Assembly (NCBI GenBank): GCA_045592945.1
Contig: JAZNVT010000025.1
Coordinates: 45,655-109,654, forward strand
From: Acutalibacteraceae bacterium
Lineage (GTDB): Bacteria; Bacillota; Clostridia; Oscillospirales; Acutalibacteraceae
DNA length: 64,000 nucleotides
Direction: 5' to 3'
Below, piece after piece: positions 1 to 64,000 of this stretch. How positions within the stretch are numbered: the first letter of the stretch is position 1; the number at the start of each line of letters is the position of its first letter. The notes under the pieces were generated by a model. That model was not told where the DNA came from, made no database searches, and worked only from the letters and a program-made list of their open reading frames with translations. A program made the position numbers and the translations under genes.

Positions 1-1545
1 GAGAAAACCTTTTCTGATTTACTCATAAATCTTAAAAATGATGAAATAGGCTTAACGAACAATATTTCATACAGAAAAGGCGACAGTATAATTAAAACCG
101 AGAGAAGCTACTGTGTATCTCTTGAGGATTACCCGTCACCCTATACAACGGGCGTGTTTGATGAAATTGTTAAAAACAGTCAGGGCTTAGAATTGCTTTC
201 TGTTTTGGAAACTACAAGAGGCTGTCCTTATTCCTGTGCATACTGCGATTGGTGTGCAGGTAAGAAAATGAGATTTTTCCCAATGGAAAAGGTAATAGCA
301 GAAATCAAATGGCTTTCAGAAAATAAAATAACCTATTGCTTCTGTGCCGATTCAAACTTCGGTATGTTTGACAGAGATATCGAAATAGCCCAGCATCTTA
401 TTGAAGCAAAAAAGAAAAACGGCTATCCCGAGGTTTTCAGACCCTGCTACGAAAAAAACAGTGACGAAAGAGTATTTAAAATTTGCAGTGCCTTAAACAG
501 CGTTGGTATGGACAAGGGTGCTACGATGGCATATCAGACTCTTTCAGAGGAAGCCTTGAAAAATATAGGTAGAAAAAATCTTACAATGGAGCATTTTTCT
601 AACCTTATGAAAAAATACAATGAAGCAGGAATTCCTACCTATTCCGAATTGATTTTAGGTCTTCCCGGCGAAACAAAGGAAAGCTTCTGCAAGGGTATTT
701 GTAAGCTTCTTGAAAACGGTCAGCATAATTCAGTCAGCGTTTATCACTGCGAGGTTTTACCCAATTCAGAGCTTGCTCAACCCGAGTACATTGAAAAGCA
801 CAAGATAGAAACGATAAAGGTTGCCTTTAACCATATTCACAGTGCACCGAAAAAGGATGAAGAGGTTAAAGAGTATTCGTATATTGTTCGCTCAACTGCT
901 ACTTTAGACCGTGATGATTGGGTGTATGCAAACCTTTTCTCAATTTGTCTTCAGTGCTTCCATAGCTTAGGCGTGCTCCGTTATTTTGCTATGTATCTTC
1001 ATTCCTTGGGTGAGGTTACTTATTACGATTTCTACACAGCTTTATTGAATTTCATCTTCGAAAGCGACGGGAAGCTTAATAAAATGTGGACTCTCTTTAA
1101 AGAAAAATATGAAAATTCTCTTTCAGGTAATTGGAATTATTACGACGAAAAATTCGGCAACGTAACCTGGTTTTTCGAAGAGGGTGCATTTATTGAGATT
1201 GCATCAAATTACAATGAGTATTTAGAAGAATTACTTGTATTTCTTAAAAAATACGATTTTCCTGAAGAGGTTTTCAGCGAGCTTTTAAAATATCAAAAGC
1301 TTCTTTTGAAAAAGCCCTTTGAAAAGGGTGCAGCTGAAGAATTCAGTTATGATTTCTATAGCTTCTTTGACGGTATTGTAAAAGGTCAGGAAAAGGATTT
1401 ATTAAAGGTTAAGACCAAAATTACCGTTAAGCCTAAAACCGTGTATGACGAGGTTTCCCGTTATGCTAAAGAGGTTGTTTGGTTCGGTCGCCGTAGGGGT
1501 GCTACTATCTACGGTAACGACGAGGTAGCCTGCGAATCACTTTAA
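1..1545 (+). CDS. Radical SAM protein (cobalamin-binding class B type), 5' end cut by window edge
   Basis: Frame 1 is open from nt 1, with no stop before the listed GTG at 154. CPYSCAYCDW is the CxxxCxxC cluster motif. The ELILGLPGET block is typical of class B radical SAM enzymes. Confidence 0.8.
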   Translation, partial: EKTFSDLLINLKNDEIGLTNNISYRKGDSIIKTERSYCVSLEDYPSPYTTGVFDEIVKNSQGLELLSVLETTRGCPYSCAYCDWCAGKKMRFFPMEKVIAEIKWLSENKITYCFCADSNFGMFDRDIEIAQHLIEAKKKNGYPEVFRPCYEKNSDERVFKICSALNSVGMDKGATMAYQTLSEEALKNIGRKNLTMEHFSNLMKKYNEAGIPTYSELILGLPGETKESFCKGICKLLENGQHNSVSVYHCEVLPNSELAQPEYIEKHKIETIKVAFNHIHSAPKKDEEVKEYSYIVRSTATLDRDDWVYANLFSICLQCFHSLGVLRYFAMYLHSLGEVTYYDFYTALLNFIFESDGKLNKMWTLFKEKYENSLSGNWNYYDEKFGNVTWFFEEGAFIEIASNYNEYLEELLVFLKKYDFPEEVFSELLKYQKLLLKKPFEKGAAEEFSYDFYSFFDGIVKGQEKDLLKVKTKITVKPKTVYDEVSRYAKEVVWFGRRRGATIYGNDEVACESL

Positions 1546-1555
1546 TTTAAGACTG

Positions 1556-2818
1556 GTGGTGAGGACAATAAAAAAAGTAAAAACCTTTGCCGGTAAGCAT
1601 TATTACGGCTTGTGTTTGTTTGCATTCTTATTTATATATTGCATAGTTGTCCCCACTGAGGGCAGACCTTGGATTGTTAATGACGCAACCTATAGCTTTT
1701 ATGCAATAGATTTCAGTGTAGGCTTTTGCTCAAGAGTTATTCAGGGCGCGTTGTACAACCTTATTTTCAGAACACCCGATTATTTAACGGCTTCAATTTA
1801 TCTTATCGGCATTTTTATAATCACCTTTGGTGCAGTAAGCTTTTTAGCTGAAAAGTTTATTAAAACCACTGATGCTCAATACAGAAAATCAGCAATTATA
1901 ATTACCTTGTTTTTCCTTACGGGTCCTGCAACCTTTGCAGTGTTAGTACCGATTTTTGGAATGATAGATATTTTCTGGGTTTTCGCTACGGCTTTAAGTA
2001 TGCTTTGCCTGCAAAATAAAAAGCTGTATTTTCTTGTTGTTCCGTTAGCGGTGTTTATGGTATTCGTTTATTACGGTGCTACCCTTTGCTACGTTCCGCT
2101 TTTAGCAATTATGTTGCTTTATAAGATATCGGTAACAGAGGAAAGAAAAGAAAAGCGGTACCTTACTGCAATATTCTTTGCAACGGTTGCTCTCACAATT
2201 TTCTTTACCGTGTATTTCGTAGTTTTTGAGCGTTCAAACCTTACTATGACTATGGAAGAATTCGATAAGTTCCTTGTTGGCAGGGGCGTTAGCGAGGGTG
2301 ACTTGTATTACTACAACTTCAGCTACTACCGTGATATAGATGGCTTTGAAGAAAACGGCTTCCTTGAGGTACCCGAATTTGATGCGGGCTCATCACCCTC
2401 CGAGGTAATTAAGGTTCTTTTCCAGCAGGCTTGGATTTCAATTTTTGTAAAAGAATTTACTTACGTTACGTTTATAGTTGCTCTCTTACTATTACCGATT
2501 CTTGTTTTTATTTATAAATTCCTTATAACCTTTTTCAGGAAAGCAAGGGGCAACAACGTGAAAAGATTTTCATTGTTGTGTGCTATGTCACTTTTCCCCT
2601 TTGTAGTTGTAGCAGGCTTCTGCTTCTCAACTGACGTTGTAAGGTGGATAGGCAACGCATTTTTACCCACTCTTGCATTGTTTATGTATATACTCTATAA
2701 GGAAAGAGCTTGGGCGATAGAGCTTGTACACCGTTCTTTAAATGCCATCGGCACAACAACTCTTATACCTTACTATTTAGTGTATTCTTTAACGGTGTTC
2801 CTGCCCGATTTAAGTTGA
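1556..2818 (+). CDS. Polytopic integral membrane protein, function unknown
   Basis: 420-aa ORF with many hydrophobic segments, starting 10 nt after the radical SAM stop. GTG start assumed. Confidence 0.55.
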   Translation: MVRTIKKVKTFAGKHYYGLCLFAFLFIYCIVVPTEGRPWIVNDATYSFYAIDFSVGFCSRVIQGALYNLIFRTPDYLTASIYLIGIFIITFGAVSFLAEKFIKTTDAQYRKSAIIITLFFLTGPATFAVLVPIFGMIDIFWVFATALSMLCLQNKKLYFLVVPLAVFMVFVYYGATLCYVPLLAIMLLYKISVTEERKEKRYLTAIFFATVALTIFFTVYFVVFERSNLTMTMEEFDKFLVGRGVSEGDLYYYNFSYYRDIDGFEENGFLEVPEFDAGSSPSEVIKVLFQQAWISIFVKEFTYVTFIVALLLLPILVFIYKFLITFFRKARGNNVKRFSLLCAMSLFPFVVVAGFCFSTDVVRWIGNAFLPTLALFMYILYKERAWAIELVHRSLNAIGTTTLIPYYLVYSLTVFLPDLS

Positions 2819-2848
2819 TGAAATTTAGTGCTTTTAGGGGGAGATGAA

Positions 2849-3640
2849 ATGAAAGCTAAAACAATTAAATTAACTTTCTGGTTTTTGTTTGTAACGTTTA
2901 TCAGATTTTTCCCTCAGTTAGAGTTGCTTATTGAGGCGCAGTATTTTATTTATCTCGCCGCAATTCTTGTAAGTGCTTTATGTATTTGCCTTATACCAAA
3001 AAGAATTGTAGGCGGTATTATTGGTGGTTTAATAACCGTTGGAGTTTCTGTTTACAGCCCTGAGTATTTCCTTTTTGCACTTCCTGTTTTGTTGCTTATT
3101 TATGCTCACGGTGAAATTGCTTCTTGGAGCATTAAGCTCAACGAAACCGAAAGCAGTGAGATTAAAGGGAAAAATACAAAGAAAAACAAAGCAAAAAATC
3201 AAAAGAAGTCCATAAAAGATTTTATCAGCTGTATAATATGCGGAGCTGCAGTTGTATGTAGCGGTTTGCAGCTTGTGCTTTTAGATACAAGCCGTCCAAG
3301 AGAGCATAAGGATTCTATCGGGGATTATGGGTATATAATTTTTTATGCCGTATTTTTAATTGCATTGCTGGTAGTAGCTCTTATAACTAAATCAACAAAT
3401 AAAAAGCCTGTAAATTCACAGATGAGCTTGCAGTATAAGGTCTTTTATATTGCCTCCTTCGTTTGCTTAGCACTGCAGACAGCTTCAATATATTTAAGTG
3501 CTCAGAGCTCAACAATTACAAACAGAGTTGAGTTTCATTATTGGTTTTTATTCGTAATAGCAATTATTTTAAATAAAGATTTTTATCTTGATGAATTGAT
3601 AAAAAAATTTACTCTCTCATCAATGAAGGACAGAGGGTAA
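2849..3640 (+). CDS. Integral membrane protein with Lys-rich cytoplasmic loop, function unknown
   Basis: ATG at 2849 is preceded by GGGGGAG. Several TM segments. The KGKNTKKNKAKNQKK loop is low complexity. Confidence 0.5.
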   Translation: MKAKTIKLTFWFLFVTFIRFFPQLELLIEAQYFIYLAAILVSALCICLIPKRIVGGIIGGLITVGVSVYSPEYFLFALPVLLLIYAHGEIASWSIKLNETESSEIKGKNTKKNKAKNQKKSIKDFISCIICGAAVVCSGLQLVLLDTSRPREHKDSIGDYGYIIFYAVFLIALLVVALITKSTNKKPVNSQMSLQYKVFYIASFVCLALQTASIYLSAQSSTITNRVEFHYWFLFVIAIILNKDFYLDELIKKFTLSSMKDRG

Positions 3641-3703
3641 ACAAATAAACAGGGGAAAACAACGGGCGAGGCGGTAGCCCATTCTGTAGGTAGTGGTGAA
3701 GAA

Positions 3704-4585
3704 ATGATATTAGTAGTCGGTTGTGGCTTTTTAGGAAGTTACCTTTTAAAGCATATACTGAATGAAACAAATGAAGCCGTTATTGCAACGGTGAGAAGCA
3801 CAGAAAAAATCCCCCGTATAGACGGAGTAAGGCTTATAAAATGTGACATTTCAAGCGAAGAGGATTTAAAAAACCTTGCAGAAGCTTGCAATGGTGAAGA
3901 ATTAAAGGTGTTTTACTTTGCCGCTTGTCACAATATAGATTTTCTTTATGAAAATATTGAAAAGGGCAAGGAAATAAACATCACCGCTTTAAATAACTTT
4001 ATTTCTTATATACCCAATATAAAAGAATTCTACTTTGCATCTACTGATTGCGTTTACGGTGAGGGTGAAAATAAAGCTTACCGATTTAAAGAAACAGATG
4101 CTTTAAAGCCTATAAACGAATACGGCAAGCAAAAAGCCGAGGCGGAAAAAATAGTAATTGAAAACGGCTTTACTGTTTTAAGACTGCCCTTTATGTTAGG
4201 AAAGTCGCTTTCTTCAACACCCCATTTTTACGATAAAATTACAGCCTCACTAAAAAATAACGAAGAGGTTGAAATGATTGACGGAATGTATCGTTCTGTG
4301 TTAAGCTATTCTCAGGCGGCAGAGCTTATATATTCCTTGTCGCTTTTAAATGAGAAGCCTCAGGTTATAAACGTCTGCTCGGATGAGTCCTTAAGTAAAT
4401 ACGATATGGGCTGTATTCTGGCAGAAAAGCTTGGTGCTGATAAGAGCTTAATAAAAAAGATTTCCGAAGACGAGGGAAAGAAATTCTTTAAGGATAAAAG
4501 AGTTTCCTTCGGTGCTATGGATAACGCTCTTCTTAAAGCCTTGCTTAATAAAGAAAAAATTATGTGGGAGGTAGAAAAATGCTGA
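3704..4585 (+). CDS. NAD-dependent epimerase/dehydratase family protein
   Basis: N-terminal Rossmann motif VVGCGFLGSYL. YGKQK matches the YxxxK catalytic motif of SDR-type sugar epimerases. Confidence 0.8.
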   Translation: MILVVGCGFLGSYLLKHILNETNEAVIATVRSTEKIPRIDGVRLIKCDISSEEDLKNLAEACNGEELKVFYFAACHNIDFLYENIEKGKEINITALNNFISYIPNIKEFYFASTDCVYGEGENKAYRFKETDALKPINEYGKQKAEAEKIVIENGFTVLRLPFMLGKSLSSTPHFYDKITASLKNNEEVEMIDGMYRSVLSYSQAAELIYSLSLLNEKPQVINVCSDESLSKYDMGCILAEKLGADKSLIKKISEDEGKKFFKDKRVSFGAMDNALLKALLNKEKIMWEVEKC

Positions 4586-5556
4586 TTACAAGAACACCGT
4601 TCAGAGTTTCTTTTTTCGGTGGCGGAACAGATTATTACGAATATTTTTCCGAATTCGGCGGCAGTGTGCTTTCCACAACTATTGATAAATATTGTTATCT
4701 TACAATTCGTAAGCTTCCACCGTTTTTTGAGCATAAAAATCAGCTTACATATTCAAAAATTGAAAGATTTAATGAAACTGATGAAATTCAGCATCCTCTT
4801 GTAAGAGCGGCTCTTGAGTATATGCCAACTGACCGTATTCAGATTTCCTACGATGCGGATTTACCTGCAGGCTCCGGTATAGGCTCGAGCTCATCATTCG
4901 CGGTAGGTCTCCTTCAGAGTCTTCACGCTCTTAAAGACGAGTACCCCGATAAAATGGTGCTGGCAAAGGAAGCAATACACCTTGAAAGAGTAATGTGTAA
5001 CGAGGGTGGCGGTGTTCAGGATCAGGTTGCTGCGGCTTTCGGAGGTCTTAACCGTATTGATTTTACAAAAGACGGCTATACTGTTACACCCGTCGAAATT
5101 TCAAAGGAAAGACTTGATGAATTTCAAAGCAATTTAATTCTCTTGTTTACAGGCTTTACAAGGTATTCGGGAATTATTGCAACAGAGCAACAAAAGGGTA
5201 TCCCCTCAACCCTTAATCAGCTACACGAAATGAAATCACTTGTTGATAAAGCAGAGGATATATTAAAAAACGGAAACCTTGACGATTTCGGCAGACTTCT
5301 TGACCATACCTGGCAGTTAAAACGCTCTTTATCCGATTATATAAGTAACTCGGAAATTGACGAAATGTATCAGAAAGCAAAGGCTAACGGAGCATTGGGA
5401 GGTAAAATTCTCGGTGCAGGCGGTGGCGGATTTATGCTTTTATACGTGCCGAAGGAAAAACAGGCAAGGCTTATAGAAAGCTTCAGCGATTTAAAGGTCA
5501 TTCCCTTTAAATTCGAAAATGAGGGAACGAAAATCATCGTGCAAAACGATACGTAA
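4579..5556 (+). CDS. GHMP-family sugar kinase (heptose-phosphate kinase HddA-like)
   Basis: N terminus MLITRTPFRVSFFGGGTDY and GHMP motif PAGSGIGSSSS. GGAGG RBS lies 6 nt before the ATG at 4579. Overlaps the epimerase stop. Confidence 0.8.
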   Translation: MLITRTPFRVSFFGGGTDYYEYFSEFGGSVLSTTIDKYCYLTIRKLPPFFEHKNQLTYSKIERFNETDEIQHPLVRAALEYMPTDRIQISYDADLPAGSGIGSSSSFAVGLLQSLHALKDEYPDKMVLAKEAIHLERVMCNEGGGVQDQVAAAFGGLNRIDFTKDGYTVTPVEISKERLDEFQSNLILLFTGFTRYSGIIATEQQKGIPSTLNQLHEMKSLVDKAEDILKNGNLDDFGRLLDHTWQLKRSLSDYISNSEIDEMYQKAKANGALGGKILGAGGGGFMLLYVPKEKQARLIESFSDLKVIPFKFENEGTKIIVQNDT

Positions 5557-5688
5557 TATAAAAAACAAAAACCTTCCTTCTGTTACATCAGCAGGCTCGG
5601 TTATTGACTACACTTTTTTTGATATGTAGAATTAGGGTGTAAGCCAATGATTATAGTACTGTTGAATGTATAAGCAGGGAGGTTGTTT

Positions 5689-6978
5689 ATGTTTTTAACA
5701 AGATTTATTGCAGTAATGATGTCTATGTCAGTATCATTTTTACCATTATCAATTTTTTCCGACCTTTTCGGTCAAAAGGAAACAGTTTTTAGTTATGAGG
5801 TTTATAGCAATATAGAATACGGCTTTCAGGAAAGAAATAAAATGGATATATATGTACCTGAAAATGCAAACCAAAGGGAGTATAATGGTGCGATTCTTTA
5901 TATTCACGGTGGTTCGTGGACAAGCGGTAATAAAGAAGATATGAATGAAAATTGTATAAAACTTGCTGAAAAAGGTTATATTACCGCAACAATGAATTAT
6001 ACACTTGTTTCCGAAACCGGCAATGCAAATGCATTTACTATGCTTGATGAGGTAGACCTTGCAATAAAAAGATTAAAACATTTTTCTGATGAAAAAAACC
6101 TTAATATTACAAAGCTTGCAACAAGTGGTTATTCTGCGGGCGGTCATATATCTGCTTTATATGCCTATACAAGACCTCAAGACAGCGCAATTGAACTTGT
6201 TTTTACCGCTAATCAGGTAGGCCCGTCTGATTTTCACCCTGAAAATTGGGACGGTCAATACGGTGAAGGAATGGCATATTCTCTTGTGGCACAGTTGGCA
6301 GGCGTAAGGCTTGAAGATATAAGCAGTGATATTGCAGAAGATATTATAGTGTCTGTTTCACCTGCTTGTAATATAACATCCTCGTCAGTTCCTTCTCTTG
6401 TAGCTTACGGCGGAACGGATATGATAGTTCCTAAAGGGAATGCAGATGCAACTAAAAAAGCATTAGAGGAAAATGGCGTAGAGCATACGTTTATTCTTTA
6501 TCCGCTGTCAAATCACGGTTTGAAATTAGATCCCACAAAAGCAAGGGAATACGATGAAACGCTTGTTTCTTTCTGTGAAAAGTTTTTTGGATATAATGAT
6601 TTGAAAATAAAGCAAGAAGCTGAAAAAACAGAAACGCAAAGCACCGTTACTACGCAAAAACCTATAGACAGTAATAAAGAATCTACCGAAAAAGAAACTC
6701 AAGGTAAACCGATTTCAAATTCAACCCAACCATCCCAAACGTCCCCGACTGCAGCTCAAGAAGGAAGTGTAACCCAGAGCATTTCTCAAACTGTAGGTGA
6801 TGCGAGTATCCAAACAGAAAGTATTAACCAAAATATTTCAGTTGAAAGTGGCAATAGCTCGTCTGATTTAATTAAAATAGTGCTTATTACAAGCGGTTTG
6901 TTCTGCTTGGTGTTAATTGTCAGCATCATCGTCGGTATTGTTCTCCTTAAAAAACAAAAGCACAAAGAAAAAGAATAA
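5689..6978 (+). CDS. Alpha/beta-hydrolase esterase with Ser/Thr/Gln-rich linker and C-terminal TM anchor
   Basis: HGGSW oxyanion block and GYSAGG nucleophile elbow. N-terminal hydrophobic segment, low-complexity TQ/S-rich tail, then a hydrophobic stretch plus KKQKHKEKE. Confidence 0.75.
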   Translation: MFLTRFIAVMMSMSVSFLPLSIFSDLFGQKETVFSYEVYSNIEYGFQERNKMDIYVPENANQREYNGAILYIHGGSWTSGNKEDMNENCIKLAEKGYITATMNYTLVSETGNANAFTMLDEVDLAIKRLKHFSDEKNLNITKLATSGYSAGGHISALYAYTRPQDSAIELVFTANQVGPSDFHPENWDGQYGEGMAYSLVAQLAGVRLEDISSDIAEDIIVSVSPACNITSSSVPSLVAYGGTDMIVPKGNADATKKALEENGVEHTFILYPLSNHGLKLDPTKAREYDETLVSFCEKFFGYNDLKIKQEAEKTETQSTVTTQKPIDSNKESTEKETQGKPISNSTQPSQTSPTAAQEGSVTQSISQTVGDASIQTESINQNISVESGNSSSDLIKIVLITSGLFCLVLIVSIIVGIVLLKKQKHKEKE

Positions 6979-6993
6979 AAGATAAAAAATAAA

Positions 6994-7027
6994 AACCAAA
7001 AGTCAAAACGACTTTTGGTTTTTGATT
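6994..7027. terminator. Bidirectional rho-independent terminator between convergent genes
   Basis: AACCAAAAGTC-aaaac-GACTTTTGGTT, flanked by an A-run and a T-run. Confidence 0.65.
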
Positions 7028-8056
7028 TTATCTATGTAAATTTATATATTTAATAAGCTTATTCCAGTCCTCTCGGCTGAAATAGTGAAGACCTTTTCTC
7101 ATATGGTAGCCTATATCACCCTCAAAAAACATATCGTTGATTTCGGGGTATCTGTTTTCATATTTAAAGCCGTTTTTAAAAGCAGGGCTTGCGGCAACGC
7201 AGGAAAGCATTTCTGAACGGGGGTCTGCCCATAAATCCTCGGATGCACTGCCGATAACCGCGTGTCTTGGGGCAATTGAAGCTATAAGATAATGCTGGTC
7301 AAAGGGCATAGCCGATTCATTATCTCTGTATTTATTATAATTTTCGCAAAACCAGAAGGGGAATCTGTCGGTGATTTCTTTTACAGTTTCACCACGAGTC
7401 CAACGGGCGAGAGAAGCACCTGAGCAGCCTGAATCGTTTGAGTATGCGAATTTAAATCTTTCGTCAAACGCGCCTGCAACGAGGGCGGTTTTACCAAGCC
7501 TTGAATGACCGCAAACTGTACCGCAGTCAATAAGAAGCTTGTCGGTAAGGGTTTGAGCATAGTCCATAACTCGTGACGCAGCCCAAGCCCACATTGCAAT
7601 TTTGCCTGCGTCGGTAGAGCTTCTTTTTCCGTCGGGGAAAAGAATGCCTGCAAAGCCGTTTGTAAAGTCGTCGCCATCAGAGGTTATATCGTTATAGTAC
7701 ACTGAAAAAACTGCGAAGCCGTTATCAATAATTTCTTCCGTAGGCATATATCTGTCGGGGTTTAAATCTCTGAAATTAACGTGAATAAAGAAAGGGTGCT
7801 TTTCATTGTCGGTAGGTAAATTTGCAAAAAACGGGAAAGAGAATTCTTTGCCGTTTACAACGCATTTTGCAGTAACCCTGTTGCAAACCGCTTTTCCTGC
7901 GCAAAATTTAGGTATAACCTCTTCCTCAACCTCAAAAGAAATGCTTTCAGGCTTTGGTGGCATATAGCCGTAAATTTCTTCCTGTAAAATTTTAAGCATC
8001 TCTTCACGGGGTAAAAGAGGGGGTAAATTTAATTCATCAAGTATTTTTAAAAGCAT
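7028..8056 (-). CDS. Putative carbohydrate esterase (CE15 glucuronoyl esterase-like)
   Basis: GHSRLGKTAL resembles the G-C-S-R-x-G nucleophile motif of CE15. No signal peptide seen. Confidence 0.55.
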   Translation of the reverse strand: MLLKILDELNLPPLLPREEMLKILQEEIYGYMPPKPESISFEVEEEVIPKFCAGKAVCNRVTAKCVVNGKEFSFPFFANLPTDNEKHPFFIHVNFRDLNPDRYMPTEEIIDNGFAVFSVYYNDITSDGDDFTNGFAGILFPDGKRSSTDAGKIAMWAWAASRVMDYAQTLTDKLLIDCGTVCGHSRLGKTALVAGAFDERFKFAYSNDSGCSGASLARWTRGETVKEITDRFPFWFCENYNKYRDNESAMPFDQHYLIASIAPRHAVIGSASEDLWADPRSEMLSCVAASPAFKNGFKYENRYPEINDMFFEGDIGYHMRKGLHYFSREDWNKLIKYINLHR

Positions 8057-8104
8057 ATTATCAGCTCCTTTAAAAAGGTTATACCATATTTAAAATAAAA
8101 GAGC

Positions 8105-8147
8105 AAGAAAAACTCCTCATACCTGCATTTAAGCTGGTATGAGGAGT
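8105..8147 (-). terminator. Rho-independent terminator after the HTH regulator gene
   Basis: ACTCCTCATACC..GGTATGAGGAGT stem, followed by a T-run on the minus strand. Confidence 0.55.
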
Positions 8148-8152
8148 TAATA

Positions 8153-8764
8153 TTAATCTTTATTTATTACCTTTTTATGCCATGAACCTTTATGACATTC
8201 AGGGCATTTCATATATCTTGTTCTGCCCACGTGAGGTGCCAGAAAAACAGATATATATTTAGGCACGTATTGATGGTGACATTTCTTACATTCATAATAG
8301 CCTGCAACCTGCTCAATACGTAATAAGAATGGAATTGCTACCAACAGCGGTATCATACTTGATAAAACTATTACTACCTGCTTCCATTCTTCCATTGGCA
8401 CGAATAAGCCGATTACAATACCAACTGCGAAGGGCACGCATGCCATTAAGCCTGCAAGTATTTCCATACGGAGTAAGTGTTTGTCAGCTTCTTGCTTCTG
8501 CTTGACCATTTCAAGCAAGTTGTTTTCTAATTCTTTGTTGTAATTATCCATCGTAACAACCTCCCCACTTAATAAATCGTTTACGCTGATATTTAAAATT
8601 TGACACAACTCGAGCATTATCGAAGAATCGGGTAACGATTTTCCCGTTTCCCATTTCGAAACAGCTCTGTCGGTGATGTTAAGCCTTTCAGCTAACTGCA
8701 TCTGAGTAAGACCGTTCTTTTTTCTTTGCTCGGCTATGAACTTTCCGATTTTTAAAAGATTCAT
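8153..8764 (-). CDS. XRE-family HTH regulator with TM segments and C-terminal zinc ribbon
   Basis: N-terminal HTH (GLTQMQLAERLNITDRAVSKWE), two hydrophobic segments, and CKKC..CPEC cysteine pairs. AGGAGG RBS. Confidence 0.8.
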   Translation of the reverse strand: MNLLKIGKFIAEQRKKNGLTQMQLAERLNITDRAVSKWETGKSLPDSSIMLELCQILNISVNDLLSGEVVTMDNYNKELENNLLEMVKQKQEADKHLLRMEILAGLMACVPFAVGIVIGLFVPMEEWKQVVIVLSSMIPLLVAIPFLLRIEQVAGYYECKKCHHQYVPKYISVFLAPHVGRTRYMKCPECHKGSWHKKVINKD

Positions 8765-8937
8765 ATTGTGCCTCCTTTCAATAATAGTGTAAGCTCTTTG
8801 TAGGGGAAAATCTACAAACCGTTGGTTGAGTGGTGGGGAATCAACTTGTATTCTATAAAATTATATCACAAAATAAAGCCTTTAACAATAAAAACCACCC
8901 ATAACTTTAAGTTACGAGTGGTTGATAGATTTATTTA

Positions 8938-11900
8938 TCAGGAATAATTTGAAACCTGAAGCATACCCTGTGCATACCATATACCGATTCTCCACATCGA
9001 GTCACCGCAATAGTGTGCACCGTCATATTCACCATTTTCGTTATTGTTAACGTATTTTGATAAACAGGTTGATGTGTCAACCCAAATTGAGTTAGCAAGG
9101 GTTGTGCTTGAGGGGGAGGTGTTAGCATAAAGCCCTGCAGTTGTAGTGTTAATTACATTACTTGTGGTATCTGCAGGCACGTACCAAAGAGAAGCATTTC
9201 CTGATTTGTAAGAGTTAATGGTATCGGAATATATCCAGCTATTATAGGTCTGTTCGGCATTCGTTATAGGGTTTAAGAACGTACGATTGTCGTATGCGGC
9301 AATACCGCCGTCAACAAAGCCTATGTGAGAGTCAACGTCTCTTGATTCAAAGTTAGTTCGAACCTTGTTAACAAGAATATTCTGTAAATCACCGTATTGG
9401 TTTGCCCACTGCTCAAAGCCGGAGTCACTTTCGCCCTGATGCCACAAGAAGGACCTTATGTTAATATTGTTTGCACCGTGCATTTTTACAATATCATCAA
9501 GAGCAGTATCAACGTAGTCAACCATTAAATCACTTAAGTAGCCACCTAAATCGTTATAGATATCCGGTGCGTTAGCGGCGTTGTTATAATTTGTATCGTA
9601 TATCCAGTTACCGCCAAGGAAGGTTCCTGCGGCAGTGTATTTAATGATATACCACATTTCGTCCTTTGTGCTTTCATTAGTTGCAAGGAACCATGAAAGA
9701 CCAACCTCAGGACCGAACCAAAGGTCTGCCTGACCACCTATACCAAGCTTAAAGGTTTCAAACTTATCGTTTGAAAAATACGTTTTCCAGCCGGTGGTGC
9801 CGTCGTTATTAATATTATTATATTTGATTTTTATGTTAGAAAAATCTGTGCTTCCGACCATTGTCTTAACTGCATCAGTCAAGGGGCTTGCGCCGTAAGC
9901 ATTTGACTGACCGCAAAGTATAATGACGTTTGCTGTTTTTGTTTTCATGTTCATAGCGTCCTTTAACGTTACGTATGCGGGAGTATATAAAACGGGGTTT
10001 TGCTGATTTAAAAGCTCAAGGTCCTTACTGTCCACAACGTCATCAGAGTTGATGTCGCAAATATATTTTTGCTGCAAGGAAAGCTTTGAAACGTCCTTCA
10101 TTGCAGTTTTCATTAAAGAAATGTCATAAGAGGTAAAGGGCACGCCGTCAAAATCGAAGTCGCCTTTTGAGTAGACGGGTAGGTTAACCTTGTGACCGTT
10201 TATAAGTCTTTCGAGTATTGAGCAGTCAATAACGTTTAAAACGCTATCACTATTCATATCGGAAAGGAAAAGCTCTTTTTCGGTAACCTCTTCTTCTGCA
10301 AGAGCTGTGTTTACAAGCTGCTGTAAATCGTAGATATCTAATATATCGTTATCAACAAGGTCGCCGATAAAGATTAATGAATAACCGTTGTTTGCAGATG
10401 CGATTACCTTATATTCACCCGTTGTATCAAATACGGGACCTGCGCCCTCAATGTTTGTTTTCTGTCCCCATATTTGCTCGGAGCATTCTTTTTGAAGTAA
10501 GTATGCAACCTCACCTGAAGAGAATTCTTCTAAAGCTTTACCAACGGAACAATTACCGCTATCGGCGGTTGTGCTACCCTTAGTAGCGTTTCCTATACCG
10601 TTTTGAGAGGTGCCTTTGCCGTCTTTTGCACATTCTGTAAGGTAATAGCAGTTTGTAAGGCTTGAAGCTGCTGAAGCACCACCTGCGATACCGCCACAGT
10701 AATTGTTTGTGGCATCAGCAACGCCTACATTATAGCAGTTTCTAATTGTATTACTTGTGTAGCCTGCAATACCGCCTACGTAAGAAGCACCGTCAGAAAC
10801 GATACAGTAGGAGTAGCAGTTTTCGATAGTACCCGCATTTTGTCCTGCAATACCGCCAACGTAAGAGATACCACCGAAATAAGAGTCATCAATACCTACT
10901 TTTTTGATTATTGCATTTGAAGATGTATAACCAAATAAGCCAACGTAGGAAGTGGTATCAGAATCGATATAAAGACCGCTTATAGTGTGGCATTGACCAT
11001 CAAAAATACCCTTATACTGCGTTGATGAATTACCGATAGGTGTCCATATTTTGAATTTAGAAGTATCAGAATTCAATATACCGTAAGAGGTAAGAACGGG
11101 AGCATTATCTGTAATATCATTTGTAAGAACTGCGTTTGCAGTAGGGTTACCGAGATTAACAAAATCGCTGAACCAGTGAAGCTGACCTGCGTTTGAAATC
11201 TCATAAACGCTATCCTTTGTGCCGTCACCGTTAAGGTCGTATTTATCGGTTGTAAGAGTTGCCGCTTCATTTTTACCGCAAATGTTACAGTAGCCGTTAG
11301 TGAAACCAACCTGGCAGGGGTCGTCAATATCTGTAGCAACATCCTTGAAGGTGCTTCTTATAGTGTCAACGTTACCTGTTGTAAGGTAGTATGCGTAAGA
11401 ATAAGGGCTAAAGCTCTTAAAAGTAAATGTATCAACGGGTGCAATATATGATGTAGGACTTTCTGTTGCAGGGGAAACTGTTGTACATAAATCTCTGCTG
11501 AAAACGCCCGTAAACATATTTGTCTGACCGGGGGAGTAAAGACCGATACCGAAGCTGTCTGCATCGTCACCGATAAAAGCACACCAGTTTTCGTTACAGT
11601 AGAAGTTTTGGTTGGCGCCTGCGGCTTCGCCCCAGAAAACAAGACTGCTTTCGTCTTTTCTTGTATTTGAATCCGACCAAGCCTCGCCACCTGAATAGTA
11701 AACGAAATTATTAAGAGGCTCAACGCAGTAGAAAGCGGGGAGCTCTTGAGTTGTTGTAGCTTCAGGGTAACCTGAATAGTCTACAAATCTGCAGGTTGCT
11801 CTCATTAAGCCGTCTTCAAGAGTGTACCAAGCCTCCATATAAGAGGGTGTGATATGCTCCATTGTTTTACCCCAGTCAAGAGGACGGCATTTAACGTAAA

Positions 11901-13605
11901 TTTCGTTTTCAGTTACCTTTAAATCAACGATTTTACTTGGCTCGTTGTGAACGTTACCGCCTTGAACGGGGTTGTAATTCCAAGGAGTACCGTTGTAATC
12001 ACCCATTTCATAGGGTGGTGAGCCTGTACCGTAATAGGATTGCTGAACAAGTCTACCTGTGTCGTTGCAATTAATTAGGTTAACCGCATCGCTTGTGTTA
12101 TAAAGAAAACCGGTTGTGTTTACTTTACTCTTAAAGTCAACCTCTGTTATTTTTGATGAGCCGTATTTACTAACTGATGAATAAACGTCGTTTTTCAAAT
12201 CCTCAAGATATGAAAGAGCACCGCCCCAATGCAAATCAATACCGATTTTATAATCTGCACTTGAAAGATACACTAAGTTATCGGGGATAGTGTCTTTAGA
12301 TGTTGTAATGGATTCTAATTTGAAATCCATAAACTCTTTATCAAGAGCTGTAAAGGTGATTGATGAAATCTGAGTTTGTGTTGTACCGTCAAGGAAACCG
12401 TCAATATATCCTGTGAAAACGCCATCCTCTGCAGGCTCAAGGAAAAAGTCTTCTTGCGTTGAGCCCATAAGCATTATGGCTTTAACGTAAGCATCTGAGG
12501 AATAGTGGATTTCGTAACGGTTAAAAGCAGATGCAGTTTGATTAATTGTGTAGACGTTGTTAGCAACAGAAGCTGTGATTGTACTGTTGTTAACTGTAAC
12601 AGAAACATTTTCTGCTTCTTTGACAGTTACGGTAAAGGATGTTTGCTTACCGCCGTATTCAATGGTAATTGTTTGTTGACCAAGTGTGTCTAATATTTGA
12701 GGGTAGCAATAGAAGCCTGAATTAAGAGCTTCGGTTGTACCGTTGGAATAGTTGATGTTTATTGATAAGCCTGAAGCATCAAGCTTTTCACCTATGGTAT
12801 AGGTCTGCTTAGTGGGGAGAGAGGCAACGGATATAGTACCGTCTAACTGAGTTTCCCATTTTGAATATAAGCTGTAGCTTGAGGCTGTCATAAGTGTATT
12901 TTCAGTAATTCTTTCGCCTGTGCCGTCGGGACCCGTGTACCATCCGGCGAAAACAAGACCGCTTCTGTTAGGCGTGGGTAATTCACCGTAGGTATTACCT
13001 TGTGAATAGGTATAAACTGTTCTGAAAGGAATATCCTTTGAATATTCGTAAACTGCAGCTTCACAAATTCTGATATCCTTAACTGTAGCATAAGTGTTGG
13101 GACTGTTGACGTCAAATCTTATTTGTATAAATGCTGCGTTTGCAGGTGTTGTGAAGGTCCATTGGTTATCACCATATTGAGTAGCAGATGCCGTGTCAAG
13201 TGATATATAAGCATCTGAAGAATCAAAATAGAAAACAAAGGTGTCAAAGCTTGTAACAGTGCCGTTTGCATTGTATTTGAAAATATAGCTTGTGCTTGGC
13301 TTTACGGGCATTGAATAATAGCCTGTATTTGAGCCCATAGAGTGAGCAGTATATACTTCGTTTGCAGAGTTATTAGTTAAAGTAAAGCTACCTGCAGAAA
13401 TATCCTTTGTAATTTCAGCACCTGTAAGATTGGGTGAAATAACACCTGATCTTGTATGGTTAGCCCATTGCTCAAAGACAAAAATATTGTCAAATGTAAG
13501 CTCATAAATACCCCCTGCTGCAGAAACAACAGGGCTTAAAAAGCTTGATGCAAGTAAAATTACGCTTAATAACAAAGCAGAAATTCTTTTTGATGTCCTT
13601 TTCAT
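8938..13605 (-). CDS. Secreted multidomain protein: Listeria-Bacteroides repeat, Ig-like domain, GLUG-type repeats, two dockerins, C-terminal SASA/SGNH-like O-acetylesterase
   Basis: Start at MKRTSKRISALLLSVILLASS (signal peptide) with an AAGGTGG RBS. LVFAGWYTGPDGTGERI repeat. Repeated GGIAG blocks. Dockerin pairs GDLVDNDILDIYDL / SDMNSDSVLNVIDCSILERL and GDFDFDGVPFTSYDISLM / CDINSDDVVDSKDLELL (about nt 10006-10365). LCGQSNAYG and WHQGESD esterase motifs (about nt 8941-9933). Confidence 0.85.
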   Translation of the reverse strand: MKRTSKRISALLLSVILLASSFLSPVVSAAGGIYELTFDNIFVFEQWANHTRSGVISPNLTGAEITKDISAGSFTLTNNSANEVYTAHSMGSNTGYYSMPVKPSTSYIFKYNANGTVTSFDTFVFYFDSSDAYISLDTASATQYGDNQWTFTTPANAAFIQIRFDVNSPNTYATVKDIRICEAAVYEYSKDIPFRTVYTYSQGNTYGELPTPNRSGLVFAGWYTGPDGTGERITENTLMTASSYSLYSKWETQLDGTISVASLPTKQTYTIGEKLDASGLSININYSNGTTEALNSGFYCYPQILDTLGQQTITIEYGGKQTSFTVTVKEAENVSVTVNNSTITASVANNVYTINQTASAFNRYEIHYSSDAYVKAIMLMGSTQEDFFLEPAEDGVFTGYIDGFLDGTTQTQISSITFTALDKEFMDFKLESITTSKDTIPDNLVYLSSADYKIGIDLHWGGALSYLEDLKNDVYSSVSKYGSSKITEVDFKSKVNTTGFLYNTSDAVNLINCNDTGRLVQQSYYGTGSPPYEMGDYNGTPWNYNPVQGGNVHNEPSKIVDLKVTENEIYVKCRPLDWGKTMEHITPSYMEAWYTLEDGLMRATCRFVDYSGYPEATTTQELPAFYCVEPLNNFVYYSGGEAWSDSNTRKDESSLVFWGEAAGANQNFYCNENWCAFIGDDADSFGIGLYSPGQTNMFTGVFSRDLCTTVSPATESPTSYIAPVDTFTFKSFSPYSYAYYLTTGNVDTIRSTFKDVATDIDDPCQVGFTNGYCNICGKNEAATLTTDKYDLNGDGTKDSVYEISNAGQLHWFSDFVNLGNPTANAVLTNDITDNAPVLTSYGILNSDTSKFKIWTPIGNSSTQYKGIFDGQCHTISGLYIDSDTTSYVGLFGYTSSNAIIKKVGIDDSYFGGISYVGGIAGQNAGTIENCYSYCIVSDGASYVGGIAGYTSNTIRNCYNVGVADATNNYCGGIAGGASAASSLTNCYYLTECAKDGKGTSQNGIGNATKGSTTADSGNCSVGKALEEFSSGEVAYLLQKECSEQIWGQKTNIEGAGPVFDTTGEYKVIASANNGYSLIFIGDLVDNDILDIYDLQQLVNTALAEEEVTEKELFLSDMNSDSVLNVIDCSILERLINGHKVNLPVYSKGDFDFDGVPFTSYDISLMKTAMKDVSKLSLQQKYICDINSDDVVDSKDLELLNQQNPVLYTPAYVTLKDAMNMKTKTANVIILCGQSNAYGASPLTDAVKTMVGSTDFSNIKIKYNNINNDGTTGWKTYFSNDKFETFKLGIGGQADLWFGPEVGLSWFLATNESTKDEMWYIIKYTAAGTFLGGNWIYDTNYNNAANAPDIYNDLGGYLSDLMVDYVDTALDDIVKMHGANNINIRSFLWHQGESDSGFEQWANQYGDLQNILVNKVRTNFESRDVDSHIGFVDGGIAAYDNRTFLNPITNAEQTYNSWIYSDTINSYKSGNASLWYVPADTTSNVINTTTAGLYANTSPSSTTLANSIWVDTSTCLSKYVNNNENGEYDGAHYCGDSMWRIGIWYAQGMLQVSNYS

Positions 13606-13810
13606 AAAAACCACCTTTACAAAATGCACATAATAATACAATTATACTATATAAGAAAAATCAAAACAATGAGCTTTTTAAACAAAAGGTAGCAGGTGGG
13701 TTTGTGTATTCTAATTGAGAAAAAAGAGAAACGTGAATAAAACGAGAAAAGCACCCTAAGGGATAAGCCTTAAAGTGCTTTTTGCAATTGAAAATAATAT
13801 AAGCTTGTTT

Positions 13811-14998
13811 TTAGTCCTGACCGTCTGCGGTTTCCTCGTCGATAACGCCCTTGCTTGCCTTAAAGTTGTAAACGGGTGTTGAAATATCAATTATTTCAAC
13901 TGACGGCTCTACCACGTCAAGAATATCATCAATACTTCTGTATGCCATAGGCGATTCATCTATAGTTGATTCATCAATTGAGGTTGAAAATATTCCTTCC
14001 ATAGCAGCCTTGTACTCTTCTAAGGATATGCTGACCTTTGCTTCAGAGCGTTTCATCATTCTGCCGGCACCGTGAGGGGCGGTGTAATTCCATTCGGGAT
14101 TACCCTTGCCCTTACAAATGAGGCAGCCGTCACGCATATTGATAGGAATTATCAATAATTCATCACTCTTAGCAGAAACAGCACCTTTTCGTAATATTCT
14201 ATCCTCAATATTGATGTAATTATGAATAGTAGTAAAGCTGTTTTCAACCTCTAAGCCAAGGTGATTAATTAGCGTTTCACCCATTTGCTTTCTGCTGAGG
14301 TCTGCGTATTGCACCGCAATATGCATATCGTGAAGATATTTTTCAAGGTAGTCGCCTGATAAAAAGCAATTACCCATTTGAAACCTGCTTTCAATATCGG
14401 TTGGCTTTAGCTTTTTTTTGAGTGCTTCCTCCGGAGAGATTCCGTTCGTAGTAAAAAACGCAACCTTTTGATGATAATTAGCAACGTCCTTACCAAGACG
14501 CCTGCTACCTGAATGGATTATTAAATAATACCCACCATCAATGCTTTTATCAATTTCAATAAAGTGGTTTCCACCACCTAAAGTACCAAATGAACGGGCA
14601 ACAATATCGTGTTGCAGAGTATCGTAGCAATAAAGCTCTTTTAACGGAATCTGATTTATTCCTGACGTTGCTTTTTCGTGAATTGAAGCTCCGGAGGGAA
14701 TGTAAGCCCGAATACAACGGTCAAGGGCTTGAAAATCTATTTCGCTATCGCTGAATTTGTAAACCTGCATACCGCAACCGATATCGCTACCAACGTAAGA
14801 CGGGTTAACCTTATCGCCAATAGTCATCGAAGTTCCAACGGTACAGCCCTCAGCAGCGTGCATATCGGGCATCATTTTAATTTTACAGTTCTTCAACTCT
14901 TCAATATTGCACATTGCCATAACCTGAGAATAAGATTCGTTATCTACTGTTTTAGCGTAAACCGTAGCACTGTTGTGCTTTCCAATAATATCGAACAT
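13811..14998 (-). CDS. rtcB: RNA-splicing ligase RtcB
   Basis: Motifs GSDIGCGM, GGGNHFIE, HSGSRRLG and PHGAGR. AGGAGG sits 7 nt upstream of the ATG at 14998. The longer ORF-track start is unlikely. Confidence 0.9.
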   Translation of the reverse strand: MFDIIGKHNSATVYAKTVDNESYSQVMAMCNIEELKNCKIKMMPDMHAAEGCTVGTSMTIGDKVNPSYVGSDIGCGMQVYKFSDSEIDFQALDRCIRAYIPSGASIHEKATSGINQIPLKELYCYDTLQHDIVARSFGTLGGGNHFIEIDKSIDGGYYLIIHSGSRRLGKDVANYHQKVAFFTTNGISPEEALKKKLKPTDIESRFQMGNCFLSGDYLEKYLHDMHIAVQYADLSRKQMGETLINHLGLEVENSFTTIHNYINIEDRILRKGAVSAKSDELLIIPINMRDGCLICKGKGNPEWNYTAPHGAGRMMKRSEAKVSISLEEYKAAMEGIFSTSIDESTIDESPMAYRSIDDILDVVEPSVEIIDISTPVYNFKASKGVIDEETADGQD

Positions 14999-15028
14999 AA
15001 GCATTCCTCCTTTCTTGATTGTTATACT

Positions 15029-15057
15029 AAAATAATAGAAAATGCAAATTTTGTCAA
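15029..15057 (-). promoter_or_regulatory. Sigma-A type promoter for rtcB
   Basis: On the minus strand: TTGACA, 17-nt spacer, TATTTT. Confidence 0.45.
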
Positions 15058-15104
15058 GGGCAGGCGGGGATATAGTCTTAATCAGCAGTACGTATCGATA
15101 TAGA

Positions 15105-15146
15105 TAATAAAAAATGAGCTGTAAAAAAATTTGTTTTTTACAGCTC
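15105..15146 (-). terminator. Terminator between the receiver-like gene and rtcB
   Basis: 13-bp stem GAGCTGTAAAAAA / TTTTTTACAGCTC, then a T-rich tract on the minus strand. Confidence 0.5.
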
Positions 15147-15181
15147 ACTTTTCTTAACTACATATTTAGTTAGCTTACGTA

Positions 15182-15484
15182 TTATTTCGGTAAGGTTATT
15201 GTTGTAACTTTTGAATTTGGAAAATTTTCTATGCAGAAGGCTTCCATTTTTTCTATTCCAAAAATGTGATTGCTATGGATATTAATTTCAGGAACAAAAA
15301 TGTTATTATCCTTCATCCAAACAAGTATATCTAAGCCTGTTTTACGGTCAGTGCCAAGAGAATAATCTAATGAAATATGTTCGAATTTCAGTAAAGATAA
15401 CAGCTTGATTGCAGTATCTGCATCTCGCGCACATTGGTAACCATACTTCGGTAATTCACGAGTATCGTCAACAAATAATCTCAT
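15182..15484 (-). CDS. Small divergent receiver-like protein (cyclic-phosphate processing receiver, cREC-like)
   Basis: 100 aa. MRLFVDDTRELP..DADTAIKLL..ISLDYSLG..GLDILVWM..IHSNH matches my memory of the stand-alone receiver domain that accompanies RtcB-type RNA repair genes. Confidence 0.6.
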   Translation of the reverse strand: MRLFVDDTRELPKYGYQCARDADTAIKLLSLLKFEHISLDYSLGTDRKTGLDILVWMKDNNIFVPEINIHSNHIFGIEKMEAFCIENFPNSKVTTITLPK

Positions 15485-15518
15485 AAATGCACCTCTTAAA
15501 TTTATTCTATTTTAGGTG

Positions 15519-16853
15519 TCACACGTAAGGATATACTGTATAAGTGCCATTTTTGTCTGCTTTCGTATCTTTATAAGAAAGATTTTTAGCAAAAACGTTT
15601 CTTTCGTCACCATATTTGGCAATAGGGCTTGGAGTAACCTTTGCGAAACCGTTGTCGGAGAAATTCTTTTCACTGAAGCTGTTTTCAGGATGAATAGTTG
15701 CTACAATATTTCGTTTACCAAGCATCGCTGACCAACGGCATAAAACCTGAATCAAAACGCTTTGCATACCAAACCCTCTGTAATCAGGGTCAACAAATAC
15801 AGTGTCTAAAACGCATTGGTTTTTATCGGTATACGGTAGTCCGTACTTCTTTAAATCAAGGTTAATGTCTTGCTCTTCTGTAGGGTTTAAAATAACCATA
15901 CCAAAAGCAACCAGCTTTTTGCCATCACAAATTTGCAAGCAAAGATAATCCTGAGGGTTGTTGATTGCGGTGTGAATTTGTTCTTTAGTTGAAGGAGCAT
16001 ACATTTCAGGATTAGGCATTGCATCAATAACTCTTTGCTGAAGGTCTGAAACCTCATCCTTATCAACCTCATTAGAGAGAATAATTCGCATAACCTTTCT
16101 CTCTTCTTCTTTGGTATCTATTTTTCTGTTGAAGCTATAATACCCGTATTGACATTTGGGATTGCAGATATTATACACGTAGTTGAGCAGATATTTTTTT
16201 ACCTTAGCTTTGTAAAGAAGGGGAGCTCTCTTTTGGGTAACGTTTAACTGCTTTTCAGAAAATTCAAACTTACCACACGTAACAACGTTTAAATAATCCA
16301 TCCATTCTTTACAGCTGAATTTATTGCGCTTGTATATTGATTTTAACCATATTTTTAATAAAGCAAAATCGTTTGCATCAGGGCCAAAGCATTCAAATAA
16401 CTCTTCCTTTTGCACGTATGGATTAAACATAAAGGAAAGAAAGCGTTGCTGAAATAATTCATCAATGCTTTTTATATTAACTGAATGCAAAATAACGTAT
16501 ACCGCTTCAAAGTGGTTGACGTATGTATCAACGTCTATAAAGTCAATAGACAACTCATCATCTTCAAAATTATAAATATCATTTTCTGTTGTCATTAAGA
16601 GCTCTCTGTAATTATTCACCTTATAGTTTTCGCGACGACATTTTTCAAGCCACTGGTATACTCGTAAAATTCGCTCGTTGTTTCCAAAATCATTACTGAT
16701 ATTATAAATAAAGTTAGCTCTGGATATTTCATTTTCCTTTCGCATTTGCATAATAAAGCTGATTAAAGTGATAACGACCGCAACAACTGCCCAAAACCAT
16801 TCTTCTGTTACACATGAAATCAAAAAATTTTTAACAGAAAATAAAAAATCCAT
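15519..16853 (-). CDS. Membrane-anchored protein with uncharacterised N-terminal domain and C-terminal GNAT acetyltransferase
   Basis: TM segment WFWAVVAVVITLISFIM. C-terminal GNAT motif A (VFVDPDYRGFGMQSVL). TAGGAG RBS before the ATG at 16853. Confidence 0.65.
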   Translation of the reverse strand: MDFLFSVKNFLISCVTEEWFWAVVAVVITLISFIMQMRKENEISRANFIYNISNDFGNNERILRVYQWLEKCRRENYKVNNYRELLMTTENDIYNFEDDELSIDFIDVDTYVNHFEAVYVILHSVNIKSIDELFQQRFLSFMFNPYVQKEELFECFGPDANDFALLKIWLKSIYKRNKFSCKEWMDYLNVVTCGKFEFSEKQLNVTQKRAPLLYKAKVKKYLLNYVYNICNPKCQYGYYSFNRKIDTKEEERKVMRIILSNEVDKDEVSDLQQRVIDAMPNPEMYAPSTKEQIHTAINNPQDYLCLQICDGKKLVAFGMVILNPTEEQDINLDLKKYGLPYTDKNQCVLDTVFVDPDYRGFGMQSVLIQVLCRWSAMLGKRNIVATIHPENSFSEKNFSDNGFAKVTPSPIAKYGDERNVFAKNLSYKDTKADKNGTYTVYPYV

Positions 16854-16964
16854 TTTTGTCACTCCTAGCTATAAGTGTATATTAAAAAACAACAAGTTCA
16901 AAAAGTATTTATATAAATTAAAATGATTGTTTCGTATTTATTATACTTTTGTTAAACAAAAAAA

Positions 16965-17111
16965 GCAAGGCAAAGCCTTGCAAAATACTTCTTCACTATT
17001 CACTATTACTTATTACCTTCCCAAAATCCGAGTATATAAGAGAAAAGCGAAGAATGAATAGTGAAGAGTGAAAAAGTAAAAATCCCCGTACTATCGTACG
17101 AGGATTTTTGG
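16965..17111. repeat. Tail-type module of the modular repeat family (copy S1)
   Basis: GCAAGGC-aaa-GCCTTGC hairpin, then the CTTCTTCACTATTCACTATTAC tract, its imperfect inverse GAAGAATGAATAGTGAAGAG, and the AAAAATCCCCGTAC-tatc-GTACGAGGATTTTT hairpin. Direct repeat of 24020-24162. Confidence 0.8.
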
Positions 17112-17303
17112 CTGTTACGAACTGTTTAGATGCCACAAAACTTTTGTCTTTTAAGCGTCTAATAATCTTAAACATTCGTTTTTGTAGTAATGGCATCGAT
17201 TCAAAATTCTTTTTTATATTGAATTTGCGAATATTTAATAACATTTTAAAAGGTTAGAGCAATAAAAATACGAGATTATGTAAAGAAAACATGTGCTCTT
17301 TGA

Positions 17304-18353
17304 CTATCCTATTATAAGTTTAATCAGTTTCCAATTTTTATATTTAATAATAACATGGCATATTAAACCAATAACAAAAGTAATGATTATAGTTGCTGAA
17401 AAAACAACAATATCAGCTATCCTTAAACCTGTTTTTTCCATAAACAAAGTAAAAAACAGTTGTATAAGTGGGTGTGAATAATAAGTCAAATTAGCAATTG
17501 TCCGGCTTGCGCTCGAAATATTTTTGTATTCATTAAGAGGGTTATTTAATAAAAATAGCATAGTTATTAAAAGCAACAGATAAAGCGAGAAAGTTAAGAC
17601 GATAGTGCTCTGAATTTTTAAATATATAACTAAATAGGTTTCAACTAAGAATAAAATAGAAGTGAATAACCATGCAGCAAGCAAAGTTTTGTTGTTTTTC
17701 AAACATTCTTTAGTTTCTAATTTTATAAGGAGATATCCCATAGAGAAAAAAGGAAAAGCCATCAAGAAAATACGCCTTATAGTGTTAAAATATTCAAACG
17801 AGAAAAGGTTAGATATAATCGGTACTGAATCGAATAATTTGGTATACGAACAACCTAGGCAACCAAGGATATATAAAATCAAAGATAGGGGAATAAGTGT
17901 TTTTGTTAGATGAAACTTATGAATTAAAGTCACAAGACACAAAGATATGATTATAGCAGGGAAATACCAAAAATGTCCCGTACTACCAAATATGAAAAAA
18001 TTAATTGCGATTTTTTTTAAAAATGGTATAAGTTGACCGTTATCTAAAATAATTTGGTTAAAGAAATCTAAAAAACAATAAACAACGCTCCATAAGAAAT
18101 AAATTGTAAAAATTCGAAATAATTGTTTAAGGAAAATTTTTTGATTTGTCAATAATGCTTTTATATAAAAATAACCTGAAGTGGCAAAGAAAAAAGGAAC
18201 AGCAATTCTCGTAAAAACATTGCCTATGTAAAATCCAAAGTTTCCCCAATCTCCCCAAAAGTTTGAATGTATAATCACAACCATAAATGCTGCTAAATAT
18301 CGGAACAAATCAATAGATGAATTTCGATTTTTTCTTAATTGAACACTATTCAC
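17304..18353 (-). CDS. Acyltransferase family 3 membrane O-acyltransferase
   Basis: N terminus SIDLFRYLAAFMVVIIHS and about 10 TM segments. Confidence 0.8.
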   Translation of the reverse strand: MNSVQLRKNRNSSIDLFRYLAAFMVVIIHSNFWGDWGNFGFYIGNVFTRIAVPFFFATSGYFYIKALLTNQKIFLKQLFRIFTIYFLWSVVYCFLDFFNQIILDNGQLIPFLKKIAINFFIFGSTGHFWYFPAIIISLCLVTLIHKFHLTKTLIPLSLILYILGCLGCSYTKLFDSVPIISNLFSFEYFNTIRRIFLMAFPFFSMGYLLIKLETKECLKNNKTLLAAWLFTSILFLVETYLVIYLKIQSTIVLTFSLYLLLLITMLFLLNNPLNEYKNISSASRTIANLTYYSHPLIQLFFTLFMEKTGLRIADIVVFSATIIITFVIGLICHVIIKYKNWKLIKLIIG

Positions 18354-18779
18354 AAAAACACCTCATATACAATATATGATAAGTATATTTGCCACTTTGA
18401 TTATTGTCAAGAAGTAAGCGTGATAATATTTAAATAGTGATAAAAATGATTGGTTACGCATTAGATGCCAGTCTGATTTTTGAAAACAAGCTGTAATTTT
18501 TGATATTAATTTATTACTTCTTAAAAGTTAAAGTCACGAAGATAGGGCTATAAATAACACAGCGTTACATAGTCTATGCTACAGGAAATAAAGGTGTCAC
18601 TTGATGAGGATGCACCCGTAAAGCGTTTGCAACGGTCTTTCTAAAGTAAATTCAATAAAAACAAAGGCTATCATAAAACTATCTTTTTTATCGCGTAGTT
18701 TTACTGTACGGCTTTTTATTTAAAGTAGATTGCAGTAATGCTATAATGCATATATAAGCATATTTACGGAAGTGATTAT

Positions 18780-18908
18780 ATGATAAAAACGGCAGAAACC
18801 AAAGCAAGGGAATTATTGTCAGACTTATCCCTTGATGAAAAGATATATCAGATTTGCTGCCAGATGGTGTACCCCATCAGAGATGATTATTGTTCAAAAA
18901 AACTATAA
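18780..18908 (+). pseudogene. Possible N-terminal remnant of a glycoside hydrolase family 3 gene
   Basis: 42-aa ORF MIKTAETKARELLSDLSLDEKIYQ.. resembles the start of GH3 beta-glucosidases and then stops. Confidence 0.3.
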
Positions 18909-18970
18909 GGTAGGAAATTGCCGGAATATCGCTGCGTAGCAATATAACTCGCCGAAGGTGAATATAACTG

Positions 18971-19002
18971 AAAAAGACGATTGCTTTCGCAATCGTCTTT
19001 TT
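18971..19002. terminator. Hairpin terminator abutting the tRNA-Tyr 3' fragment
   Basis: AAAGACGATTGC-tttc-GCAATCGTCTTT with flanking A and T runs. Confidence 0.6.
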
Positions 19003-19004
19003 CT

Positions 19005-19024
19005 TGGTGGGAGCGGGTGGATTC
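19005..19024 (-). repeat. 20-nt copy of the tRNA-Tyr 3' end (att-like direct repeat DR1)
   Basis: TGGTGGGAGCGGGTGGATTC is identical to 24160-24179, the 3' end of the intact tRNA-Tyr. Confidence 0.85.
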
Positions 19025-19115
19025 ACGCTCCGCGTGAAGTTCGTTCGCTACGCGAACCGTCGCATTTTATGTCCCTCGCGTCTTCGCCAAGGCGAACCGA
19101 CGCGAGATGGACAAC

Positions 19116-19136
19116 GTGGTTCGAATCTACCTTGAC
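19116..19136 (+). repeat. tRNA T-arm-like direct repeat DR2a
   Basis: GTGGTTCGAATCTACCTTGAC versus GTGGTTCGAATCCATCTTGAC at 23981-24001 (2 mismatches). Confidence 0.6.
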
Positions 19137-19191
19137 TTTTTCAAACAAAAGAAAAACAGACATCCTTTTGGATGTCTGCTTTTCTTGGCTG

Positions 19192-19386
19192 TTACGAACA
19201 ATTTAGATGCCATCCAATTTCGTCTTTTAAACGGTCGATTTTGTTTGAGCATCTCCAATTACACTCCCGAACAATCTGCATAAATTCAAGTTCGCCTGTT
19301 TCTTTTAAATGTTCTTGCAGATAGAACAGCCGTAACCACAAAACATTCATAAACATTAGCTCTTGTTCTTTGCTTTCAAAAATCAT
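19192..19386 (-). CDS. Small hypothetical protein divergent from the RM controller gene
   Basis: 64 aa counted from MIFESKEQ. The 3' end is homologous at DNA level to 17110-17160. Confidence 0.3.
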   Translation of the reverse strand: MIFESKEQELMFMNVLWLRLFYLQEHLKETGELEFMQIVRECNWRCSNKIDRLKDEIGWHLNCS

Positions 19387-19485
19387 AATTGTTGCCAGCT
19401 TTCGTTTTTGGTAACAACAATTATGCACACTAATTGATACAAGTCCAGAGATTTATAAAAACTAAAATACGTTCAACTGTTTTAC

Positions 19486-19536
19486 TTGACTTTTGGGTTG
19501 TTTAGTTTTATAATAAATAAATAAATTTGTTTATTT
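19486..19536 (+). promoter_or_regulatory. Near-consensus promoter plus inverted repeat (possible C-box operator) upstream of the controller gene
   Basis: TTGACT (19486-19491), 17-nt spacer, TATAAT (19509-19514). This is followed directly by AAATAAATAAA / TTTGTTTATTT, an inverted repeat with one mismatch (19515-19536). Confidence 0.55.
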
Positions 19537-19553
19537 GAAAGGAGGGGGCCTTT

Positions 19554-19931
19554 TTGATTGAACCTACAGAATTCGGAAAGCTTTTGAAGGAGAAACGAAA
19601 AGCAGCAGGACTTACACAAGATGATGTTGCTGTAGCCATTAACAAAACTGCTCAATATATAAGCAACATAGAAAAAGGAAAGAATAACGCTCCCCCTAAC
19701 GCTACTGACATAGAGGCATTAATTCACATATTACATTTGGATGATTCCGAAAGTAAAGATTTTCGTCGTTTTGCTGCTGCCGATAGAAATCAGCTATCCA
19801 GCGAGCAAATGGCATATTTATTAAAACACAAAACACTTTTAGCGCTAATTGATTTTGGTGTTGAAAACAAGATCAAAGATTCTCGTTGGAAGGATATCTT
19901 TTCTATTATTTCGAATAGCGATAATCTTTGA
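19554..19931 (+). CDS. XRE-family HTH protein, probable RM controller (C) protein
   Basis: HTH GLTQDDVAVAINKTAQYISNIEKG. TTG start after GGAGGGGG. Sits directly upstream of two methyltransferase genes. Confidence 0.7.
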   Translation: MIEPTEFGKLLKEKRKAAGLTQDDVAVAINKTAQYISNIEKGKNNAPPNATDIEALIHILHLDDSESKDFRRFAAADRNQLSSEQMAYLLKHKTLLALIDFGVENKIKDSRWKDIFSIISNSDNL

Positions 19932-19946
19932 TCGGTGGTGATAACA

Positions 19947-21803
19947 ATGAAAATTCAAAAAAATATAACTAGTACTAACACAAAAATAACTGCGTTAGCT
20001 GACACTATACAAAAAGCAAGAGAAATTCTATCTTTAGATAATAAAAATATACATCTTAAGCCAGACGATACTAGAAAAATCATTCTTGTTTGTCTAATTT
20101 TTTTTCGCACAAAAAGCAACGTATACTCTTACGAAACTATTACTTTGAAGAATGTTCTTGATTCTCTTAATATGTCTACATTCGATGTGTTTGATTTGTG
20201 CACTGATGATACTATTAAATCCGTGGAATTATCTGGTACTATATCGGAATTATCTCATATGGTTCAGTATCCCGATTGGCTTGATTTGATTGACTATGCT
20301 CTTGAAGTTTTAGAATATGAAGTGGAAGAGTACTTTAGTATTGAAATATTTCATGGAACAAGAAATTATAATAAAAAAAAGAAAAAAAACGGGATTTACT
20401 ACACACCAATTGATGTTGTTAATTTTATGGTTTCCAAATGTATCAAACCTGTTTTATATCGTACTACCCAACCCTCTATTTTAGATTGTAGCTGTGGCTC
20501 AGGTGTTTTCTTAATTCAAAGTTTGCTTTATTTAGAAAACACTTATAACGCTGAGCACGATCTAAACACGTCTATAAATCTACTTGACAAATGTATATGG
20601 GGAATTGATATTAGCCCTGTTGCAGTTGATAATTGCAAAGCAGTATTATTACAATATTTTCTAGATAATTATAAAAATGCATCAGGTCAGTTGAACAAAA
20701 TTTGGCGTACAATAAATAAATCTATCGTTATAGGCGATGCAACAGATTTAAATGAACTTTTAACGAAAAACATATCACTGCCAACACAATTTGATTGTAT
20801 AGTTGGGAACCCACCATATGTCACTGAAGGAAGAGACTCAAATTTGTTTATCCCTTTCGTTGATAATATGATAAACCATTCATCAGACTATAGTTGTTCT
20901 GCTTTGATTCTGCCACTGTCCATCTGCTACTCTCAAGGAACGGAATTTGTACGGTTGCGAAACAAGATTCAAAACGATAACTCAACATGGACTTTTATAA
21001 ATTATGATAGGAGTCCAGACTCTTTATTTGGAGATCAGGTCAAAACTCGCAACACCATTCTATTTAAAAACAATACCGAAACCACAACAGATATTTTTAC
21101 CTCTAATTTGCAGAGATGGACATCCGTAAATCGCGACAGTTTATTCACAAACTATGACCTTTGCAATATTTCAGAGATATCTATTTCAAAGTGTGTACCA
21201 AAAATCTCCCATACTATTGAAAAAAATGTATATGAACGTATTAGATCTGGAACTTCAAATTTAAGATATCTTTTTCAAGACAGTTATAGCAAATATCCAC
21301 TAATTATAAATGGTACGGCATACAATTGGCTTTGTGCCTACGACCATATCCCTCCCTCAACTGACGAAAACCAAAGTCCATATTTATCAGGTACCACAAA
21401 AGTACATTATTTGGCAGATAGGGAAAGCCGCGATTTTTGTATAGCTATGCTAAGTAATCGAATTGCTTACTGGTTTTGGAGTGTTATAGGTGATGGTTTT
21501 CACTTTAATGCCTCGTTTTTATCAGATTTTAAAATTGGCAAGGATACTTTTACAAAAAAACAATACTCCGAATTATGTCGGTTAGGTAGACTATATTCGA
21601 AACAAATAAAAAAACACCCGACGGTTTCCTACAACGCAGGAAAGAAAATCGTCAATTATTCTCATTGGGAAGCAATGGATACAATACAAAACATCGAAAG
21701 AATTATTATTGAAGCCATTAATCTTACAGATGATTTTGCTTCCTACTTAGATCAATGGTATTTTAAACAGGTTCATTGTAACCGAGACAACGAAAAGAGG
21801 TAA
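19947..21803 (+). CDS. N6-adenine DNA methyltransferase, Eco57I/TaqI-like gamma class
   Basis: GIYYTP, motif I ILDCSCGSGVFL and motif IV VGNPPYV, plus a long C-terminal target-recognition region. Confidence 0.85.
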   Translation: MKIQKNITSTNTKITALADTIQKAREILSLDNKNIHLKPDDTRKIILVCLIFFRTKSNVYSYETITLKNVLDSLNMSTFDVFDLCTDDTIKSVELSGTISELSHMVQYPDWLDLIDYALEVLEYEVEEYFSIEIFHGTRNYNKKKKKNGIYYTPIDVVNFMVSKCIKPVLYRTTQPSILDCSCGSGVFLIQSLLYLENTYNAEHDLNTSINLLDKCIWGIDISPVAVDNCKAVLLQYFLDNYKNASGQLNKIWRTINKSIVIGDATDLNELLTKNISLPTQFDCIVGNPPYVTEGRDSNLFIPFVDNMINHSSDYSCSALILPLSICYSQGTEFVRLRNKIQNDNSTWTFINYDRSPDSLFGDQVKTRNTILFKNNTETTTDIFTSNLQRWTSVNRDSLFTNYDLCNISEISISKCVPKISHTIEKNVYERIRSGTSNLRYLFQDSYSKYPLIINGTAYNWLCAYDHIPPSTDENQSPYLSGTTKVHYLADRESRDFCIAMLSNRIAYWFWSVIGDGFHFNASFLSDFKIGKDTFTKKQYSELCRLGRLYSKQIKKHPTVSYNAGKKIVNYSHWEAMDTIQNIERIIIEAINLTDDFASYLDQWYFKQVHCNRDNEKR

Positions 21804-21809
21804 ATAATA

Positions 21810-22679
21810 ATGTCGAACATCATTTCGCCTGAAATAAAAGAAGCATCAAAACTTACAAGCGAAGAATGGAAGGAATGGACAAAAACAGTTTGGAGCATAG
21901 CCAATATCAGTGATGGTATTCACCCTGCTGTTTATCCTCCCGAAATTCCTTATCGCTTGATAAGAATGTTTTCCTTTGTTGGAGAAACCGTACTCGACCC
22001 TTTTTCAGGTATGGCAACTACAGGAAGAGTGGCTCTCCAAAATAATCGATCGTATATAGGATTTGAAACAAATCCTGTATACCACAGCGAATCCTTGAAT
22101 CGATTAGGAGAATCTATTTTAACCGAAAATAGTTATAATTGTCGTTACGAAGTATCAAATTCAAGTTCGTGTAATATGACTAATGTGGAGAATGATAGCA
22201 TAGGAATTGTAGTTACGTCTCCTCCATATTGGAACAAGGCAGATTATGGTGAATACGATGGAAATATCGGTGGTTTTGAATACTATGATGATTTTTTAGT
22301 TGAACTCAAAAAGGTTTTTGATGAATGTTATCGCGTATTAAAGCCCGGAAGAAAAATGTGTGTTGTTACTGCAAACGTTAATCAAAACACAAAAGAACAC
22401 GGTCTTCTCACAATCCCGTTAGCTACCGATATGACCAAAGTTCTTCAGTCCTGCGGATTCGCTCTTATTAATCAAATTATTTGGAACAAAGATGGTACTG
22501 GAGGAAGATGGGGATCTGCGAATTCTCAGAGGCCTATTTTTGGTAGTTATCCCTATCCACCTAATTTCCTTTTTAAGAATGTCAATGAGTATATTATCAT
22601 CGTTCAGAAACCCGATCCAAAAAAGAAGAATTCGAAAGCTCCTTCTTACAACGAATTGTTCAGAAATGAACCTATATAA
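21810..22679 (+). CDS. N4/N6 DNA methyltransferase with apparently swapped motif order
   Basis: LDPFSGMATTGRVA..IGFE (AdoMet motif, aa 62-86) precedes VVTSPPYW (catalytic motif, aa 134-141), followed by RVLKPGRK and IIWNK. Confidence 0.8.
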   Translation: MSNIISPEIKEASKLTSEEWKEWTKTVWSIANISDGIHPAVYPPEIPYRLIRMFSFVGETVLDPFSGMATTGRVALQNNRSYIGFETNPVYHSESLNRLGESILTENSYNCRYEVSNSSSCNMTNVENDSIGIVVTSPPYWNKADYGEYDGNIGGFEYYDDFLVELKKVFDECYRVLKPGRKMCVVTANVNQNTKEHGLLTIPLATDMTKVLQSCGFALINQIIWNKDGTGGRWGSANSQRPIFGSYPYPPNFLFKNVNEYIIIVQKPDPKKKNSKAPSYNELFRNEPI

Positions 22680-22725
22680 CAAAAATGGCGCTGCCGGCTT
22701 TAACCGACAGCGCCATATAACTTTT

Positions 22726-23916
22726 TTACACAATTGGGCAGTTGTCCCACAAAGAGAACATCGTACTTTCATCTATAACTTCATACGGAAGCGATCTACC
22801 AGTAGGGAGTGACTTCAACCGAGCATTGATGGCGTCGTATCCTTCATTGCCCGTCAACAATATCATGTAGACGAACAGATTAGCATTTACCCTCTTAAGA
22901 ATCAAAACCGGTCTTGTTTCTGGGTTTGCTGGATAATTTGTATCAAGCATGGATGCTCCTGCCAATTCAATTTTTACATTGCGATTTCGCTGGCTGAAAA
23001 CAACTTGCCGATGTTCGATTTCACCAATCGTTCCCGACGCAAGCATTTCCTGTACAAGGATGCCATCTCCAGGTTTGAGACAAAAATACTTTTCAAGAAG
23101 ATCTACAGTGAAATGCACCTGCTTCGATCGATCACCTGCTCGCGGTACCAATCTGATAAGGTAAGTATTATCTTCCTTGCTCACCCTAGCCGATTCCACC
23201 TGAACAGGCTTTTTCGACGTGGGAGTTTTCGTAGTGTCTGCCTTTGCGGTTTTTCCTTTGCGGAACCGTTCAGGAAGCACCGGAGCCGGAAACAACTCAT
23301 TTCCGAATAGTTTGTTTTTTCTGGCAGTAGCTCGTGCCTGTTTTGCACTTTCTGCTAGTGCTTTTCTCTGCTGAATTTCCTTAATAACATATCCTCCCGA
23401 TATTAATTCCTCAAGAAAAGTCTCATCCAGTTTGCGGCTGCACACAGAATCAGCATCCGTATATGTGGAATAGATTCCAGCGAGCACCTCATTTTCTTTG
23501 TAAGCTTCCTCACCAGAAAGCGAGGTTGAAGTGCTTAATTCGTAATTACTGAAAAGTCCGCCAGCTGTTAGATTGTTCGACCCAATAGCATACCAGCAAG
23601 TGTTTTCTCCGGATAACCAATAACATTTTATGTGGAATGTCTGAGAAACACTTTCTGAGTGGAAAATATAAACATCATCTGTAAGTTTCAACAACTGGCG
23701 AAGTGCATCATAAGTAGTGTTTTGTTGATCAATACCTACAACACAACGGATGGAACCCCCATTATCGCGAAATCTTTCGAGATAAGGAAAAACCCTATAC
23801 ACACCACTTAACTTTGCATAGGCAACCATTATTGTAAGTTGATTAAATTGATTGCTCTCAATAGCTTGTATCAATTGAATTCCTAATTGTTCGTCATGGG
23901 GTTGGTTAACTATCAT
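22726..23916 (-). CDS. PLD-superfamily (HKD) nuclease, probable restriction endonuclease of BfiI/NgoAVII type
   Basis: Single HKD motif FHIKCYW..IGSNNLT. About 200 aa of C-terminal domain. AAGGAG RBS 7 nt before the ATG at 23916. Convergent with the MTase genes. Confidence 0.7.
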   Translation of the reverse strand: MIVNQPHDEQLGIQLIQAIESNQFNQLTIMVAYAKLSGVYRVFPYLERFRDNGGSIRCVVGIDQQNTTYDALRQLLKLTDDVYIFHSESVSQTFHIKCYWLSGENTCWYAIGSNNLTAGGLFSNYELSTSTSLSGEEAYKENEVLAGIYSTYTDADSVCSRKLDETFLEELISGGYVIKEIQQRKALAESAKQARATARKNKLFGNELFPAPVLPERFRKGKTAKADTTKTPTSKKPVQVESARVSKEDNTYLIRLVPRAGDRSKQVHFTVDLLEKYFCLKPGDGILVQEMLASGTIGEIEHRQVVFSQRNRNVKIELAGASMLDTNYPANPETRPVLILKRVNANLFVYMILLTGNEGYDAINARLKSLPTGRSLPYEVIDESTMFSLWDNCPIV

Positions 23917-23980
23917 AATATCACTCCTTTGCAAAATTATACAATAAAACGGCAAATTAAACAAGAGAGCATAAATTTCG

Positions 23981-24001
23981 GTGGTTCGAATCCATCTTGA
24001 C
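23981..24001 (+). repeat. tRNA T-arm-like direct repeat DR2b
   Basis: GGTGG-TTCGAAT-CCATC T-arm followed by TTGACGG. No 5' tRNA half lies upstream. Confidence 0.6.
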
Positions 24002-24019
24002 GGAGATTTTAGTGATATT

Positions 24020-24162
24020 CCGCCGTTGGCGGAGTGGACTTCTTCACTATTCACTATTACTTATTACTTCCCAAAAATCCGAGTATTCAAAGAACAAGTG
24101 AAGAGTGAAGAGGTAATAGTGAAAAAGTAAAAATCCCCGTACTATCGTACGAGGATTTTTGG
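24020..24162. repeat. Tail-type module of the modular repeat family (copy S2), includes the tRNA operon terminator hairpin
   Basis: CCGCC-gtt-GGCGG hairpin, the CTTCTTCACTATTCACTATTAC tract and its inverse, and the AAAAATCCCCGTAC..GTACGAGGATTTTT hairpin. Direct repeat of 16965-17111. Confidence 0.8.
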
Positions 24163-24244
24163 TGGGAGCGGGTGGATTCGAACCACCGAAGGCGGTGCCA
24201 ACAGATTTACAGTCTGCCCCCTTTGGCCACTCGGGAACACTCCC
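24160..24244 (-). tRNA. tRNA-Tyr (anticodon GTA), class II with long variable arm, encoded CCA
   Basis: The reverse complement GGGAGTGTTCCCGAGTGG..GACTGTAAATC..GGTGGTTCGAATCCACCCGCTCCCACCA folds as a cloverleaf. Confidence 0.9.
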
Positions 24245-24263
24245 ATGTTCACTATTAAAAAAA

Positions 24264-24339
24264 TGGAGCTGGTGGACGGACTCGAACCCCCGACCTGCTG
24301 ATTACAAATCAGCTGCTCTACCAACTGAGCTACACCAGC
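24264..24339 (-). tRNA. tRNA-Thr (anticodon TGT), encoded CCA
   Basis: Reverse complement GCTGGTGTAGCTCAGTTGGTAGAGCAGCTGATTTGTAATCAGCAGGTCGGGGGTTCGAGTCCGTCCACCAGCTCCA. One G-G mismatch in the T stem. Confidence 0.85.
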
Positions 24340-24581
24340 AACTTAATGCTTGACTACTATAACACAAAAGATTTTGTATGTCAAGAGAAAATTTTATATT
24401 TTTTATCTTTTTTTCAAATCTTTTTTTCTGGCGATTTACAAGTGGAAGATTTCGCCTTAAAGTCCATATTAAATCCTGCTATTTTATTCAGTTGAGTGGC
24501 AGTTATACGGCATTTTCATTGAATTTAAGCGAGTGTTGTGGTATACTTTCTGTGTTAAATATTAAAAGCAGAGGTAATAAA

Positions 24582-26018
24582 ATGGATTGTATTAATGCTT
24601 TGAAACCCGAAAGAGTTTTTTATTATTTTAAAGAGATGAGCCGTATTCCCAGAGGCTCGGGTGATATGGTTAAAATTGCAGATTTTTGCGAGACCTTCGC
24701 GAAGAAAAAAGGTCTTTCCTACGTGCGAGATAGCGCTGATAACGTTGTGATATATAAGCCTGCGTCAGCCGGCTATGAAAATTCAGATACAGTTATTCTT
24801 CAAGGTCATCTCGATATGGTTTGTCAGAAAACAGAAGAGTCAAATAAGGATTTTTCAAGAGATGGTATTGATTTAATTGTTGACGGTGGTTTTCTTAAGG
24901 CTGACGGCACAACCTTAGGCGGTGATAACGGTATCGCGGTTGCAATGGTTATGGCAATTCTTGAGGATGATACGCTTTCACACCCTGCTATTGAGGCGGT
25001 TTTCACAACTGATGAAGAAATCGGTATGATTGGTGCGTTACAGCTTGATATGAGCCTTCTTAAAGGCAAAAAAATGATAAACCTTGACTCTGAAGAGGAT
25101 GATACTGCAACGGTTTCCTGTGCGGGCGGTAGTGATTTTAACGTTTCAATCCCCGTTAAAAAGGTTGAAATGACCGGAAAAAAGGTTACCGTTACCTTCA
25201 AAGGTCTTTTAGGCGGTCATTCAGGCGTCGAAATTCACAAGGGCAGAGCAAATGCCGATATTCTTGCGGGTAGATTTTTAAATGCTCTTAAAGCTCTTGA
25301 ATTCGGAATAATTTCAATAAACGGTGGCGATAAAAGTAACGCAATACCTAATTTCTGCCGTATAGAGCTTTGTGTTAAAGAGCCGGAAAATTTTGAAAAA
25401 CCTGCTTACGAAGCTTTAAGAGAAATTGAAAAAGAGATTTCTGACAGAGAAAAACTAATAGGCAAAATTATTTTTCAAAATGATGGTGAATTCGAAGTTT
25501 TTGATAATGAAACAGCAAGAAATCTCATTTTTTCTCTCGTTTGTATTCCCGATGGAGTTATGGCTATGAGTGCTGATATTCCAGAGCTTGTTGAAACCTC
25601 GCTTAACTTAGGTGTATTAAAAACAGAGGAGGATAAAATCATTCTTCACTCTGCCTTAAGAAGCAATAAAATGTCTTCGCTTTATTACCTTGAAGAAAGA
25701 TTGAAGGTCTTTTTCACTGCTTTTGATTGTGAAATAAAAACCTATGGTCATTATCCTGCTTGGGAATATAACAGTAATTCAAGCTTGCAGGAGTTATACA
25801 CCGAAACCTATAAGGCAATGTTTAAAAAAGAGCCTAAGGTAGCGGCAATTCATGCAGGTCTTGAATGTGGCGTTTTTGCAGGTGAAATTAAGGCTTTCGA
25901 CTGTATTGCTATTGGTCCTAATCTTTTTGACGTCCATACGGTAAATGAAAGACTCGATATCAAATCAACGGAAAACGTTTATAATTTATTAATCGAGATG
26001 CTTAGAAAAATGCTTTAA
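24582..26018 (+). CDS. pepD: Aminoacyl-histidine (Xaa-His) dipeptidase PepD, M20 family
   Basis: Start MDCINALKPERVFYYFKEMSRIPRGSG. Blocks HLDMV, GGDNGIAVA and TTDEEIGM. The upstream extension in the ORF track is non-coding-like. Confidence 0.85.
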   Translation: MDCINALKPERVFYYFKEMSRIPRGSGDMVKIADFCETFAKKKGLSYVRDSADNVVIYKPASAGYENSDTVILQGHLDMVCQKTEESNKDFSRDGIDLIVDGGFLKADGTTLGGDNGIAVAMVMAILEDDTLSHPAIEAVFTTDEEIGMIGALQLDMSLLKGKKMINLDSEEDDTATVSCAGGSDFNVSIPVKKVEMTGKKVTVTFKGLLGGHSGVEIHKGRANADILAGRFLNALKALEFGIISINGGDKSNAIPNFCRIELCVKEPENFEKPAYEALREIEKEISDREKLIGKIIFQNDGEFEVFDNETARNLIFSLVCIPDGVMAMSADIPELVETSLNLGVLKTEEDKIILHSALRSNKMSSLYYLEERLKVFFTAFDCEIKTYGHYPAWEYNSNSSLQELYTETYKAMFKKEPKVAAIHAGLECGVFAGEIKAFDCIAIGPNLFDVHTVNERLDIKSTENVYNLLIEMLRKML

Positions 26019-26110
26019 TATACAATTGTATTGTATTTATTGCAATATTGTGCTATAATAACTTGATAAATTTTATCGTTAGTGCTGTGCGCTGACGGAT
26101 TGGAGAAAAC

Positions 26111-28024
26111 ATGGAAAACAAAAATGAATTCAAACCTTATATCGCCGCCGAAAAGGTGACTCCCGAAATGACGGTAACGTCTATTATTATGGGTGTTATT
26201 CTTGCGGTAGTTTTCGGTGCGGCTAACGCATATCTCGGCCTTAGAGTAGGTATGACTGTTTCTGCATCAATCCCTGCAGCAGTTATTGCTATGGGTGTTA
26301 TTCGTATAATAATGCGAAAAAATTCAATTCTTGAAAGCAACATCGTTCAGACCATCGGCTCTGCCGGTGAATCTCTTGCAGCGGGTGCTATATTTACTCT
26401 TCCTGCACTTTTCCTTTGGGCAGCAGAGGGTAAGATGGAAAAGCCTGACATTCTTGAAATCACTCTTATCGCTCTTATTGGTGGTCTTTTAGGCGTTTTC
26501 TTTATGGTGCCCTTGAGAAATGCACTTATCGTAAAAGAGCATGGCGTTCTTCCTTACCCTGAAGGCACTGCTTGCGCAGAGGTTCTTCTTGCAGGTGAAA
26601 AGGGCGGTGCTAATGCATCAACTGTTTTTGCCGGTATGGGCTTTGCAGCCTTGTTTAAATTTATAATCGACGGTCTTAAGCTCGTTTCAGGTGAAGTTTC
26701 TGCAAGCGTTAAGGGCTTTGCAGGTGAAATCGGAACTCAGATTTACCCCGCAGTTATGAGTGTTGGCTTCATTTGCGGTGCAAGAATTTCATCCTTTATG
26801 TTTGCCGGTGGTATGTTAAGCTGGCTTGTGCTTATCCCTCTTATAGTTCTTTTCGGTGCAGATATCACTCTTTACCCCGGTACAGCACCAATCAGCGAGC
26901 TTTTTGCTTCAGGTGGTGCAGGTGCTATATGGAGCACTTATATCAGATATATCGGTGCGGGCGCTCTTGCAGCGGGCGGTATTATAAGCCTTATTAAAAA
27001 CCTTCCTCTTATCGTTAGAACCTTCAGCGGTGCTATGAAGAGCATGAAGGGTACAGGTGCCGCATCTCAGGCAAGAACAGCACAGGATATTAATCTTAAA
27101 ATCGTTATCATAGCAATCGTCGTTCTTACTTTACTTATCTGGCTTATTCCTGCAATTCCCGTATCACTTTTAGGTGCGGCAATTATCGTTGTATTCGGCT
27201 TCTTCTTTGCAACCGTTTCTTCAAGAATGGTTGGTCTTGTTGGTAGCAGTAACAACCCCGTTTCAGGTATGGCAATTGCTACACTTCTTATTGCAACTCT
27301 TATTCTCAAGGTTACTGGTATGGATGGCGTTGAGGGAATGTGTAGTGCTATTGCGATTGGCTCAATCATCTGTATCGTTTCTGCTATTGCGGGCGATACC
27401 TCTCAGGACCTTAAAACAGGTTATATTTTAGGTTCAACACCTAAAAAACAGCAGATAGGTGAGGTTATCGGTTCAGTTGCTGCGGCACTTGCTATCGGCG
27501 GTACTCTTTACCTTCTTGATAGTGCATGGGGCTTCGGCTCAGACCAGCTCGGCGCACCTCAGGCTACTCTTATGAAGCTTATTATTGAGGGCGTTATGGG
27601 TGGTGACCTTCCCTGGGGTCTTGTGTTTATCGGCGTGTTTATTGCTATTGTTGTTGAAATTATCGGCATTCCCGTTCTTCCCTTTGCAATCGGCGTATAT
27701 CTTCCCGTTCAGCTTAATGCTTGTATAATGGTTGGTGGCGTTATTCGTCTTCTTATGGAAAAAATGAAGAAGAAGGAAGAAGAAAAACAAGAAATTATCA
27801 ACGACGGTATTCTTTTCTCATCAGGTATGATTGCCGGTGAAGGTCTTGTTGGTATTCTTCTTGCATTACTCGCCGTATTCGGTCTTGATTCTGTTATTGA
27901 CCTTTCAGCAAGATTCGGTATTCCGAAAGCAGTTTCTGATATAGGCGGTATAGTTCTTTTTGTGATTATCATTCTTACGTTGCTTAAATTCACTGTTTTG
28001 AAAAAGAGAAATAAAAAAGCATGA
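26111..28024 (+). CDS. OPT-family oligopeptide transporter
   Basis: 637 aa with about 16 TM segments. N-terminal EMTVTSIIMGVILAVVFGAANAYLGLRVGMTVSASIP is typical of bacterial OPT proteins. Confidence 0.8.
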   Translation: MENKNEFKPYIAAEKVTPEMTVTSIIMGVILAVVFGAANAYLGLRVGMTVSASIPAAVIAMGVIRIIMRKNSILESNIVQTIGSAGESLAAGAIFTLPALFLWAAEGKMEKPDILEITLIALIGGLLGVFFMVPLRNALIVKEHGVLPYPEGTACAEVLLAGEKGGANASTVFAGMGFAALFKFIIDGLKLVSGEVSASVKGFAGEIGTQIYPAVMSVGFICGARISSFMFAGGMLSWLVLIPLIVLFGADITLYPGTAPISELFASGGAGAIWSTYIRYIGAGALAAGGIISLIKNLPLIVRTFSGAMKSMKGTGAASQARTAQDINLKIVIIAIVVLTLLIWLIPAIPVSLLGAAIIVVFGFFFATVSSRMVGLVGSSNNPVSGMAIATLLIATLILKVTGMDGVEGMCSAIAIGSIICIVSAIAGDTSQDLKTGYILGSTPKKQQIGEVIGSVAAALAIGGTLYLLDSAWGFGSDQLGAPQATLMKLIIEGVMGGDLPWGLVFIGVFIAIVVEIIGIPVLPFAIGVYLPVQLNACIMVGGVIRLLMEKMKKKEEEKQEIINDGILFSSGMIAGEGLVGILLALLAVFGLDSVIDLSARFGIPKAVSDIGGIVLFVIIILTLLKFTVLKKRNKKA

Positions 28025-28368
28025 AAAAGAATAACAAAGTAAAAGAAAATTATCTTGAAAAAATTCCCTTAAAAAACCCTGAGATTAATTGGTCTGCCGA
28101 TGATAACGGTATGGTAACTCTTGAGGTTGAAAACAAGGGTGTAGCAAACAGAATAGCCCAAAAGCTTTTGAAAAAACCGAAAAAAAGCTTTATTCACCTT
28201 GATGAAAATGGTAGCTTCGTTTGGCCTCTTATAGATGGTGAAAAGGATATTATTGAAATCGGTAAGCTTGTTGAAGCTCATTTTGGTGAAAAAGCGAACC
28301 CGCTTTACGAAAGATTGGTTAAATTCTTTCAGATACTTGAAAATTACAGCTTTATTCAATGGAAATAA
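28021..28368 (+). CDS. PqqD-family small protein
   Basis: 115 aa. Its start overlaps the OPT stop (ATGA). NGSFVWPLIDGEKDIIEIGKLVE..ERLVKFFQILENYSFI is PqqD-like. Confidence 0.55.
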   Translation: MKKNNKVKENYLEKIPLKNPEINWSADDNGMVTLEVENKGVANRIAQKLLKKPKKSFIHLDENGSFVWPLIDGEKDIIEIGKLVEAHFGEKANPLYERLVKFFQILENYSFIQWK

Positions 28369-28454
28369 AGCCGAACAAAGCCTTCTGAACGATAAAATAT
28401 CAGAAGGAATTGCTTAAAACGTATATGAAAAGCTTTTTGAAAGGTAGTGTCAAT

Positions 28455-29420
28455 ATGCCTAAGGTAAGTATAATTGTTCCGGTTTATAACGTTGAAAAAT
28501 ATCTTGATAAATGCGTTGAATCCTTAATAAACCAAACGTATAAGGATTTAGAAATTGTCCTTGTTGATGACGGCTCTCCGGATAGTTGCGGTCAGATGTG
28601 TGAGGAGTGGGCTAAAAAAGATAGCCGAATTGTTGTTTACCATAAGGAAAATGGCGGTCTTTCTGATGCGAGAAACTATGGCATTGACAGATGCAAGGGT
28701 GACTATATTGCATTTGTTGATTCTGATGACTATGTAGCAGATAATTATGTAGAGTTTATGTATAACCTGCTTCAGGAAAATGAAAGTTGTAAGGTGTCCG
28801 CTTGCGATATATGTGCGGTAAGAAATGGCGTTGAATCACCCTACACTGATTTTAAAGGTTCAATTGTTTTTGACAGACGAGAGGCTTTTGAAAGAGTGCT
28901 CTATCATGATTTAATAGATGTTGCGGCGTATGCAAAGCTTTATAAAAGAGAGGTTTTTGCTGATATACGTTATCCTGCGGGTAGAATATATGAGGATACA
29001 TATATTTTCGGCGATATTTTAAATACAACAAATTATATTGTTTTTGGTGGAGAGGCACTTTATTATTATGTGCAGAGAGATGATTCTATAGTAAGCGGTA
29101 GCTTTACTGAAAAAAGGCTTCAATATATTGACTCTGTTGAGCTTCTTGTTAAAGCGGCGGAAGATTGTGACCCCGAGTTGAAGGTGGCGTGCACAAGAAG
29201 ATTATCACATGCTTATCTTAGTGTTTTAAGGTATATGGATAAATGCGACAAAGAATTTTATCCGTTGAGAAAAGATTTAAAGAACAAGATTTTAGCAACC
29301 TCAAAAGAGGTTCTTAATAATCCTAAAACGCCCAAGAGAGACAAAATTGCTATTTTAAGCTTGCGGTTTGGACTTAAGCCATTTTTCTGGGCTTGGAATT
29401 TATATGGGAAAATAAGGTAA
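28455..29420 (+). CDS. Glycosyltransferase family 2
   Basis: VSIIVPVYNVEKYL, VDDGSPD and DSDD motifs. The start could instead be at 28425. Confidence 0.85.
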   Translation: MPKVSIIVPVYNVEKYLDKCVESLINQTYKDLEIVLVDDGSPDSCGQMCEEWAKKDSRIVVYHKENGGLSDARNYGIDRCKGDYIAFVDSDDYVADNYVEFMYNLLQENESCKVSACDICAVRNGVESPYTDFKGSIVFDRREAFERVLYHDLIDVAAYAKLYKREVFADIRYPAGRIYEDTYIFGDILNTTNYIVFGGEALYYYVQRDDSIVSGSFTEKRLQYIDSVELLVKAAEDCDPELKVACTRRLSHAYLSVLRYMDKCDKEFYPLRKDLKNKILATSKEVLNNPKTPKRDKIAILSLRFGLKPFFWAWNLYGKIR

Positions 29421-29434
29421 TCGGAGGTATAAAT

Positions 29435-30202
29435 ATGAGCAACATTCCTAAGGTGATACATTATTGTTGGTTTGGGGGTAATCCGTTACCTGAAGAGTAC
29501 GTAAAATATATGGAGTCATGGGAAAAATATCTTCCTGATTATGAAATAAAATGTTGGGATGAAAGCAATTTCGATTTCAGCACATGCGCATACGCAAAAG
29601 AAGCTTATGATGCTAAAAAATGGGCTTTTGTAAGCGATTATGTAAGATTGAAGGTTGTTTATGATAATGGTGGTATTTATTTCGATACCGACGTTGAAGT
29701 TGTAAAACCTATTGATGATATTATCGAAAAAGGTGCTTTCATGGGCCTTGAAATGAAAAAAATGAAGGCAGGTACCAAAGATGATATTACAGTTGAAGTT
29801 GCTACAGGTTTGGGCTTTGGTGCTCCTGCGGGAATGGAGATTTATAAGGAGTTTCTTGAAAAATACGAAAGTATGCATTTCCTTAATGATGACGGTAGCT
29901 ATAATCAGATAACAACTGTTACTCATATCACTGAGATATTTAAAAAATATGGCTTCGATGGTACAGATACACTACAAACTGTAGGTGGTATTACATTATA
30001 TCCTTCAGAATATTTTGATCCCATTGACTGTGCTACAGGTGAAGAAAGATACACAGATAAAACTGTTACTATTCACCATTATTCGGCATCATGGATGGAT
30101 GGCAAGGATTTGTTAAAAATGAAAATTAAAAAATTACTTGGTCACAGAGTTACAGGTGCGATTATAAGTATAAAAAGGTTGTCAGGTAAATCAGCAGACT
30201 GA
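29435..30202 (+). CDS. Glycosyltransferase with DXD sugar-binding region (GT32-like)
   Basis: IPKVIHYCWFGG and YFDTDVEV. GGAGG RBS. Confidence 0.7.
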   Translation: MSNIPKVIHYCWFGGNPLPEEYVKYMESWEKYLPDYEIKCWDESNFDFSTCAYAKEAYDAKKWAFVSDYVRLKVVYDNGGIYFDTDVEVVKPIDDIIEKGAFMGLEMKKMKAGTKDDITVEVATGLGFGAPAGMEIYKEFLEKYESMHFLNDDGSYNQITTVTHITEIFKKYGFDGTDTLQTVGGITLYPSEYFDPIDCATGEERYTDKTVTIHHYSASWMDGKDLLKMKIKKLLGHRVTGAIISIKRLSGKSAD

Positions 30203-30223
30203 TTTTTATTTGGGGTGAATATA

Positions 30224-31297
30224 ATGAATTGGCTTGTGGTTGAAAAAAATAACGTAGCTGAAGCACATCATACAGCAGGCGTCAAAGCACGTGACGATGC
30301 AGAAAAAATACTTCTTGATGCAGGTTGTAAAGAGCTTAGCATTGAAATTTCAAAAGACAGAAGTAACGCAAGCAAGCTTGACAAGCTTCTTGTTCATTTT
30401 AAACTTTTAAAGGAATGGAACAAAACTTTTGCACCCGTACAAAAAGGGGATACAGTATTTATTCAGTTTCCGATAATTAACCATACATTGATTTTTGATA
30501 TAGCTATAAAAAAACTTATAAAAAAAGGTGTTAAGGTTATAGCATTGATTCACGATTTGGAAATTTTAAGACTTTCATTGGCGGATAACTTTTCCAAGGC
30601 TCAGAAATGGCGCCTTAAAAGAGAAGAGCTTTCTGTTATGAAGCTTTTTACCCAAATAATAGTCCACAATTCATCAATGCTTGATTATATGCATAAAACT
30701 TTAGATATTCCTGAAGATAAGATGGTAAATCTTGAAATTTTCGATTACCTCATTGAAAATCCTGATAACAAAGAGATTGTCAGAAAATCTGATAATTATA
30801 AGAGTGTTATCATCGCAGGAAATCTTAGTCAGATGAAAGCGGCATATGCTTATGATTTGCCTGAAGAAACTCAGTTTGTGCTTTATGGTCCTAATTACAC
30901 AGGCAAAACAGATGGTAATATAACTTATAAAGGCTCTTTTCCGCCTGATGCTTTACCCTTCGTGCTTGAAGGTGGCTTTGGCCTTGTGTGGGATGGTATT
31001 TCATCTACAACCTGTGAGGGTGTTTGGGGTGAATATCTTAAATACAATAATCCCCATAAAACCTCATTGTATCTTGCAAGCCAGTTGCCTCTTGTAATAT
31101 GGGAAAAGGCTGCTCTTGCTGATTTTGTTGTAAAAAATGGTTGTGGTATAACGGTTGCTTCTCTTTTTGATATCCCTGAGGCTATCAATAAGATTACAAA
31201 AGAAGAATATGAAACAATGCTGGAAAATACTAAAGCCGTTTCTGAAAAGCTTGTTTCGGGCTATTATCTTGAAAAGGCGTCTCGCATTAAAAAATAA
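30224..31297 (+). CDS. Putative glycosyltransferase (resembles WbbI-type galactofuranosyltransferases)
   Basis: 357 aa, soluble, inside the GT cluster. Family assignment is from memory only. Confidence 0.45.
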   Translation: MNWLVVEKNNVAEAHHTAGVKARDDAEKILLDAGCKELSIEISKDRSNASKLDKLLVHFKLLKEWNKTFAPVQKGDTVFIQFPIINHTLIFDIAIKKLIKKGVKVIALIHDLEILRLSLADNFSKAQKWRLKREELSVMKLFTQIIVHNSSMLDYMHKTLDIPEDKMVNLEIFDYLIENPDNKEIVRKSDNYKSVIIAGNLSQMKAAYAYDLPEETQFVLYGPNYTGKTDGNITYKGSFPPDALPFVLEGGFGLVWDGISSTTCEGVWGEYLKYNNPHKTSLYLASQLPLVIWEKAALADFVVKNGCGITVASLFDIPEAINKITKEEYETMLENTKAVSEKLVSGYYLEKASRIKK

Positions 31298-31333
31298 AAG
31301 ATAAAATGTAAAAGGAAAAGGAGGCTGTTTTTG

Positions 31334-32581
31334 ATGACTAAAACAAAGAATGCATTAAATTGGGTTGTGCTTAACAGGGAAAAAATTGTAACAACCTTTT
31401 TTGTTGTATTTATGGTCTGCTTCCTTATGTATTCTACTTCAATAGTTCAAAAATACGATATAGCTGTAAAGCTTGTGGCTGCTGTGAGATATTTCAGCTA
31501 CGTAGTTTTAGCAGGTTGCGTTTTGATAGACGTTTTACTGAAAAAGAAAATCTCGATTGTTATGGTTGTCGGTGGCTTGCTGTCGCTGATAGTAATGCTG
31601 TTTACGAAAGAATTTGCAGTGGTTTCAGTAGTAATTGTTTTATCGGCGGTTAGCGGAATTGATGTAAAAAAACTTGTTAAGCCTGTGCTGTGTGTTGTCG
31701 GAATACTTTTCTTTTTGAATGTTATTTTATCTTTAGTTGGAGTTTTTCCTGATTTTGTTTATTCAAGAGGGGATATAGCAAGGCATAGCTTAGGTCTTAC
31801 TTATCCGACGGATGTTTTTGCGGTGTTTCTTTCTCTTGTTTTGATGTATATTTATTTGAGAGAAACGAAAATAAAATATGTTGAGCTTGGTGTTATGTTC
31901 GCATTGACCTGCGCTTTCTATTATCTAACTAACGGAAGGCTGAGCTTTATTTTATGCTTATTAGCTGTTGCAGTTGCACTAGCTTATAAGCTTACAGATA
32001 GGTTTTTGGGTTTCCAAAGGCTTACCGATACAGTTATGACAAATAAAATTTTTAAATGGACTGTAATATCTGTTCCTTTGGTTTTGTTTGTTTTTGCTGT
32101 TGCATTGGTTCTTTTGTATAGATGCGGTAGCAATTTAGGCGAGGTTTTGAACAACGTTCTGAGTGATCGGCTTATATACAGTAGCGAGGCATTTACAAAC
32201 TATCCGTTAACAGCTTTTGGCACTGAAGTTGAGTGGATTGGTTGGGGCGGTATGGGCTACTTGAGACCGTATGATGAAGCAGTGTTATATAATTTCGTTG
32301 ATATATCGTACATCAGAATTTTATTTGATTATGGAATAATTGGTTCAGTAGCTATTTTGTTCGGATATTCGTTAGCTATTAAAGATGCTATAAAAGGAAG
32401 AAATTTATTTTTGCTTACAGTGATACTTGTTATGCTTTGCTGGTGCTTTGTTGAACCGTTTATACTTAATTTAGGTAAAAACATTTTTGTTGTTTGTCTT
32501 GCAAAGTATATGGGTAAATGTGAAATTACCGTAAAACCGCTTACTTACCTTGGTGATAAGTTTGAAAAGCTTTTAGCATAA
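31334..32581 (+). CDS. O-antigen polymerase/ligase-like (Wzy-type) membrane protein
   Basis: About 11 TM segments with a large late loop, in a GT cluster. AGGAGG RBS. Confidence 0.6.
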   Translation: MTKTKNALNWVVLNREKIVTTFFVVFMVCFLMYSTSIVQKYDIAVKLVAAVRYFSYVVLAGCVLIDVLLKKKISIVMVVGGLLSLIVMLFTKEFAVVSVVIVLSAVSGIDVKKLVKPVLCVVGILFFLNVILSLVGVFPDFVYSRGDIARHSLGLTYPTDVFAVFLSLVLMYIYLRETKIKYVELGVMFALTCAFYYLTNGRLSFILCLLAVAVALAYKLTDRFLGFQRLTDTVMTNKIFKWTVISVPLVLFVFAVALVLLYRCGSNLGEVLNNVLSDRLIYSSEAFTNYPLTAFGTEVEWIGWGGMGYLRPYDEAVLYNFVDISYIRILFDYGIIGSVAILFGYSLAIKDAIKGRNLFLLTVILVMLCWCFVEPFILNLGKNIFVVCLAKYMGKCEITVKPLTYLGDKFEKLLA

Positions 32582-32730
32582 TATATAAGGTCTGTGAATG
32601 AAAATCACAGACCTTTATTATTAAGAGATATTATAACTATAGTCATTATATCAACGAAAATAACGTATAATAAAATAATGTTAATCAATTGTAAATTATA
32701 GGAAAATAAAGAAGAATTTTTCAAAAAACC

Positions 32731-32759
32731 TTGATTATTTCAGTTGAAAAGGGTATTAT
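32731..32759 (+). promoter_or_regulatory. groESL sigma-A promoter
   Basis: TTGATT, 17-nt spacer, TATTAT, immediately upstream of CIRCE. Confidence 0.7.
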
Positions 32760-32763
32760 ATAT

Positions 32764-32790
32764 TTAGCACTCACAACAAGAGAGTGCTAA
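32764..32790 (+). promoter_or_regulatory. CIRCE operator (HrcA binding site)
   Basis: Perfect TTAGCACTC-N9-GAGTGCTAA. Confidence 0.95.
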
Positions 32791-32839
32791 AGCCAAAACA
32801 ACCCATAAGGATTGTATTAATTATTATGTATCTTCATAG

Positions 32840-33136
<297 letters not shown>

Positions 33137-33156
33137 TTTACAGGAGGAAAACTTAA

Positions 33157-34803
<1,647 letters not shown>

Positions 34804-34861
34804 GCTCACCTCGTTCGTAAGATAATAGATAAAAGATAATATTGAATAGATAATAGAAAAG

Positions 34862-34905
34862 GGTCTGCGACGCGATTATAATGCTTCGCAGACCTGTTGT
34901 TTTTC
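34862..34905 (+). terminator. Probable groEL terminator, also the degenerate left arm of repeat copy A
   Basis: GGTCTGCGA..TCGCAGACC stem followed by TGTTGTTTTT. The CGATTATAATGCTTCGCA part matches the arm module in inverted orientation. Confidence 0.5.
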
Positions 34906-34934
34906 TGTAAACAAAATTGTAGCGAAGCCTATCA

Positions 34935-35400
34935 CTCTTTTTTTACGCAGTAAAAAAGGAGGGGGGACCGACGCCGTCAGGCGTTGGTGGGTGGTACCCG
35001 ACGTGAGTCCTCGAACGTCGTGAAACCTTAGGTTTCATTGACACAAACTTACCTAAAACAATAAATTTAGTTAGTACACAGTAAGGAACGTGGCTCTGCC
35101 CGTTCCGCTATGGGAGCAATTCATTTGCCGTTATACGTTATTGTATGGGTGAGTTTATTTACACGGAACACCCAGAGGGTGTTCCCTACAGTTGTTCTAT
35201 TATAGTTTTTTGTAATGGTTAGTTTCTAACATTTGAATCTAACGATTCAACTACGCTCCTTTGTCGCGTAGGGTACCACCCACCGCCCCGATTCAGTAAT
35301 AAATAAAGGATAGTATATTCACACGAAATATACTATCCTTTAATTTTAAATTTATTGAAGGTCGGTCCCCCCTCCTTTTTACCTGCGGTAAAAAAGAGGG
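34935..35400. repeat. Core of modular repeat / candidate large structured RNA, copy A
   Basis: Homologous to 39176-39710. Closed by a ~35-nt helix (34935-34969 / 35364-35400) and a perfect 14-bp helix (34986-34999 / 35271-35284). Multiple internal hairpins. No credible ORF. Confidence 0.8.
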
Positions 35401-35670
35401 ATAAATAGTTTTTCTATCCGTCTAAACCTAAGACGTAAGAGAACTACCCACCACCAAAAGCAAAGCTTTTGGTCCCCCTCCCTATTTGCTAACGCAAACA
35501 GGGATGAAAAGCTTCGCAAAATTTTAACTTATGCTCCTTGCGAAGCTCTATAATCGGCACGAAGTGCCCCTTCACTCCTAACTCCTCACTCCTAACTCCT
35601 CACTTAATAGTGAACGAAGCCTCTGGCATCTGGCATCTTCATTTGCCACTTGCCACTTCCAATTTGCCAT
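35401..35670. repeat. Arm module of the repeat family, copy A right arm
   Basis: Homologous to 39711-40002 and, inverted, to 38841-39175. Ends one nt before the rsmA stop codon. Confidence 0.8.
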
Positions 35671-35671
35671 T

Positions 35672-36523
35672 TTATTTTAAAGCTTCCGCAAGCCTTGCAA
35701 AGTCCTCCATTGTAAGCTTTTCGGCTCTTATAGTTTTTTCGAGCCCTGCCTTGCTGATAGCCTCGGCAACCTTATCCTTACCTATACCTAACCCTGCACT
35801 TATAGAGTTTTCGGCTGTTTTTCTTCTTTGTGAGAATGCCGCTTTTACAGTTTTAAAGAAAAATTCTTCATTTTCCACCTTAACGGGTGGCTCTTTTCTT
35901 ATTGTAAGGCGAATAACCTCACTATTTACTTTAGGAGGCGGTAAAAAAGAATCGCTTGGCACGAAGAAAAGCTCTTCGCTTTCGGCATAATAATTTACCG
36001 CAACGGTAACGGCACCGCCGTCACGGCTACCCACCTCGGCACAAAGGCGGTCAGCCGCCTCCTTTTGCACCATAACGGTTATTGCCTTCAAGGGCAAACG
36101 GCTTTCTAAAAGCATCATAATTATCGGTGAAGTAATATAATAAGGAAGGTTTGCACACACTACAACGTCCATTCCCTTGCATTTTTCCTCAATAATCTGA
36201 GGTAAATTTGCCTTCATTACGTCTTCATTTATAATTTCAACGTTGTTAAAATCCGCAAGAGTTTCCTTTAAGACGGGCAAAAGGCGTCTGTCAAGCTCGA
36301 AGCTTAAAACCTTACCCGCTCTTTTAGCAAGCTCGGCAGTTAAAACGCCTACACCTGGGCCTATTTCAATAGCACAGGTATTTTCATTAAGAAAAGCCGC
36401 CTCCGCCATAGCGGGACAAACCTCAGGGTCTACAAGGAAATTCTGACCTAACCCCTTATTAAAGGTAACTCCGTGCTTACCCATTACTGATTTTATAACG
36501 TTTATATCGGAAAGATTTTTCAT
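35672..36523 (-). CDS. rsmA: 16S rRNA (adenine1518/1519-N6)-dimethyltransferase RsmA/KsgA
   Basis: GQNFLVD and EIGPGVGVLT motifs. Start at MKNLSDINVIK. Confidence 0.9.
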   Translation of the reverse strand: MKNLSDINVIKSVMGKHGVTFNKGLGQNFLVDPEVCPAMAEAAFLNENTCAIEIGPGVGVLTAELAKRAGKVLSFELDRRLLPVLKETLADFNNVEIINEDVMKANLPQIIEEKCKGMDVVVCANLPYYITSPIIMMLLESRLPLKAITVMVQKEAADRLCAEVGSRDGGAVTVAVNYYAESEELFFVPSDSFLPPPKVNSEVIRLTIRKEPPVKVENEEFFFKTVKAAFSQRRKTAENSISAGLGIGKDKVAEAISKAGLEKTIRAEKLTMEDFARLAEALK

Positions 36524-36638
36524 TTTTACCCCCGAAAAGTATTGAAAATAAATATAGATTAAGATATATTTAATTATACAAGTTATAAATTGGTTGTCAA
36601 TGAAATTTCTTATTTTGATAACCTGAAGGAGATTACCT

Positions 36639-38840
36639 ATGAAAACTATCAAAGATGCAAGATTCATACGTCAGGCTGCTGATTTCGGTGAAATCAGACC
36701 CGTTTTCAAGAAGGTTGTTTGGTTAGATAAGCCCGTTAGAAAAGCATCTCTTTTCTGCTCCGCTTTAGGCTATTACGAGGCATACCTTAACAACCAAAGA
36801 GTAGGAAAATTTATTTTCGCTCCCGGTTGGACTACCTACGGTAAAAGACTTCAGTATCAGGAATATAACGTTACAAATCTTCTTGAAGAGTGCAATACTC
36901 TTGATATTGCTCTGGGTAACGGTATGCGTTTTCACGGTAACCCACACGAAAATTACGAAAGCATAACCTCAAGAGAGGATGCTCTTATTGCTGCACTCGT
37001 TATTGAATATGAGGACGGCACAGAGGATTTTATCCCCACTGACTCTAGCTGGAAATGCAGTAAATCAAATATCGTTTATTCTCACGTTTATAACGGTGAA
37101 ACCGTTGATTTTACTATGAATACGGACGAGGAATTCCCCGTTAAAGAGCTTCCTGATATCAATATGGATATCCTTATTGAAACCGAGGGTGAGGAAGTAA
37201 GAGAAATGACTCGCCTTAATGCAATAGAGCTTATCAAAACTCCCAAGGGCGAAACAGTTATTGACTTCGGTCAGAATCTTACGGGCTACGTTGAATGGAG
37301 CGTGCCTGCAAAAAAGGGTAAGGAATTCAAGCTTTATCACGCAGAAATTCTTGATAAAGACGGTAACTTCTACACCGAAAACTTAAGAGGTGCGAAAGCA
37401 CAGGTTTCGGTTATTTCTGACGGTGTTGAAAGAGTATATAAGCCTCATTTTTCCTTCCAGGGCTTCCGTTATATTAAGCTTGAGGGCTTCGAGGAGGAAG
37501 ATATTAATTTAGAAAGCTTCACCGCAGTTGTTGTTTTCTCGGATATGAAGAGAATCGGCTATTTTGCTTGCGGTAACGACCTTGTTCAACAGCTTTATGA
37601 AAATATCGTCTGGGGTCTCAGAGGCAACTTCCTTGACGTGCCTACAGACTGTCCTCAGAGAGATGAAAGGCTTGGTTGGACGGGTGATGCTCAGGTTTTT
37701 GCCCGCACCGCTTCTACTACATACAGAACAGATAAATTCTTCAGAAAATGGTTGCACGACCTTGCTGCCGACCAACGTGAAAACGGTGCTATTACAGACG
37801 TTTGTCCCGACCTTCAACGTTGGGAATCTTACGGCTCTTCTGCCTGGGCAGATGCCTCTGTTATCGTGCCTTATCAGGTTTATGCCACATACGGTGATAA
37901 AACCATAATTGAAGAACAATTTGAGTCAATGAAAAAATGGATTGACTTTATGGAAAATAACGGTACCGAAAAAGGTCTTTTTGATGCTCACGAGCTTCAT
38001 TTCGGCGACTGGCTTTCTCTTGATGCGGGTAACGAAGCAACAGGCGGTCTTACCGATAAAAATCTTATAGGCTCCGCCTACCTTGCTTACTCAAACTCTC
38101 TCTTTATAAAAATGGGTAAGGCTATCGGCAAGGATATGTCTTACTACGAGGATCTTTATGAGCATTCAATAAAAGCCTATAGAAAGAAATTCCTTAATAC
38201 AGGTAAAACCGAGCATGAAACCCAGACCTCAAACGTACTTGCTCTTCACTTTAACCTTACCGATAACAGAGAGCGAGAGGCAGAAAAGCTTGTAAAAGAT
38301 ATTGAAGCCTGCGGTCACCTTAAAACAGGCTTCGTAGGTACACCCTATCTTCTTCATACTCTTACCGAAATCGGCAGGGCTGACCTTGCATACAAGCTTC
38401 TTTTAAGAAAAGAATTCCCCTCATGGCTTTTCCCCGTTACAAGAGGCTCAACAACAATGTGGGAACGCTGGGACGGTATGAAGGAGGACGGCTCCTTCGC
38501 AACTCCCGAAATGAACTCCTTTAACCATTACGCCTACGGCTCAGTTGGTGACTGGCTTTATAAGACAGTTGCAGGTATTGACTACGATATCAACGAGCCC
38601 GGCTACAAGCATATAATCTTCAGACCTCTTCCCTGCAAGGCTCTCGGCTACGCTAAAGCAAGAATTATCACCGACAACGGCGATATTATTTCAGGCTGGG
38701 AATATACAGGCAAGGGCAACGAATGTAAATTTACCTTTACTATCCCCAACGGCTGTCACGCTACTCTTTACCTTGATAACGAAGAGTACGAATTCGAAAG
38801 CGGTACTTATGATACTGTTTTTGAGTATGAGGGAATATAA
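36639..38840 (+). CDS. Alpha-L-rhamnosidase, GH78
   Basis: FRYIKLEG and DCPQRDERLGWTGD hallmark blocks. No signal peptide. Confidence 0.85.
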   Translation: MKTIKDARFIRQAADFGEIRPVFKKVVWLDKPVRKASLFCSALGYYEAYLNNQRVGKFIFAPGWTTYGKRLQYQEYNVTNLLEECNTLDIALGNGMRFHGNPHENYESITSREDALIAALVIEYEDGTEDFIPTDSSWKCSKSNIVYSHVYNGETVDFTMNTDEEFPVKELPDINMDILIETEGEEVREMTRLNAIELIKTPKGETVIDFGQNLTGYVEWSVPAKKGKEFKLYHAEILDKDGNFYTENLRGAKAQVSVISDGVERVYKPHFSFQGFRYIKLEGFEEEDINLESFTAVVVFSDMKRIGYFACGNDLVQQLYENIVWGLRGNFLDVPTDCPQRDERLGWTGDAQVFARTASTTYRTDKFFRKWLHDLAADQRENGAITDVCPDLQRWESYGSSAWADASVIVPYQVYATYGDKTIIEEQFESMKKWIDFMENNGTEKGLFDAHELHFGDWLSLDAGNEATGGLTDKNLIGSAYLAYSNSLFIKMGKAIGKDMSYYEDLYEHSIKAYRKKFLNTGKTEHETQTSNVLALHFNLTDNREREAEKLVKDIEACGHLKTGFVGTPYLLHTLTEIGRADLAYKLLLRKEFPSWLFPVTRGSTTMWERWDGMKEDGSFATPEMNSFNHYAYGSVGDWLYKTVAGIDYDINEPGYKHIIFRPLPCKALGYAKARIITDNGDIISGWEYTGKGNECKFTFTIPNGCHATLYLDNEEYEFESGTYDTVFEYEGI

Positions 38841-39175
38841 AAAAATGGCAAATTGCAAATGGGAAATGGCAAATGAAGATGCCGGATGCCAGAGGCGAGC
38901 ACACGATTTAGTGAGGAGTGTGGAGTTAGGAGTTAGGAGTGAAGGGGCACTTCGTGCCGATTATAGAGCTTCGCAAGAAGTAAAACTTAAATATTTGCGA
39001 TAGCCTTGCCTCCCTGTGCGAAGCATAGGGAGGGGGACCGTTCTTTGATATATTTTAAAAGTTGACAGACAGTATATTTCGCGTGATATACTGTCTGTTA
39101 TTTGTTTATTAAAGCGGAACGGTGGTGGGTAGTTCTCTTACGTCTTAGGTTTAGACGGATAGAAAAACCATTTAT
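38841..39175. repeat. Arm module, copy B left arm (inverted orientation)
   Basis: Reverse complement aligns with 35401-35670 and 39711-40002. Starts directly after the GH78 stop codon. Confidence 0.8.
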
Positions 39176-39710
39176 CCCTCTTTTTTTACGCAGTAAAAAA
39201 GGAGGGGGGACCAAAAGCTTGTCTTTTGGTGGGTGATACCCGACGTGAGACCCCGAACGTCGTGAAACCGTAGGTTTCATTGACACAAACTTATCTTTTC
39301 AAATAAAGTTTGGTAGTAATTCGTTTACCGTTATACGTTATTGTATGGGTGAGTTTATTTACGTGGTACACCCAGAGGGATTTTCCTTACAGTTGTTCTT
39401 TTTTGGTATCTCATAACTGTAAGGTTATTACCTTTGAATCTAACGATTCAACTACGCTCCTTTGTCGCGTAGGGTACCACCCACCGCCCCGACTCAGTAA
39501 CAAATAAAGGATAGTATATTCACACGAAATATACTATCCTTTAATTTTAAATTTATTGAAGGTCGGTCAACCGGTTACAATATAGTCGTCTTGCTCGTTA
39601 TTCACTTCGCAATACTCCTTATTGTGCCCAGAGCTTATTGTTCGCTTCATCTACCACTGGCAGCGCTCACAAACGCTCCCCCTCTTTTTTACCTACGGTA
39701 AAAAAGAGGG
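39176..39710. repeat. Core of modular repeat / candidate large structured RNA, copy B (carries a ~108-nt insertion at 39569-39676)
   Basis: Aligns with 34935-35400. Helices 39176-39212 / 39677-39710 and 39228-39241 / 39472-39485. Confidence 0.8.
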
Positions 39711-40002
39711 ATAAATAGTTCTTCTATCCGTCTAAACCTAAGACGTAAAAGAACTACCCACCACCAAAAGCAAAGCTTTTGGTCCCCCTCCCTATTTTCT
39801 GCGAAAACAGGGATGAAAAGCTTCGCAAAATTTTAACTTATACTCCTTGCGAAGCTTTACAATCGGCACGAAGTGCCCCTTCACTCCTCACTCCACACTC
39901 CTCACTTAATAGTGAACGAAGCCTCTGGCATCGGGTATCTGGCATCTATATAATTGCCAACGCAGTTCCGAAATTTGCCACTTGCCACTTGCAATTTCCA
40001 AC
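39711..40002. repeat. Arm module, copy B right arm
   Basis: Aligns with 35401-35670. Inverted with respect to 38841-39175. Confidence 0.8.
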
Positions 40003-40003
40003 T

Positions 40004-40038
40004 AAAAAAGAGATGACGTTTAGTCATCTCTTTTTTTT
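40004..40038. terminator. Bidirectional terminator
   Basis: A6-GAGATGAC-gttta-GTCATCTC-T8. Confidence 0.7.
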
Positions 40039-40041
40039 AGC

Positions 40042-40971
40042 TTATTTCAAAATCTTTTCGCCGTCGAATACGATAACACCGTGACCGCTACCTGTTTTAC
40101 CACCGCTTAAAACGTGGTCCTTAAAGGCTTTTCTCAAGGAGTTGTCGGTGGGCCATTTTTTAGGTGACATATAGCCGTATTTACCCATAATTCTCCAGGC
40201 ATCGTTAAATTTATCTTTAGCGTTGCTTTCGATAATTTCAAAGTCGTCCATAAATTTAAGAACGTTTGATTTGGGATTTAAGAAATCTCTGTGACCCTCG
40301 TAAAGAAGCCATGAGCCACATTCAAAAATCATAAGACCGTCTTCTCTGCGGCAATCCTTAAAGAATTCGTAAGCTCTCTTATATGAATCAAGTCTTACGT
40401 CGTCAGTAAGAGAAACGCCTGAAGAGGGGATATGGAAGCCTACAGTTTTATCACCTTTTTTTATTGTGATACCGCAAGAGGAGGTGTAATCATCTCTGCC
40501 GAAGGTTGAGTATTCAAACTGGAATCTGCCGAGGGCAAAACGGTTAAGCTTGTAGAAGCCGTCAAACCAACCACCAACAAAGGTACCGTATTTTTCTTTA
40601 CAGTCAACACATTCGTCGAATTTGTATTTTAAGTCCTGCATTGTATCCCAGAAAAGCTCGTCACTTAAGTTAGCCTCTTTGTAAAGGTTATGCATTCTTT
40701 CGCTACAAACCAAAAGGAAAACAAAGTGAAGAGAGTATTTGTTTACCTTATGCCAAAATGCAATTTTTGAAAGCTCATCCATTGCTTTGCCGAAATCGTG
40801 AGCTTCGGGGTACATATATGTATTAATAACCTCGTCAAATCTCTTTGAAAACAAATTGCTTTTTTCTATTTTGTTTGCGATTTTCTCAAAAAGCTCTTTT
40901 GCTTCCTCGGGAAGACCCAATCTTTTTTCAACCTCTAAAAAATGTTCGTTGCAATATTTCATTGTAGCCAT
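40042..40971 (-). CDS. Hypothetical protein (possibly DUF5596 / GNAT-like C-terminal domain family)
   Basis: 309-aa soluble ORF. Family assignment from memory is weak. Confidence 0.4.
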   Translation of the reverse strand: MATMKYCNEHFLEVEKRLGLPEEAKELFEKIANKIEKSNLFSKRFDEVINTYMYPEAHDFGKAMDELSKIAFWHKVNKYSLHFVFLLVCSERMHNLYKEANLSDELFWDTMQDLKYKFDECVDCKEKYGTFVGGWFDGFYKLNRFALGRFQFEYSTFGRDDYTSSCGITIKKGDKTVGFHIPSSGVSLTDDVRLDSYKRAYEFFKDCRREDGLMIFECGSWLLYEGHRDFLNPKSNVLKFMDDFEIIESNAKDKFNDAWRIMGKYGYMSPKKWPTDNSLRKAFKDHVLSGGKTGSGHGVIVFDGEKILK

Positions 40972-40985
40972 ACTTCCTTTATAAA

Positions 40986-42344
40986 TTAATTCTTAAGACT
41001 GTTAAGGGGAGCTGGGATTCTGCCTCCTCTTGAAATAAAATCAAAGCTGCTTTCCTTGTGGACGGGCATAACGGGTGCCGTGCCTAAAAGACCGCCCATT
41101 TCAATTGAATCACCAACTGTTTTGTTAGGTGCGGGGATAATTCTTACAGCAGTTGTTTTATTGTTTATCATACCAATAGCGGCTTCGTCGGCAATGATTG
41201 CAGAAATTGTTTCTGCAGAGGTATCACCGGGAACAGCTATCATATCAAGACCAACAGAGCATACGCAGGTCATAGCCTCTAATTTATCAAGTGTAAGAGT
41301 GCCTTTTTCTGCGGCGGCAATCATACCCTCATCCTCTGAAACGGGGATAAATGCGCCTGAAAGACCGCCAACGCTTGAGGAAGCCATAACGCCTCCTTTT
41401 TTAACTGCATCGTTAAGAAGCGCAAGTGCTGCGGTTGTACCGTGAGTACCGCAAACCTCAACACCGATTTCCTCAAGAATTCTTGCAACAGAGTCACCGG
41501 TTGCGGGTGTGGGTGCAAGGCTCAAGTCAACTATGCCGAATTCTGCACCAAGGCGTTTTGAAGCCTCGCAAGCAATAAGCTGACCCATTCTTGTAATCTT
41601 AAATGCAGTTTTCTTTATGGTTTCAGCAACAACGTCAAAGGGCTCGCCCTTGATACCCTTAAGTGCGTTATAAACAACGCCGGGACCTGAAACGCCAACG
41701 TTTATAGCACATTCAGGCTCGCCTACACCGTGGAAGGCGCCCGCCATAAAGGGATTATCTTCAACTGCGTTACAGAATACAACAAGCTTTGCACAGCCGA
41801 AGCCGTCACGGTCTTTAGTTATATCTGCAGTTTTCTTTATGGTTTCACCCATAAGCTTTACGGCATCCATATTTATACCCGCCCTTGTAGAGCCAACGTT
41901 TACTGAAGAGCAAACGAAATCAGTACAAGCGAGTGCCTCGGGGATGGAATTAATAAGACGTCTGTCACCGATAGTAAAGCCTTTTTGAACAAGGGCAGAG
42001 AAACCGCCTATAAAGTTCACACCGCATTCCTTTGCCGCTTTATCAAGTGCTTTTGCGAAAATAGTGTAATCCTCGGTTTCACAGCTTTCAGCCGCAATAG
42101 CAATAGGTGTTACAGAGATTCGTTTGTTAATAATCGGAATACCCATCTCTCGTTCAAGGTCTTCACCTGTTTTAACGAGATTCTCTGCATATTTTGTGAT
42201 TTTATCATACATCTTCTGCGCACAGATTACAGGGTCGGGATGAGCGCAGTTTCTTAAAGAAATACCCATAGTTATAGTACGGATATCAAGATGCTGATTA
42301 TCAATCATATTTAGAGTTTCAATTATTTCACGCTGATTGATCAT
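40986..42344 (-). CDS. UPF0210 (DUF711, PFL-like) family protein
   Basis: N terminus [26 protein letters not shown]. Classic pairing with an upstream ACT protein. Confidence 0.8.
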
Positions 42345-42352
42345 ATTACACC

Positions 42353-42622
42353 TCAGATTTTGTGCATAGCATCAAAAATTTCTTCTTTTTGTATACGGAT
42401 GCTAACACCTAAACGCTCGCCCTCTTTGTCGAGTGCTTCAACAATCTGAGCGTAGTCAACGTTAGCATTTTTGATATCAACAAGCATATTCATTGTGAAC
42501 ATATTCTCAAGAACAGTCTGGCTGATATCAAGGATGTTTACGTTTATTTTTTCAAGGGCTACACAAACACCGGCTATAATGCCGACCTTGTCTTTACCTA
42601 CAACGGTTATAATAGCATTCAT
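42353..42622 (-). CDS. ACT domain protein, UPF0237 family
   Basis: [28 protein letters not shown]. Confidence 0.8.
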
Positions 42623-42744
42623 ATTAAGTACCTCTCTAACCAATATTTAATTCATTTTATCACAAGTAGAAATAGATTACAATAAAAAACAAAAAGAAAA
42701 ACGACTGTTCTGTGAAGAACAGTCGTAATTTTTATAGATTTTTA

Positions 42745-44244
42745 TCAGTTAAGAGCATCCCAAAGAATCTGGAAGAATTCCATTGAACCGAGAAGTCTTA
42801 CGAGAGTATCGGGGATGAAGCTTAAAATCCACCAGAAATCAGTGAAATCCTTTGCTTCAGCTTCGGGAGCTTCCTCATACTCAAGAAGCATAGCCTGAGT
42901 ATAAGCGATACCGCCGACACCGAAAACCTCAGCTCTTACGTAGCTGCCGATATATTTTGAATAATCGTCAAGGTCAATAGAATCGCCGTAAGCAATTGTT
43001 TCACCGTCTGCAATCCAACGAACACAAAGACCGTCTGTTACGTTAAGAGTGATTGTATCGTCACCGTCGTCAACGATTACGGAGTTAATAACGGGAGCAT
43101 CAACGTCAAGAGGAGCTTCGTATTTTGCATCGTAATCTGTTTTCTGTCTTTCAAGGATATCGTTAGCAATAGCAACTGCTTCTGCGTTACCGTTAGCATT
43201 TTCGAGAAGATAGTTTGCAATCTCTTCAAGCTCTTCGTGGTTGCCTAAGCATTTACTTGAGGGGAAGAAAGCACCTGTTTTCATTGATGTATAAAGAGCA
43301 TCAACTGTCTGCTCAGGCATAAGCATTTCAGTATAGCCTGTGTAAGCAGCGTCAGTGCTGTGAGCGTCACTTGTTGCAATTGCGAAAACGTTTCTGCCTG
43401 TGGGAGCAAGGTTCATAAGAAGGATGTCCCAAAGCTTTCTGTCAAAACGTGTTCTTGAGTCGCCCTTACTGTTGATATCAATACCTAAGCAAGAATCATA
43501 TGTAGCAAGGAGGCTTGTGAATTTGTCAATGTAATATTTATAGAATGTATCGTTATAATCGTAAGCATCAGCTGTGCATTCTTCGTCACGGGCATTGGTG
43601 TATTCGCCGGGGTGGTTAATAACTGAAAGACCGCCCATTTCGTGAACTGCTTTAATGGGTGTTTCATAGTCGCTTGTACCGCCGAGAACACCGTTACCGT
43701 AATCAGCAAACCATGTGTTTACGTGAGCGTTGTTAAGTGAGCTGGGGTTCTGTTCGTTTGCGTAAGGAACGCGAAGCATTTTGTGGTCAGGAGTTGTTTC
43801 CTGGAAATAGTAATCGCCACCGTTTTCAGTAACAACCTGATAGGGCACACCTTCGAAGGTAAGACCGCCTGATGCCTCAAGAGCAACCATTTCTGTATTA
43901 GGGTTTCTCATATCAACGAAAACCTTAAGGGCGGGGATAACCTGCTGCTCTGTCCAGCTGTAGCTTGTAAGACCGTGGTCAGAGGTTGCGTAAATATCGA
44001 AGCCGTAGTCGTAGTTGATTTCAATCATATCCTTAAGAGAGCTACGACCGTCAGATGCGGTTGTATGAGTATGAAGGTCAGCCTTGTACTGATTCCAGGA
44101 CCAGTCAACGTCTGCATAAGGGCTTATGATTGTGTAGTCACGTTCGGCACCTGCAGCATAAACGCCTGTTGAAAGAACACCTGCAAGAAGTGCAACAACA
44201 CAAATAACGGAGATAAATTTTTTAATTTTTCTCATTGTAGTCAC
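42745..44244 (-). CDS. Secreted PHP-domain (polymerase/histidinol phosphatase-like) metal-dependent phosphoesterase
   Basis: Signal peptide, then DLHTHTTASDG and ATSDH. Confidence 0.7.
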   Translation of the reverse strand: MTTMRKIKKFISVICVVALLAGVLSTGVYAAGAERDYTIISPYADVDWSWNQYKADLHTHTTASDGRSSLKDMIEINYDYGFDIYATSDHGLTSYSWTEQQVIPALKVFVDMRNPNTEMVALEASGGLTFEGVPYQVVTENGGDYYFQETTPDHKMLRVPYANEQNPSSLNNAHVNTWFADYGNGVLGGTSDYETPIKAVHEMGGLSVINHPGEYTNARDEECTADAYDYNDTFYKYYIDKFTSLLATYDSCLGIDINSKGDSRTRFDRKLWDILLMNLAPTGRNVFAIATSDAHSTDAAYTGYTEMLMPEQTVDALYTSMKTGAFFPSSKCLGNHEELEEIANYLLENANGNAEAVAIANDILERQKTDYDAKYEAPLDVDAPVINSVIVDDGDDTITLNVTDGLCVRWIADGETIAYGDSIDLDDYSKYIGSYVRAEVFGVGGIAYTQAMLLEYEEAPEAEAKDFTDFWWILSFIPDTLVRLLGSMEFFQILWDALN

Positions 44245-44265
44245 CTTTCTTTATTTTTGAATTTA

Positions 44266-45705
44266 TTATTTAGTTTTTAAAAATTCTTTCGGGTTTTTCA
44301 TTTGAGCAATAGCTTCCTCACGGGTGATTTTGCCGTTGTTTGCTTCTGTCATAAGCTGAACGTCGTGGTCAGATAATCTGTAAAGCATCCAACAAATAGC
44401 ACCGAGAGCAACACCGATTGCGGGTACCATTATGAAGATGAACCATAAGCCTTCAAGTGTTTCGGGAGTCTGAGTAATACCAAGCTCCTTAAGCTGCTCG
44501 AAGTTTTCTGCTGCAGAAACGTCCTTCCAACCGATAACACCAAGAAGGAAGAGTGAAAGAGCAGATGAAACAGCGCCTGTAAGCTTAACCATAAAGGTCT
44601 GAATAGCGAAGGTGATACCCTTTGCCTCAATACCTGTTTTGAATTTACCGTATTCTGCGCAGTCGGGTGTGAACATAAATACCATAACGCCCATAACGCC
44701 CTGAGGAATAGCACGGAGTACGCAAAGCACGATAAAGAGAACCATATTGCTGTAGCCGATGAGCCACATAACAATACTGAGGGCAACCTGAAGCACAGCA
44801 CAAGTAAGATAAATCTTCATCTTGTCGTACTTTGCAACGAACTTGGGAACAAGAGCTGCGAATACGAGCATAGGTAATGCTGAAAGCACCATAACTACCA
44901 TACTGAACATTGAGTTGTTGAAAAGGTAGAAGGAAACGAAAAGATTAAGTGCATTCATTATGTTCAATGAGCTGTTGAAGAAGTAACCGAAGTAGTAAAG
45001 AAGAAGATTCTTGTTTGAGAAAAGATATTTAAACATCTTTCTGATTGTGAAGCTTTCGTCAACCTCACCGCCGCAACGCTCAACACCGTATTTGCAGATG
45101 GGATACATTGTAGCAATAGCACCGATAGCAACAACGATTGAAACGATGCTATAAGAAAGACCAACGCCTTCACCAACAAGAATTGTTGCGATAACAGTTG
45201 AAATACCTGAGCCTAAACCGCCCCAGATACTCTTGTAGGACTGTAAAGCAGTTCTTTCATCAACTCTTTCAGTCATTGCGGTGACCATACCGTAAATCGG
45301 CACATCGCAAAGAGTATAAGCAGTATCCCAAAGCATATATGTAATTGCATACCAAGCTAATTTAAAGGCTTCGCTGCCGTCTTTAGGCATTGAGAAGAGC
45401 AATACAGTTGAAAGGGGAATTGCGAAAAGAGAAATCTTTAACCAAGGGATGAACTTTTTACCGTTTTTAAAACGCACCTTGTCAAATATCGCACCGAAGA
45501 TTGCATCGTTGACAGCATCCCAGATTTTAATAACTAAAGTAATACCTGCCGCTTTTGTAACGTCAAGCCCCTGGAAAAGTAAAGCCGCTGTTAAGAATGA
45601 CGTTACAAGAGTGTAAATCATATTCTGACCGCAGAAATAAACGTAATAGCTTTTACGCTCCTTGTTGGTGGTCTGCCACAAGGGATTCTTATTTGGTTTT
45701 GCCAA
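44266..45705 (-). CDS. GPH-family glycoside/pentoside/hexuronide:cation symporter (MFS)
   Basis: 479 aa, 12 TM. WDAVNDAIFGAIFDK block typical of MelB/GPH. Confidence 0.75.
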   Translation of the reverse strand: MAKPNKNPLWQTTNKERKSYYVYFCGQNMIYTLVTSFLTAALLFQGLDVTKAAGITLVIKIWDAVNDAIFGAIFDKVRFKNGKKFIPWLKISLFAIPLSTVLLFSMPKDGSEAFKLAWYAITYMLWDTAYTLCDVPIYGMVTAMTERVDERTALQSYKSIWGGLGSGISTVIATILVGEGVGLSYSIVSIVVAIGAIATMYPICKYGVERCGGEVDESFTIRKMFKYLFSNKNLLLYYFGYFFNSSLNIMNALNLFVSFYLFNNSMFSMVVMVLSALPMLVFAALVPKFVAKYDKMKIYLTCAVLQVALSIVMWLIGYSNMVLFIVLCVLRAIPQGVMGVMVFMFTPDCAEYGKFKTGIEAKGITFAIQTFMVKLTGAVSSALSLFLLGVIGWKDVSAAENFEQLKELGITQTPETLEGLWFIFIMVPAIGVALGAICWMLYRLSDHDVQLMTEANNGKITREEAIAQMKNPKEFLKTK

Positions 45706-45849
45706 AACATCATCTCCAATTCGTTGGTTACTTGAAATGTGAAGCCACTACCACACATAATAAGTTAATATATATTGTAATACTTTGAAAAAGTAATTAC
45801 AAGTATCAAGTTTAATGAAAAAATAAAAGGATTTATGTGCATAAAGCAA

Positions 45850-45887
45850 AAAAATTGCCGTCAGATTTTTCTGACAGCAATTTTTTA
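45850..45887. terminator. Bidirectional terminator
   Basis: ATTGCCGTCAG..CTGACAGCAAT with flanking A and T runs. Confidence 0.6.
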
Positions 45888-45897
45888 TAAAATCTAA

Positions 45898-46071
45898 TTA
45901 TTTATCTTCTTTTGTCTTTGGGCGCGAGCCTGCTTTGTTAAGGATAGTAACACTGAGAATTATAACACCAACAACAATGAAAATACCAACCATACCTGCA
46001 AGTGAGCAAAGGAGAGCTTCGCCTAAAAATTCTGTTGAGAAATTCAACATGCCAAAAATTTTATCAAACAT
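45898..46071 (-). CDS. Small membrane subunit, OadG-like (not in the ORF track)
   Basis: 57 aa, MFDKIFGMLNFSTEFLGEALLCSLAGMVGIFIVVGVIILSVTILNKAGSRPKTKEDK. Lies 21 nt downstream of the beta-subunit gene. Confidence 0.55.
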   Translation of the reverse strand: MFDKIFGMLNFSTEFLGEALLCSLAGMVGIFIVVGVIILSVTILNKAGSRPKTKEDK

Positions 46072-46092
46072 AAATTAAAACTCCTTTCTCAA

Positions 46093-47250
46093 TTAACCGA
46101 AGAATTTCAAAATCATACCACCGGCAATAACGGAGGCAACCTGACCTGAAACGTTAACACCTGTTGCGTGCATAAGAAGGAAGTTCTGGTTGTCCTCTTC
46201 AAGACCAAGCTTGTGAACAACACGTGATGACATGGGGAATGCAGAGATACCCGCAGCACCAATCATGGGGTTGAATTTCTTTCCTTCGGGGAGGAAAAGG
46301 TTTAAGAATTTTGCGAAAAGCACACCGCCTGCAGTATCGAAAATAAATGCTACAAGACCAAGGCCGAGAATGAGAGCGGTTTCGATTGTAAGGAAAGCCT
46401 CTGCATTCATATTTCTTGCAACTGTGATACCGAGAAGAATTGTAACAAGGTTTGCGAGAACCTTCTGTGCAGTTTCTGAAAGTGAGTCAAGAACGCCACA
46501 TTCTCTGATAAGGTTACCGAACATAAGGAAACCGATAAGAACTGCTGACTGAGGTGATACGATACCTGCAATAATTGAAACGATAATGGGGAAAAGAATT
46601 CTTGTTCTTTTTGAAACTGCTTTGCCCTCGTATTTCATACGAATCTTACGTTCCTTTTTAGTTGTAAGAAGCTTGATAACGGGGGGCTGAACGATAGGAA
46701 CAAGAGCCATATAAGAATATGCGGCAACGATAATAGCACCGATGTACTGTGAATTAAGTGCAGTAGCAACGAAGATTGATGTGGGACCGTCTGCGGCACC
46801 GATAATAGCGATTGACGCAGCCTCGTTGATGGGGAAGAAAAGAGATGCAACAGTAAGAGTAAAGAAAATACCAAACTGTGCGGCTGCACCGAAAATCATA
46901 AGCTTCGGGTTTGAGAGAAGCGGACCAAAGTCAATCATCGCACCGATACCGATGAATAAAAGCAAGGGGAAAAGCTCATTAGCAACACCTGCATTATAGA
47001 GGATTTCAATTGCACCATGCTCTGAAATAACGCCTTCGAAAAGTGCGAGAGGTAAGTTTACAAGAATTGTACCAAAGCCCATAGGTAAGAGGAGTGTAGG
47101 CTCCATATCCTTTGCAATAGCAAGGTAAATAAGAAGGCCGCCTATTGCCCACATTATAAGCATCGGAATAACCTCTGAGGTAAAATCCATTCCTAAAACA
47201 GCATCAAAAATACTAAATATTTTTGAACCTAAATCGGTTACAACGTCCAT
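46093..47250 (-). CDS. Sodium ion-translocating decarboxylase beta subunit (OadB/GcdB/MmdB family)
   Basis: Start MDVVTDLG. Polytopic; LLLPMGFG and GAADGPT blocks. Confidence 0.8.
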   Translation of the reverse strand: MDVVTDLGSKIFSIFDAVLGMDFTSEVIPMLIMWAIGGLLIYLAIAKDMEPTLLLPMGFGTILVNLPLALFEGVISEHGAIEILYNAGVANELFPLLLFIGIGAMIDFGPLLSNPKLMIFGAAAQFGIFFTLTVASLFFPINEAASIAIIGAADGPTSIFVATALNSQYIGAIIVAAYSYMALVPIVQPPVIKLLTTKKERKIRMKYEGKAVSKRTRILFPIIVSIIAGIVSPQSAVLIGFLMFGNLIRECGVLDSLSETAQKVLANLVTILLGITVARNMNAEAFLTIETALILGLGLVAFIFDTAGGVLFAKFLNLFLPEGKKFNPMIGAAGISAFPMSSRVVHKLGLEEDNQNFLLMHATGVNVSGQVASVIAGGMILKFFG

Positions 47251-47310
47251 ATTTTTCCTTCTTTCATTTTTTGTTAGTTTTTGCTTTGATTTTATCTTTA
47301 CCGCGAAAAA

Positions 47311-47339
47311 TTGACAACTTAAAACAGTTGTGTTATTCT
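47311..47339 (+). promoter_or_regulatory. Possible bioY promoter with overlapping small palindrome
   Basis: TTGACA, 17-nt spacer, TATTCT. A CAACT..AGTTG inverted repeat sits in the spacer. Confidence 0.4.
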
Positions 47340-47357
47340 TCAACGGGGTGAAAAGAT

Positions 47358-47924
47358 TTGAAGCGTACAAGAAGTGTTAACATACCTTTAAATAGCAAAT
47401 TAAAGGATGTTGTTCTTATATCACTTTTTTCCGCAGTTATTGCGGTATGCTCGTTAATATGTATCCCGTTTACCGTACCCTTTACAATGCAGCTTTTCGG
47501 AGTTTTTTGTTCTTTTTACCTTTTAGGTGGTAAAAAGGGGTCTCTTTCAGTTTTACTGTATATTCTTATAGGCGTGGTAGGCTTACCTGTTTTTGCAGGC
47601 TTCAGGGGTGGATTCGGTAGCTTGTTTGACGCTACCGGTGGATTTATAACGGGCTTTGTATTTTCCGGCTTAGCGTATTGGCTTTCAACGAAAGTGTTAA
47701 AAAGAAATAAATACGTAAAAGAAATTTCTTTGTTGATATCATTGCCGGTTTGCTATATCTTTGGAGCAGGTTATTTTGCTCTTTTTTATAGCGAAGGAGA
47801 GCTTTTGAAAAGCTTTTCATCTGCAATAGTAGCTTGCGTATTGCCTTTTATAATACCCGACCTGTTAAAGCTTGCTTTAGCAATAGCCGTTTGCCGTAAA
47901 ATCGAAAAATACAAAATATTTTAA
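47358..47924 (+). CDS. bioY: Biotin transporter BioY
   Basis: 188 aa, 5-6 TM. PFTMQLFGVF and GLPVFAGF..GG blocks. TTG start after GGGGTGA. Confidence 0.75.
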   Translation: MKRTRSVNIPLNSKLKDVVLISLFSAVIAVCSLICIPFTVPFTMQLFGVFCSFYLLGGKKGSLSVLLYILIGVVGLPVFAGFRGGFGSLFDATGGFITGFVFSGLAYWLSTKVLKRNKYVKEISLLISLPVCYIFGAGYFALFYSEGELLKSFSSAIVACVLPFIIPDLLKLALAIAVCRKIEKYKIF

Positions 47925-47940
47925 AAAATTAACGTTTTGC

Positions 47941-47982
47941 AATCACACACTCTTTCAAAAGACAGAGTGTGTGATTATTTTT
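47941..47982. terminator. Bidirectional terminator between bioY and the GH38 gene
   Basis: 13-bp stem AATCACACACTCT / AGAGTGTGTGATT, then a T-run. Confidence 0.7.
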
Positions 47983-50448
47983 TTAGTCCGGAATTCCTTC
48001 GAGGAAGTCAGTTTCCTTAACCTTTAGGTTGTGGTCAACACGGAAGGTTTTGATTTCGTGCTTTTTAATATCAAACCAGAAGCCGTTATCGAAAAGCTTT
48101 GACATAATGTAGCAGCGTGTGTTTTCAAGCCCCTTTGTTTCATAAAGTCTTATGATGAGGTCGCCGCTACCGTCCTCGCAACGCTTGAGAGCAGTAATAA
48201 CAACGTTATCGGCGTTAGTGTAAAGGAAGCAATCCTTTTGAGGAAGAGCGCCCTTATGATAGCCCTCGGGCACAGCAACAATATTATTGTTGAAGAGGTG
48301 AGCCTCTTTAACAATATCGCTTTCCTCAGCCTCACCCGAGTGAAGATAAATTCCGTAGGAGAATCTGTTCATTCCCTCGTCAGTGAAATTGAAGTTTGCA
48401 TCAGGTCTGTAAGAATAATGGTCTGCAAAAATAACGTTTCTTAAAGCAGTTAATCTTATCTCAGCACCGGGGCAATCGTAGCTGTATTTAGAATCGCTGA
48501 TAACCGAGAGTCCCATTCTGTTGCCGTTTTTAGTAACTGTAAGATCTGCCCAGTTAAGTGCAGGCTCCTCGTCACCGTCGCAGGGGCGTTTAATAAATCC
48601 GCAAGGAATTTCATAGGTTGAGATTTCCTTGTAGCCACCAACGGGGAATGCGAATTTAAGAATAGAGAAATTTTCCTGCCAAAGAGCCTTGCATTCAACC
48701 TTAAGAGTTTTCTGACCCTTTGCGAGTATAAATTCCTGAGTTAAATAAGATTCGTTGAATTTATGAACTGTGCGTATTACAGAGCGAAGAGCACCGTTTT
48801 CAACTCTTTCGATGCTAACGAGCTCCATAAGCCCTTTAACGTTGTGGAATTTGAAAACGTTGTGAGCCCAGGTATCTGTTTCGTGGTCATCGATAACGGT
48901 GGGGATTGAAAGGAAGTTTTCCTCAGCATAATCAACGCCTGTTTCCTTATTTACAAGGCTCTTGATGTAACCCGTCTGAGCTCCAAGCTCAACAGAAATA
49001 AATTCGTTTTCCATGAAGAAGTTGTTTTCGCCGCTTAACTCCTTATCTGCCTGAACGTTGTCGCTTTCAAGCCAGTAGGTTGAATAACCAAAGGGTGCAA
49101 CCTTTGCCATAAATAAGGTGTCAAGATGCTCATCGTTTGAGCGTGATGAGCGAACGTTCTGGAAAAGCACGTCGTTGCCCTCGCTGTCTGTAACAGCTTT
49201 TGAGGGGTGGTACATTCTGACGGGCATATTTACCTCGTAGGAATGGGGGTTGAAAACTATTACGGGACGGGGAAAGCCCTCTCTCGCACCTGAGTAATGA
49301 CGAGCCTCTAAAACAGCATCGCTTATACCCTCAATCCAGGTGTCAACCTTACGTGCGATTTTAAGCACTGCATTGTTGTAGCTTTCTGAAGCGATATTTA
49401 AAGCGTAGCCTTCGCTTTCCTTAACGTCCTCATAAGCCTCCATAATAGAGCAGCCGCACAAAATATCGTGGAATTGGTTGAAGCAAACCTTTTTCCAGGC
49501 ATCCTCAAACTCTTTTGTTTTAGGAGCAGAATCTGTAACGATAGAAGAAATAGTATCCCATTTTTCTGCCGCAGCAAGAGCGTTTTCGGCTTTACGGTTT
49601 AAAGCCTTTATAAGAGAGGTTGCACTATAGCAGCCGCTTGCATGATGCTGAAGCTCGTCATTCCATACGGGAAGGTCAAGGAATTGACCTAACATTTCTT
49701 CAAAATAAGCGTCGGGTGAAGAGAATTCAAGGTCGTTGTAGCCCTCTCTCTCAAGATTTTCTATAAGATATTCAATATCACCCTTTGTAGGTCCGCCGCC
49801 GTGGTTGCCTACACCGTAGAAGAGCATCATACCGTGACCTGCTTCCTCGGCACGTCTGTTGATATCCTCCATTTTATAATCTAATGCGTTTTTACCGTCT
49901 GCACCATAGCCGTCGGGGATTTTAAAGGTCATAACACGAGAGCCGTCAGCACTATCCCACCAGAAAAGATTTTCGGGGATTTCTGCGTTTTCATTGGGGC
50001 AGGGACGGTGGAACACGTAAGAGGTCATACCACCCTTTTTAAGAAGCTGAGGCATCATAGCGTTGTGACCGAAGGAATCAACGTTGTAGCCTGTTTTACA
50101 GGTGATACCGAATTTTTCGTAGTAATATAATTGACTGTAAAGAGCCTGACGGGCGAAGCTTTCGCCTGAGGGCATATTGCAGTCGGGCTGTACCCACCAG
50201 CCGTTTACGGGCACCCATCTGCCACGACGCACCATTGATTTGATTTCTTCAAACATTTCGGGGTCAATTTCTTCAACCCACTGATAATACGCTGCAGAAG
50301 AGCAGGTGAAAACGAAATCGTTATATTCTTTTAATCTGTCAAGAGCGCTTCTGAAGGTCTGTAAAACCTCGGCACATCCCTCCTGCCATCTCCAGAGCCA
50401 GATAGGGTCAAGGTGAGCATTACCGATAAGTCTTGTAGTTTTATCCAT
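47983..50448 (-). CDS. Alpha-mannosidase, GH38
   Basis: N terminus GNAHLDPIWLWRWQEG. 821 aa, no signal peptide. Confidence 0.85.
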   Translation of the reverse strand: MDKTTRLIGNAHLDPIWLWRWQEGCAEVLQTFRSALDRLKEYNDFVFTCSSAAYYQWVEEIDPEMFEEIKSMVRRGRWVPVNGWWVQPDCNMPSGESFARQALYSQLYYYEKFGITCKTGYNVDSFGHNAMMPQLLKKGGMTSYVFHRPCPNENAEIPENLFWWDSADGSRVMTFKIPDGYGADGKNALDYKMEDINRRAEEAGHGMMLFYGVGNHGGGPTKGDIEYLIENLEREGYNDLEFSSPDAYFEEMLGQFLDLPVWNDELQHHASGCYSATSLIKALNRKAENALAAAEKWDTISSIVTDSAPKTKEFEDAWKKVCFNQFHDILCGCSIMEAYEDVKESEGYALNIASESYNNAVLKIARKVDTWIEGISDAVLEARHYSGAREGFPRPVIVFNPHSYEVNMPVRMYHPSKAVTDSEGNDVLFQNVRSSRSNDEHLDTLFMAKVAPFGYSTYWLESDNVQADKELSGENNFFMENEFISVELGAQTGYIKSLVNKETGVDYAEENFLSIPTVIDDHETDTWAHNVFKFHNVKGLMELVSIERVENGALRSVIRTVHKFNESYLTQEFILAKGQKTLKVECKALWQENFSILKFAFPVGGYKEISTYEIPCGFIKRPCDGDEEPALNWADLTVTKNGNRMGLSVISDSKYSYDCPGAEIRLTALRNVIFADHYSYRPDANFNFTDEGMNRFSYGIYLHSGEAEESDIVKEAHLFNNNIVAVPEGYHKGALPQKDCFLYTNADNVVITALKRCEDGSGDLIIRLYETKGLENTRCYIMSKLFDNGFWFDIKKHEIKTFRVDHNLKVKETDFLEGIPD

Positions 50449-52241
50449 TATTCGTCACACTCCTCTATAAAGCCGAAATATCTGCCTAACCAATAGGATA
50501 AGGTGTAAACGTAGCAGCTTTCTACGCAGAAAACACCGCCACTGTCTTCATCCTTATATTCAAGGGGGTCTCGGTCTAATTTTGCAATAAATCTTTCATC
50601 GTTTGTGGGTAAAGCGCTAAGGCTCTGATAACCGCCCATATACGTTCTTACAGGTAAATCTCTTCTTGTTGTCATCGAAACGTTGCTTGCAAGACGGGAT
50701 ACGTTGAATCTGTAGAACCATGTTCTGATACGCTCTTCATCAGGCTTTGCATTTTCAGGGTCGCTGAGGAAGTAGGGGAAATCGTATGCAGGAGTGTATT
50801 CATCTGCAAGAGAGGTTCTCCAGCTTCTGAATGCCTGACGGAACACTTCTTTTCTTTCCTCGTCTTTTTCGAGAGTAGCAAGACCCCAGAAGGAAAGCAC
50901 CGCTAACATATGGTCGCCGTACATAATTTCTTCACGCACGTCAAGGCCACCACTAAGGCTTGACTGGAAGAATCTGTCAAAATGCTTAACTGTAAGCTTG
51001 TCATAGCCCTTTTCGCAAAGCTCGTCAAAGGCTTTTTGGAATTTGCCTTCCTCACCGGTAATATGCATTGTAACTCTTAAATACATAAGAACCTCACCTG
51101 CGTTAAGGCAAGCGTCAGCCCAGCCCATACCGGTATTGAAATATTCCTCGCACCATTTTGCCCATGTTGTAGGCTTGCCGGTTGCATCGCGAAGAAGGTA
51201 ACCGTTGTCGATGATGTGATTCATAGTGTTTACCGCCGCAGTTTTAAGAAGAAGGTCATATTCAGGGTCTTCACAGCCTAAAAACTCGTGAGCAACAAGC
51301 AAATGCATATAATGGTGAGTGATTTCGTCACTGCTTGTATCTGCTTTATAAGTAATATCTGTATCCTCAAAGCCTTCGGAGGTATAGCATCTGCGAAGTC
51401 TTTCAGGGATAGGCGCATCAGCCTTTACCTCAAGACCGACAATGTTTTTGTTTCTTGAGTCGGTTGTGTTAATGCAGGATGCGGTAGCACCGTTTTTCTT
51501 AAAGAAAATACCGTCGTCGGGTACGGGCTCCTGATTTGTAAGGTAAGTTCTTGCAACGAAGCCGTCACCACGGCCTGCAACGTACATAAGAAGAAGAGCT
51601 GCTTCACTTGCACGGAAGGCAACCTCTCTTGCACGAAGGGTTTCCTCGGCATAATCGCCCTTTTCTCTTTTAAGAGTTGCGTAGTGGAATATTTCACCCA
51701 TAGCGTATGCTGAAGAGAAGCTACCGTCGTTGTCAGAGTGACCGTAGGGAAGAGCTGATTTTAAGTTGCTTGCCTCTGAAAGACGCTTCTGGCTTACCAT
51801 ACCGTGACGCTGAACGTATGTAAGGGTTTCCTCTAAAAGCTTGTATGCTTTTTCTTCTGAGGTCATTTTTACCATGTCGATATGAGTTACACCGCTTGCA
51901 GTAAGCACCCATACACCGTCACCGTCAGCAACGATATTCTGAACGGAGTTGTCCATTAAATCTCTTTTTGCAGAGAAATACATAACAACGTCATAAAGAC
52001 TTTTTGTGTTAGGGTCATAGCGGGTAACGCCACCCTCGCCACCGTACCACATAACGCCGTTATTGCCTTGGCAAGAACAGGTGTAATCCTTTTTCCTTAA
52101 GGGAAGAGGGTAGGGGAAATCTTTAAGGTGGGGTTTTTGAGGTTTGGTTTCAAGAAGACTTTTAGGTACTTCAATGTCATATTTTTTATAATGACTTGAA
52201 ACTCTTGTAAGATGAGGATAAAGCTTGATTGGTTGTGCCAT
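50448..52241 (-). CDS. Hypothetical cytoplasmic protein, translationally coupled to the GH38 gene
   Basis: 597 aa. Its TAA stop overlaps the GH38 ATG by 1 nt. N-terminal beta-propeller-like repeats (GVMWYGGEGGVTRYD, DGDGVWVLTASGVTHI), then a helical region. Confidence 0.6.
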   Translation of the reverse strand: MAQPIKLYPHLTRVSSHYKKYDIEVPKSLLETKPQKPHLKDFPYPLPLRKKDYTCSCQGNNGVMWYGGEGGVTRYDPNTKSLYDVVMYFSAKRDLMDNSVQNIVADGDGVWVLTASGVTHIDMVKMTSEEKAYKLLEETLTYVQRHGMVSQKRLSEASNLKSALPYGHSDNDGSFSSAYAMGEIFHYATLKREKGDYAEETLRAREVAFRASEAALLLMYVAGRGDGFVARTYLTNQEPVPDDGIFFKKNGATASCINTTDSRNKNIVGLEVKADAPIPERLRRCYTSEGFEDTDITYKADTSSDEITHHYMHLLVAHEFLGCEDPEYDLLLKTAAVNTMNHIIDNGYLLRDATGKPTTWAKWCEEYFNTGMGWADACLNAGEVLMYLRVTMHITGEEGKFQKAFDELCEKGYDKLTVKHFDRFFQSSLSGGLDVREEIMYGDHMLAVLSFWGLATLEKDEERKEVFRQAFRSWRTSLADEYTPAYDFPYFLSDPENAKPDEERIRTWFYRFNVSRLASNVSMTTRRDLPVRTYMGGYQSLSALPTNDERFIAKLDRDPLEYKDEDSGGVFCVESCYVYTLSYWLGRYFGFIEECDE

Positions 52242-52607
52242 CGTTACTCTCCTTTTCGTAGTTAATACGTGCTTAAAACGCCGTTTTTCAGCATTTAAAA
52301 CACCAAATTTTCACGTCCTATATTCTATCAAAAAAAAAAGCAAATTTCAATATATAATACCTAAATATATAAGAAAAAACATGTTTAATATTTAAGCCTA
52401 CGTTTATGCTGAGTATTAAAGCTGAAAACGAAGTTAACTGTTATTTTAAACAATTACCAACGTGGTTTTTTATCACCTTTAATTCATTGAAAAATCTGAC
52501 AAATTATGGTAGTATAGATTCGAAAAGCGGGTACGGTTCTATATCTTATTCTTAAAAGCTAAATAAGTCATTTAAAATCAAAGGTTTAAACGTGTATTAA
52601 AACTAAA

Positions 52608-52659
52608 ACAGGGGATTGCTTTGTGTAAAAAACAAGCAAGACACAGAACCGTCCCCTGT
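52608..52659. repeat. Inverted pair of the cassette junction motif forming a 19-bp imperfect hairpin
   Basis: ACAGGGGATTGCTTTGTGT (52608-52626) pairs with ACACAGAACCGTCCCCTGT (52641-52659). The second arm is the reverse complement of the ACAGGGGACGGTTCTGTGT motif. Confidence 0.65.
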
Positions 52660-52743
52660 CCTATTATCGAATGGGATTCGGTCGATATTGATAATACAAA
52701 TTATGCGCCTGATTATGGTGTTTACGAATAGGAGAGGGAAATT

Positions 52744-53238
52744 ATGATAGAATTTCGTGGCGATTTATGTAGTGAGAATAAGGCAATTTATCTTGATGAT
52801 GCTGCAAGAAAAATGAGTTTGTTTTTAGTCATTGTTTTTGTTTGTTCTTCACCTGTGATGGGGTATTTGGCATATATATTAGGATCTTTAAAAATGTTTT
52901 GGGTATATCCACTTGGTGTATGTATAATTTATATTGGAACCCGTTTTTTATATAAAAAAATTAATAAAAAAATGAAAGTTCATCGAGTATGTATTGAAGA
53001 AGGATATTTATTTGCAAAAACAACGAATGACGATAATAGAATCAGCCTCAAACTTGTAAAAAAAGTTATTGATTATGGGGATTATTATTTAATTGTGCTC
53101 CCCAAATATTTGCCGATTCTTGATGTCATTTGTCAAAAGTCTCTTCTTGTTAAAGGCTCTCTTGAAGAATTTGAAACACTTTTTCAAAATAAAATAGAAA
53201 TAGCAAAGACTAACACGAAAAATCAGACTAACTATTAA
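52744..53238 (+). CDS. Small membrane protein (2 TM plus soluble C-terminal domain), function unknown
   Basis: 164-aa ORF; GGAGAGGG RBS. Confidence 0.55.
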   Translation: MIEFRGDLCSENKAIYLDDAARKMSLFLVIVFVCSSPVMGYLAYILGSLKMFWVYPLGVCIIYIGTRFLYKKINKKMKVHRVCIEEGYLFAKTTNDDNRISLKLVKKVIDYGDYYLIVLPKYLPILDVICQKSLLVKGSLEEFETLFQNKIEIAKTNTKNQTNY

Positions 53239-53244
53239 AAGTCG

Positions 53245-53305
53245 AAACAATCAGGGGACGGTTCCATACATAACACGTCTAACACAGGGGGACGGTTCTC
53301 TGTGT
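53245..53305 (+). repeat. Two copies of the junction motif
   Basis: AAACAATCAGGGGACGGTTC (53245-53264) and ACACAGGGGGACGGTTCTCTGTGT (53282-53305). Confidence 0.7.
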
Positions 53306-53389
53306 TAGTTCTCTTTATATTTTAACTGATGAAGTTGAAATTTGTGGTTCTTCCGTTCGTGAAACAGTTAAATCTTATTATAATGGCTT

Positions 53390-53620
53390 GTGAGGTTTTT
53401 TATGGAAAAAATATATAATTTTATTGAATATAAGAACCCAGAAATAAATATACCACTTGTCATTGCTCATTTTTTTATTTTTTCTACTTCATTCTTTATT
53501 GTTTGGCTTTTTTTGAGAGATAAAAAGTGGCTTATGATTTTGTTGATGAGTCTAATTGTATTGTATTCTCTTGTTGTTGTGTTTTATATTAAAAATAAAA
53601 GCGAAAAAAATCTTTTTTGA
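53390..53620 (+). CDS. Small membrane protein, function unknown
   Basis: 76 aa, 2 TM. The start is uncertain. Confidence 0.4.
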   Translation: MRFFMEKIYNFIEYKNPEINIPLVIAHFFIFSTSFFIVWLFLRDKKWLMILLMSLIVLYSLVVVFYIKNKSEKNLF

Positions 53621-54057
53621 TTACTGGTGGATATTCTGTGATTATTAGCCTTTACATTATGTTTGCTATTGCTGGTTTTTTAAAAAATTCAATAACAATA
53701 GTTCTATTTGAAGTTTTCGTTTTTTTGTTGTTTCAATTTGTAGTTTTTTTTATTTGTTATATCAATATTAAAAATGATAGTTTTAATCCTCAAAAAACGC
53801 TTAAAATTAATAAATTAGTTTGGGTTGCAGGGTCTACTGGATATATTTTTGGTGGTGTTATTTTTTCAAATATAAGCCAACAAGAGTATTGGTGGGTTGC
53901 AGGTGTTTTTATTACAGTTGCTTTGCTCTATTCTGCTGGTAGTTCATATTTGTTAAGGTTTTATTTGTACGAAACACTTAAAAATAAAAAGCAATCGAAA
54001 CTCATCGAAAGCTTAACGAAAAAACAATCAGGGGACGGTTCTGTGATTGAGCCTTAA
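53617..54057 (+). CDS. Small polytopic membrane protein, function unknown
   Basis: 146 aa, 4 TM. The 3' end (KKQSGDGSVIEP) is encoded by the junction motif. Confidence 0.5.
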   Translation: MITGGYSVIISLYIMFAIAGFLKNSITIVLFEVFVFLLFQFVVFFICYINIKNDSFNPQKTLKINKLVWVAGSTGYIFGGVIFSNISQQEYWWVAGVFITVALLYSAGSSYLLRFYLYETLKNKKQSKLIESLTKKQSGDGSVIEP

Positions 54058-54090
54058 AACCCTTGATATGTAAAGGTTTTCAACGTTTTG
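54023..54090 (+). repeat. Long form of the junction repeat
   Basis: AAACAATCAGGGGACGGTTCTGTGATTGAGCCTTAAAACCCTTGATATGTAAAGGTTTTCAACGTTTT aligns with 54437-54503. Confidence 0.75.
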
Positions 54091-54181
54091 TTGTTATTTA
54101 AAATCAGGGGCGGTTTTCGTTGGAAAATCACCCAATCATGGAATTGTTCCCGTCTTACTTGTTTGGTTGAGGAGGAAAAAT

Positions 54182-54430
54182 ATGAATGACTACAAAGAAC
54201 GTGTTAAGAATTGTATTGAGTATTTAAAATCCGTTCGTTTCCCTTGTGGAGACTGGAAAGAAGATAAAATTTATTTTGACCGATTAGAGGAAGAATTTTC
54301 TGAAGAAGCAACTGATCAGGAAACTAAAGAATTGTTAAGTGAATTGAAAAGCCTGATTCAGAATAAGCGAGCCTTAAGCCTTAATATGAATAAAACTACG
54401 GAAGAATTGTTTGCCGGGTGGAATGATTGA
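54182..54430 (+). CDS. Small acidic cytoplasmic protein, function unknown (immunity-protein-like size and charge)
   Basis: 82 aa from MNDYKERV. AGGAGG RBS 6 nt upstream. Confidence 0.5.
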   Translation: MNDYKERVKNCIEYLKSVRFPCGDWKEDKIYFDRLEEEFSEEATDQETKELLSELKSLIQNKRALSLNMNKTTEELFAGWND

Positions 54431-54436
54431 TAAATT

Positions 54437-54503
54437 AAACAATCAGGGACGGTTCTGTGATTAAGCCTTAAATCCCTCGAAACATAAAAGCTTTCAAAAT
54501 TTT
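54437..54503 (+). repeat. Long form of the junction repeat
   Basis: AAACAATCAGGGACGGTTCTGTGATTAAGCCTTAAATCCCTCGAAACATAAAAGCTTTCAAAATTTT; one G shorter than the copy at 54023. Confidence 0.75.
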
Positions 54504-54530
54504 TGATATATAATTAAAAAATCTTAAAAT

Positions 54531-54572
54531 CCGATAGGGTGGTAGCGGTACCATCTTATCGGGTTGTTTTTT
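54531..54572 (+). terminator. Terminator closing the small-ORF array
   Basis: CCGATAGGGTGG..CCATCTTATCGG stem (with G-U pairs), then GTTGTTTTTT. Confidence 0.5.
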
Positions 54573-54610
54573 GTCATTAAAAAAAGTATTTATAAAATTT
54601 GCAAATTATA

Positions 54611-54639
54611 TTGGAATGTTCGGAATAAAGTGGTATAAT
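54611..54639 (+). promoter_or_regulatory. Promoter of the aminotransferase gene
   Basis: TTGGAA, 17-nt spacer, TATAAT. Confidence 0.55.
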
Positions 54640-54685
54640 GATATATATATTGAACAAATTCGTGCATTTGAAAGGAAAATGCCTT

Positions 54686-55939
54686 ATGAATACATCTGTT
54701 TTTGAAAAATATGAATCCGAGGTGCGCTCTTATTGCCGTAACTTCCCTGCTGTTTTTACAAAGGCAAAGGGCTCATATATTTTTGCCGAAGATGGTAAAG
54801 AATATATAGACTTTTTCTGCGGTGCGGGTGCGTTAAACTACGGTCATAATAACGACTACATAAAATCAAGAATTATTGATTATCTTGAGAGCGATGGTAT
54901 AATTCATTCTCTTGATATGTTTACCTCTGCAAAGAGAGATTTTATTGAGTTTTTCGAGTCAAAGGTGTTAGAGCCCCGTGGCTTTAACTATAAAATTCAG
55001 TTCCCCGGTCCTACGGGTACAAATGCCGTTGAAGCGGCTTTGAAGCTTGCAAGAAAGGTTAAAAAGAGAAACAATATTTTTGCCTTTATGGGTGCTTTCC
55101 ACGGTATGACCTTAGGCTCTCTTTCAATGACTACCGACAGAGATTCAAGAGAGGGTGCAGGCGTTGCTCTTACCGACGTTACTCATATCCCTACCCCCTA
55201 TATGTTCCCCGAGCTTGACGTTCTCAAATATATGCAGACTCTTATTGACGATGACCATTCAGGCATCTCAAAGCCTGCCGCAGTTTTCGTTGAGCCTGTT
55301 CAGGCTGACGGCGGTATTCACGTTTTCAGTGTTGAATTTTTGAAGGGCTTAAGAGAATTCTGTACAAGAAACGATATTCTTTTAGTTTGCGACGATATTC
55401 AGGTAGGCTCTGCAAGAACGGGTACTTATTTCTCATTCGAAAGAGCAGGTATTGTTCCCGATATCGTTACTCTTTCAAAATCCATCGGTGGCTACGGTAT
55501 GCCCTTTGCTCTCGTCCTTTTCAAGCCCGAGCTTGACGTGTGGAACCCCGGTGAGCATAACGGCACCTTCAGAGGCAGTCAGCTTTCAATAGTTGCGGCT
55601 AAAGCAGGTCTTGAAATTATGCTTAACGACAATATTGAAGCTGAGGTAAGAAGAAAGGGCGAAATTATTGCCGAATATCTCGGTAAGGTTAAAGAAATTA
55701 ACGAAAGCTTTGACGTTCGCGGAATCGGCTTTATGTGGGGCGTTGACTGTAACAAGGTTAAGCCCGACGTTGTTTCAAGAGCAATTGTTAAAGAATGCTT
55801 CGAAAACGGTCTTATTGTTGAAAGAGCAGGCAGAAATAACGACGTTGTTAAGTTAATGCCCTGCCTTTTAGCAGACGATGAAACTCTTAAAAAGGGTCTT
55901 GATATCTTCGTAAACGCCGTAAAAAAGGTTATGGAATAA
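54686..55939 (+). CDS. Class III PLP aminotransferase, diaminobutyrate-2-oxoglutarate transaminase (EctB/Dat)-like
   Basis: N terminus FEKYESEVRSYCRNFPAVFTKAKGSYIFAEDGKEYIDFFCGAGALNYGHNN is typical of DABA transaminases. LSKSIGG carries the PLP lysine. Confidence 0.75.
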   Translation: MNTSVFEKYESEVRSYCRNFPAVFTKAKGSYIFAEDGKEYIDFFCGAGALNYGHNNDYIKSRIIDYLESDGIIHSLDMFTSAKRDFIEFFESKVLEPRGFNYKIQFPGPTGTNAVEAALKLARKVKKRNNIFAFMGAFHGMTLGSLSMTTDRDSREGAGVALTDVTHIPTPYMFPELDVLKYMQTLIDDDHSGISKPAAVFVEPVQADGGIHVFSVEFLKGLREFCTRNDILLVCDDIQVGSARTGTYFSFERAGIVPDIVTLSKSIGGYGMPFALVLFKPELDVWNPGEHNGTFRGSQLSIVAAKAGLEIMLNDNIEAEVRRKGEIIAEYLGKVKEINESFDVRGIGFMWGVDCNKVKPDVVSRAIVKECFENGLIVERAGRNNDVVKLMPCLLADDETLKKGLDIFVNAVKKVME

Positions 55940-55958
55940 ATGGTGTAAAGATAAGAAC

Positions 55959-55991
55959 CGCTAAGCAATTTGGTTGCTTAGCGTTTCTTTT
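55959..55991. terminator. Bidirectional terminator
   Basis: CGCTAAGCAA-tttgg-TTGCTTAGCG, then TTTCTTTT. Confidence 0.7.
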
Positions 55992-56006
55992 GAATTTTTT
56001 GAAAAG

Positions 56007-57614
56007 TTAAGGTAATTTAATGTTTTTCCAATCTGATACATTACATTGACCATATTCATTATCGCCAACAGCTACAAGTGTACCATTTTTTCTTAAATAA
56101 ACTGTATGGCTATCTCCGGCAGAAACGTCTGTTAAATTCGATAAACCGGATATTTCGCACTGTCCTTTACTATTCAATCCGACTGCACCGGCTTTGCCAT
56201 TTGAAAATACGACTGCGGTATGATATCGTCCGGCAGAAATTGCAACCACATTGCCTGCACCATCTACTTCACATTGACTATAATACTTATTCAAGTTTTT
56301 ATACGGTGTTTCAAATTCAGTTGCAATAAGGGTACCGTCATTTTTTAGACCAATTGAATGTTGATACCCTACAGAAACATCCTTAATATCGGTCCATTCC
56401 TCCACATCGGCTTCTCCACAATCCATTACGTTTCCAGAAACTCCAACAAGCGAATCATCAGCTTTGATTAATACAACAGTAGATTCCCCCCCAACAGAAA
56501 AATCAACAACACAATCCATAGTGTAAAGGTCACCCAAAAAAAATGTGAAACCACAAAGTACAATAGTTCCGTCACTTTTTAATCCTACAGTTATATTGTC
56601 GCCTGCATCGATAGCAACGATATCTGTCCATTCCTCAACTTTGCATTGTTCGCTTTCATTATTCCCTATTGCAACAACAGTACCATCTGATTTTAAACCT
56701 ACTGTATGATTACCTCCAGCAGCAACAGATACAATATCTGTCCAATCGGATACATTGCACTGCATAAAAGAATTATCACCCGTTGCAAGCACCGTGCCCG
56801 ACGTAGTTAGCGCCACTGTGTGTTTACTACCGGCATCAAAAGTTGTTTTTTCAGAAAGCTTATCCCAAAGTGCAAAACTTCTATCACGGCTATCTTCATA
56901 ATCTCCGGCAATACCATAATACATTGCAGCATAACTATAAACTCCGTTCATTTCATACTCATTAGCTAATGAGTATGCCGTAACCTTTGCAACATCGTTA
57001 TACATATTTCTCAAAATGTACTGAGCGAATGAGTGGTTTCCACGGGCAGCGATTTCGGTCGAAACAGATGCTACAACCGCAGCTTCTTTGTTATCTAAAT
57101 CTTCTCTATTGTAAACCCAGTTTGAGAAAATACTATCAATTTCATCATATTTTCCCTCATCAACCATATCACTAAGACATTCTTCCATCAATTCGTAACT
57201 GCGTTCGATTTTAGCCAAACGCAGATATATTATAGCACCCTGATAATCACCCTTTGCTAAGTCTTGTTCTGCACGCTTATGATATTGCATTGGCTTGATA
57301 ACAGTTGGATATAAAATCAATAATATACCTGCCAAAATAGCGATACTTACTGCAATACCGATAAATACTTTTTTCTTTTTATCAGTTGTGCTTTGGCTAT
57401 TGTTATTTTTTAAATCCTTGATATCAGTCTTTTCGCAATCTTCTTCAACACTGTCAACATCAACATCAAGAATCTCTTCTTCTAAGATTGAATCAGCAGC
57501 TATACAATTGTTTTCTTCATTTGGGATTTTTGTTCCGCATTTACTGCAGAAAATAATTTCTTGGTCATCAGGCACCGAAAAAACATTGCCACATGAGCCA
57601 CATAAAACTTTCAT
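56007..57614 (-). CDS. Zinc-ribbon / TM / RCC1-repeat (beta-propeller) protein
   Basis: N-terminal CGSCGN..CSKCG, one TM, a helical region, then repeated GxxHTVxLxxDGTVxAxGxNxxGQC units. Confidence 0.8.
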   Translation of the reverse strand: MKVLCGSCGNVFSVPDDQEIIFCSKCGTKIPNEENNCIAADSILEEEILDVDVDSVEEDCEKTDIKDLKNNNSQSTTDKKKKVFIGIAVSIAILAGILLILYPTVIKPMQYHKRAEQDLAKGDYQGAIIYLRLAKIERSYELMEECLSDMVDEGKYDEIDSIFSNWVYNREDLDNKEAAVVASVSTEIAARGNHSFAQYILRNMYNDVAKVTAYSLANEYEMNGVYSYAAMYYGIAGDYEDSRDRSFALWDKLSEKTTFDAGSKHTVALTTSGTVLATGDNSFMQCNVSDWTDIVSVAAGGNHTVGLKSDGTVVAIGNNESEQCKVEEWTDIVAIDAGDNITVGLKSDGTIVLCGFTFFLGDLYTMDCVVDFSVGGESTVVLIKADDSLVGVSGNVMDCGEADVEEWTDIKDVSVGYQHSIGLKNDGTLIATEFETPYKNLNKYYSQCEVDGAGNVVAISAGRYHTAVVFSNGKAGAVGLNSKGQCEISGLSNLTDVSAGDSHTVYLRKNGTLVAVGDNEYGQCNVSDWKNIKLP

Positions 57615-57771
57615 AAAATTCTTTCCTTACATAAAAATATTATAGATTTATTAGCTCAAATAAAATTTCTCTTTATTATATACAGCTATATAAATATACA
57701 TAATAATTATGAACTGATTTGCAGTTTTTTCAATTCGCATTTACAACAAAAAAATGGGGCTATTTTTGACA

Positions 57772-57800
57772 TAAAAACACTACCTGCAAAGAGGTAGTGT
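57772..57800 (-). terminator. Terminator downstream of the duplicated RCC1 fragment
   Basis: ACACTACCT-gcaaag-AGGTAGTGT with a T-run on the minus strand. Confidence 0.5.
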
Positions 57801-57838
57801 AAAAATAAATTTTTTAAATTTGTTGAGGCTTATCTACT

Positions 57839-58041
57839 TTAAGGTAATTTAATGTTTTTCCAATCTGATACATTACATTGACCATATTCATTATCGCCAA
57901 CAGCTACAAGTGTACCATTTTTTCTTAAATAAACTGTATGGCTATCTCCGGCAGAAACGTCTGTTAAATTCGATAAATCGGATATTTCGCACTGTCCTTT
58001 ACTATTCAATCCGACTGCACCGGCTTTGCCGTTAGAAAATA
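57839..58041 (-). pseudogene. Orphan 3' fragment duplicating the C terminus of the RCC1-repeat gene
   Basis: About 203 nt nearly identical to 56007-56209 at a constant offset of 1832 nt. Homology stops abruptly and no upstream gene body exists. Confidence 0.8.
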
Positions 58042-58149
58042 TGGCTGATGCTGAATAAAAAATGTGTAGCATTTTTTGTGCTACACATCTTTTTTTTACA
58101 TAAAGTTTATGTTAATATTACAATGAATAAATGTTTTTGGGGAGAGACT

Positions 58150-59994
58150 ATGAAAAAAATATTTGTACAAGACAATGAAAAAAATTTAAAGTCACAAGAA
58201 CAGAATGACACGCAAAATGAGGATAAAAGAAAAGGTGAAAAGGAAAAGCGAAAAACGTCAAACGCTAAGCTTATAAAAAGATTTCTTCCCTATTACAAGC
58301 CCCATATAAAAACAATGATTTTTGATTTGTTTTGTGCGGCGCTTACAACTATATGTGAGCTTGTTTTACCTATAATGATTCGTTATATTACTGATGCGGC
58401 AACAACTGATATTGGGAAGCTTACGCCAACGGTTATACTGGGAATAGGCGGTGTTTATATCGTACTTCGTATAATAGATGCGGTTGCGGAGTATTATAAA
58501 GCCTCAATCGGTCATATTATGGGTACGAAGATTGAAACTAATATGCGAAAGGATATGTTTTCACATCTTCAGAAATTGCCGAATTCCTTCTACGACGATA
58601 CAAAGGTCGGTACGCTTATGTCGAGAATTACAAGCGACCTTTTCGACGTAACTGAATTCGCTCACCACTGTCCCGAGGAATTCTTTATCGCAGGGGTAAA
58701 AATAGTTGTTGCGTTTATTATACTTTGCTTCGTAAACGTGCCTCTTACTCTTATAATGTTTGCGGTTTTACCTGTTATGATGATTTGTCTTTCTCATTTT
58801 AATCATCAGATGAGAGAGGGCTTTAAGGAGTCGAGAGTTGTTATAGGTGAGCTTAACTCGCAAACTGAAGACAGCCTTTTGGGCGTAAGGGTTGTAAAAT
58901 CCTTTGCAAATGAGAAAATTGAAGAAAAGAAATTTAAAAGCGGTAATGAATCCTTTTTGAAAATTAAATCCGTTGTTTATAAAACTATGGGCTCATTCCA
59001 TTCTATAAACAGAGTTTTCGAAGGCTTGATGTATATAGTAGTCGTTGTGGCGGGGGCATTTTTCCTTGTAAACGGTCAGATTTCCGCGGCGGATTACGTA
59101 GCTTATCTTATGTATATTTCCGTGCTTCTTACGGCTATTAAAAGAATCGTTGAATTTGCCGAGCAATTCCAAAGAGGTATGACGGGTATTGAAAGATTCG
59201 CTGAAATTATGGATACCGAGCCTGCTATAAAGGATAAAGACGGTGCTACAGAATTAAAGGTAACCGAAGGCAGAATTGATTTTGAAAACGTATCCTTCAG
59301 ATATTCAGAGGAATCCGATGAGGTTCTTGATAACGTTAATATCAATATCGGCAGCGGTGAAAGCTATGCTCTTGTAGGTCCTTCAGGTGGCGGTAAAACT
59401 ACGATATGTAACCTTATTCCACGTTTTTACGAGTTAACCGACGGTGTTATTAAAATTGACGGTACTGATATCAGAGATGTAACTCTTAAAAGCCTTCGTG
59501 AAAATATAGGTATCGTTCAGCAGGACGTTTATCTTTTCTCGGGTACTGTAAGAGAAAATATTGAATACGGAAAGCCCGGTGCTACCGAAGAGGAAATTCG
59601 TGAAGCTGCCCGTCTTGCAGGTGCTGAAGAATTTATTGATAAGCTTCCCGACGGCTTCGATACCTACGTAGGCGAAAGAGGTGTTAAGCTTTCGGGCGGT
59701 CAGAAGCAACGAATAAGTATTGCAAGAGTATTCCTTAAAAATCCGAAAATACTTATTCTTGACGAGGCAACAAGTGCCCTTGACAACGAAAGCGAATTTA
59801 TTGTTCAAAAGTCTTTAGAAAGACTTGCAAAGGGCAGAACAACAATAACCGTTGCTCACAGACTTACTACAATTAAAAATGCTGATAAAATTCTTGTTGT
59901 TACTAAAGACGGTATTGCCGAAAGCGGTACTCATCAGGAATTATGCGACAAAAACGGCATTTATGCGAATATGTATACGATGTATAAGATATAA
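58150..59994 (+). CDS. ABC exporter, fused permease/ATPase (MsbA/multidrug type)
   Basis: Six TM segments, Walker A GPSGGGKTT, signature LSGGQKQR, Walker B ILILDEATS. Confidence 0.9.
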   Translation: MKKIFVQDNEKNLKSQEQNDTQNEDKRKGEKEKRKTSNAKLIKRFLPYYKPHIKTMIFDLFCAALTTICELVLPIMIRYITDAATTDIGKLTPTVILGIGGVYIVLRIIDAVAEYYKASIGHIMGTKIETNMRKDMFSHLQKLPNSFYDDTKVGTLMSRITSDLFDVTEFAHHCPEEFFIAGVKIVVAFIILCFVNVPLTLIMFAVLPVMMICLSHFNHQMREGFKESRVVIGELNSQTEDSLLGVRVVKSFANEKIEEKKFKSGNESFLKIKSVVYKTMGSFHSINRVFEGLMYIVVVVAGAFFLVNGQISAADYVAYLMYISVLLTAIKRIVEFAEQFQRGMTGIERFAEIMDTEPAIKDKDGATELKVTEGRIDFENVSFRYSEESDEVLDNVNINIGSGESYALVGPSGGGKTTICNLIPRFYELTDGVIKIDGTDIRDVTLKSLRENIGIVQQDVYLFSGTVRENIEYGKPGATEEEIREAARLAGAEEFIDKLPDGFDTYVGERGVKLSGGQKQRISIARVFLKNPKILILDEATSALDNESEFIVQKSLERLAKGRTTITVAHRLTTIKNADKILVVTKDGIAESGTHQELCDKNGIYANMYTMYKI

Positions 59995-60006
59995 GGAGGG
60001 CACACT

Positions 60007-60747
60007 ATGAACTATCCTACACCACATATAAACGCAATACCTGAGGATTTCGGTAAAACCGTGCTTATGCCCGGTGACCCTTTAAGAGCAAAGTTTATTG
60101 CCGAAAATTTCCTTGAGGATGCAAAATTAGTTAATAACGTTAGAGGTATTCACGGCTATACGGGGTATTATAAAGATAAAAAAATATCTGTAATGGCTTC
60201 GGGTATGGGTATGCCCTCAATCGGTATTTACAGCTACGAGCTTTTCAACTTTTTCGACGTTGATAATATTATCCGCGTAGGCTCTGCAGGGGGTATGTGC
60301 GAAAAGGTTAAGGTAAGAGATATTATAATCGCTCAGGGTGCTTGTACTGACTCTAATTATGCTCACACCTTTAATCTTCCCGGCACCTTTGCGCCTATTG
60401 CAGATTACAAGCTTTTAAAAGCGGCTGCTGATATTGCCGAGGATATGAAGCTTCCCTACGTTGTGGGTAACGTTATTTCCTCCGATACTTTCTATAACGA
60501 TAACGAAAATATCCCTAACGGAATGACCTCTGCTGACCTTTGGCGAAAAATGGGCGTTTTAGGTGTTGAGATGGAAGCGGCGGCTCTTTATATGAATGCG
60601 GCAAGAAACGGTAAAAATGCTCTTGCAATTCTTACGGTTTCCGACCATCTTGTAACGGGGGAAGCCCTTTCCTCTGATGACAGACAGAATTCATTTACGG
60701 ATATGATGAAGCTATCTCTTGAAACGGCGGTAAAATTAAGTGAATAA
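60007..60747 (+). CDS. deoD: Purine nucleoside phosphorylase, DeoD type
   Basis: PTPHINA..VLMPGDPLRAKFIAE..GMGMPSIGIYSYEL. Confidence 0.9.
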   Translation: MNYPTPHINAIPEDFGKTVLMPGDPLRAKFIAENFLEDAKLVNNVRGIHGYTGYYKDKKISVMASGMGMPSIGIYSYELFNFFDVDNIIRVGSAGGMCEKVKVRDIIIAQGACTDSNYAHTFNLPGTFAPIADYKLLKAAADIAEDMKLPYVVGNVISSDTFYNDNENIPNGMTSADLWRKMGVLGVEMEAAALYMNAARNGKNALAILTVSDHLVTGEALSSDDRQNSFTDMMKLSLETAVKLSE

Positions 60748-61867
60748 AATTAAAAGAGTTTTTCTTATCGTCCTTGACAGCTGCGGTATAGGCAACGCTC
60801 CCGACAGTAAAGACTTTGACGATGAGGGTGCAAATACTTTTCTTACTATTTCAAAATCAGATAAATTTAATATTGATACTCTTGCTTCAATCGGCTTTAC
60901 TCATATTGACGGGCTTTCTTACCTTAATAAAGGCGAGCTAAAAAGTAAGGTAGCAAGGCTTACCGAAAAATCAAAGGGTAAGGATACTACTATCGGTCAT
61001 TGGGAAATTGCAGGCGTTGTTTCAGAGAAGCCCTTGCCCGTTTTTCCCGATGGCTTTCCACAAGAAATTTTAGAAGAGTTTTCACGAAAAACGGGTAGAG
61101 GTGTGCTTTGCAATAAAGCATATTCAGGCACGGAGGTTATAAAAGACTACGGCGAGGAGCATCTGAAAACAGGTAGCCTTATAGTTTATACCTCAGCTGA
61201 TAGCGTTTTTCAGATTGCCGCCCACGAAAGCATTGTGCCACCTGAAAAGCTTTACGAATATTGCCGTATTGCAAGAGATATTTTAAAGGGCGATTTCGGT
61301 GTAGGCAGGGTTATTGCAAGACCCTTTGATGGTGAATATCCTTTTAAAAGGACACCCCGAAGACACGATTTTTCATTAGAGCCACCGAAGGAAACTATGC
61401 TTGACAGATTAAAAGAAAAAGGCTTTGACGTTATCGGCGTAGGTAAAATTAACGATATTTTCGCAGGTAAAGGCTTAACGGAATTTGTTTATACTGAAAA
61501 TAATACTGACGGTATGAATAAAACTTCCGACTATCAGAAAAAAGCTTTTAACGGTCTTTGCTTTGTAAATCTTGTTGATTTTGATATGCTTTACGGCCAT
61601 AGAAACGATATTGACGGCTACGCAAATGCATTGACTGAGTTTGATAAATGGCTTAAGGGCTTTATTGAAAATATGAATAGTGACGACGTGCTTATGATTA
61701 CTGCGGACCACGGCTGTGATCCCGGTTTTAGAGGCACAGACCATTCAAGAGAATGTGTGCCGTTTTTAGTTTACGGCGAAAAAATCGCCCCCGAAAACGA
61801 GGGTACAATAAACGGTTACGATTATATTTCAAAATGTGTTGAAAATTTGCTTGGCACAAAAAATTGA
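60740..61867 (+). CDS. deoB: Phosphopentomutase
   Basis: VFLIVLDSCGIG, GHWE and TADHGCDP. GTG start overlaps the deoD end. Confidence 0.85.
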   Translation: MNKIKRVFLIVLDSCGIGNAPDSKDFDDEGANTFLTISKSDKFNIDTLASIGFTHIDGLSYLNKGELKSKVARLTEKSKGKDTTIGHWEIAGVVSEKPLPVFPDGFPQEILEEFSRKTGRGVLCNKAYSGTEVIKDYGEEHLKTGSLIVYTSADSVFQIAAHESIVPPEKLYEYCRIARDILKGDFGVGRVIARPFDGEYPFKRTPRRHDFSLEPPKETMLDRLKEKGFDVIGVGKINDIFAGKGLTEFVYTENNTDGMNKTSDYQKKAFNGLCFVNLVDFDMLYGHRNDIDGYANALTEFDKWLKGFIENMNSDDVLMITADHGCDPGFRGTDHSRECVPFLVYGEKIAPENEGTINGYDYISKCVENLLGTKN

Positions 61868-61876
61868 GGTAGAAAA

Positions 61877-62284
61877 ATGACAGATAAAGAGCTTTATTTT
61901 GAAGCAGTAAAGGCTATGGAAAATTCATATTCACCTTATTCAAGCTGTAAGGTGGGTGCGGCTCTTCTTACGAAAAGCGGTAAGCTTTTTACGGGAACAA
62001 ATATTGAAAACGCCGCCTTTGGACCTACCGTTTGTGCGGAAAGAGTTGCTGTTTTTAAGGCTGTTTCCGAGGGTGAAAGAGATTTTTTAAAAATAGCGGT
62101 TGTAGGTGGCAAAAACGGTGAAATTAACGGTATATTTGCCCCTTGCGGAGTTTGCAGGCAGGTTTTAAGAGAATTTTGCAGCGACGATTTCGAAATCCTT
62201 TTAGGAGAAACAAAGGATAATTTCAAAAAAGTAACCCTAAAAGATTTATTACCAATTTCTTTCTCACCCGAAAACGTACAATAA
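61877..62284 (+). CDS. cdd: Cytidine deaminase
   Basis: CAERVA and PCGVCRQ zinc motifs. Confidence 0.9.
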   Translation: MTDKELYFEAVKAMENSYSPYSSCKVGAALLTKSGKLFTGTNIENAAFGPTVCAERVAVFKAVSEGERDFLKIAVVGGKNGEINGIFAPCGVCRQVLREFCSDDFEILLGETKDNFKKVTLKDLLPISFSPENVQ

Positions 62285-62303
62285 CTTACTTTGAGGTAAA
62301 ATT

Positions 62304-63605
62304 ATGCGAATTTACGATATAATAAAGAAAAAAAGAGACGGCTTTGAGCTTTCGAGGGAAGAAATTGAGTTTTTCATAAAAGGCTACGTTGACGGCTCAA
62401 TTTACGATTATCAGGCATCAGCACTTTGTATGGCAATATTCTTTAAGGGTATGACCGAAAAAGAAACGGCATACCTTACGCTTGCTATGGCAAATTCAGG
62501 TGATACTGTTGATTTATCCCGCTTCGGTGATAAGACTGTTGATAAGCATAGCACAGGCGGAGTAGGTGACAAAACTACACTTATTGTAGCTCCCATTGTT
62601 ACCTCTTTAGGCTGCGTAATGGCAAAAATGAGTGGCAGAGGCTTAGGTCATACGGGCGGTACCGTTGATAAGCTTGAAAGCATAAAGGGCTTTAACGTTG
62701 AGCTTTCACCTGAAGAGTTTTTTAATCAGGTTGAGAAAAACGGTGTAGCAGTTGTAGGTCAGTCGGGAAATCTCACCCCCGCCGATAAAAAGCTTTACGC
62801 CTTGCGTGACGTTACCGCAACGGTTGACAGTATACCTCTTATAGCATCAAGCATTATGTCAAAAAAGCTTGCCGCAGGGTCACATACGATAGTTTTGGAC
62901 GTTAAATACGGCTCGGGTGCATTTATGAAAACAGCCGAAGAGGCGGAAGTCCTTGCAACCGAAATGGTGAAAATCGGTAAAAACTGCGGTAGAAATATGG
63001 CGGCGGTTATTACTAATATGGAAAGACCGTTAGGTAAAAATATCGGCAACTCTCTTGAGGTTATCGAGGCTATTGATGTCTTAAAGGGCAACGGCCCCGA
63101 GGATTTAAAGGAGGTTTGCCTTACCCTTGCTTCTCAAATTGTTTCTCTTTGTGAAAAAATATCAGAAAGCGAAGCAAGAAGCTTGTGTGAAGATGCTTTA
63201 GCTTCAGGTAAAGCCTTCGAAAAATTCAAAGAATGGATAGCTTCACAGGGCGGTGACAGCTCTTGGATAGAAAAGACCGACCTTTTCCCGAAAGCAAAAT
63301 ATAAATTCGAAATCAAAGCTGAAAACGAGGGCTATATTTCAAAAATGGATGCGGAGAGCATCGGCATAGCATCCGTTATCCTCGGCGCAGGCAGAGAAAC
63401 AAAAGAGGATACAATAGATATGAGTGCAGGCATTGTGCTTAATAAAAAAACAGGGGATAAAATCGCAAAGGGCGATACCCTCGCAACTCTTTACACCTGC
63501 AACGAAAGCACCTTTAACTCAGCAAAGGAAAAATATTTGTCTGCTTTGGAATATTCAGAAGCCCCAATAAGCGAAAAGGCTTTAGTTTACGGCATTATAA
63601 AGTGA
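62304..63605 (+). CDS. pdp: Pyrimidine-nucleoside (thymidine) phosphorylase
   Basis: DKHSTGGVGDK and MSGRGLGHTGGT. Confidence 0.9.
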   Translation: MRIYDIIKKKRDGFELSREEIEFFIKGYVDGSIYDYQASALCMAIFFKGMTEKETAYLTLAMANSGDTVDLSRFGDKTVDKHSTGGVGDKTTLIVAPIVTSLGCVMAKMSGRGLGHTGGTVDKLESIKGFNVELSPEEFFNQVEKNGVAVVGQSGNLTPADKKLYALRDVTATVDSIPLIASSIMSKKLAAGSHTIVLDVKYGSGAFMKTAEEAEVLATEMVKIGKNCGRNMAAVITNMERPLGKNIGNSLEVIEAIDVLKGNGPEDLKEVCLTLASQIVSLCEKISESEARSLCEDALASGKAFEKFKEWIASQGGDSSWIEKTDLFPKAKYKFEIKAENEGYISKMDAESIGIASVILGAGRETKEDTIDMSAGIVLNKKTGDKIAKGDTLATLYTCNESTFNSAKEKYLSALEYSEAPISEKALVYGIIK

Positions 63606-63644
63606 TAGAAATTTTCGAAAAGAAGAAATTATCGGGAGCATAAT

Positions 63645-64000
63645 ATGAAAAAATTCTTTGAAAAATATGAAACGTTTTTTTGCATATTTCTGATTGTTTT
63701 ATATCTTGTAGCAAACTCATTGTGCTTACAAAGCTTTGGGTCTAACGATTACAGAACGGCTATTGTCAATACTCTTTTATCGCTTGGGCTGATAGGTTTG
63801 ATGATAATCTTAAAAAGAACCTCATATTACGGCTTAACAAGGGTAAAAGACCCGAAAAAGTATTTGTATTTTATACCCTTAATATTGATTGTTTCGGTTA
63901 ATGTCTGGAACGGAATCAATATAAATCACAGCTACAGTGAAATAATATTTCACACTCTTATTATGCTGAATGTGGGCTTTATTGAAGAGGTTGTTTTCCG
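63645..64000 (+). CDS. CPBP-family intramembrane protease (Abi-like), 3' end beyond window
   Basis: Hydrophobic N terminus. The EEVVFR (EExxxR) motif falls at the window edge. Confidence 0.6.
   Translation, partial: MKKFFEKYETFFCIFLIVLYLVANSLCLQSFGSNDYRTAIVNTLLSLGLIGLMIILKRTSYYGLTRVKDPKKYLYFIPLILIVSVNVWNGININHSYSEIIFHTLIMLNVGFIEEVVF

Follow-up and report, generated by a model that had tools for sequence, protein, structure and literature searches.

Intergenic repeats that are modular and transcribable, fold into stable hairpins and carry compensatory changes are familiar from several bacteria, among them the BOX elements of Streptococcus pneumoniae and the bcr1-type repeats of the Bacillus cereus group, and the same traits recur in the repeats described here. 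However, neither BOX nor bcr1-type repeats are known to share their ends with a nuclease gene or to show the onion-like nesting observed in the present case. The DUF559 proteins, in turn, form a very widespread family with almost no assigned biology, and we know of no member with a demonstrated transposase or homing activity. The classification of PD-(D/E)xK enzymes puts DUF559 together with a homing endonuclease and with the T/G mismatch nickase Vsr (PMC3424549). Full-text literature searches yielded no paper tying DUF559 to repeats or mobility.

The window (the whole 64,000-nt stretch of DNA that was analysed) harbours two repeat copies, A and B, whose position-conserved hairpins are real and are sited in the inverted ends of a multi-copy family of nested palindromic DNA repeats. 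These hairpins most likely do not belong to a structured RNA gene of the conventional kind that evolves through compensatory substitution. Both copies belong to a mosaic family present in at least five species-level Clostridia/Acutalibacteraceae MAGs. A pattern scan of the genome collection with a 22-mer from the H2 arm gave 17 exact matches in five species-representative MAGs, 12 of them within one MAG and many at contig ends, and at least 12 family copies reside in that single MAG. Only the genome collection matched: exact-pattern scans of viral contigs (two patterns) and of JGI metagenome contigs (two patterns) gave no matches, nor did a blastn search of copy A against plasmids and phages. 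No exact database record was found for the GroEL and rhamnosidase proteins of the window, and homologues were used instead. According to the module maps, modules of the family are swapped, inverted or truncated, internally deleted copies are common, and entire arms occur in either orientation. Even hairpin loops are inverted (GGAACG-TGGCTTTTGCC-CGTTCC versus GGAACG-GGCAAAAGCCA-CGTTCC and, in a second case, TAAC versus GTTA).

Copy A begins with an outer shell made of an AGATAAT-type heptamer tract (34820-34861), which also precedes the element in L003, L007 and L026. It is followed by a terminator-like hairpin, GGTCTGCGA..TCGCAGACC, with a T run (34862-34905). The latter is a recurrent module of the family and not only the groEL terminator, being found left of P1 in L002, L003, L004, L014, L015 and L016, in L014 on both sides and inverted. 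The subfamily-1 left end (34922-34969, plus strand) comprises GCGAAGCC, the P1 hairpin CTCTTTTTTTAC-gca-GTAAAAAAGGAG, which has one T.G pair and a variable tip, and G-box1 GGAGGGGGGACC; the same end flanks intact DUF559 genes in L027, L028 and L039. Next come hairpin X in its version A (34969-34986), identical in L004, L014, L016 and L026, and G-box2 GGTGGGTGGTACCC (34986-34999, plus strand), the 5' arm of helix H2, which pairs with the 3' arm, C-box2 GGGTACCACCCACC (35271-35284, plus strand). The non-coding core, variant 1 (35000-35270, plus strand), has several local hairpins and a promoter-like TTGACA-N18-TAAATT (35038-35067), and occupies the place held by the DUF559 ORF in complete elements. 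Downstream of C-box2 lies the variable module Y in its long, terminator-like version (35285-35363), the U-rich tail of which is on the minus (G-rich) strand and hence faces inward. The subfamily-1 right end (35364-35403, plus strand) consists of C-box1 GGTCCCCCCTCC and the P2 hairpin in its C.A form. The terminal inverted repeat of copy A measures 43 nt (34930-34972 / 35361-35403), and the outer repeats 88-99 nt.

Further out, the subfamily-2 shell interior (module a1, 35404-35445, plus strand) pairs with 39131-39168. The subfamily-2 right end (35446-35520, plus strand), which matches the right end of the L049-L051 DUF559 cassettes, reads CTACCCACCACC, a hairpin AAAAGC-aaa-GCTTTT, GGTCCCCCTCC, a P-type hairpin with an A.C position (35480-35503) and ATGAAAAGCTTCGCAA. 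The outer shells of copy A (35511-35680) contain the AGCTTCGCAA..TTGCGAAGCT hairpin, GGCAC-gaa-GTGCC (35556-35568) and the heptamer tracts ACTCCTA/C, TGGCATC and TTGCCAC, the outermost TTGCCAC tract being the counterpart of a hairpin arm at empty sites. A sigma-54 promoter was considered for the TGGCAT..TTGCC of these tracts and rejected by eye, the spacing being one off. The view of the tracts as accumulated target duplications was also discarded, since their two sides are reverse complements and not direct repeats.

Copy B is a subfamily-1 element nested at the centre of a second-subfamily shell. Its left outer shells (38836-39011) are an inverted copy of 35511-35680, as shown by inverted repeats I1 and I5 and by alignment. 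The subfamily-2 left end (39012-39132, plus strand) is composed of a P-type hairpin with a G.T pair (39012-39030), GGAGGGGGACC, a long X that includes a hairpin at 39065-39098, and GGTGGTGGGTAG, and is followed by the left half of the shell-2 interior (39133-39172), covered by inverted repeat I3 (39121-39208 versus 39678-39765, 90%). The subfamily-1 left end (39173-39241, plus strand) has P1, G-box1, hairpin X in its version B (39211-39229) and the H2 5' arm with an A at 39236. The variant-1 core together with the H2 3' arm (39472-39485) extends over 39242-39485 (plus strand) and shows a 42-nt deletion relative to copy A, while the long Y (39486-39568) contains its hairpin at 39505-39543. C-box1 is split by an extra module of ~110 nt (39569-39677), which is not in copy A and has a 99% identical copy in L006. 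The remainder (39678-40000, plus strand) comprises P2, shell-2 interior, the subfamily-2 right end with its P-type hairpin at 39790-39812, the GGCAC hairpin (39865-39877) and heptamer tracts.

In other genomes, an intact DUF559 gene of 130 aa (Vsr/PD-(D/E)xK nuclease) is closely framed by the subfamily-1 ends. The conserved blocks are terminal inverted repeats made of the P hairpin, GGAGGGGGGACC, the variable hairpin X and GGTGGGTGGTAC, with the reverse complement at the far end. A complete element of ~0.55-0.75 kb thus reads (GCGAAGCC), P hairpin, GGAGGGGGGACC, hairpin X, GGTGGGTGGTAC, ribosome-binding site and DUF559 ORF, and after the ORF GTACCACCCACC, variable hairpin Y, GGTCCCCCCTCC, P hairpin and (GGCTTCGC). 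DUF559 genes (PF04480) were found between matching ends at L027, L028-L037 and L039-L048, and further subfamilies at L038 and L049-L054; the arm seen in the window is the right end of an L049-type cassette. PF04480 was assigned to the called gene and to all listed homologues, and the cassette protein matched PDB 3HRL (E = 2.6e-16). The order of box, ribosome-binding site, ORF, stop codon and box is precise at unrelated loci, with ends of ~60 nt that fall into at least three subfamilies. In compact cassettes, G-box2 lies directly upstream of the ribosome-binding site and abuts it, and C-box2 abuts the stop codon. Two cassette sets, each from the same locus, differ at about one ORF site in eight (our own count) and show 0 changes in the boxes, the non-ORF changes being restricted to loops and X. 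The occurrence of these sets at the same locus in many samples implies that complete cassettes can persist at a site for a long time; an empty allele was not recovered for any cassette with a DUF559 gene.

A tblastn search with the L027 protein and a 32-aa ORF gave nothing credible across the 64 kb of the window, and no DUF559 gene was found in the 17 repeat loci. Where complete elements have the ORF, the two window elements carry a non-coding core, and they are best read as non-autonomous derivatives. A coding core was rejected, as the window cores contain neither a conserved ORF nor a DUF559 remnant. The 32-aa ORF comes from the variant-2 cores and resembles the DUF559 N-terminus (8/13 identities, E = 0.003, a short pairwise match); it had no match in Pfam, NCBIfam or PDB. 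As a lead, it may represent a DUF559 remnant linking the non-coding cores to DUF559.

The sequence-only reading of this DNA had singled out five hairpin sites at which structure would be kept while the sequence differs between copies. Every interval was extracted, and all five are present where they had been placed, apart from one start that was off by one base. The hairpin sites are far beyond chance, their positions are fixed and some pair flips are true ones, but one of the five proved to be a swap. This is hairpin X, which lies between GGGGGGACC and GGTGGGTG in both copies and is CGACGCC-gtca-GGCGTTG in copy A (six Watson-Crick pairs and one G.T) and CCAAAAG-cttgt-CTTTTGG in copy B (seven Watson-Crick pairs). 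The difference had been taken for compensatory change; however, the same flanks enclose unrelated hairpins, each of which recurs unchanged elsewhere (the first at five loci, the second at four), as in a wholesale exchange. The exchange of palindromic modules rather than compensation, named beforehand as the outcome that would speak against the claim, is what was found here.

The P-type hairpins (35480-35503, 39790-39812 and 39012-39030) agree with their description, including a genuine G-C to T-A flip. At stem position 5, the two direct copies have A.C and the inverted copy G.T; the remaining pairs are all Watson-Crick, and the mismatch is kept in nine of nine variants. The hairpin of the long Y in copy A, AAAGGATAGTATATT..AATATACTATCCTTT, starts at 35305 (35305-35341) and not at 35306, whereas the hairpin of the inverted arm at 39065-39098 was correctly located. 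The two are homologous, having the distal AGTATAT-ttcgYgtg-ATATACT in common, and the basal stem displays three double changes and no broken pair. The comparison of triloop stems in front of the CTTCACT tract is the weakest of the five. All of the stems exist (GGCAC-gaa-GTGCC at 35556 and 39865, CCGCC-gtt-GGCGG at 24020, GCAAGGC-aaa-GCCTTGC at 16965), but those at 24020 and 16965 are located 8-9 nt upstream of a CTTCACT tract that belongs to another family of repeats (16987-17111 / 24038-24162). Finally, the A at 39236 does stand opposite the C at 39477 in the 14-bp helix H2.

Across the family, at least 12 short versions of X and five classes of P tip were recognised, all of them perfect stems, and 12 of the 13 tested versions of hairpin X have the maximum stem that their length allows. 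At one locus, the P1 tip of three strains is TACC-gta-GGTA, TGC-ctt-GCA and TGC-tt-GCA between near-identical flanks. Pair flips were also seen elsewhere in the family (ATTGCC/GGCAAT to ATTGCT/AGCAAT, TTGAATC/GATTCAA to TTGAAGC/GCTTCAA, and GGCAC/GTGCC to GGCGC/GCGCC).

The explanation we favour, and consider somewhat probable, is that the hairpins are terminal inverted repeat features of a family of small DNA elements, the ends of a nuclease-associated element being recognised as folded hairpins. A protein, with the DUF559 nuclease as the most plausible candidate, would recognise the ends once folded into DNA hairpins, either single-stranded or as cruciforms. It would read the boxes and the fixed mismatch, the latter setting strand or end polarity, and the hairpin tip would go unread and be free to change. 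New tips may come from another copy by exchange, or from events that restore a palindrome, for instance intrastrand template switching or cleavage of the hairpin tip followed by fill-in. Because a single event of this kind would yield a fully paired new stem, the result would mimic compensatory evolution. The long versions of X and Y may serve as inward-facing terminators insulating the element.

A wider version of this explanation, to which we attach only a low probability, holds that the DUF559 cassettes are an unrecognised class of tiny (~0.55 kb) autonomous selfish elements, the Vsr-like nuclease of which reads the ends when these are extruded as hairpins. Both recognition and nicking would then depend on the invariant T:G mismatch, with one T:G hairpin per end on opposite strands. 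Entry would take place at a symmetric palindrome centre (for example terminator tips or GCGAAGCC|GGCTTCGC) and without target duplication, and repeated rounds could generate onion-like nested palindromes, non-coding derivatives and re-synthesised tips. Re-synthesis would account for tips that are hypervariable yet perfectly paired.

Of the competing explanations, the one that survives best, although we regard it as doubtful, is that of an RNA unit. The ends would be structured 5' and 3' UTRs that pair (H1, H2) and stabilise, insulate or regulate the DUF559 mRNA, or else the window core would be a non-coding RNA, and hairpin sequences would drift under selection for pairing. In agreement with this, copy A (486 nt) folds on both strands far better than dinucleotide shuffles (z = -15.8 on the plus strand and -13.6 on the minus strand). 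In an alignment of five copies, 96.2% of the cells are paired, and sliding the partners by 1-3 columns lowers this to 42-49%. Double changes affect 10 of 117 pairs in this alignment, and some are isolated, but six of the ten fall into two blocks of three adjacent pairs, which speaks for module exchange as at hairpin X; independent full-length copies are too few for an R-scape-type test. The hairpins at 35305-35341 and 39505-39543 resemble intrinsic terminators, TTGACA-N18-TAAAKT is conserved in all variant-1 cores, which also have hairpins of their own, and the location of G-box2 at the ribosome-binding site and of C-box2 at the stop codon in compact cassettes would suit UTRs. The conserved boxes and paired tips would be compatible with a role at the RNA level as well.

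An RNA unit is nevertheless difficult to reconcile with arms in both orientations, with common truncated or internally deleted copies and with loop inversions. The unrelated hairpins between the same flanks, unchanged in other genomes, the at least 12 copies in one MAG and the polymorphic presence at sites argue against it as well. Only ~2 G.T pairs were counted among ~70 distinct variable-tip pairs (a hand tally). Rfam 15 at gathering score detected just two tRNAs in the whole window, and at both loci with E up to 10 there were only weak hairpin-type matches (12-26 bits), far under the cut-offs; with no Rfam support, a group II intron, a ribozyme and an omega-RNA were all rejected. The strand is inconsistent, too. 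A minus-strand transcript had been tentatively proposed from G.U versus A.C, but the non-Watson-Crick position flips with orientation, being G.T at one end of the element and A.C at the other. This position, in the P-type hairpins of the shells and in their P-hairpin counterpart, exists because the hairpin is a quasi-palindrome and the left- and right-end copies are reverse complements; therefore, no transcript strand follows from it. Strand scoring in the five-copy alignment yields few independent events that contradict each other, and the H2 mismatches point both ways (one A.C and two U.G on the plus strand).

At corresponding places, closely related assemblies differ in that the site is filled, filled in part or empty. 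In the gene order M23-rsmA-rha-GH28, on which the presence/absence comparison was based, L025/L027 and L024 have just a 42-nt hairpin downstream of rha (an empty site), L026 has at the rha site a 355-nt partial filling with a bare palindrome at its centre, and L018 has fillings of ~880 and ~950 nt in this region. A more distant relative, L023 (83% aa), has no element on either side. Comparison of filled with empty sites showed that the sequence between the hairpin arms is replaced, and revealed no target-site duplication, clean insertion boundary or flanking direct repeat. Each locus thus has the appearance of an onion of nested palindromes, placed at the tip of a structure that in related strains is a simple hairpin between convergent genes. 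The window, with the order groEL-A-rsmA-rha-B, has gene neighbours around the rsmA-rha segment that differ from those of four other assemblies.

These observations might also be expected of passive palindromic repeats without a dedicated enzyme, in which intergenic terminator hairpins grow, diversify and spread by replication template switching, slippage and homologous recombination between copies and DUF559 is incidental, an explanation that we hold to be unlikely. The nested palindromes are indeed centred on a hairpin that was already there, and no target-site duplication was found. The heptamer tracts resemble slippage products, loop inversions and perfect new tips are products of template switching (PMC8794818), and the differing neighbours of rsmA-rha fit recombination between repeats. 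However, passive growth would hardly place ~60-nt ends with invariant G/C-rich boxes precisely around DUF559 at unrelated loci and in at least three end subfamilies, and conservation is higher in the boxes than in the ORF. Nor would it account for a fixed mismatch never repaired in nine variants despite tip turnover, or for the putative DUF559 remnant inside non-coding cores (the variant-2 lead). An assembly artefact, i.e. repeats or an arrangement created by chimeric joins in metagenome-assembled contigs, is very improbable: most of the sequences are MAGs and short-read contigs in which some junctions may be chimeric, many copies are at contig ends, contigs of 2.5-4.7 kb carry the rsmA-rha segment alone and the window neighbours are unlike those of four other assemblies, but the internal structure is coherent and conserved and the modules and ends recur in independent NCBI, ENA, JGI and Logan assemblies made with different assemblers, so that chimerism could explain some junctions at most and not the elements themselves.

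Returning to folded DNA ends as the preferred explanation, DUF559 is now tied to conserved hairpin-built inverted ends, which provides a concrete, testable hypothesis of function. It is likewise tied to dispersed non-coding derivatives, which differ from one closely related gut-bacterial assembly to another and coincide with gene-order differences. More generally, repeat copies can come to differ by perfect "compensatory" hairpin changes through palindrome turnover at the DNA level, and the polarity of a mismatch in a quasi-palindrome is unfit for calling the transcript strand. Users of MAGs should bear in mind that repeats of this kind break short-read assemblies.

When compared to known systems, the window elements share several traits with MITEs: they are short, non-coding, multi-copy and intergenic, have terminal inverted repeats in common with protein-coding relatives, are polymorphic in site presence and are nested in one another. 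Unlike in MITEs, no target-site duplication was found, their partner gene encodes a DUF559/Vsr-like nuclease and not a known transposase, their interior is unrelated sequence and not a deletion derivative, and their ends are hairpins with hypervariable tips. Palindromes are also the target of certain insertion sequences (IS1397 and others in REP loops; PMC1525189), which similarly add new material at the tip or centre of an existing palindrome but are of the DDE or IS110 type, have defined ends and make duplications. REP/BIME/REPIN sequences and their RAYT genes (PMC2817692, PMC3116915, PMC3333891) also form extragenic palindromes in mosaic arrays of alternating orientation, often after convergent genes, and include a single-copy gene flanked by the palindromes of the dispersed repeat, hairpin recognition being presumed. 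In contrast, the gene found inside the ends of the present family is of another superfamily (PF04480) and not a Y1/HUH transposase, there is no conserved GTAG-type REP, and the units are much longer and are nested and not tandem.

Among homing endonuclease genes, the free-standing and intron-borne ones of the Vsr/DUF559 group (I-Bth0305I; PMC3424549) share with the DUF559 cassettes a small PD-(D/E)xK nuclease gene in a compact, selfish-looking cassette. They need no inverted-repeat ends, however, and leave no dispersed non-coding derivatives, and the DUF559 cassettes are without a known cleavage site or intron. The attC sites of integrons (PMC5027507) belong to a system of integrase, R/L core sites and cassette arrays that appears to have no equivalent in this family, where the boxes on either side show strong sequence conservation and no GTTRRRY core site was evident by eye in the element ends. 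Yet they resemble these ends in that structure takes precedence over sequence, fixed unpaired or mismatched positions mark the strands, and the terminal structure varies freely in both sequence and length.

Two related non-coding blocks occur in the window, each in a gap between convergent genes: copy A (~34820-35680) lies downstream of groEL and copy B (38836-40000) downstream of the GH78 rhamnosidase gene, with an rsmA-like gene and the rhamnosidase gene between them. Their common segments share 86-98% identity, and no ORF conserved between the copies was found. Relative to copy A, copy B has an inverted "arm" on the left, a 42-nt core deletion and a 110-nt additional module. This ~110-nt module (39569-39677) interrupts the GGTCCCCCC box in copy B only. 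It recurs with 99% identity in another genome (locus L006, 2746-2839; L numbers denote loci from other assemblies) and so could represent a small insert of its own. The outer palindrome shells (34820-34861, 35569-35680, 38841-38945 and 39878-40000 in the window, and at many loci) are built of short tracts in which 2-5 heptamers of the kinds ACTCCTC/A, TGGCATC, TTGCCAC/T, AGATAAT, TGAATAA and GACTGGC stand in tandem; one strand of the ACTCCTC tract is a run of Shine-Dalgarno-like AGGAG repeats.

The hairpin structure of the copies greatly exceeds what chance would give. The folding energy of copy A is -210 kcal/mol for the plus strand (z = -15.8) and -203.7 kcal/mol for the minus strand (z = -13.6), and across five full-length copies the paired cells make up 96.2%, compared with 42-49% when the partners are slid. 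Interval extraction returned the sequence quoted by the sequence-only reading for every hairpin except the long-module hairpin (c), which starts at 35305 and not at 35306. The Rfam scan of the window yielded two tRNAs only, the search of the copy A and copy B loci at E values up to 10 yielded nothing credible, and the plasmid, phage and viral collections contained no match to the repeat.

The weakest of the comparisons originally drawn concerns the triloop hairpin before the CTTCACT tract, since the hairpins at 24020 and 16965 flank another repeat family. Besides CTTCACT/ATTCACT heptamers, that family (16987-17111 and 24038-24162; 125 nt, 88% identity) contains a separate inverted repeat and a hairpin resembling a terminator, and one copy adjoins two tRNA genes (24163-24339, minus strand). 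In addition, a 209-nt direct repeat (56007-56215 and 57839-58047, 98% identity) that looks like a partial duplication flanks a minus-strand ORF (56007-57614) containing RCC1 repeats, and a motif containing GGGACGGTTCTGTG occurs in direct and inverted copies (52628-52656/53288-53316 and 54032-54089/54446-54503) near small ORFs with no Pfam match.

A 22-mer of the 3' arm of H2, the 14-bp helix, gave 17 matches in five species-representative MAGs: 12 in one Clostridia MAG from water-deer rectum, many at contig ends, and the rest in four MAGs of Acutalibacteraceae. The matched loci have the repeat alone in common with the window, and their module maps include full-length copies, internal deletions, alternative cores, inverted modules and inverted hairpin loops. 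At L027, window-type ends enclose an intact 130-aa gene annotated as PF04480 (DUF559), and homologues of its product led to loci L028-L054. The cassette is compact in L028-L037 and L039-L048, where one H2 arm (G-box2) abuts the ribosome-binding site and the other (C-box2) the stop codon; two further end subfamilies (L038 and L049-L054) have the same architecture. The L049-type right end, ...CCCACCACC - hairpin - ..CCCCT-CCCTATTTTGC-tgc-GCAAAACAGGG-ATGATAGGCTTCGCAA, is the window "arm", whose hairpin (b) represents the P-type hairpin of this end. Hence copy B is a subfamily-1 element nested at the centre of a subfamily-2 shell, the left half of which copy A has lost. Most close DUF559 homologues lie on contigs of only 0.5-3 kb, which suggests that short-read assemblies commonly fail at the cassettes or at their ends. 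Cores of a second type carry a conserved 32-aa ORF, MDKRKPLPINPELKEYAVEMRKNMTDEEKSLI, with a good ribosome-binding site (L014:737-832, minus strand; L018:4593-4688 and 8608-8703; L020:116-211; L021:3725-3820). It resembles the DUF559 N-terminus (EMRKNMTDEEKSL versus QMRKNPTEEENKL), a resemblance not confirmed by profile searches of Pfam, NCBIfam and PDB, which gave no match.

The unit GGAGGGGGGACC - X - GGTGGGTGG is present in both orientations, X being a short hairpin (at least 12 different versions) or a long module of 73-81 nt. The maximal possible stem is reached in 12 of the 13 X versions tested, and those of the window, CGACGCC-gtca-GGCGTTG and CCAAAAG-cttgt-CTTTTGG, were each found unchanged at other loci as well as in other genomes. 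The P hairpins at the left (P1) and right (P2) of the element fall into five tip classes (TGC/GCA, CTC/GAG, TACC/GGTA, TCGT/ACGA and TTAC/GTAA); because those of a single element sometimes belong to different classes (L014, L015), it is the local hairpins that are kept and not long-range P1:P2 pairing. Hairpin (b) exists in nine variants with differing tips and the same mismatch at stem position 5, and the homologous hairpins (c) and (c') differ by three double changes with zero broken pairs. Structure-preserving change is therefore real, as was proposed from the sequence, but it is of two kinds. In one, single pairs flip in isolation; in the other, a tip or a whole hairpin is replaced outright while the flanks stay identical. 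Structure conservation thus holds, whereas gradual compensation accounts for only part of it. Exchange between copies, or template switching, can produce a perfect new tip in a single step (PMC8794818), which mimics compensatory evolution.

When two sets of cassettes sharing a locus are compared, ~1 site in 8 differs in the ORF (tallied by hand on the variability line) and 0 sites differ in the boxes and P stems; the differences outside the ORF are confined to loops and X (ACC-gca-GGT versus GCG-tta-GC). One DUF559 cassette at one locus has in three strains the P1 tip TACC-gta-GGTA, TGC-ctt-GCA or TGC-tt-GCA (L024:8860-8900, L026:9455-9495, L027:17738-17778) within 77 nt of almost identical flanks. 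The P1 tip is thus a localised hot spot. One mismatch is fixed, and the pattern suggests that the boxes are read in sequence and that the tips need pairing.

Contigs of close relatives with the gene order M23 peptidase - rsmA - rha - GH28 were reached via rhamnosidase homologues. In two assemblies rha is followed just by a 42-nt hairpin, AAAATGGCAAGTGGTGC-taaa-GCACCACTTGCCATTT; one has a 355-nt partial filling centred on the bare palindrome GCGAAGCCTATCCCTCTTTTTTCG-tttca-CGAAAAAAGAGGGATAGGCTTCGC, and another has fillings of ~880 and ~950 nt on either side of the rsmA-rha pair. No filling is present at these sites in a relative that is further removed (83% at the amino acid level). In every case the added DNA separates the arms of the simple hairpin, and the heptamer tracts furthest out (GTGGCAA/TTGCCAC) are longer forms of these arms; no target duplication is visible between filled and empty sites. 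The 3.26-kb rsmA-rhamnosidase segment of the window is 95% identical to L018, but its neighbours are groEL and a GNAT-like ORF (40042-40971) instead of the M23 peptidase and GH28 of four other assemblies, with break points inside repeat elements (compared with L018, L024, L026 and L027); the cause is either that the repeats mediated a rearrangement or that the assembly made a chimeric join here.

Hairpin (b) had also been taken, tentatively, to indicate the transcribed strand. Each of the three subfamilies shows, on the coding strand, G.T in the end that precedes the ORF and A.C in the end that follows it, because the P hairpin is quasi-palindromic and its two copies are reverse complements; a transcript of either strand therefore holds one of each, the hairpin gives no strand, and the strand inference fails. 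The mismatch in H2 is A.C in a single copy, whereas two copies have U.G. Among ~70 distinct variable-tip pairs only ~2 are G.T (hand count), which is low for drifting RNA stems, though not decisive. An RNA-level role for the element ends or for the variant-1 core, one of two non-coding interiors, is the less probable reading; that core has a conserved TTGACA-N18-TAAAKT motif. This promoter-like sequence (TAAATT/TAAAGT; 35038-35067 and 39280-39309) is kept in all variant-1 cores, the short L015/L016 form included, and might start a plus-strand transcript of ~250 nt that would stop at hairpin (c). The long X/Y modules, in which this hairpin lies, look like inward-facing terminators.

The best-supported reading is a family of DNA elements whose ends would act as folded hairpins, single-stranded or cruciform, and would be recognised by a protein, for which the DUF559 nuclease is the most plausible candidate; we infer the folding of the DNA, the action of DUF559 on the ends and the mode of insertion. 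DUF559, whose protein here matches the solved structure 3HRL, is grouped with the T/G-mismatch nickase Vsr and a homing endonuclease in the PD-(D/E)xK superfamily (PMC3424549; PMC12907096). A similar logic is found in integron attC sites, where fixed unpaired features for strand choice accompany a free variable terminal structure (PMC5027507), and in REP/RAYT systems, where the palindromes on either side of a gene are those of the dispersed repeats (PMC2817692, PMC3333891). The family probably belongs to neither. It is of a known general kind, intergenic repeats that have inverted, hairpin-built ends and a partner encoding a protein, and is unusual in having DUF559 as that partner, in its onion-like nesting and in its hypervariable yet paired tips.

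Follow-up and report, generated by a model that had tools for sequence, protein, structure and literature searches.

The 1.16-kb block at 38841-40002 of the window (the whole 64-kb stretch of Acutalibacteraceae DNA analysed here), referred to below as copy B, is probably one copy of a new mosaic, palindromic intergenic repeat family of MITE/BOX/BIME-like character that belongs to a clade of Acutalibacteraceae and is assembled from three nested modules. The element is an intergenic, modular, hairpin-rich multi-copy repeat of uncultured gut Clostridia (Acutalibacteraceae) and is unusually large for a familiar repeat class. It is repeated and modular, it is polymorphic between relatives, and its arms do not coevolve.

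The first proposed module is the core. Its left end of ~125 nt comprises the S1 hairpin, a variable small hairpin, S2 and two further hairpins, and forms an imperfect inverted repeat with the right end. A promoter-like site and zero to four tandem units of ~133 nt lie between the two ends, with a two-strand terminator-like hairpin held in the right end. The second and third modules are oppositely oriented arms, each a chain of small hairpins ending in 7-nt arrays at the stop codon of a neighbouring gene. The family is probably maintained and reshuffled as DNA: entire modules appear, disappear, turn round, duplicate in tandem or pass from one copy to another, and recombination or gene conversion among dispersed copies, together with palindrome-driven rearrangement, is the likely route; an enzyme acting in trans may also take part. 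Copies downstream of genes would do little harm, and their hairpins are the nearest terminator-like structures for the flanking genes. We infer both this mode of spread and the terminator role.

Architecture of the two window copies

The window contains two copies of the element only, A and B. An earlier note on this DNA had described 38841-40002 as a composite in which a core sits between two ~300-nt inverted arms, a layout that the repeat finder and BLAST confirm. The parts of copy B and the palindrome that follows it are:

38841-39172, + strand: left arm, the reverse complement of the right-arm module
38843-38875, 38877-38890 and 38910-38942: left-arm 7-nt arrays (AAATGGC)n, (GATGCC[A/G]) x2 and (AGTGAGG)n
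38946-38958: hairpin Ha of the left arm (motif position)
about 39063-39100 (stem 39065-39098), + strand: large left-arm hairpin with a T-rich tail, terminator-like for GH78 (terminator scan)
39173-39710, + strand: core B, 538 nt, organised like core A, its hpX (39213-39227) being different
39280-39309, + strand: promoter-like site of core B, TTGACA, 18 nt, TAAAGT (consensus match only)
39505-39543, both strands: hpY of core B, the counterpart of the terminator-like hairpin hpY of core A (terminator scan)
39569-39677, + strand: unstructured 109-nt insert in S1' of core B, site GGTC^CCCCC
39711-40002, + strand: right arm, 92-96% identical to the right arm of copy A, with direct-repeat families D2, D3, D7 and D11
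40004-40038, both strands: palindromic hairpin between A6 and T8 runs; the stop codon of a GNAT-like gene (40042) is 3 nt away

The two arms of copy B match each other with BLAST E-values of 2e-33 and 1.6e-28. The repeat finder resolves this similarity into two long inverted pairs, 39121-39208 with 39678-39765 (88 nt, 90% complementary) and 38917-39000 with 39823-39906 (84 nt, 87%), and three shorter ones (38902-38933/39883-39914, 38850-38874/39973-39997 and 38877-38896/39921-39940). Pairing between the arms is broken twice, by a ~100-nt extra segment in the left arm that holds the hairpin at 39065-39098 and by a ~30-nt insert in the right arm (about 39941-39970).

Copy A lies between groEL and rsmA, and its parts are:

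34819-34929, + strand: left arm (TRF, motif positions)
34820-34857: left-arm 7-nt array (AGATAAT)n (TRF)
34862-34894: left-arm hairpin GGTCTGCGA..TCGCAGACC followed by a T-rich run, the terminator-like site nearest groEL
34922-34929: GCGAAGCC box of the left arm
34930-35400, + strand: core A (inverted repeats I6 and I20, motif positions, alignment with 15 other copies)
34933-34969: S1 hairpin, or 5' strand of the closing stem, of core A
34970-34985: hpX of core A
34986-34999: S2 of core A
34999-35037: hairpins L1 and L2 of core A
35038-35067, + strand: promoter-like site of core A, TTGACA, 18-nt spacer, TAAATT (promoter scan; consensus match only)
about 35079-35197: the single internal unit of core A
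35233-35271: R2 and R1 at the right end of core A
35271-35284: S2' of core A
35304-35342, both strands: hpY of core A, a 16-17-bp terminator-like hairpin (terminator scan)
35360-35400: S1' of core A
35401-35672, + strand: right arm, with a linker, an S2'-like-hairpin-S1'-like block (35444-35482), Hb (35510-35547) and Ha (35556-35568)
35672-38840: rsmA (- strand) and GH78 (+ strand), the gene pair between copies A and B, found in another genomic context in relatives

The boundaries fall where the earlier note had placed them. The GH78 stop codon occupies 38838-38840, with arm homology beginning at 38841/38842; the right arm of copy A ends at 35671/35672 on the rsmA stop codon (35672-35674); and copy B ends at the 40004-40038 palindrome, a bidirectional terminator-like site for which Rfam gives weak terminator-type matches only. 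The same note had regarded the left arm of copy A as a degenerate arm doubling as the groEL terminator. It does contain the terminator-like hairpin nearest groEL, but from 34819 onward it is a distinct, conserved arm subtype and not a mere remnant, being retained at 86-91% identity in L002, L003 and L026 and in shortened form in L012. A GATTATA..GCTTCGCA box is common to this arm and the other arm type.

In the right arm of copy A, the arrays (ACTCCTA)n, (TCTGGCA)n and (CATTTGC)n reach the rsmA stop codon. Across both copies, TRF reports period-7 arrays at 34820-34857, 35574-35604, 35622-35638, 35640-35672, 38843-38875, 38910-38942, 39881-39906 and 39975-39992, all of them heptanucleotide tandem arrays in intergenic DNA of the STRR-like kind. 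Core B also differs from core A by the loss of 42 nt, which takes out hairpin H1 of the unit. The 109-nt insert of core B is missing from core A and occurs at the same site, with 98-99% identity, in L005 and L016/L017. A small hairpin element is ruled out as its identity, given a DNA fold z-score of about 0 and no inverted ends.

Distribution, polymorphism and mobility

The core 21-mer occurs at at least 13 loci in at least 5 Acutalibacteraceae MAGs, nine of them in MAG RGIG9001 and one in each of the other four; these counts are lower bounds, obtained from one exact-match scan over fragmentary MAGs and short metagenome contigs. Most RGIG9001 loci lie less than 100 nt from a contig end and the same-species contigs L015-L017 stop inside the element, as expected of a repeat that breaks assemblies. 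Loci L024-L027 were obtained through a chimeric peptide query of a protein database, which returned only 6 hits. A metagenome scan with a 20-mer from the 5' core gave one chance hit (L014), unrelated on inspection; the exact GH78 and GroEL sequences have no database record. Copies lie mostly downstream of genes and often between convergent genes.

Variation among copies affects whole modules. Cores contain zero (L012), one (copy A, that is winA, with L003 and L002), two (L025) or four (L024) tandem ~133-nt units, and range from 290 to 900 nt within full composites of 0.85-1.16 kb. Five or six copies are truncated at the 5' end. The hpX and hpY positions are filled by no fewer than six unrelated small hairpins. 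Copy B has an hpX that matches the reverse complement of the L012 hpY exactly, and in L009a the loop of hairpin H1 is flipped. The inverted layout itself recurs across the family: in other copies, the left-hand arrays are rich in purines and the right-hand ones in pyrimidines. One 59-nt block (35233-35291) is the same in A and B and hardly varies among the other copies that have it, against a difference of ~20% in the rest of the core; this conserved 3' block is missing from L025 and L027. Together with the invariant promoter hexamers described below, the block suggests a function that depends on sequence, for which a purely selfish-DNA model offers no explanation.

The description of copy B as a MITE-like foldback element holds in part. 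The inverted repeats, the multi-copy state and the polymorphism agree with it, whereas the termini are undefinable and neither a target-site duplication nor a transposase was found. We consider it unlikely that the family is a classical MITE, meaning a deletion derivative of an insertion sequence whose inverted core ends of ~45-125 nt would be recognised by a transposase in trans. The core does have terminal inverted repeats (34930-34972/35361-35403, 43 nt at 88%; 34986-35006/35264-35284, 21 nt at 90%), and the elements are small, non-coding, multi-copy and patchily distributed among MAGs, contain no conserved reading frame and show insertion polymorphism between related genomes; the full composite nevertheless exceeds the typical MITE size. 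Against a classical MITE, the palindromy does not stop at a terminus but runs outward through the GCGAAGCC box into the arms, so no terminus can be fixed. Under this constraint on termini, no direct repeat of the target-site type is seen in the flanks of copies A and B (winA, winB), L003, L012 or L026. Transposase Pfam domains are absent from window ORFs of 150 aa or more and from ORFs adjoining other copies, and no transposase, integrase or RAYT-type gene was found in the 64-kb window or next to copies elsewhere. Plasmid, phage and viral-contig collections yielded no related sequence.

Comparison of orthologous loci, which the earlier note had called for, reveals presence/absence polymorphism (L021, L018-L020 and near-conspecific assemblies). 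At L021, with ~86-90% nucleotide identity, groEL lies beside the GNAT-like gene with an unrelated 385-nt spacer between them, and the whole 5.2-kb block of copy A, rsmA, GH78 and copy B is missing. Only a plain ~50-nt terminator follows GH78 in L018-L020, where the gene order is ABC-ABC-GH78-rsmA-(75 aa)-M23, and arm modules without a core occur in L018 and L020. Close relatives differ as well: L003 and L004, orthologous and 94.9% identical over 5.8 kb, have different arm-module content. In L016, the rsmA coding sequence is 98.9% identical to that of the window and the arm only 90.9%, with the differences clustered in a ~70-nt patch exchanged for that of another module subtype; the 109-nt insert, which copy A of the window lacks, is present in L016 too.

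In the window lineage two direct copies bracket the rsmA-GH78 pair. Its location elsewhere in relatives suggests a translocation in which the repeats served as substrate or as vehicle. Either route is one that we infer. It is quite improbable, in our estimation, that the order A-rsmA-GH78-B is a repeat-induced assembly error, in which case the translocation would not be real. That order comes from the window assembly alone, and L015-L017, from the same species, all end inside the element, so that the join from rsmA to groEL has no independent confirmation. However, A and B differ enough for an assembler to distinguish them (about 80% core identity, plus indels), L021 would still have no family element between groEL and the GNAT-like gene after a misjoin, and the composite structure of copy B is independent of the assembly question.

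Core and arms at the RNA level

The earlier note had offered a very large hairpin-closed RNA as a second reading of copy B, and this is made unlikely by the relatedness of the arms, their mismatch types, the existence of core-free arms and the internal terminator-like hairpin. That copy B is transcribed as a single RNA whose two ~300-nt arms form a long stem closing the core is very improbable. Over 304 alignable positions the arms show about 84% complementarity, and their pairing is continued into the core by the closing stem S1:S1'. A three-way alignment of the left arm of B (reverse-complemented), its right arm and the right arm of A nevertheless shows, in 304 shared columns of which 248 are identical in all three, 34 derived sites common to the right arms of A and B versus 6 common to the two arms of B. 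Mismatches between the B arms number 50, and 29 of these could form a wobble pair on neither strand. Copy A and most other copies combine arm types that do not match, other genomes contain arms with no core, S1' is interrupted by the 109-nt insert, and the terminator-like hairpin of the left arm (39063-39100) would end a GH78 transcript upstream of the core. The two B arms are not most closely related to each other and lack compensatory changes, which makes selection for a 300-bp RNA stem unlikely; the three-way comparison and the mismatch types lead us to reject a selected arm-to-arm hairpin.

Predicted folding is strong on both strands. The core is much more stably folded than shuffled sequence, with z-scores of -15.8 for the + strand (core A) and -13.6 for the - strand, and the left arm of B has a fold z-score of -5.9. 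The arms fold significantly better than shuffles on both strands, with z between -6 and -8, so their strand difference in fold energy is attributable to base composition. For the core, the energy difference between strands ranges from -7 to +17 kcal/mol, with both signs. This lack of strand bias fits palindromes at the DNA level. With Rfam 15, the gathering score is reached only by tRNAs, both across the whole window and in five loci; a looser limit of E up to 10 over both copies gives chance-level matches, the best at about 40% or less of each family's gathering score.

The core may also be a candidate small-RNA gene carried by the repeat, a tentative proposal that is compatible with the repeat-family explanation and not opposed to it. 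In this proposal, TTGACA-N18-TAAAGT might drive a + strand RNA of about 230-280 nt, longer with more units, that would end at hpY. Its functional parts could perhaps be the tandem units and the invariant hairpin loop CUCCUUUGU, acting for example as a protein or Shine-Dalgarno sponge. Both window copies have the promoter-like site in the same place, and across 8 copies from at least 5 assemblies its hexamers do not change save for G/T at position 5 of the -10, with variation in the mid-spacer. A + strand terminator-like hairpin with a T-rich tail lies downstream of it, and the near-invariant block at 35233-35291 also speaks for the proposal. Predicted pairs survive a few G-C to G-U changes on one side and two changes on both sides, and other bacteria have MITEs that carry promoters or give rise to small RNAs (PMC10969869).

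Several observations weigh against a small RNA. Promoter-like matches are common here (18 in 5.5 kb versus 9 expected by chance), the -10 hexamer fits 4 of 6 consensus positions, the promoter is missing in five or six copies, and L025 and L027 are without the conserved 3' block. Fold energies show no strand preference. Covariation is sparse, at one or two compensatory pairs among closely related sequences, and the alignments behind it (6 interiors and 14 units) consist of sequences that are too similar. Furthermore, S2' lies inside the proposed transcript but its partner S2 lies upstream of the promoter. A more elaborate version, which we regard as doubtful, would be a mobile small-RNA gene on a palindromic carrier, in which zero to four ~133-nt units and a hairpin displaying CUCCUUUGU could titrate a protein or ribosome-binding sites while the arms act as Rho-type insulators; CUCCUUUGU resembles the anti-Shine-Dalgarno end of 16S rRNA.

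Protein coding and a type I toxin were rejected, the small ORFs being conserved in neither frame nor start codon, and no reading frame is conserved between copies. The 31-aa ORF at 35110-35205 has no Shine-Dalgarno sequence, begins with ATG only in copy A (TTG elsewhere) and is broken in frame by indels in B, L002 and L003.

For the arms, a role as putative gene-end insulators is conceivable and, in our judgement, unlikely: by analogy, the C-rich, G-poor outward strand would resemble a Rho loading site. It is similarly doubtful that outgoing transcripts, or those of convergent genes, would be stopped there before entering the neighbour in antisense, or, as an equally speculative part of the proposal, that the inward strand would equip the mRNA of the neighbour with stable hairpins at its 3' end. 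The C/G ratio of the outward strand is 2.0-2.9 in all three arms of the right-arm type (2.1 on the + strand of the right arm of copy A, and 2.9 in its outer part), compared with 0.92 for the whole window. The purine-rich strand of the 7-nt array is sense to the nearest gene end in 13 of 14 cases, and the arrays start 0-8 nt past the stop codon in several loci. This orientation rule would, however, follow automatically from the palindromic layout. Moreover, L002 has the same arm upstream of the start of a divergent gene, the gene's own terminator precedes the arm in L003, and arms change fast between near-identical genomes. Arms as 3'-UTR modules tied to stop codons were rejected on the same layout explanation of the 13/14 orientation and on the L002 and L003 counterexamples.

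The terminator-like sites count in favour of the repeat-family explanation. In addition to the sites listed for groEL and GH78, a transcript leaving rsmA on the - strand would meet hpY of core A before any other terminator-like site.

Significance and comparison with known systems

Knowledge of uncultured gut and rumen Clostridia comes almost entirely from fragmented MAGs, a fragmentation that the repeat family helps explain, since contigs end inside the element. Its copies also mark gene-order change between close relatives, here around the relocated housekeeping pair rsmA-GH78. If the core is transcribed, the product would be a small RNA with strain-variable copy number and internal unit number.

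Among large structured RNAs, ROOL, GOLLD, OLE and HEARO resemble the element in size range and in very strong predicted folding (z about -15). They differ from it in that the element has no Rfam match at E up to 10 and no strand preference, varies by whole modules and exists in many truncated copies.

Heptanucleotide tandem repeats are known from cyanobacteria as STRRs. In Beggiatoaceae, TAACTGA repeats lie just upstream of start codons (PMC4679880). Both are similar to the arrays described here in forming intergenic runs of 3-5 copies, with several unit types per genome and a patchy phylogeny. Unlike them, the new arrays are the outer ends of a larger palindrome and mostly follow stop codons.

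Regulatory MITEs, such as Correia/CREE of Neisseria, ERIC and the QMITEs of Coxiella, share with the element inverted ends, the absence of an ORF, a multi-copy state and presence/absence polymorphism. Some MITEs of other bacteria carry sigma-70-like promoters with possible small-RNA output (PMC10969869). In contrast to regulatory MITEs, the new element has yielded no target-site duplication in the flanks inspected, no sharp termini and, in the window or beside other copies, no parent insertion sequence; it is also much larger and nested in palindromic arms.

The REP, BIME and REPIN sequences of Proteobacteria are likewise mosaics of small palindromes past gene ends, often between convergent genes, in which inverted module pairs form long hairpins and strains differ in the modules present. 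A REP unit measures 20-40 nt, carries a conserved 5' GTAG and requires a RAYT (Y1 transposase) gene, whereas no such gene is seen in the 64-kb window or beside copies of the element. GTAG precedes some hairpins of the new element (e.g. GTAGGGAACG..CGTTCC), with GTAA in its place in about half of the units.

The pneumococcal BOX element has a boxA-boxBn-boxC architecture. Compared by layout and not by sequence, the BOX of Streptococcus pneumoniae and the new element both place complementary end modules around variable tandem units (zero to four here), and both are intergenic, multi-copy and strongly folding. BOX, RUP and SPRITE elements cluster inside or beside one another, some with terminator-like hairpins (PMC10969869). 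The new element differs in being several times larger, in belonging to a different phylum-level lineage and in carrying 7-nt arrays and a conserved promoter-like site; given these differences in host and size, homology to boxA, boxB or boxC is not expected. BOX- and BIME-style mosaics are best described in pneumococci and Proteobacteria, and the family described here adds an Oscillospirales lineage to these groups, with a much larger element that carries heptanucleotide arrays.

Arms and core of the two window copies

Copy A (34819-35672), between groEL and rsmA, and copy B (38841-40002), between GH78 and a GNAT-like gene, each consist of a core flanked by two arms. In copy B the left arm (38841-39172) corresponds, in reverse complement, to the right arm of the same copy (39711-40002) as well as to that of copy A (35401-35672). 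This inverted layout, which an earlier note had described, is borne out by a reading of 34700-40200, by a repeat finder and by BLAST searches of the entire window with each copy, which detect A and B alone. The longest ungapped arm pairs (repeat finder) span 88 nt with 90% complementarity and 84 nt with 87%, BLAST of arm against arm gives E-values of 2e-33 and 1.6e-28, and 248 of the 304 columns common to a three-way alignment are identical in all three arms. The proposed boundaries also hold: arm homology starts 1-2 nt past the GH78 stop codon (38838-40) and stops 0-2 nt short of the rsmA stop codon (35672-74), and the block is closed at 40004-40038 by a palindrome with A and T runs on either side.

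The left arm of copy A had been called degenerate; it instead runs from 34819 and represents a conserved subtype of its own, built from (AGATAAT)n repeats and the hairpin GGTCTGCGA..TCGCAGACC, that also adjoins cores at four loci in other assemblies (L002, L003, L012 and L026). The right arm of copy A reads, in order:

linker
35444-35482, diverged second S2'-hairpin-S1'-like block
35510-35547, hairpin Hb
35556-35568, hairpin Ha
three 7-nt tandem arrays

The core and its border comprise, in copy A coordinates:

34922-34929, GCGAAGCC box
34933-34969, S1 hairpin, CTCTTTTTTTAC-GCA-GTAAAAAAGGAG, continuing into GGGGGGACC
34970-34985, small hairpin hpX
34986-34999, S2, GGTGGGTGGTACCC
34999-35037, hairpins L1 and L2
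35038-35067, promoter-like TTGACA-N18-TAAATT
about 35079-35197, one internal unit of ~120 nt with hairpins H1 and H3
35233-35271, hairpins R2 and R1
35271-35284, S2'
35304-35342, hpY, a 39-nt hairpin
35360-35400, S1'

The left end (S1-hpX-S2-L1-L2) and the right end (R2-R1-S2'-hpY-S1') are imperfect inverted repeats, making the core a long palindrome about a non-palindromic centre. Self-complementarity is strong (z = -15.8 on the plus and -13.6 on the minus strand). Core B is built alike except in three respects: its hpX has another sequence, H1 is lost through a 42-nt deletion, and S1' is split by a 109-nt insert (39569-39677).

This unstructured insert recurs at the same GGTC^CCCCC site, at 98-99% identity, in three element copies of different assemblies (L005 2746-2839; L016 1505-1554; L017 1203-1252), all three contigs stopping within it. 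It is missing from copy A and has neither inverted ends nor an obvious duplication. The closing stem strands (34933-34969 and 35360-35400; also 39176-39212 and 39678-39710) contain a perfect Shine-Dalgarno-like run, AAAAAGGAGGGGGG, whose partner strand reads CCTCCTTT in copy A and CCTCTTTT in copy B. CCTCCTTT is identical to 8 nt of the 16S rRNA 3' end, and the invariant R1 loop likewise reads CTCCTTTGT; these resemblances may be coincidence.

A mosaic family in related genomes

One exact-match pass with a 21-mer from R1/S2', covering one genome per species, found 13 loci in five MAGs: nine in 'Clostridia bacterium RGIG9001' and one each in four Acutalibacteraceae MAGs. Most RGIG9001 matches lie less than 100 nt from a contig end, and one 8.6-kb contig has a copy at both ends, the clustering expected of a dispersed repeat in a short-read assembly. 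Three contigs of the window's own species (L015-L017; RsmA protein identical) likewise break off inside the element. Searches of viral contigs, plasmids and phages gave no match to the family, the single JGI metagenome match was a chance one, and only six spurious 'proteins' matched in a collection of 5.8 billion protein sequences, leading to four further loci (L024-L027). The family is thus rare or absent in these other collections.

Alignment of all copies reveals a mosaic. The ~133-nt internal unit is absent from L012, single in copy A, L003 and L002, double in L025 and present as four tandem units in L024. Copies are truncated on the 5' side in L013, L009a, L004/L005 and L027, the H1 loop is flipped in L009a, and in L025 and L027 the units run straight into an arm-type right end without R2, R1 and S2'. 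The hpX and hpY positions hold at least six unrelated small palindromes (GACGCC..GGCGTT; AAAAGC..CTTTT; ACACGC..GCGTG; ATTGCC..GGCAAT; GTGC..GCAC; large hpY), and copy B has as its hpX the exact reverse complement of the L012 hpY. Around rsmA in L018-L020, the 14-21 kb read contain no core; arm pieces nonetheless occur in intergenic DNA, mostly past gene ends, as heptamer arrays (such as (TTTTGCA)n, (GCATTCC)n, (AGTGAGG)n), lone S1 hairpins and a GCGTCGCAGACC box (L018 12033-12227, 15415-15700 and 18400-18682; L020 5616-5812 and 9001-9352). Intergenic pieces in L018/L020 also include (AGTGAAA)n arrays and a truncated core 5' end. Since these loci hold heptamer arrays of other sequences, lone S1-type hairpins and this truncated end, the module set is much wider than the two window copies reveal.

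Several loci have features of their own. The four L024 units (1-640) are linked by an 11-bp stem between neighbours (GTTCCTTACAG .. CTGTAAGGAAC), and the array had been taken by a gene caller for a protein of 147 aa (P0241). In L009 (2500-3987), two inverted partial cores, one of them cut off by another long palindrome (TTGCTACACAAATCG...CGATTTGTGTAGCAA), flank a 133-aa acidic ORF (3445-3846) without a Pfam match. In L004, ~330 nt (1608-1935) with long hairpins and, on the minus strand, a tRNA-like 3' end (GGGTTCAAGTCCCCACCA) separate a tRNA gene (1524-1607) from a truncated core; this segment has no Rfam match at gathering score.

The window also holds a second, unrelated repeat family (16985-17110 and 24035-24160, about 85-90% identical), in which (TTCACTA)n and (AGTGAAG)n arrays lie on opposite sides of each copy, together with a terminator hairpin (AAAAATCCCCGTACTATCGTACGAGGATTTTT); the copy at 24035-24160 abuts two tRNA genes (24163-24339). 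Adjacent DNA methyltransferase genes at 19935-22679, N6_Mtase/Eco57I-type (622 aa) and N6_N4_Mtase (289 aa), are followed on the opposite strand by a 442-aa ORF with no Pfam match and may form a restriction-modification locus.

Polymorphism and the rsmA-GH78 pair

Comparison with related genomes, which the earlier note had advised, uncovered presence/absence polymorphism. Loci L018-L020, found through RsmA homologues (88-89% identity), share the order ABC-ABC-GH78-rsmA-(75 aa)-M23 peptidase, with a plain ~50-nt terminator after GH78. In L021, the closest relative found (through its GNAT-like protein, 92% identity; nucleotide identity to the window 86-90%), groEL and the GNAT-like gene converge directly on each other, with an unrelated 385-nt spacer between them. 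Its matches to the window end on one side at 34805 (33550-34805) and resume on the other at 40041 (40041-47684), so that L021 lacks the entire 5.2-kb copy A-rsmA-GH78-copy B block. The spacer (L021 7681-8064) carries two copies of another ~150-nt repeat (CCCACTCGACGTAT..GATGAAAAAATCACAAAC..) and a terminator hairpin related to hpY.

The rsmA-GH78 pair thus appears to have been relocated in the window's lineage. It appears cut back to at most 2 nt from either stop codon, with two element copies, in direct orientation, around it, an arrangement seen in the window assembly; the same-species contigs do not reach across the joins. L002 has a core with a copy A-type left arm directly upstream of its M23 peptidase gene. 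As this site adjoins rsmA in the ancestral order, copy A may already have accompanied rsmA before relocation. The move could have proceeded by excision and re-integration through recombination among dispersed copies or by movement like that of a composite transposon; both routes fit the data equally.

Turnover of the element is visible even at short evolutionary distance. The rsmA coding sequence of L016 is 98.9% identical to that of the window, but identity drops to 90.9% in the neighbouring arm. Almost every difference is confined to a ~70-nt patch in which another subtype has taken the place of the heptamer type and the Ha hairpin. The rsmA-adjacent copy in L016 also has the 109-nt insert at GGTC^CCCCC, which copy A lacks there. 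Arm module content also differs between the orthologous loci L003 and L004, although 5.8 kb of their sequence are 94.9% identical.

The earlier proposal of a MITE-like element holds in spirit, though not by definition: neither a target-site duplication nor a sharp terminus is definable, because palindromy extends beyond the core, across the GCGAAGCC box and on into each arm. No transposase, integrase or recombinase domain was found in window ORFs of 150 aa or more, or in ORFs adjoining the copies in L001-L013.

Level of function and known analogues

The alternative of a very large hairpin-closed RNA is unlikely. Rfam gives no match to the element at gathering score and chance-level matches only at E up to 10. 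The core has no strand bias (plus minus minus energy difference -7 to +17 kcal/mol in ten copies). The G-rich arm strand folds 16-27 kcal/mol better, a composition effect, since z lies between -6 and -8 on either strand against dinucleotide-shuffle controls. Consensus folding of six interiors and 14 units yields 1-2 both-sided changes among sequences too alike for covariation testing. Derived sites shared by the B right arm number 34 with the A right arm and only six with the B left arm, and 29 of 50 B-left/B-right mismatches are non-wobble on either strand; selection on pairing between the B arms is not visible. The left arm contains, at 39063-39100, a terminator-like hairpin followed by a T-rich tail, which would end GH78 transcripts short of the core. 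Together, these results favour DNA-level palindromes.

Within the core, the hexamers of TTGACA-N18-TAAAGT (TAAATT in copy A) are constant in all eight copies retaining the 5' part, while the mid-spacer varies. Copies A and B share an identical 59-nt block (35233-35291), which is nearly constant in other copies containing it, against ~20% difference in the remaining core. Both point to a sequence-specific core function. Combined with hpY, which is terminator-like on both strands (terminator scan), these features could form a transcription unit of ~230-280 nt encoding a putative small RNA. We regard this as doubtful: the AT-rich DNA here yields promoter-like matches frequently (18, where 9 are expected), and the site is missing from many copies. 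Small core ORFs conserve neither frame nor start codon.

Arms as insulators or 3'-end modules are a hypothesis only. In 13 of 14 cases, the purine-rich strand of the heptamer arrays has the same sense as the nearest gene end, arrays often start 0-8 nt past a stop codon, and the outward-reading arm strand has a C/G ratio of 2.0-2.9 (0.92 window-wide), resembling a Rho loading site. However, the palindromic layout alone would produce the orientation rule, L002 has the same arm upstream of a divergent gene's start, and in L003 the gene's own terminator precedes the arm.

Architecturally, the element comes closest to pneumococcal BOX, in which complementary end modules likewise enclose tandem units of variable number. 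BOX is found clustered with RUP and SPRITE; all three insert into each other and bear terminator-like hairpins (PMC10969869). Promoter content and a possible small RNA recall Correia elements and Coxiella QMITEs (PMC10969869; see also PMC5896051). The heptamer arrays recall the TAACTGA repeats of Beggiatoaceae and the excess of 7-nt units that long simple-sequence repeats show in general (PMC4679880). Position and mosaic make-up resemble those of BIME/REPIN. The heptamer arrays are also similar to cyanobacterial STRR sequences. Unlike all of these, the window element is 3-10 times larger, belongs to an Oscillospirales lineage and has no known enzyme partner; it unites features of each in one nested palindrome and qualifies as a member of none. 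It is best read as a new, large variant within the class of mosaic palindromic intergenic repeats, one that is polymorphic between and within species and associated with an apparently relocated housekeeping gene pair.
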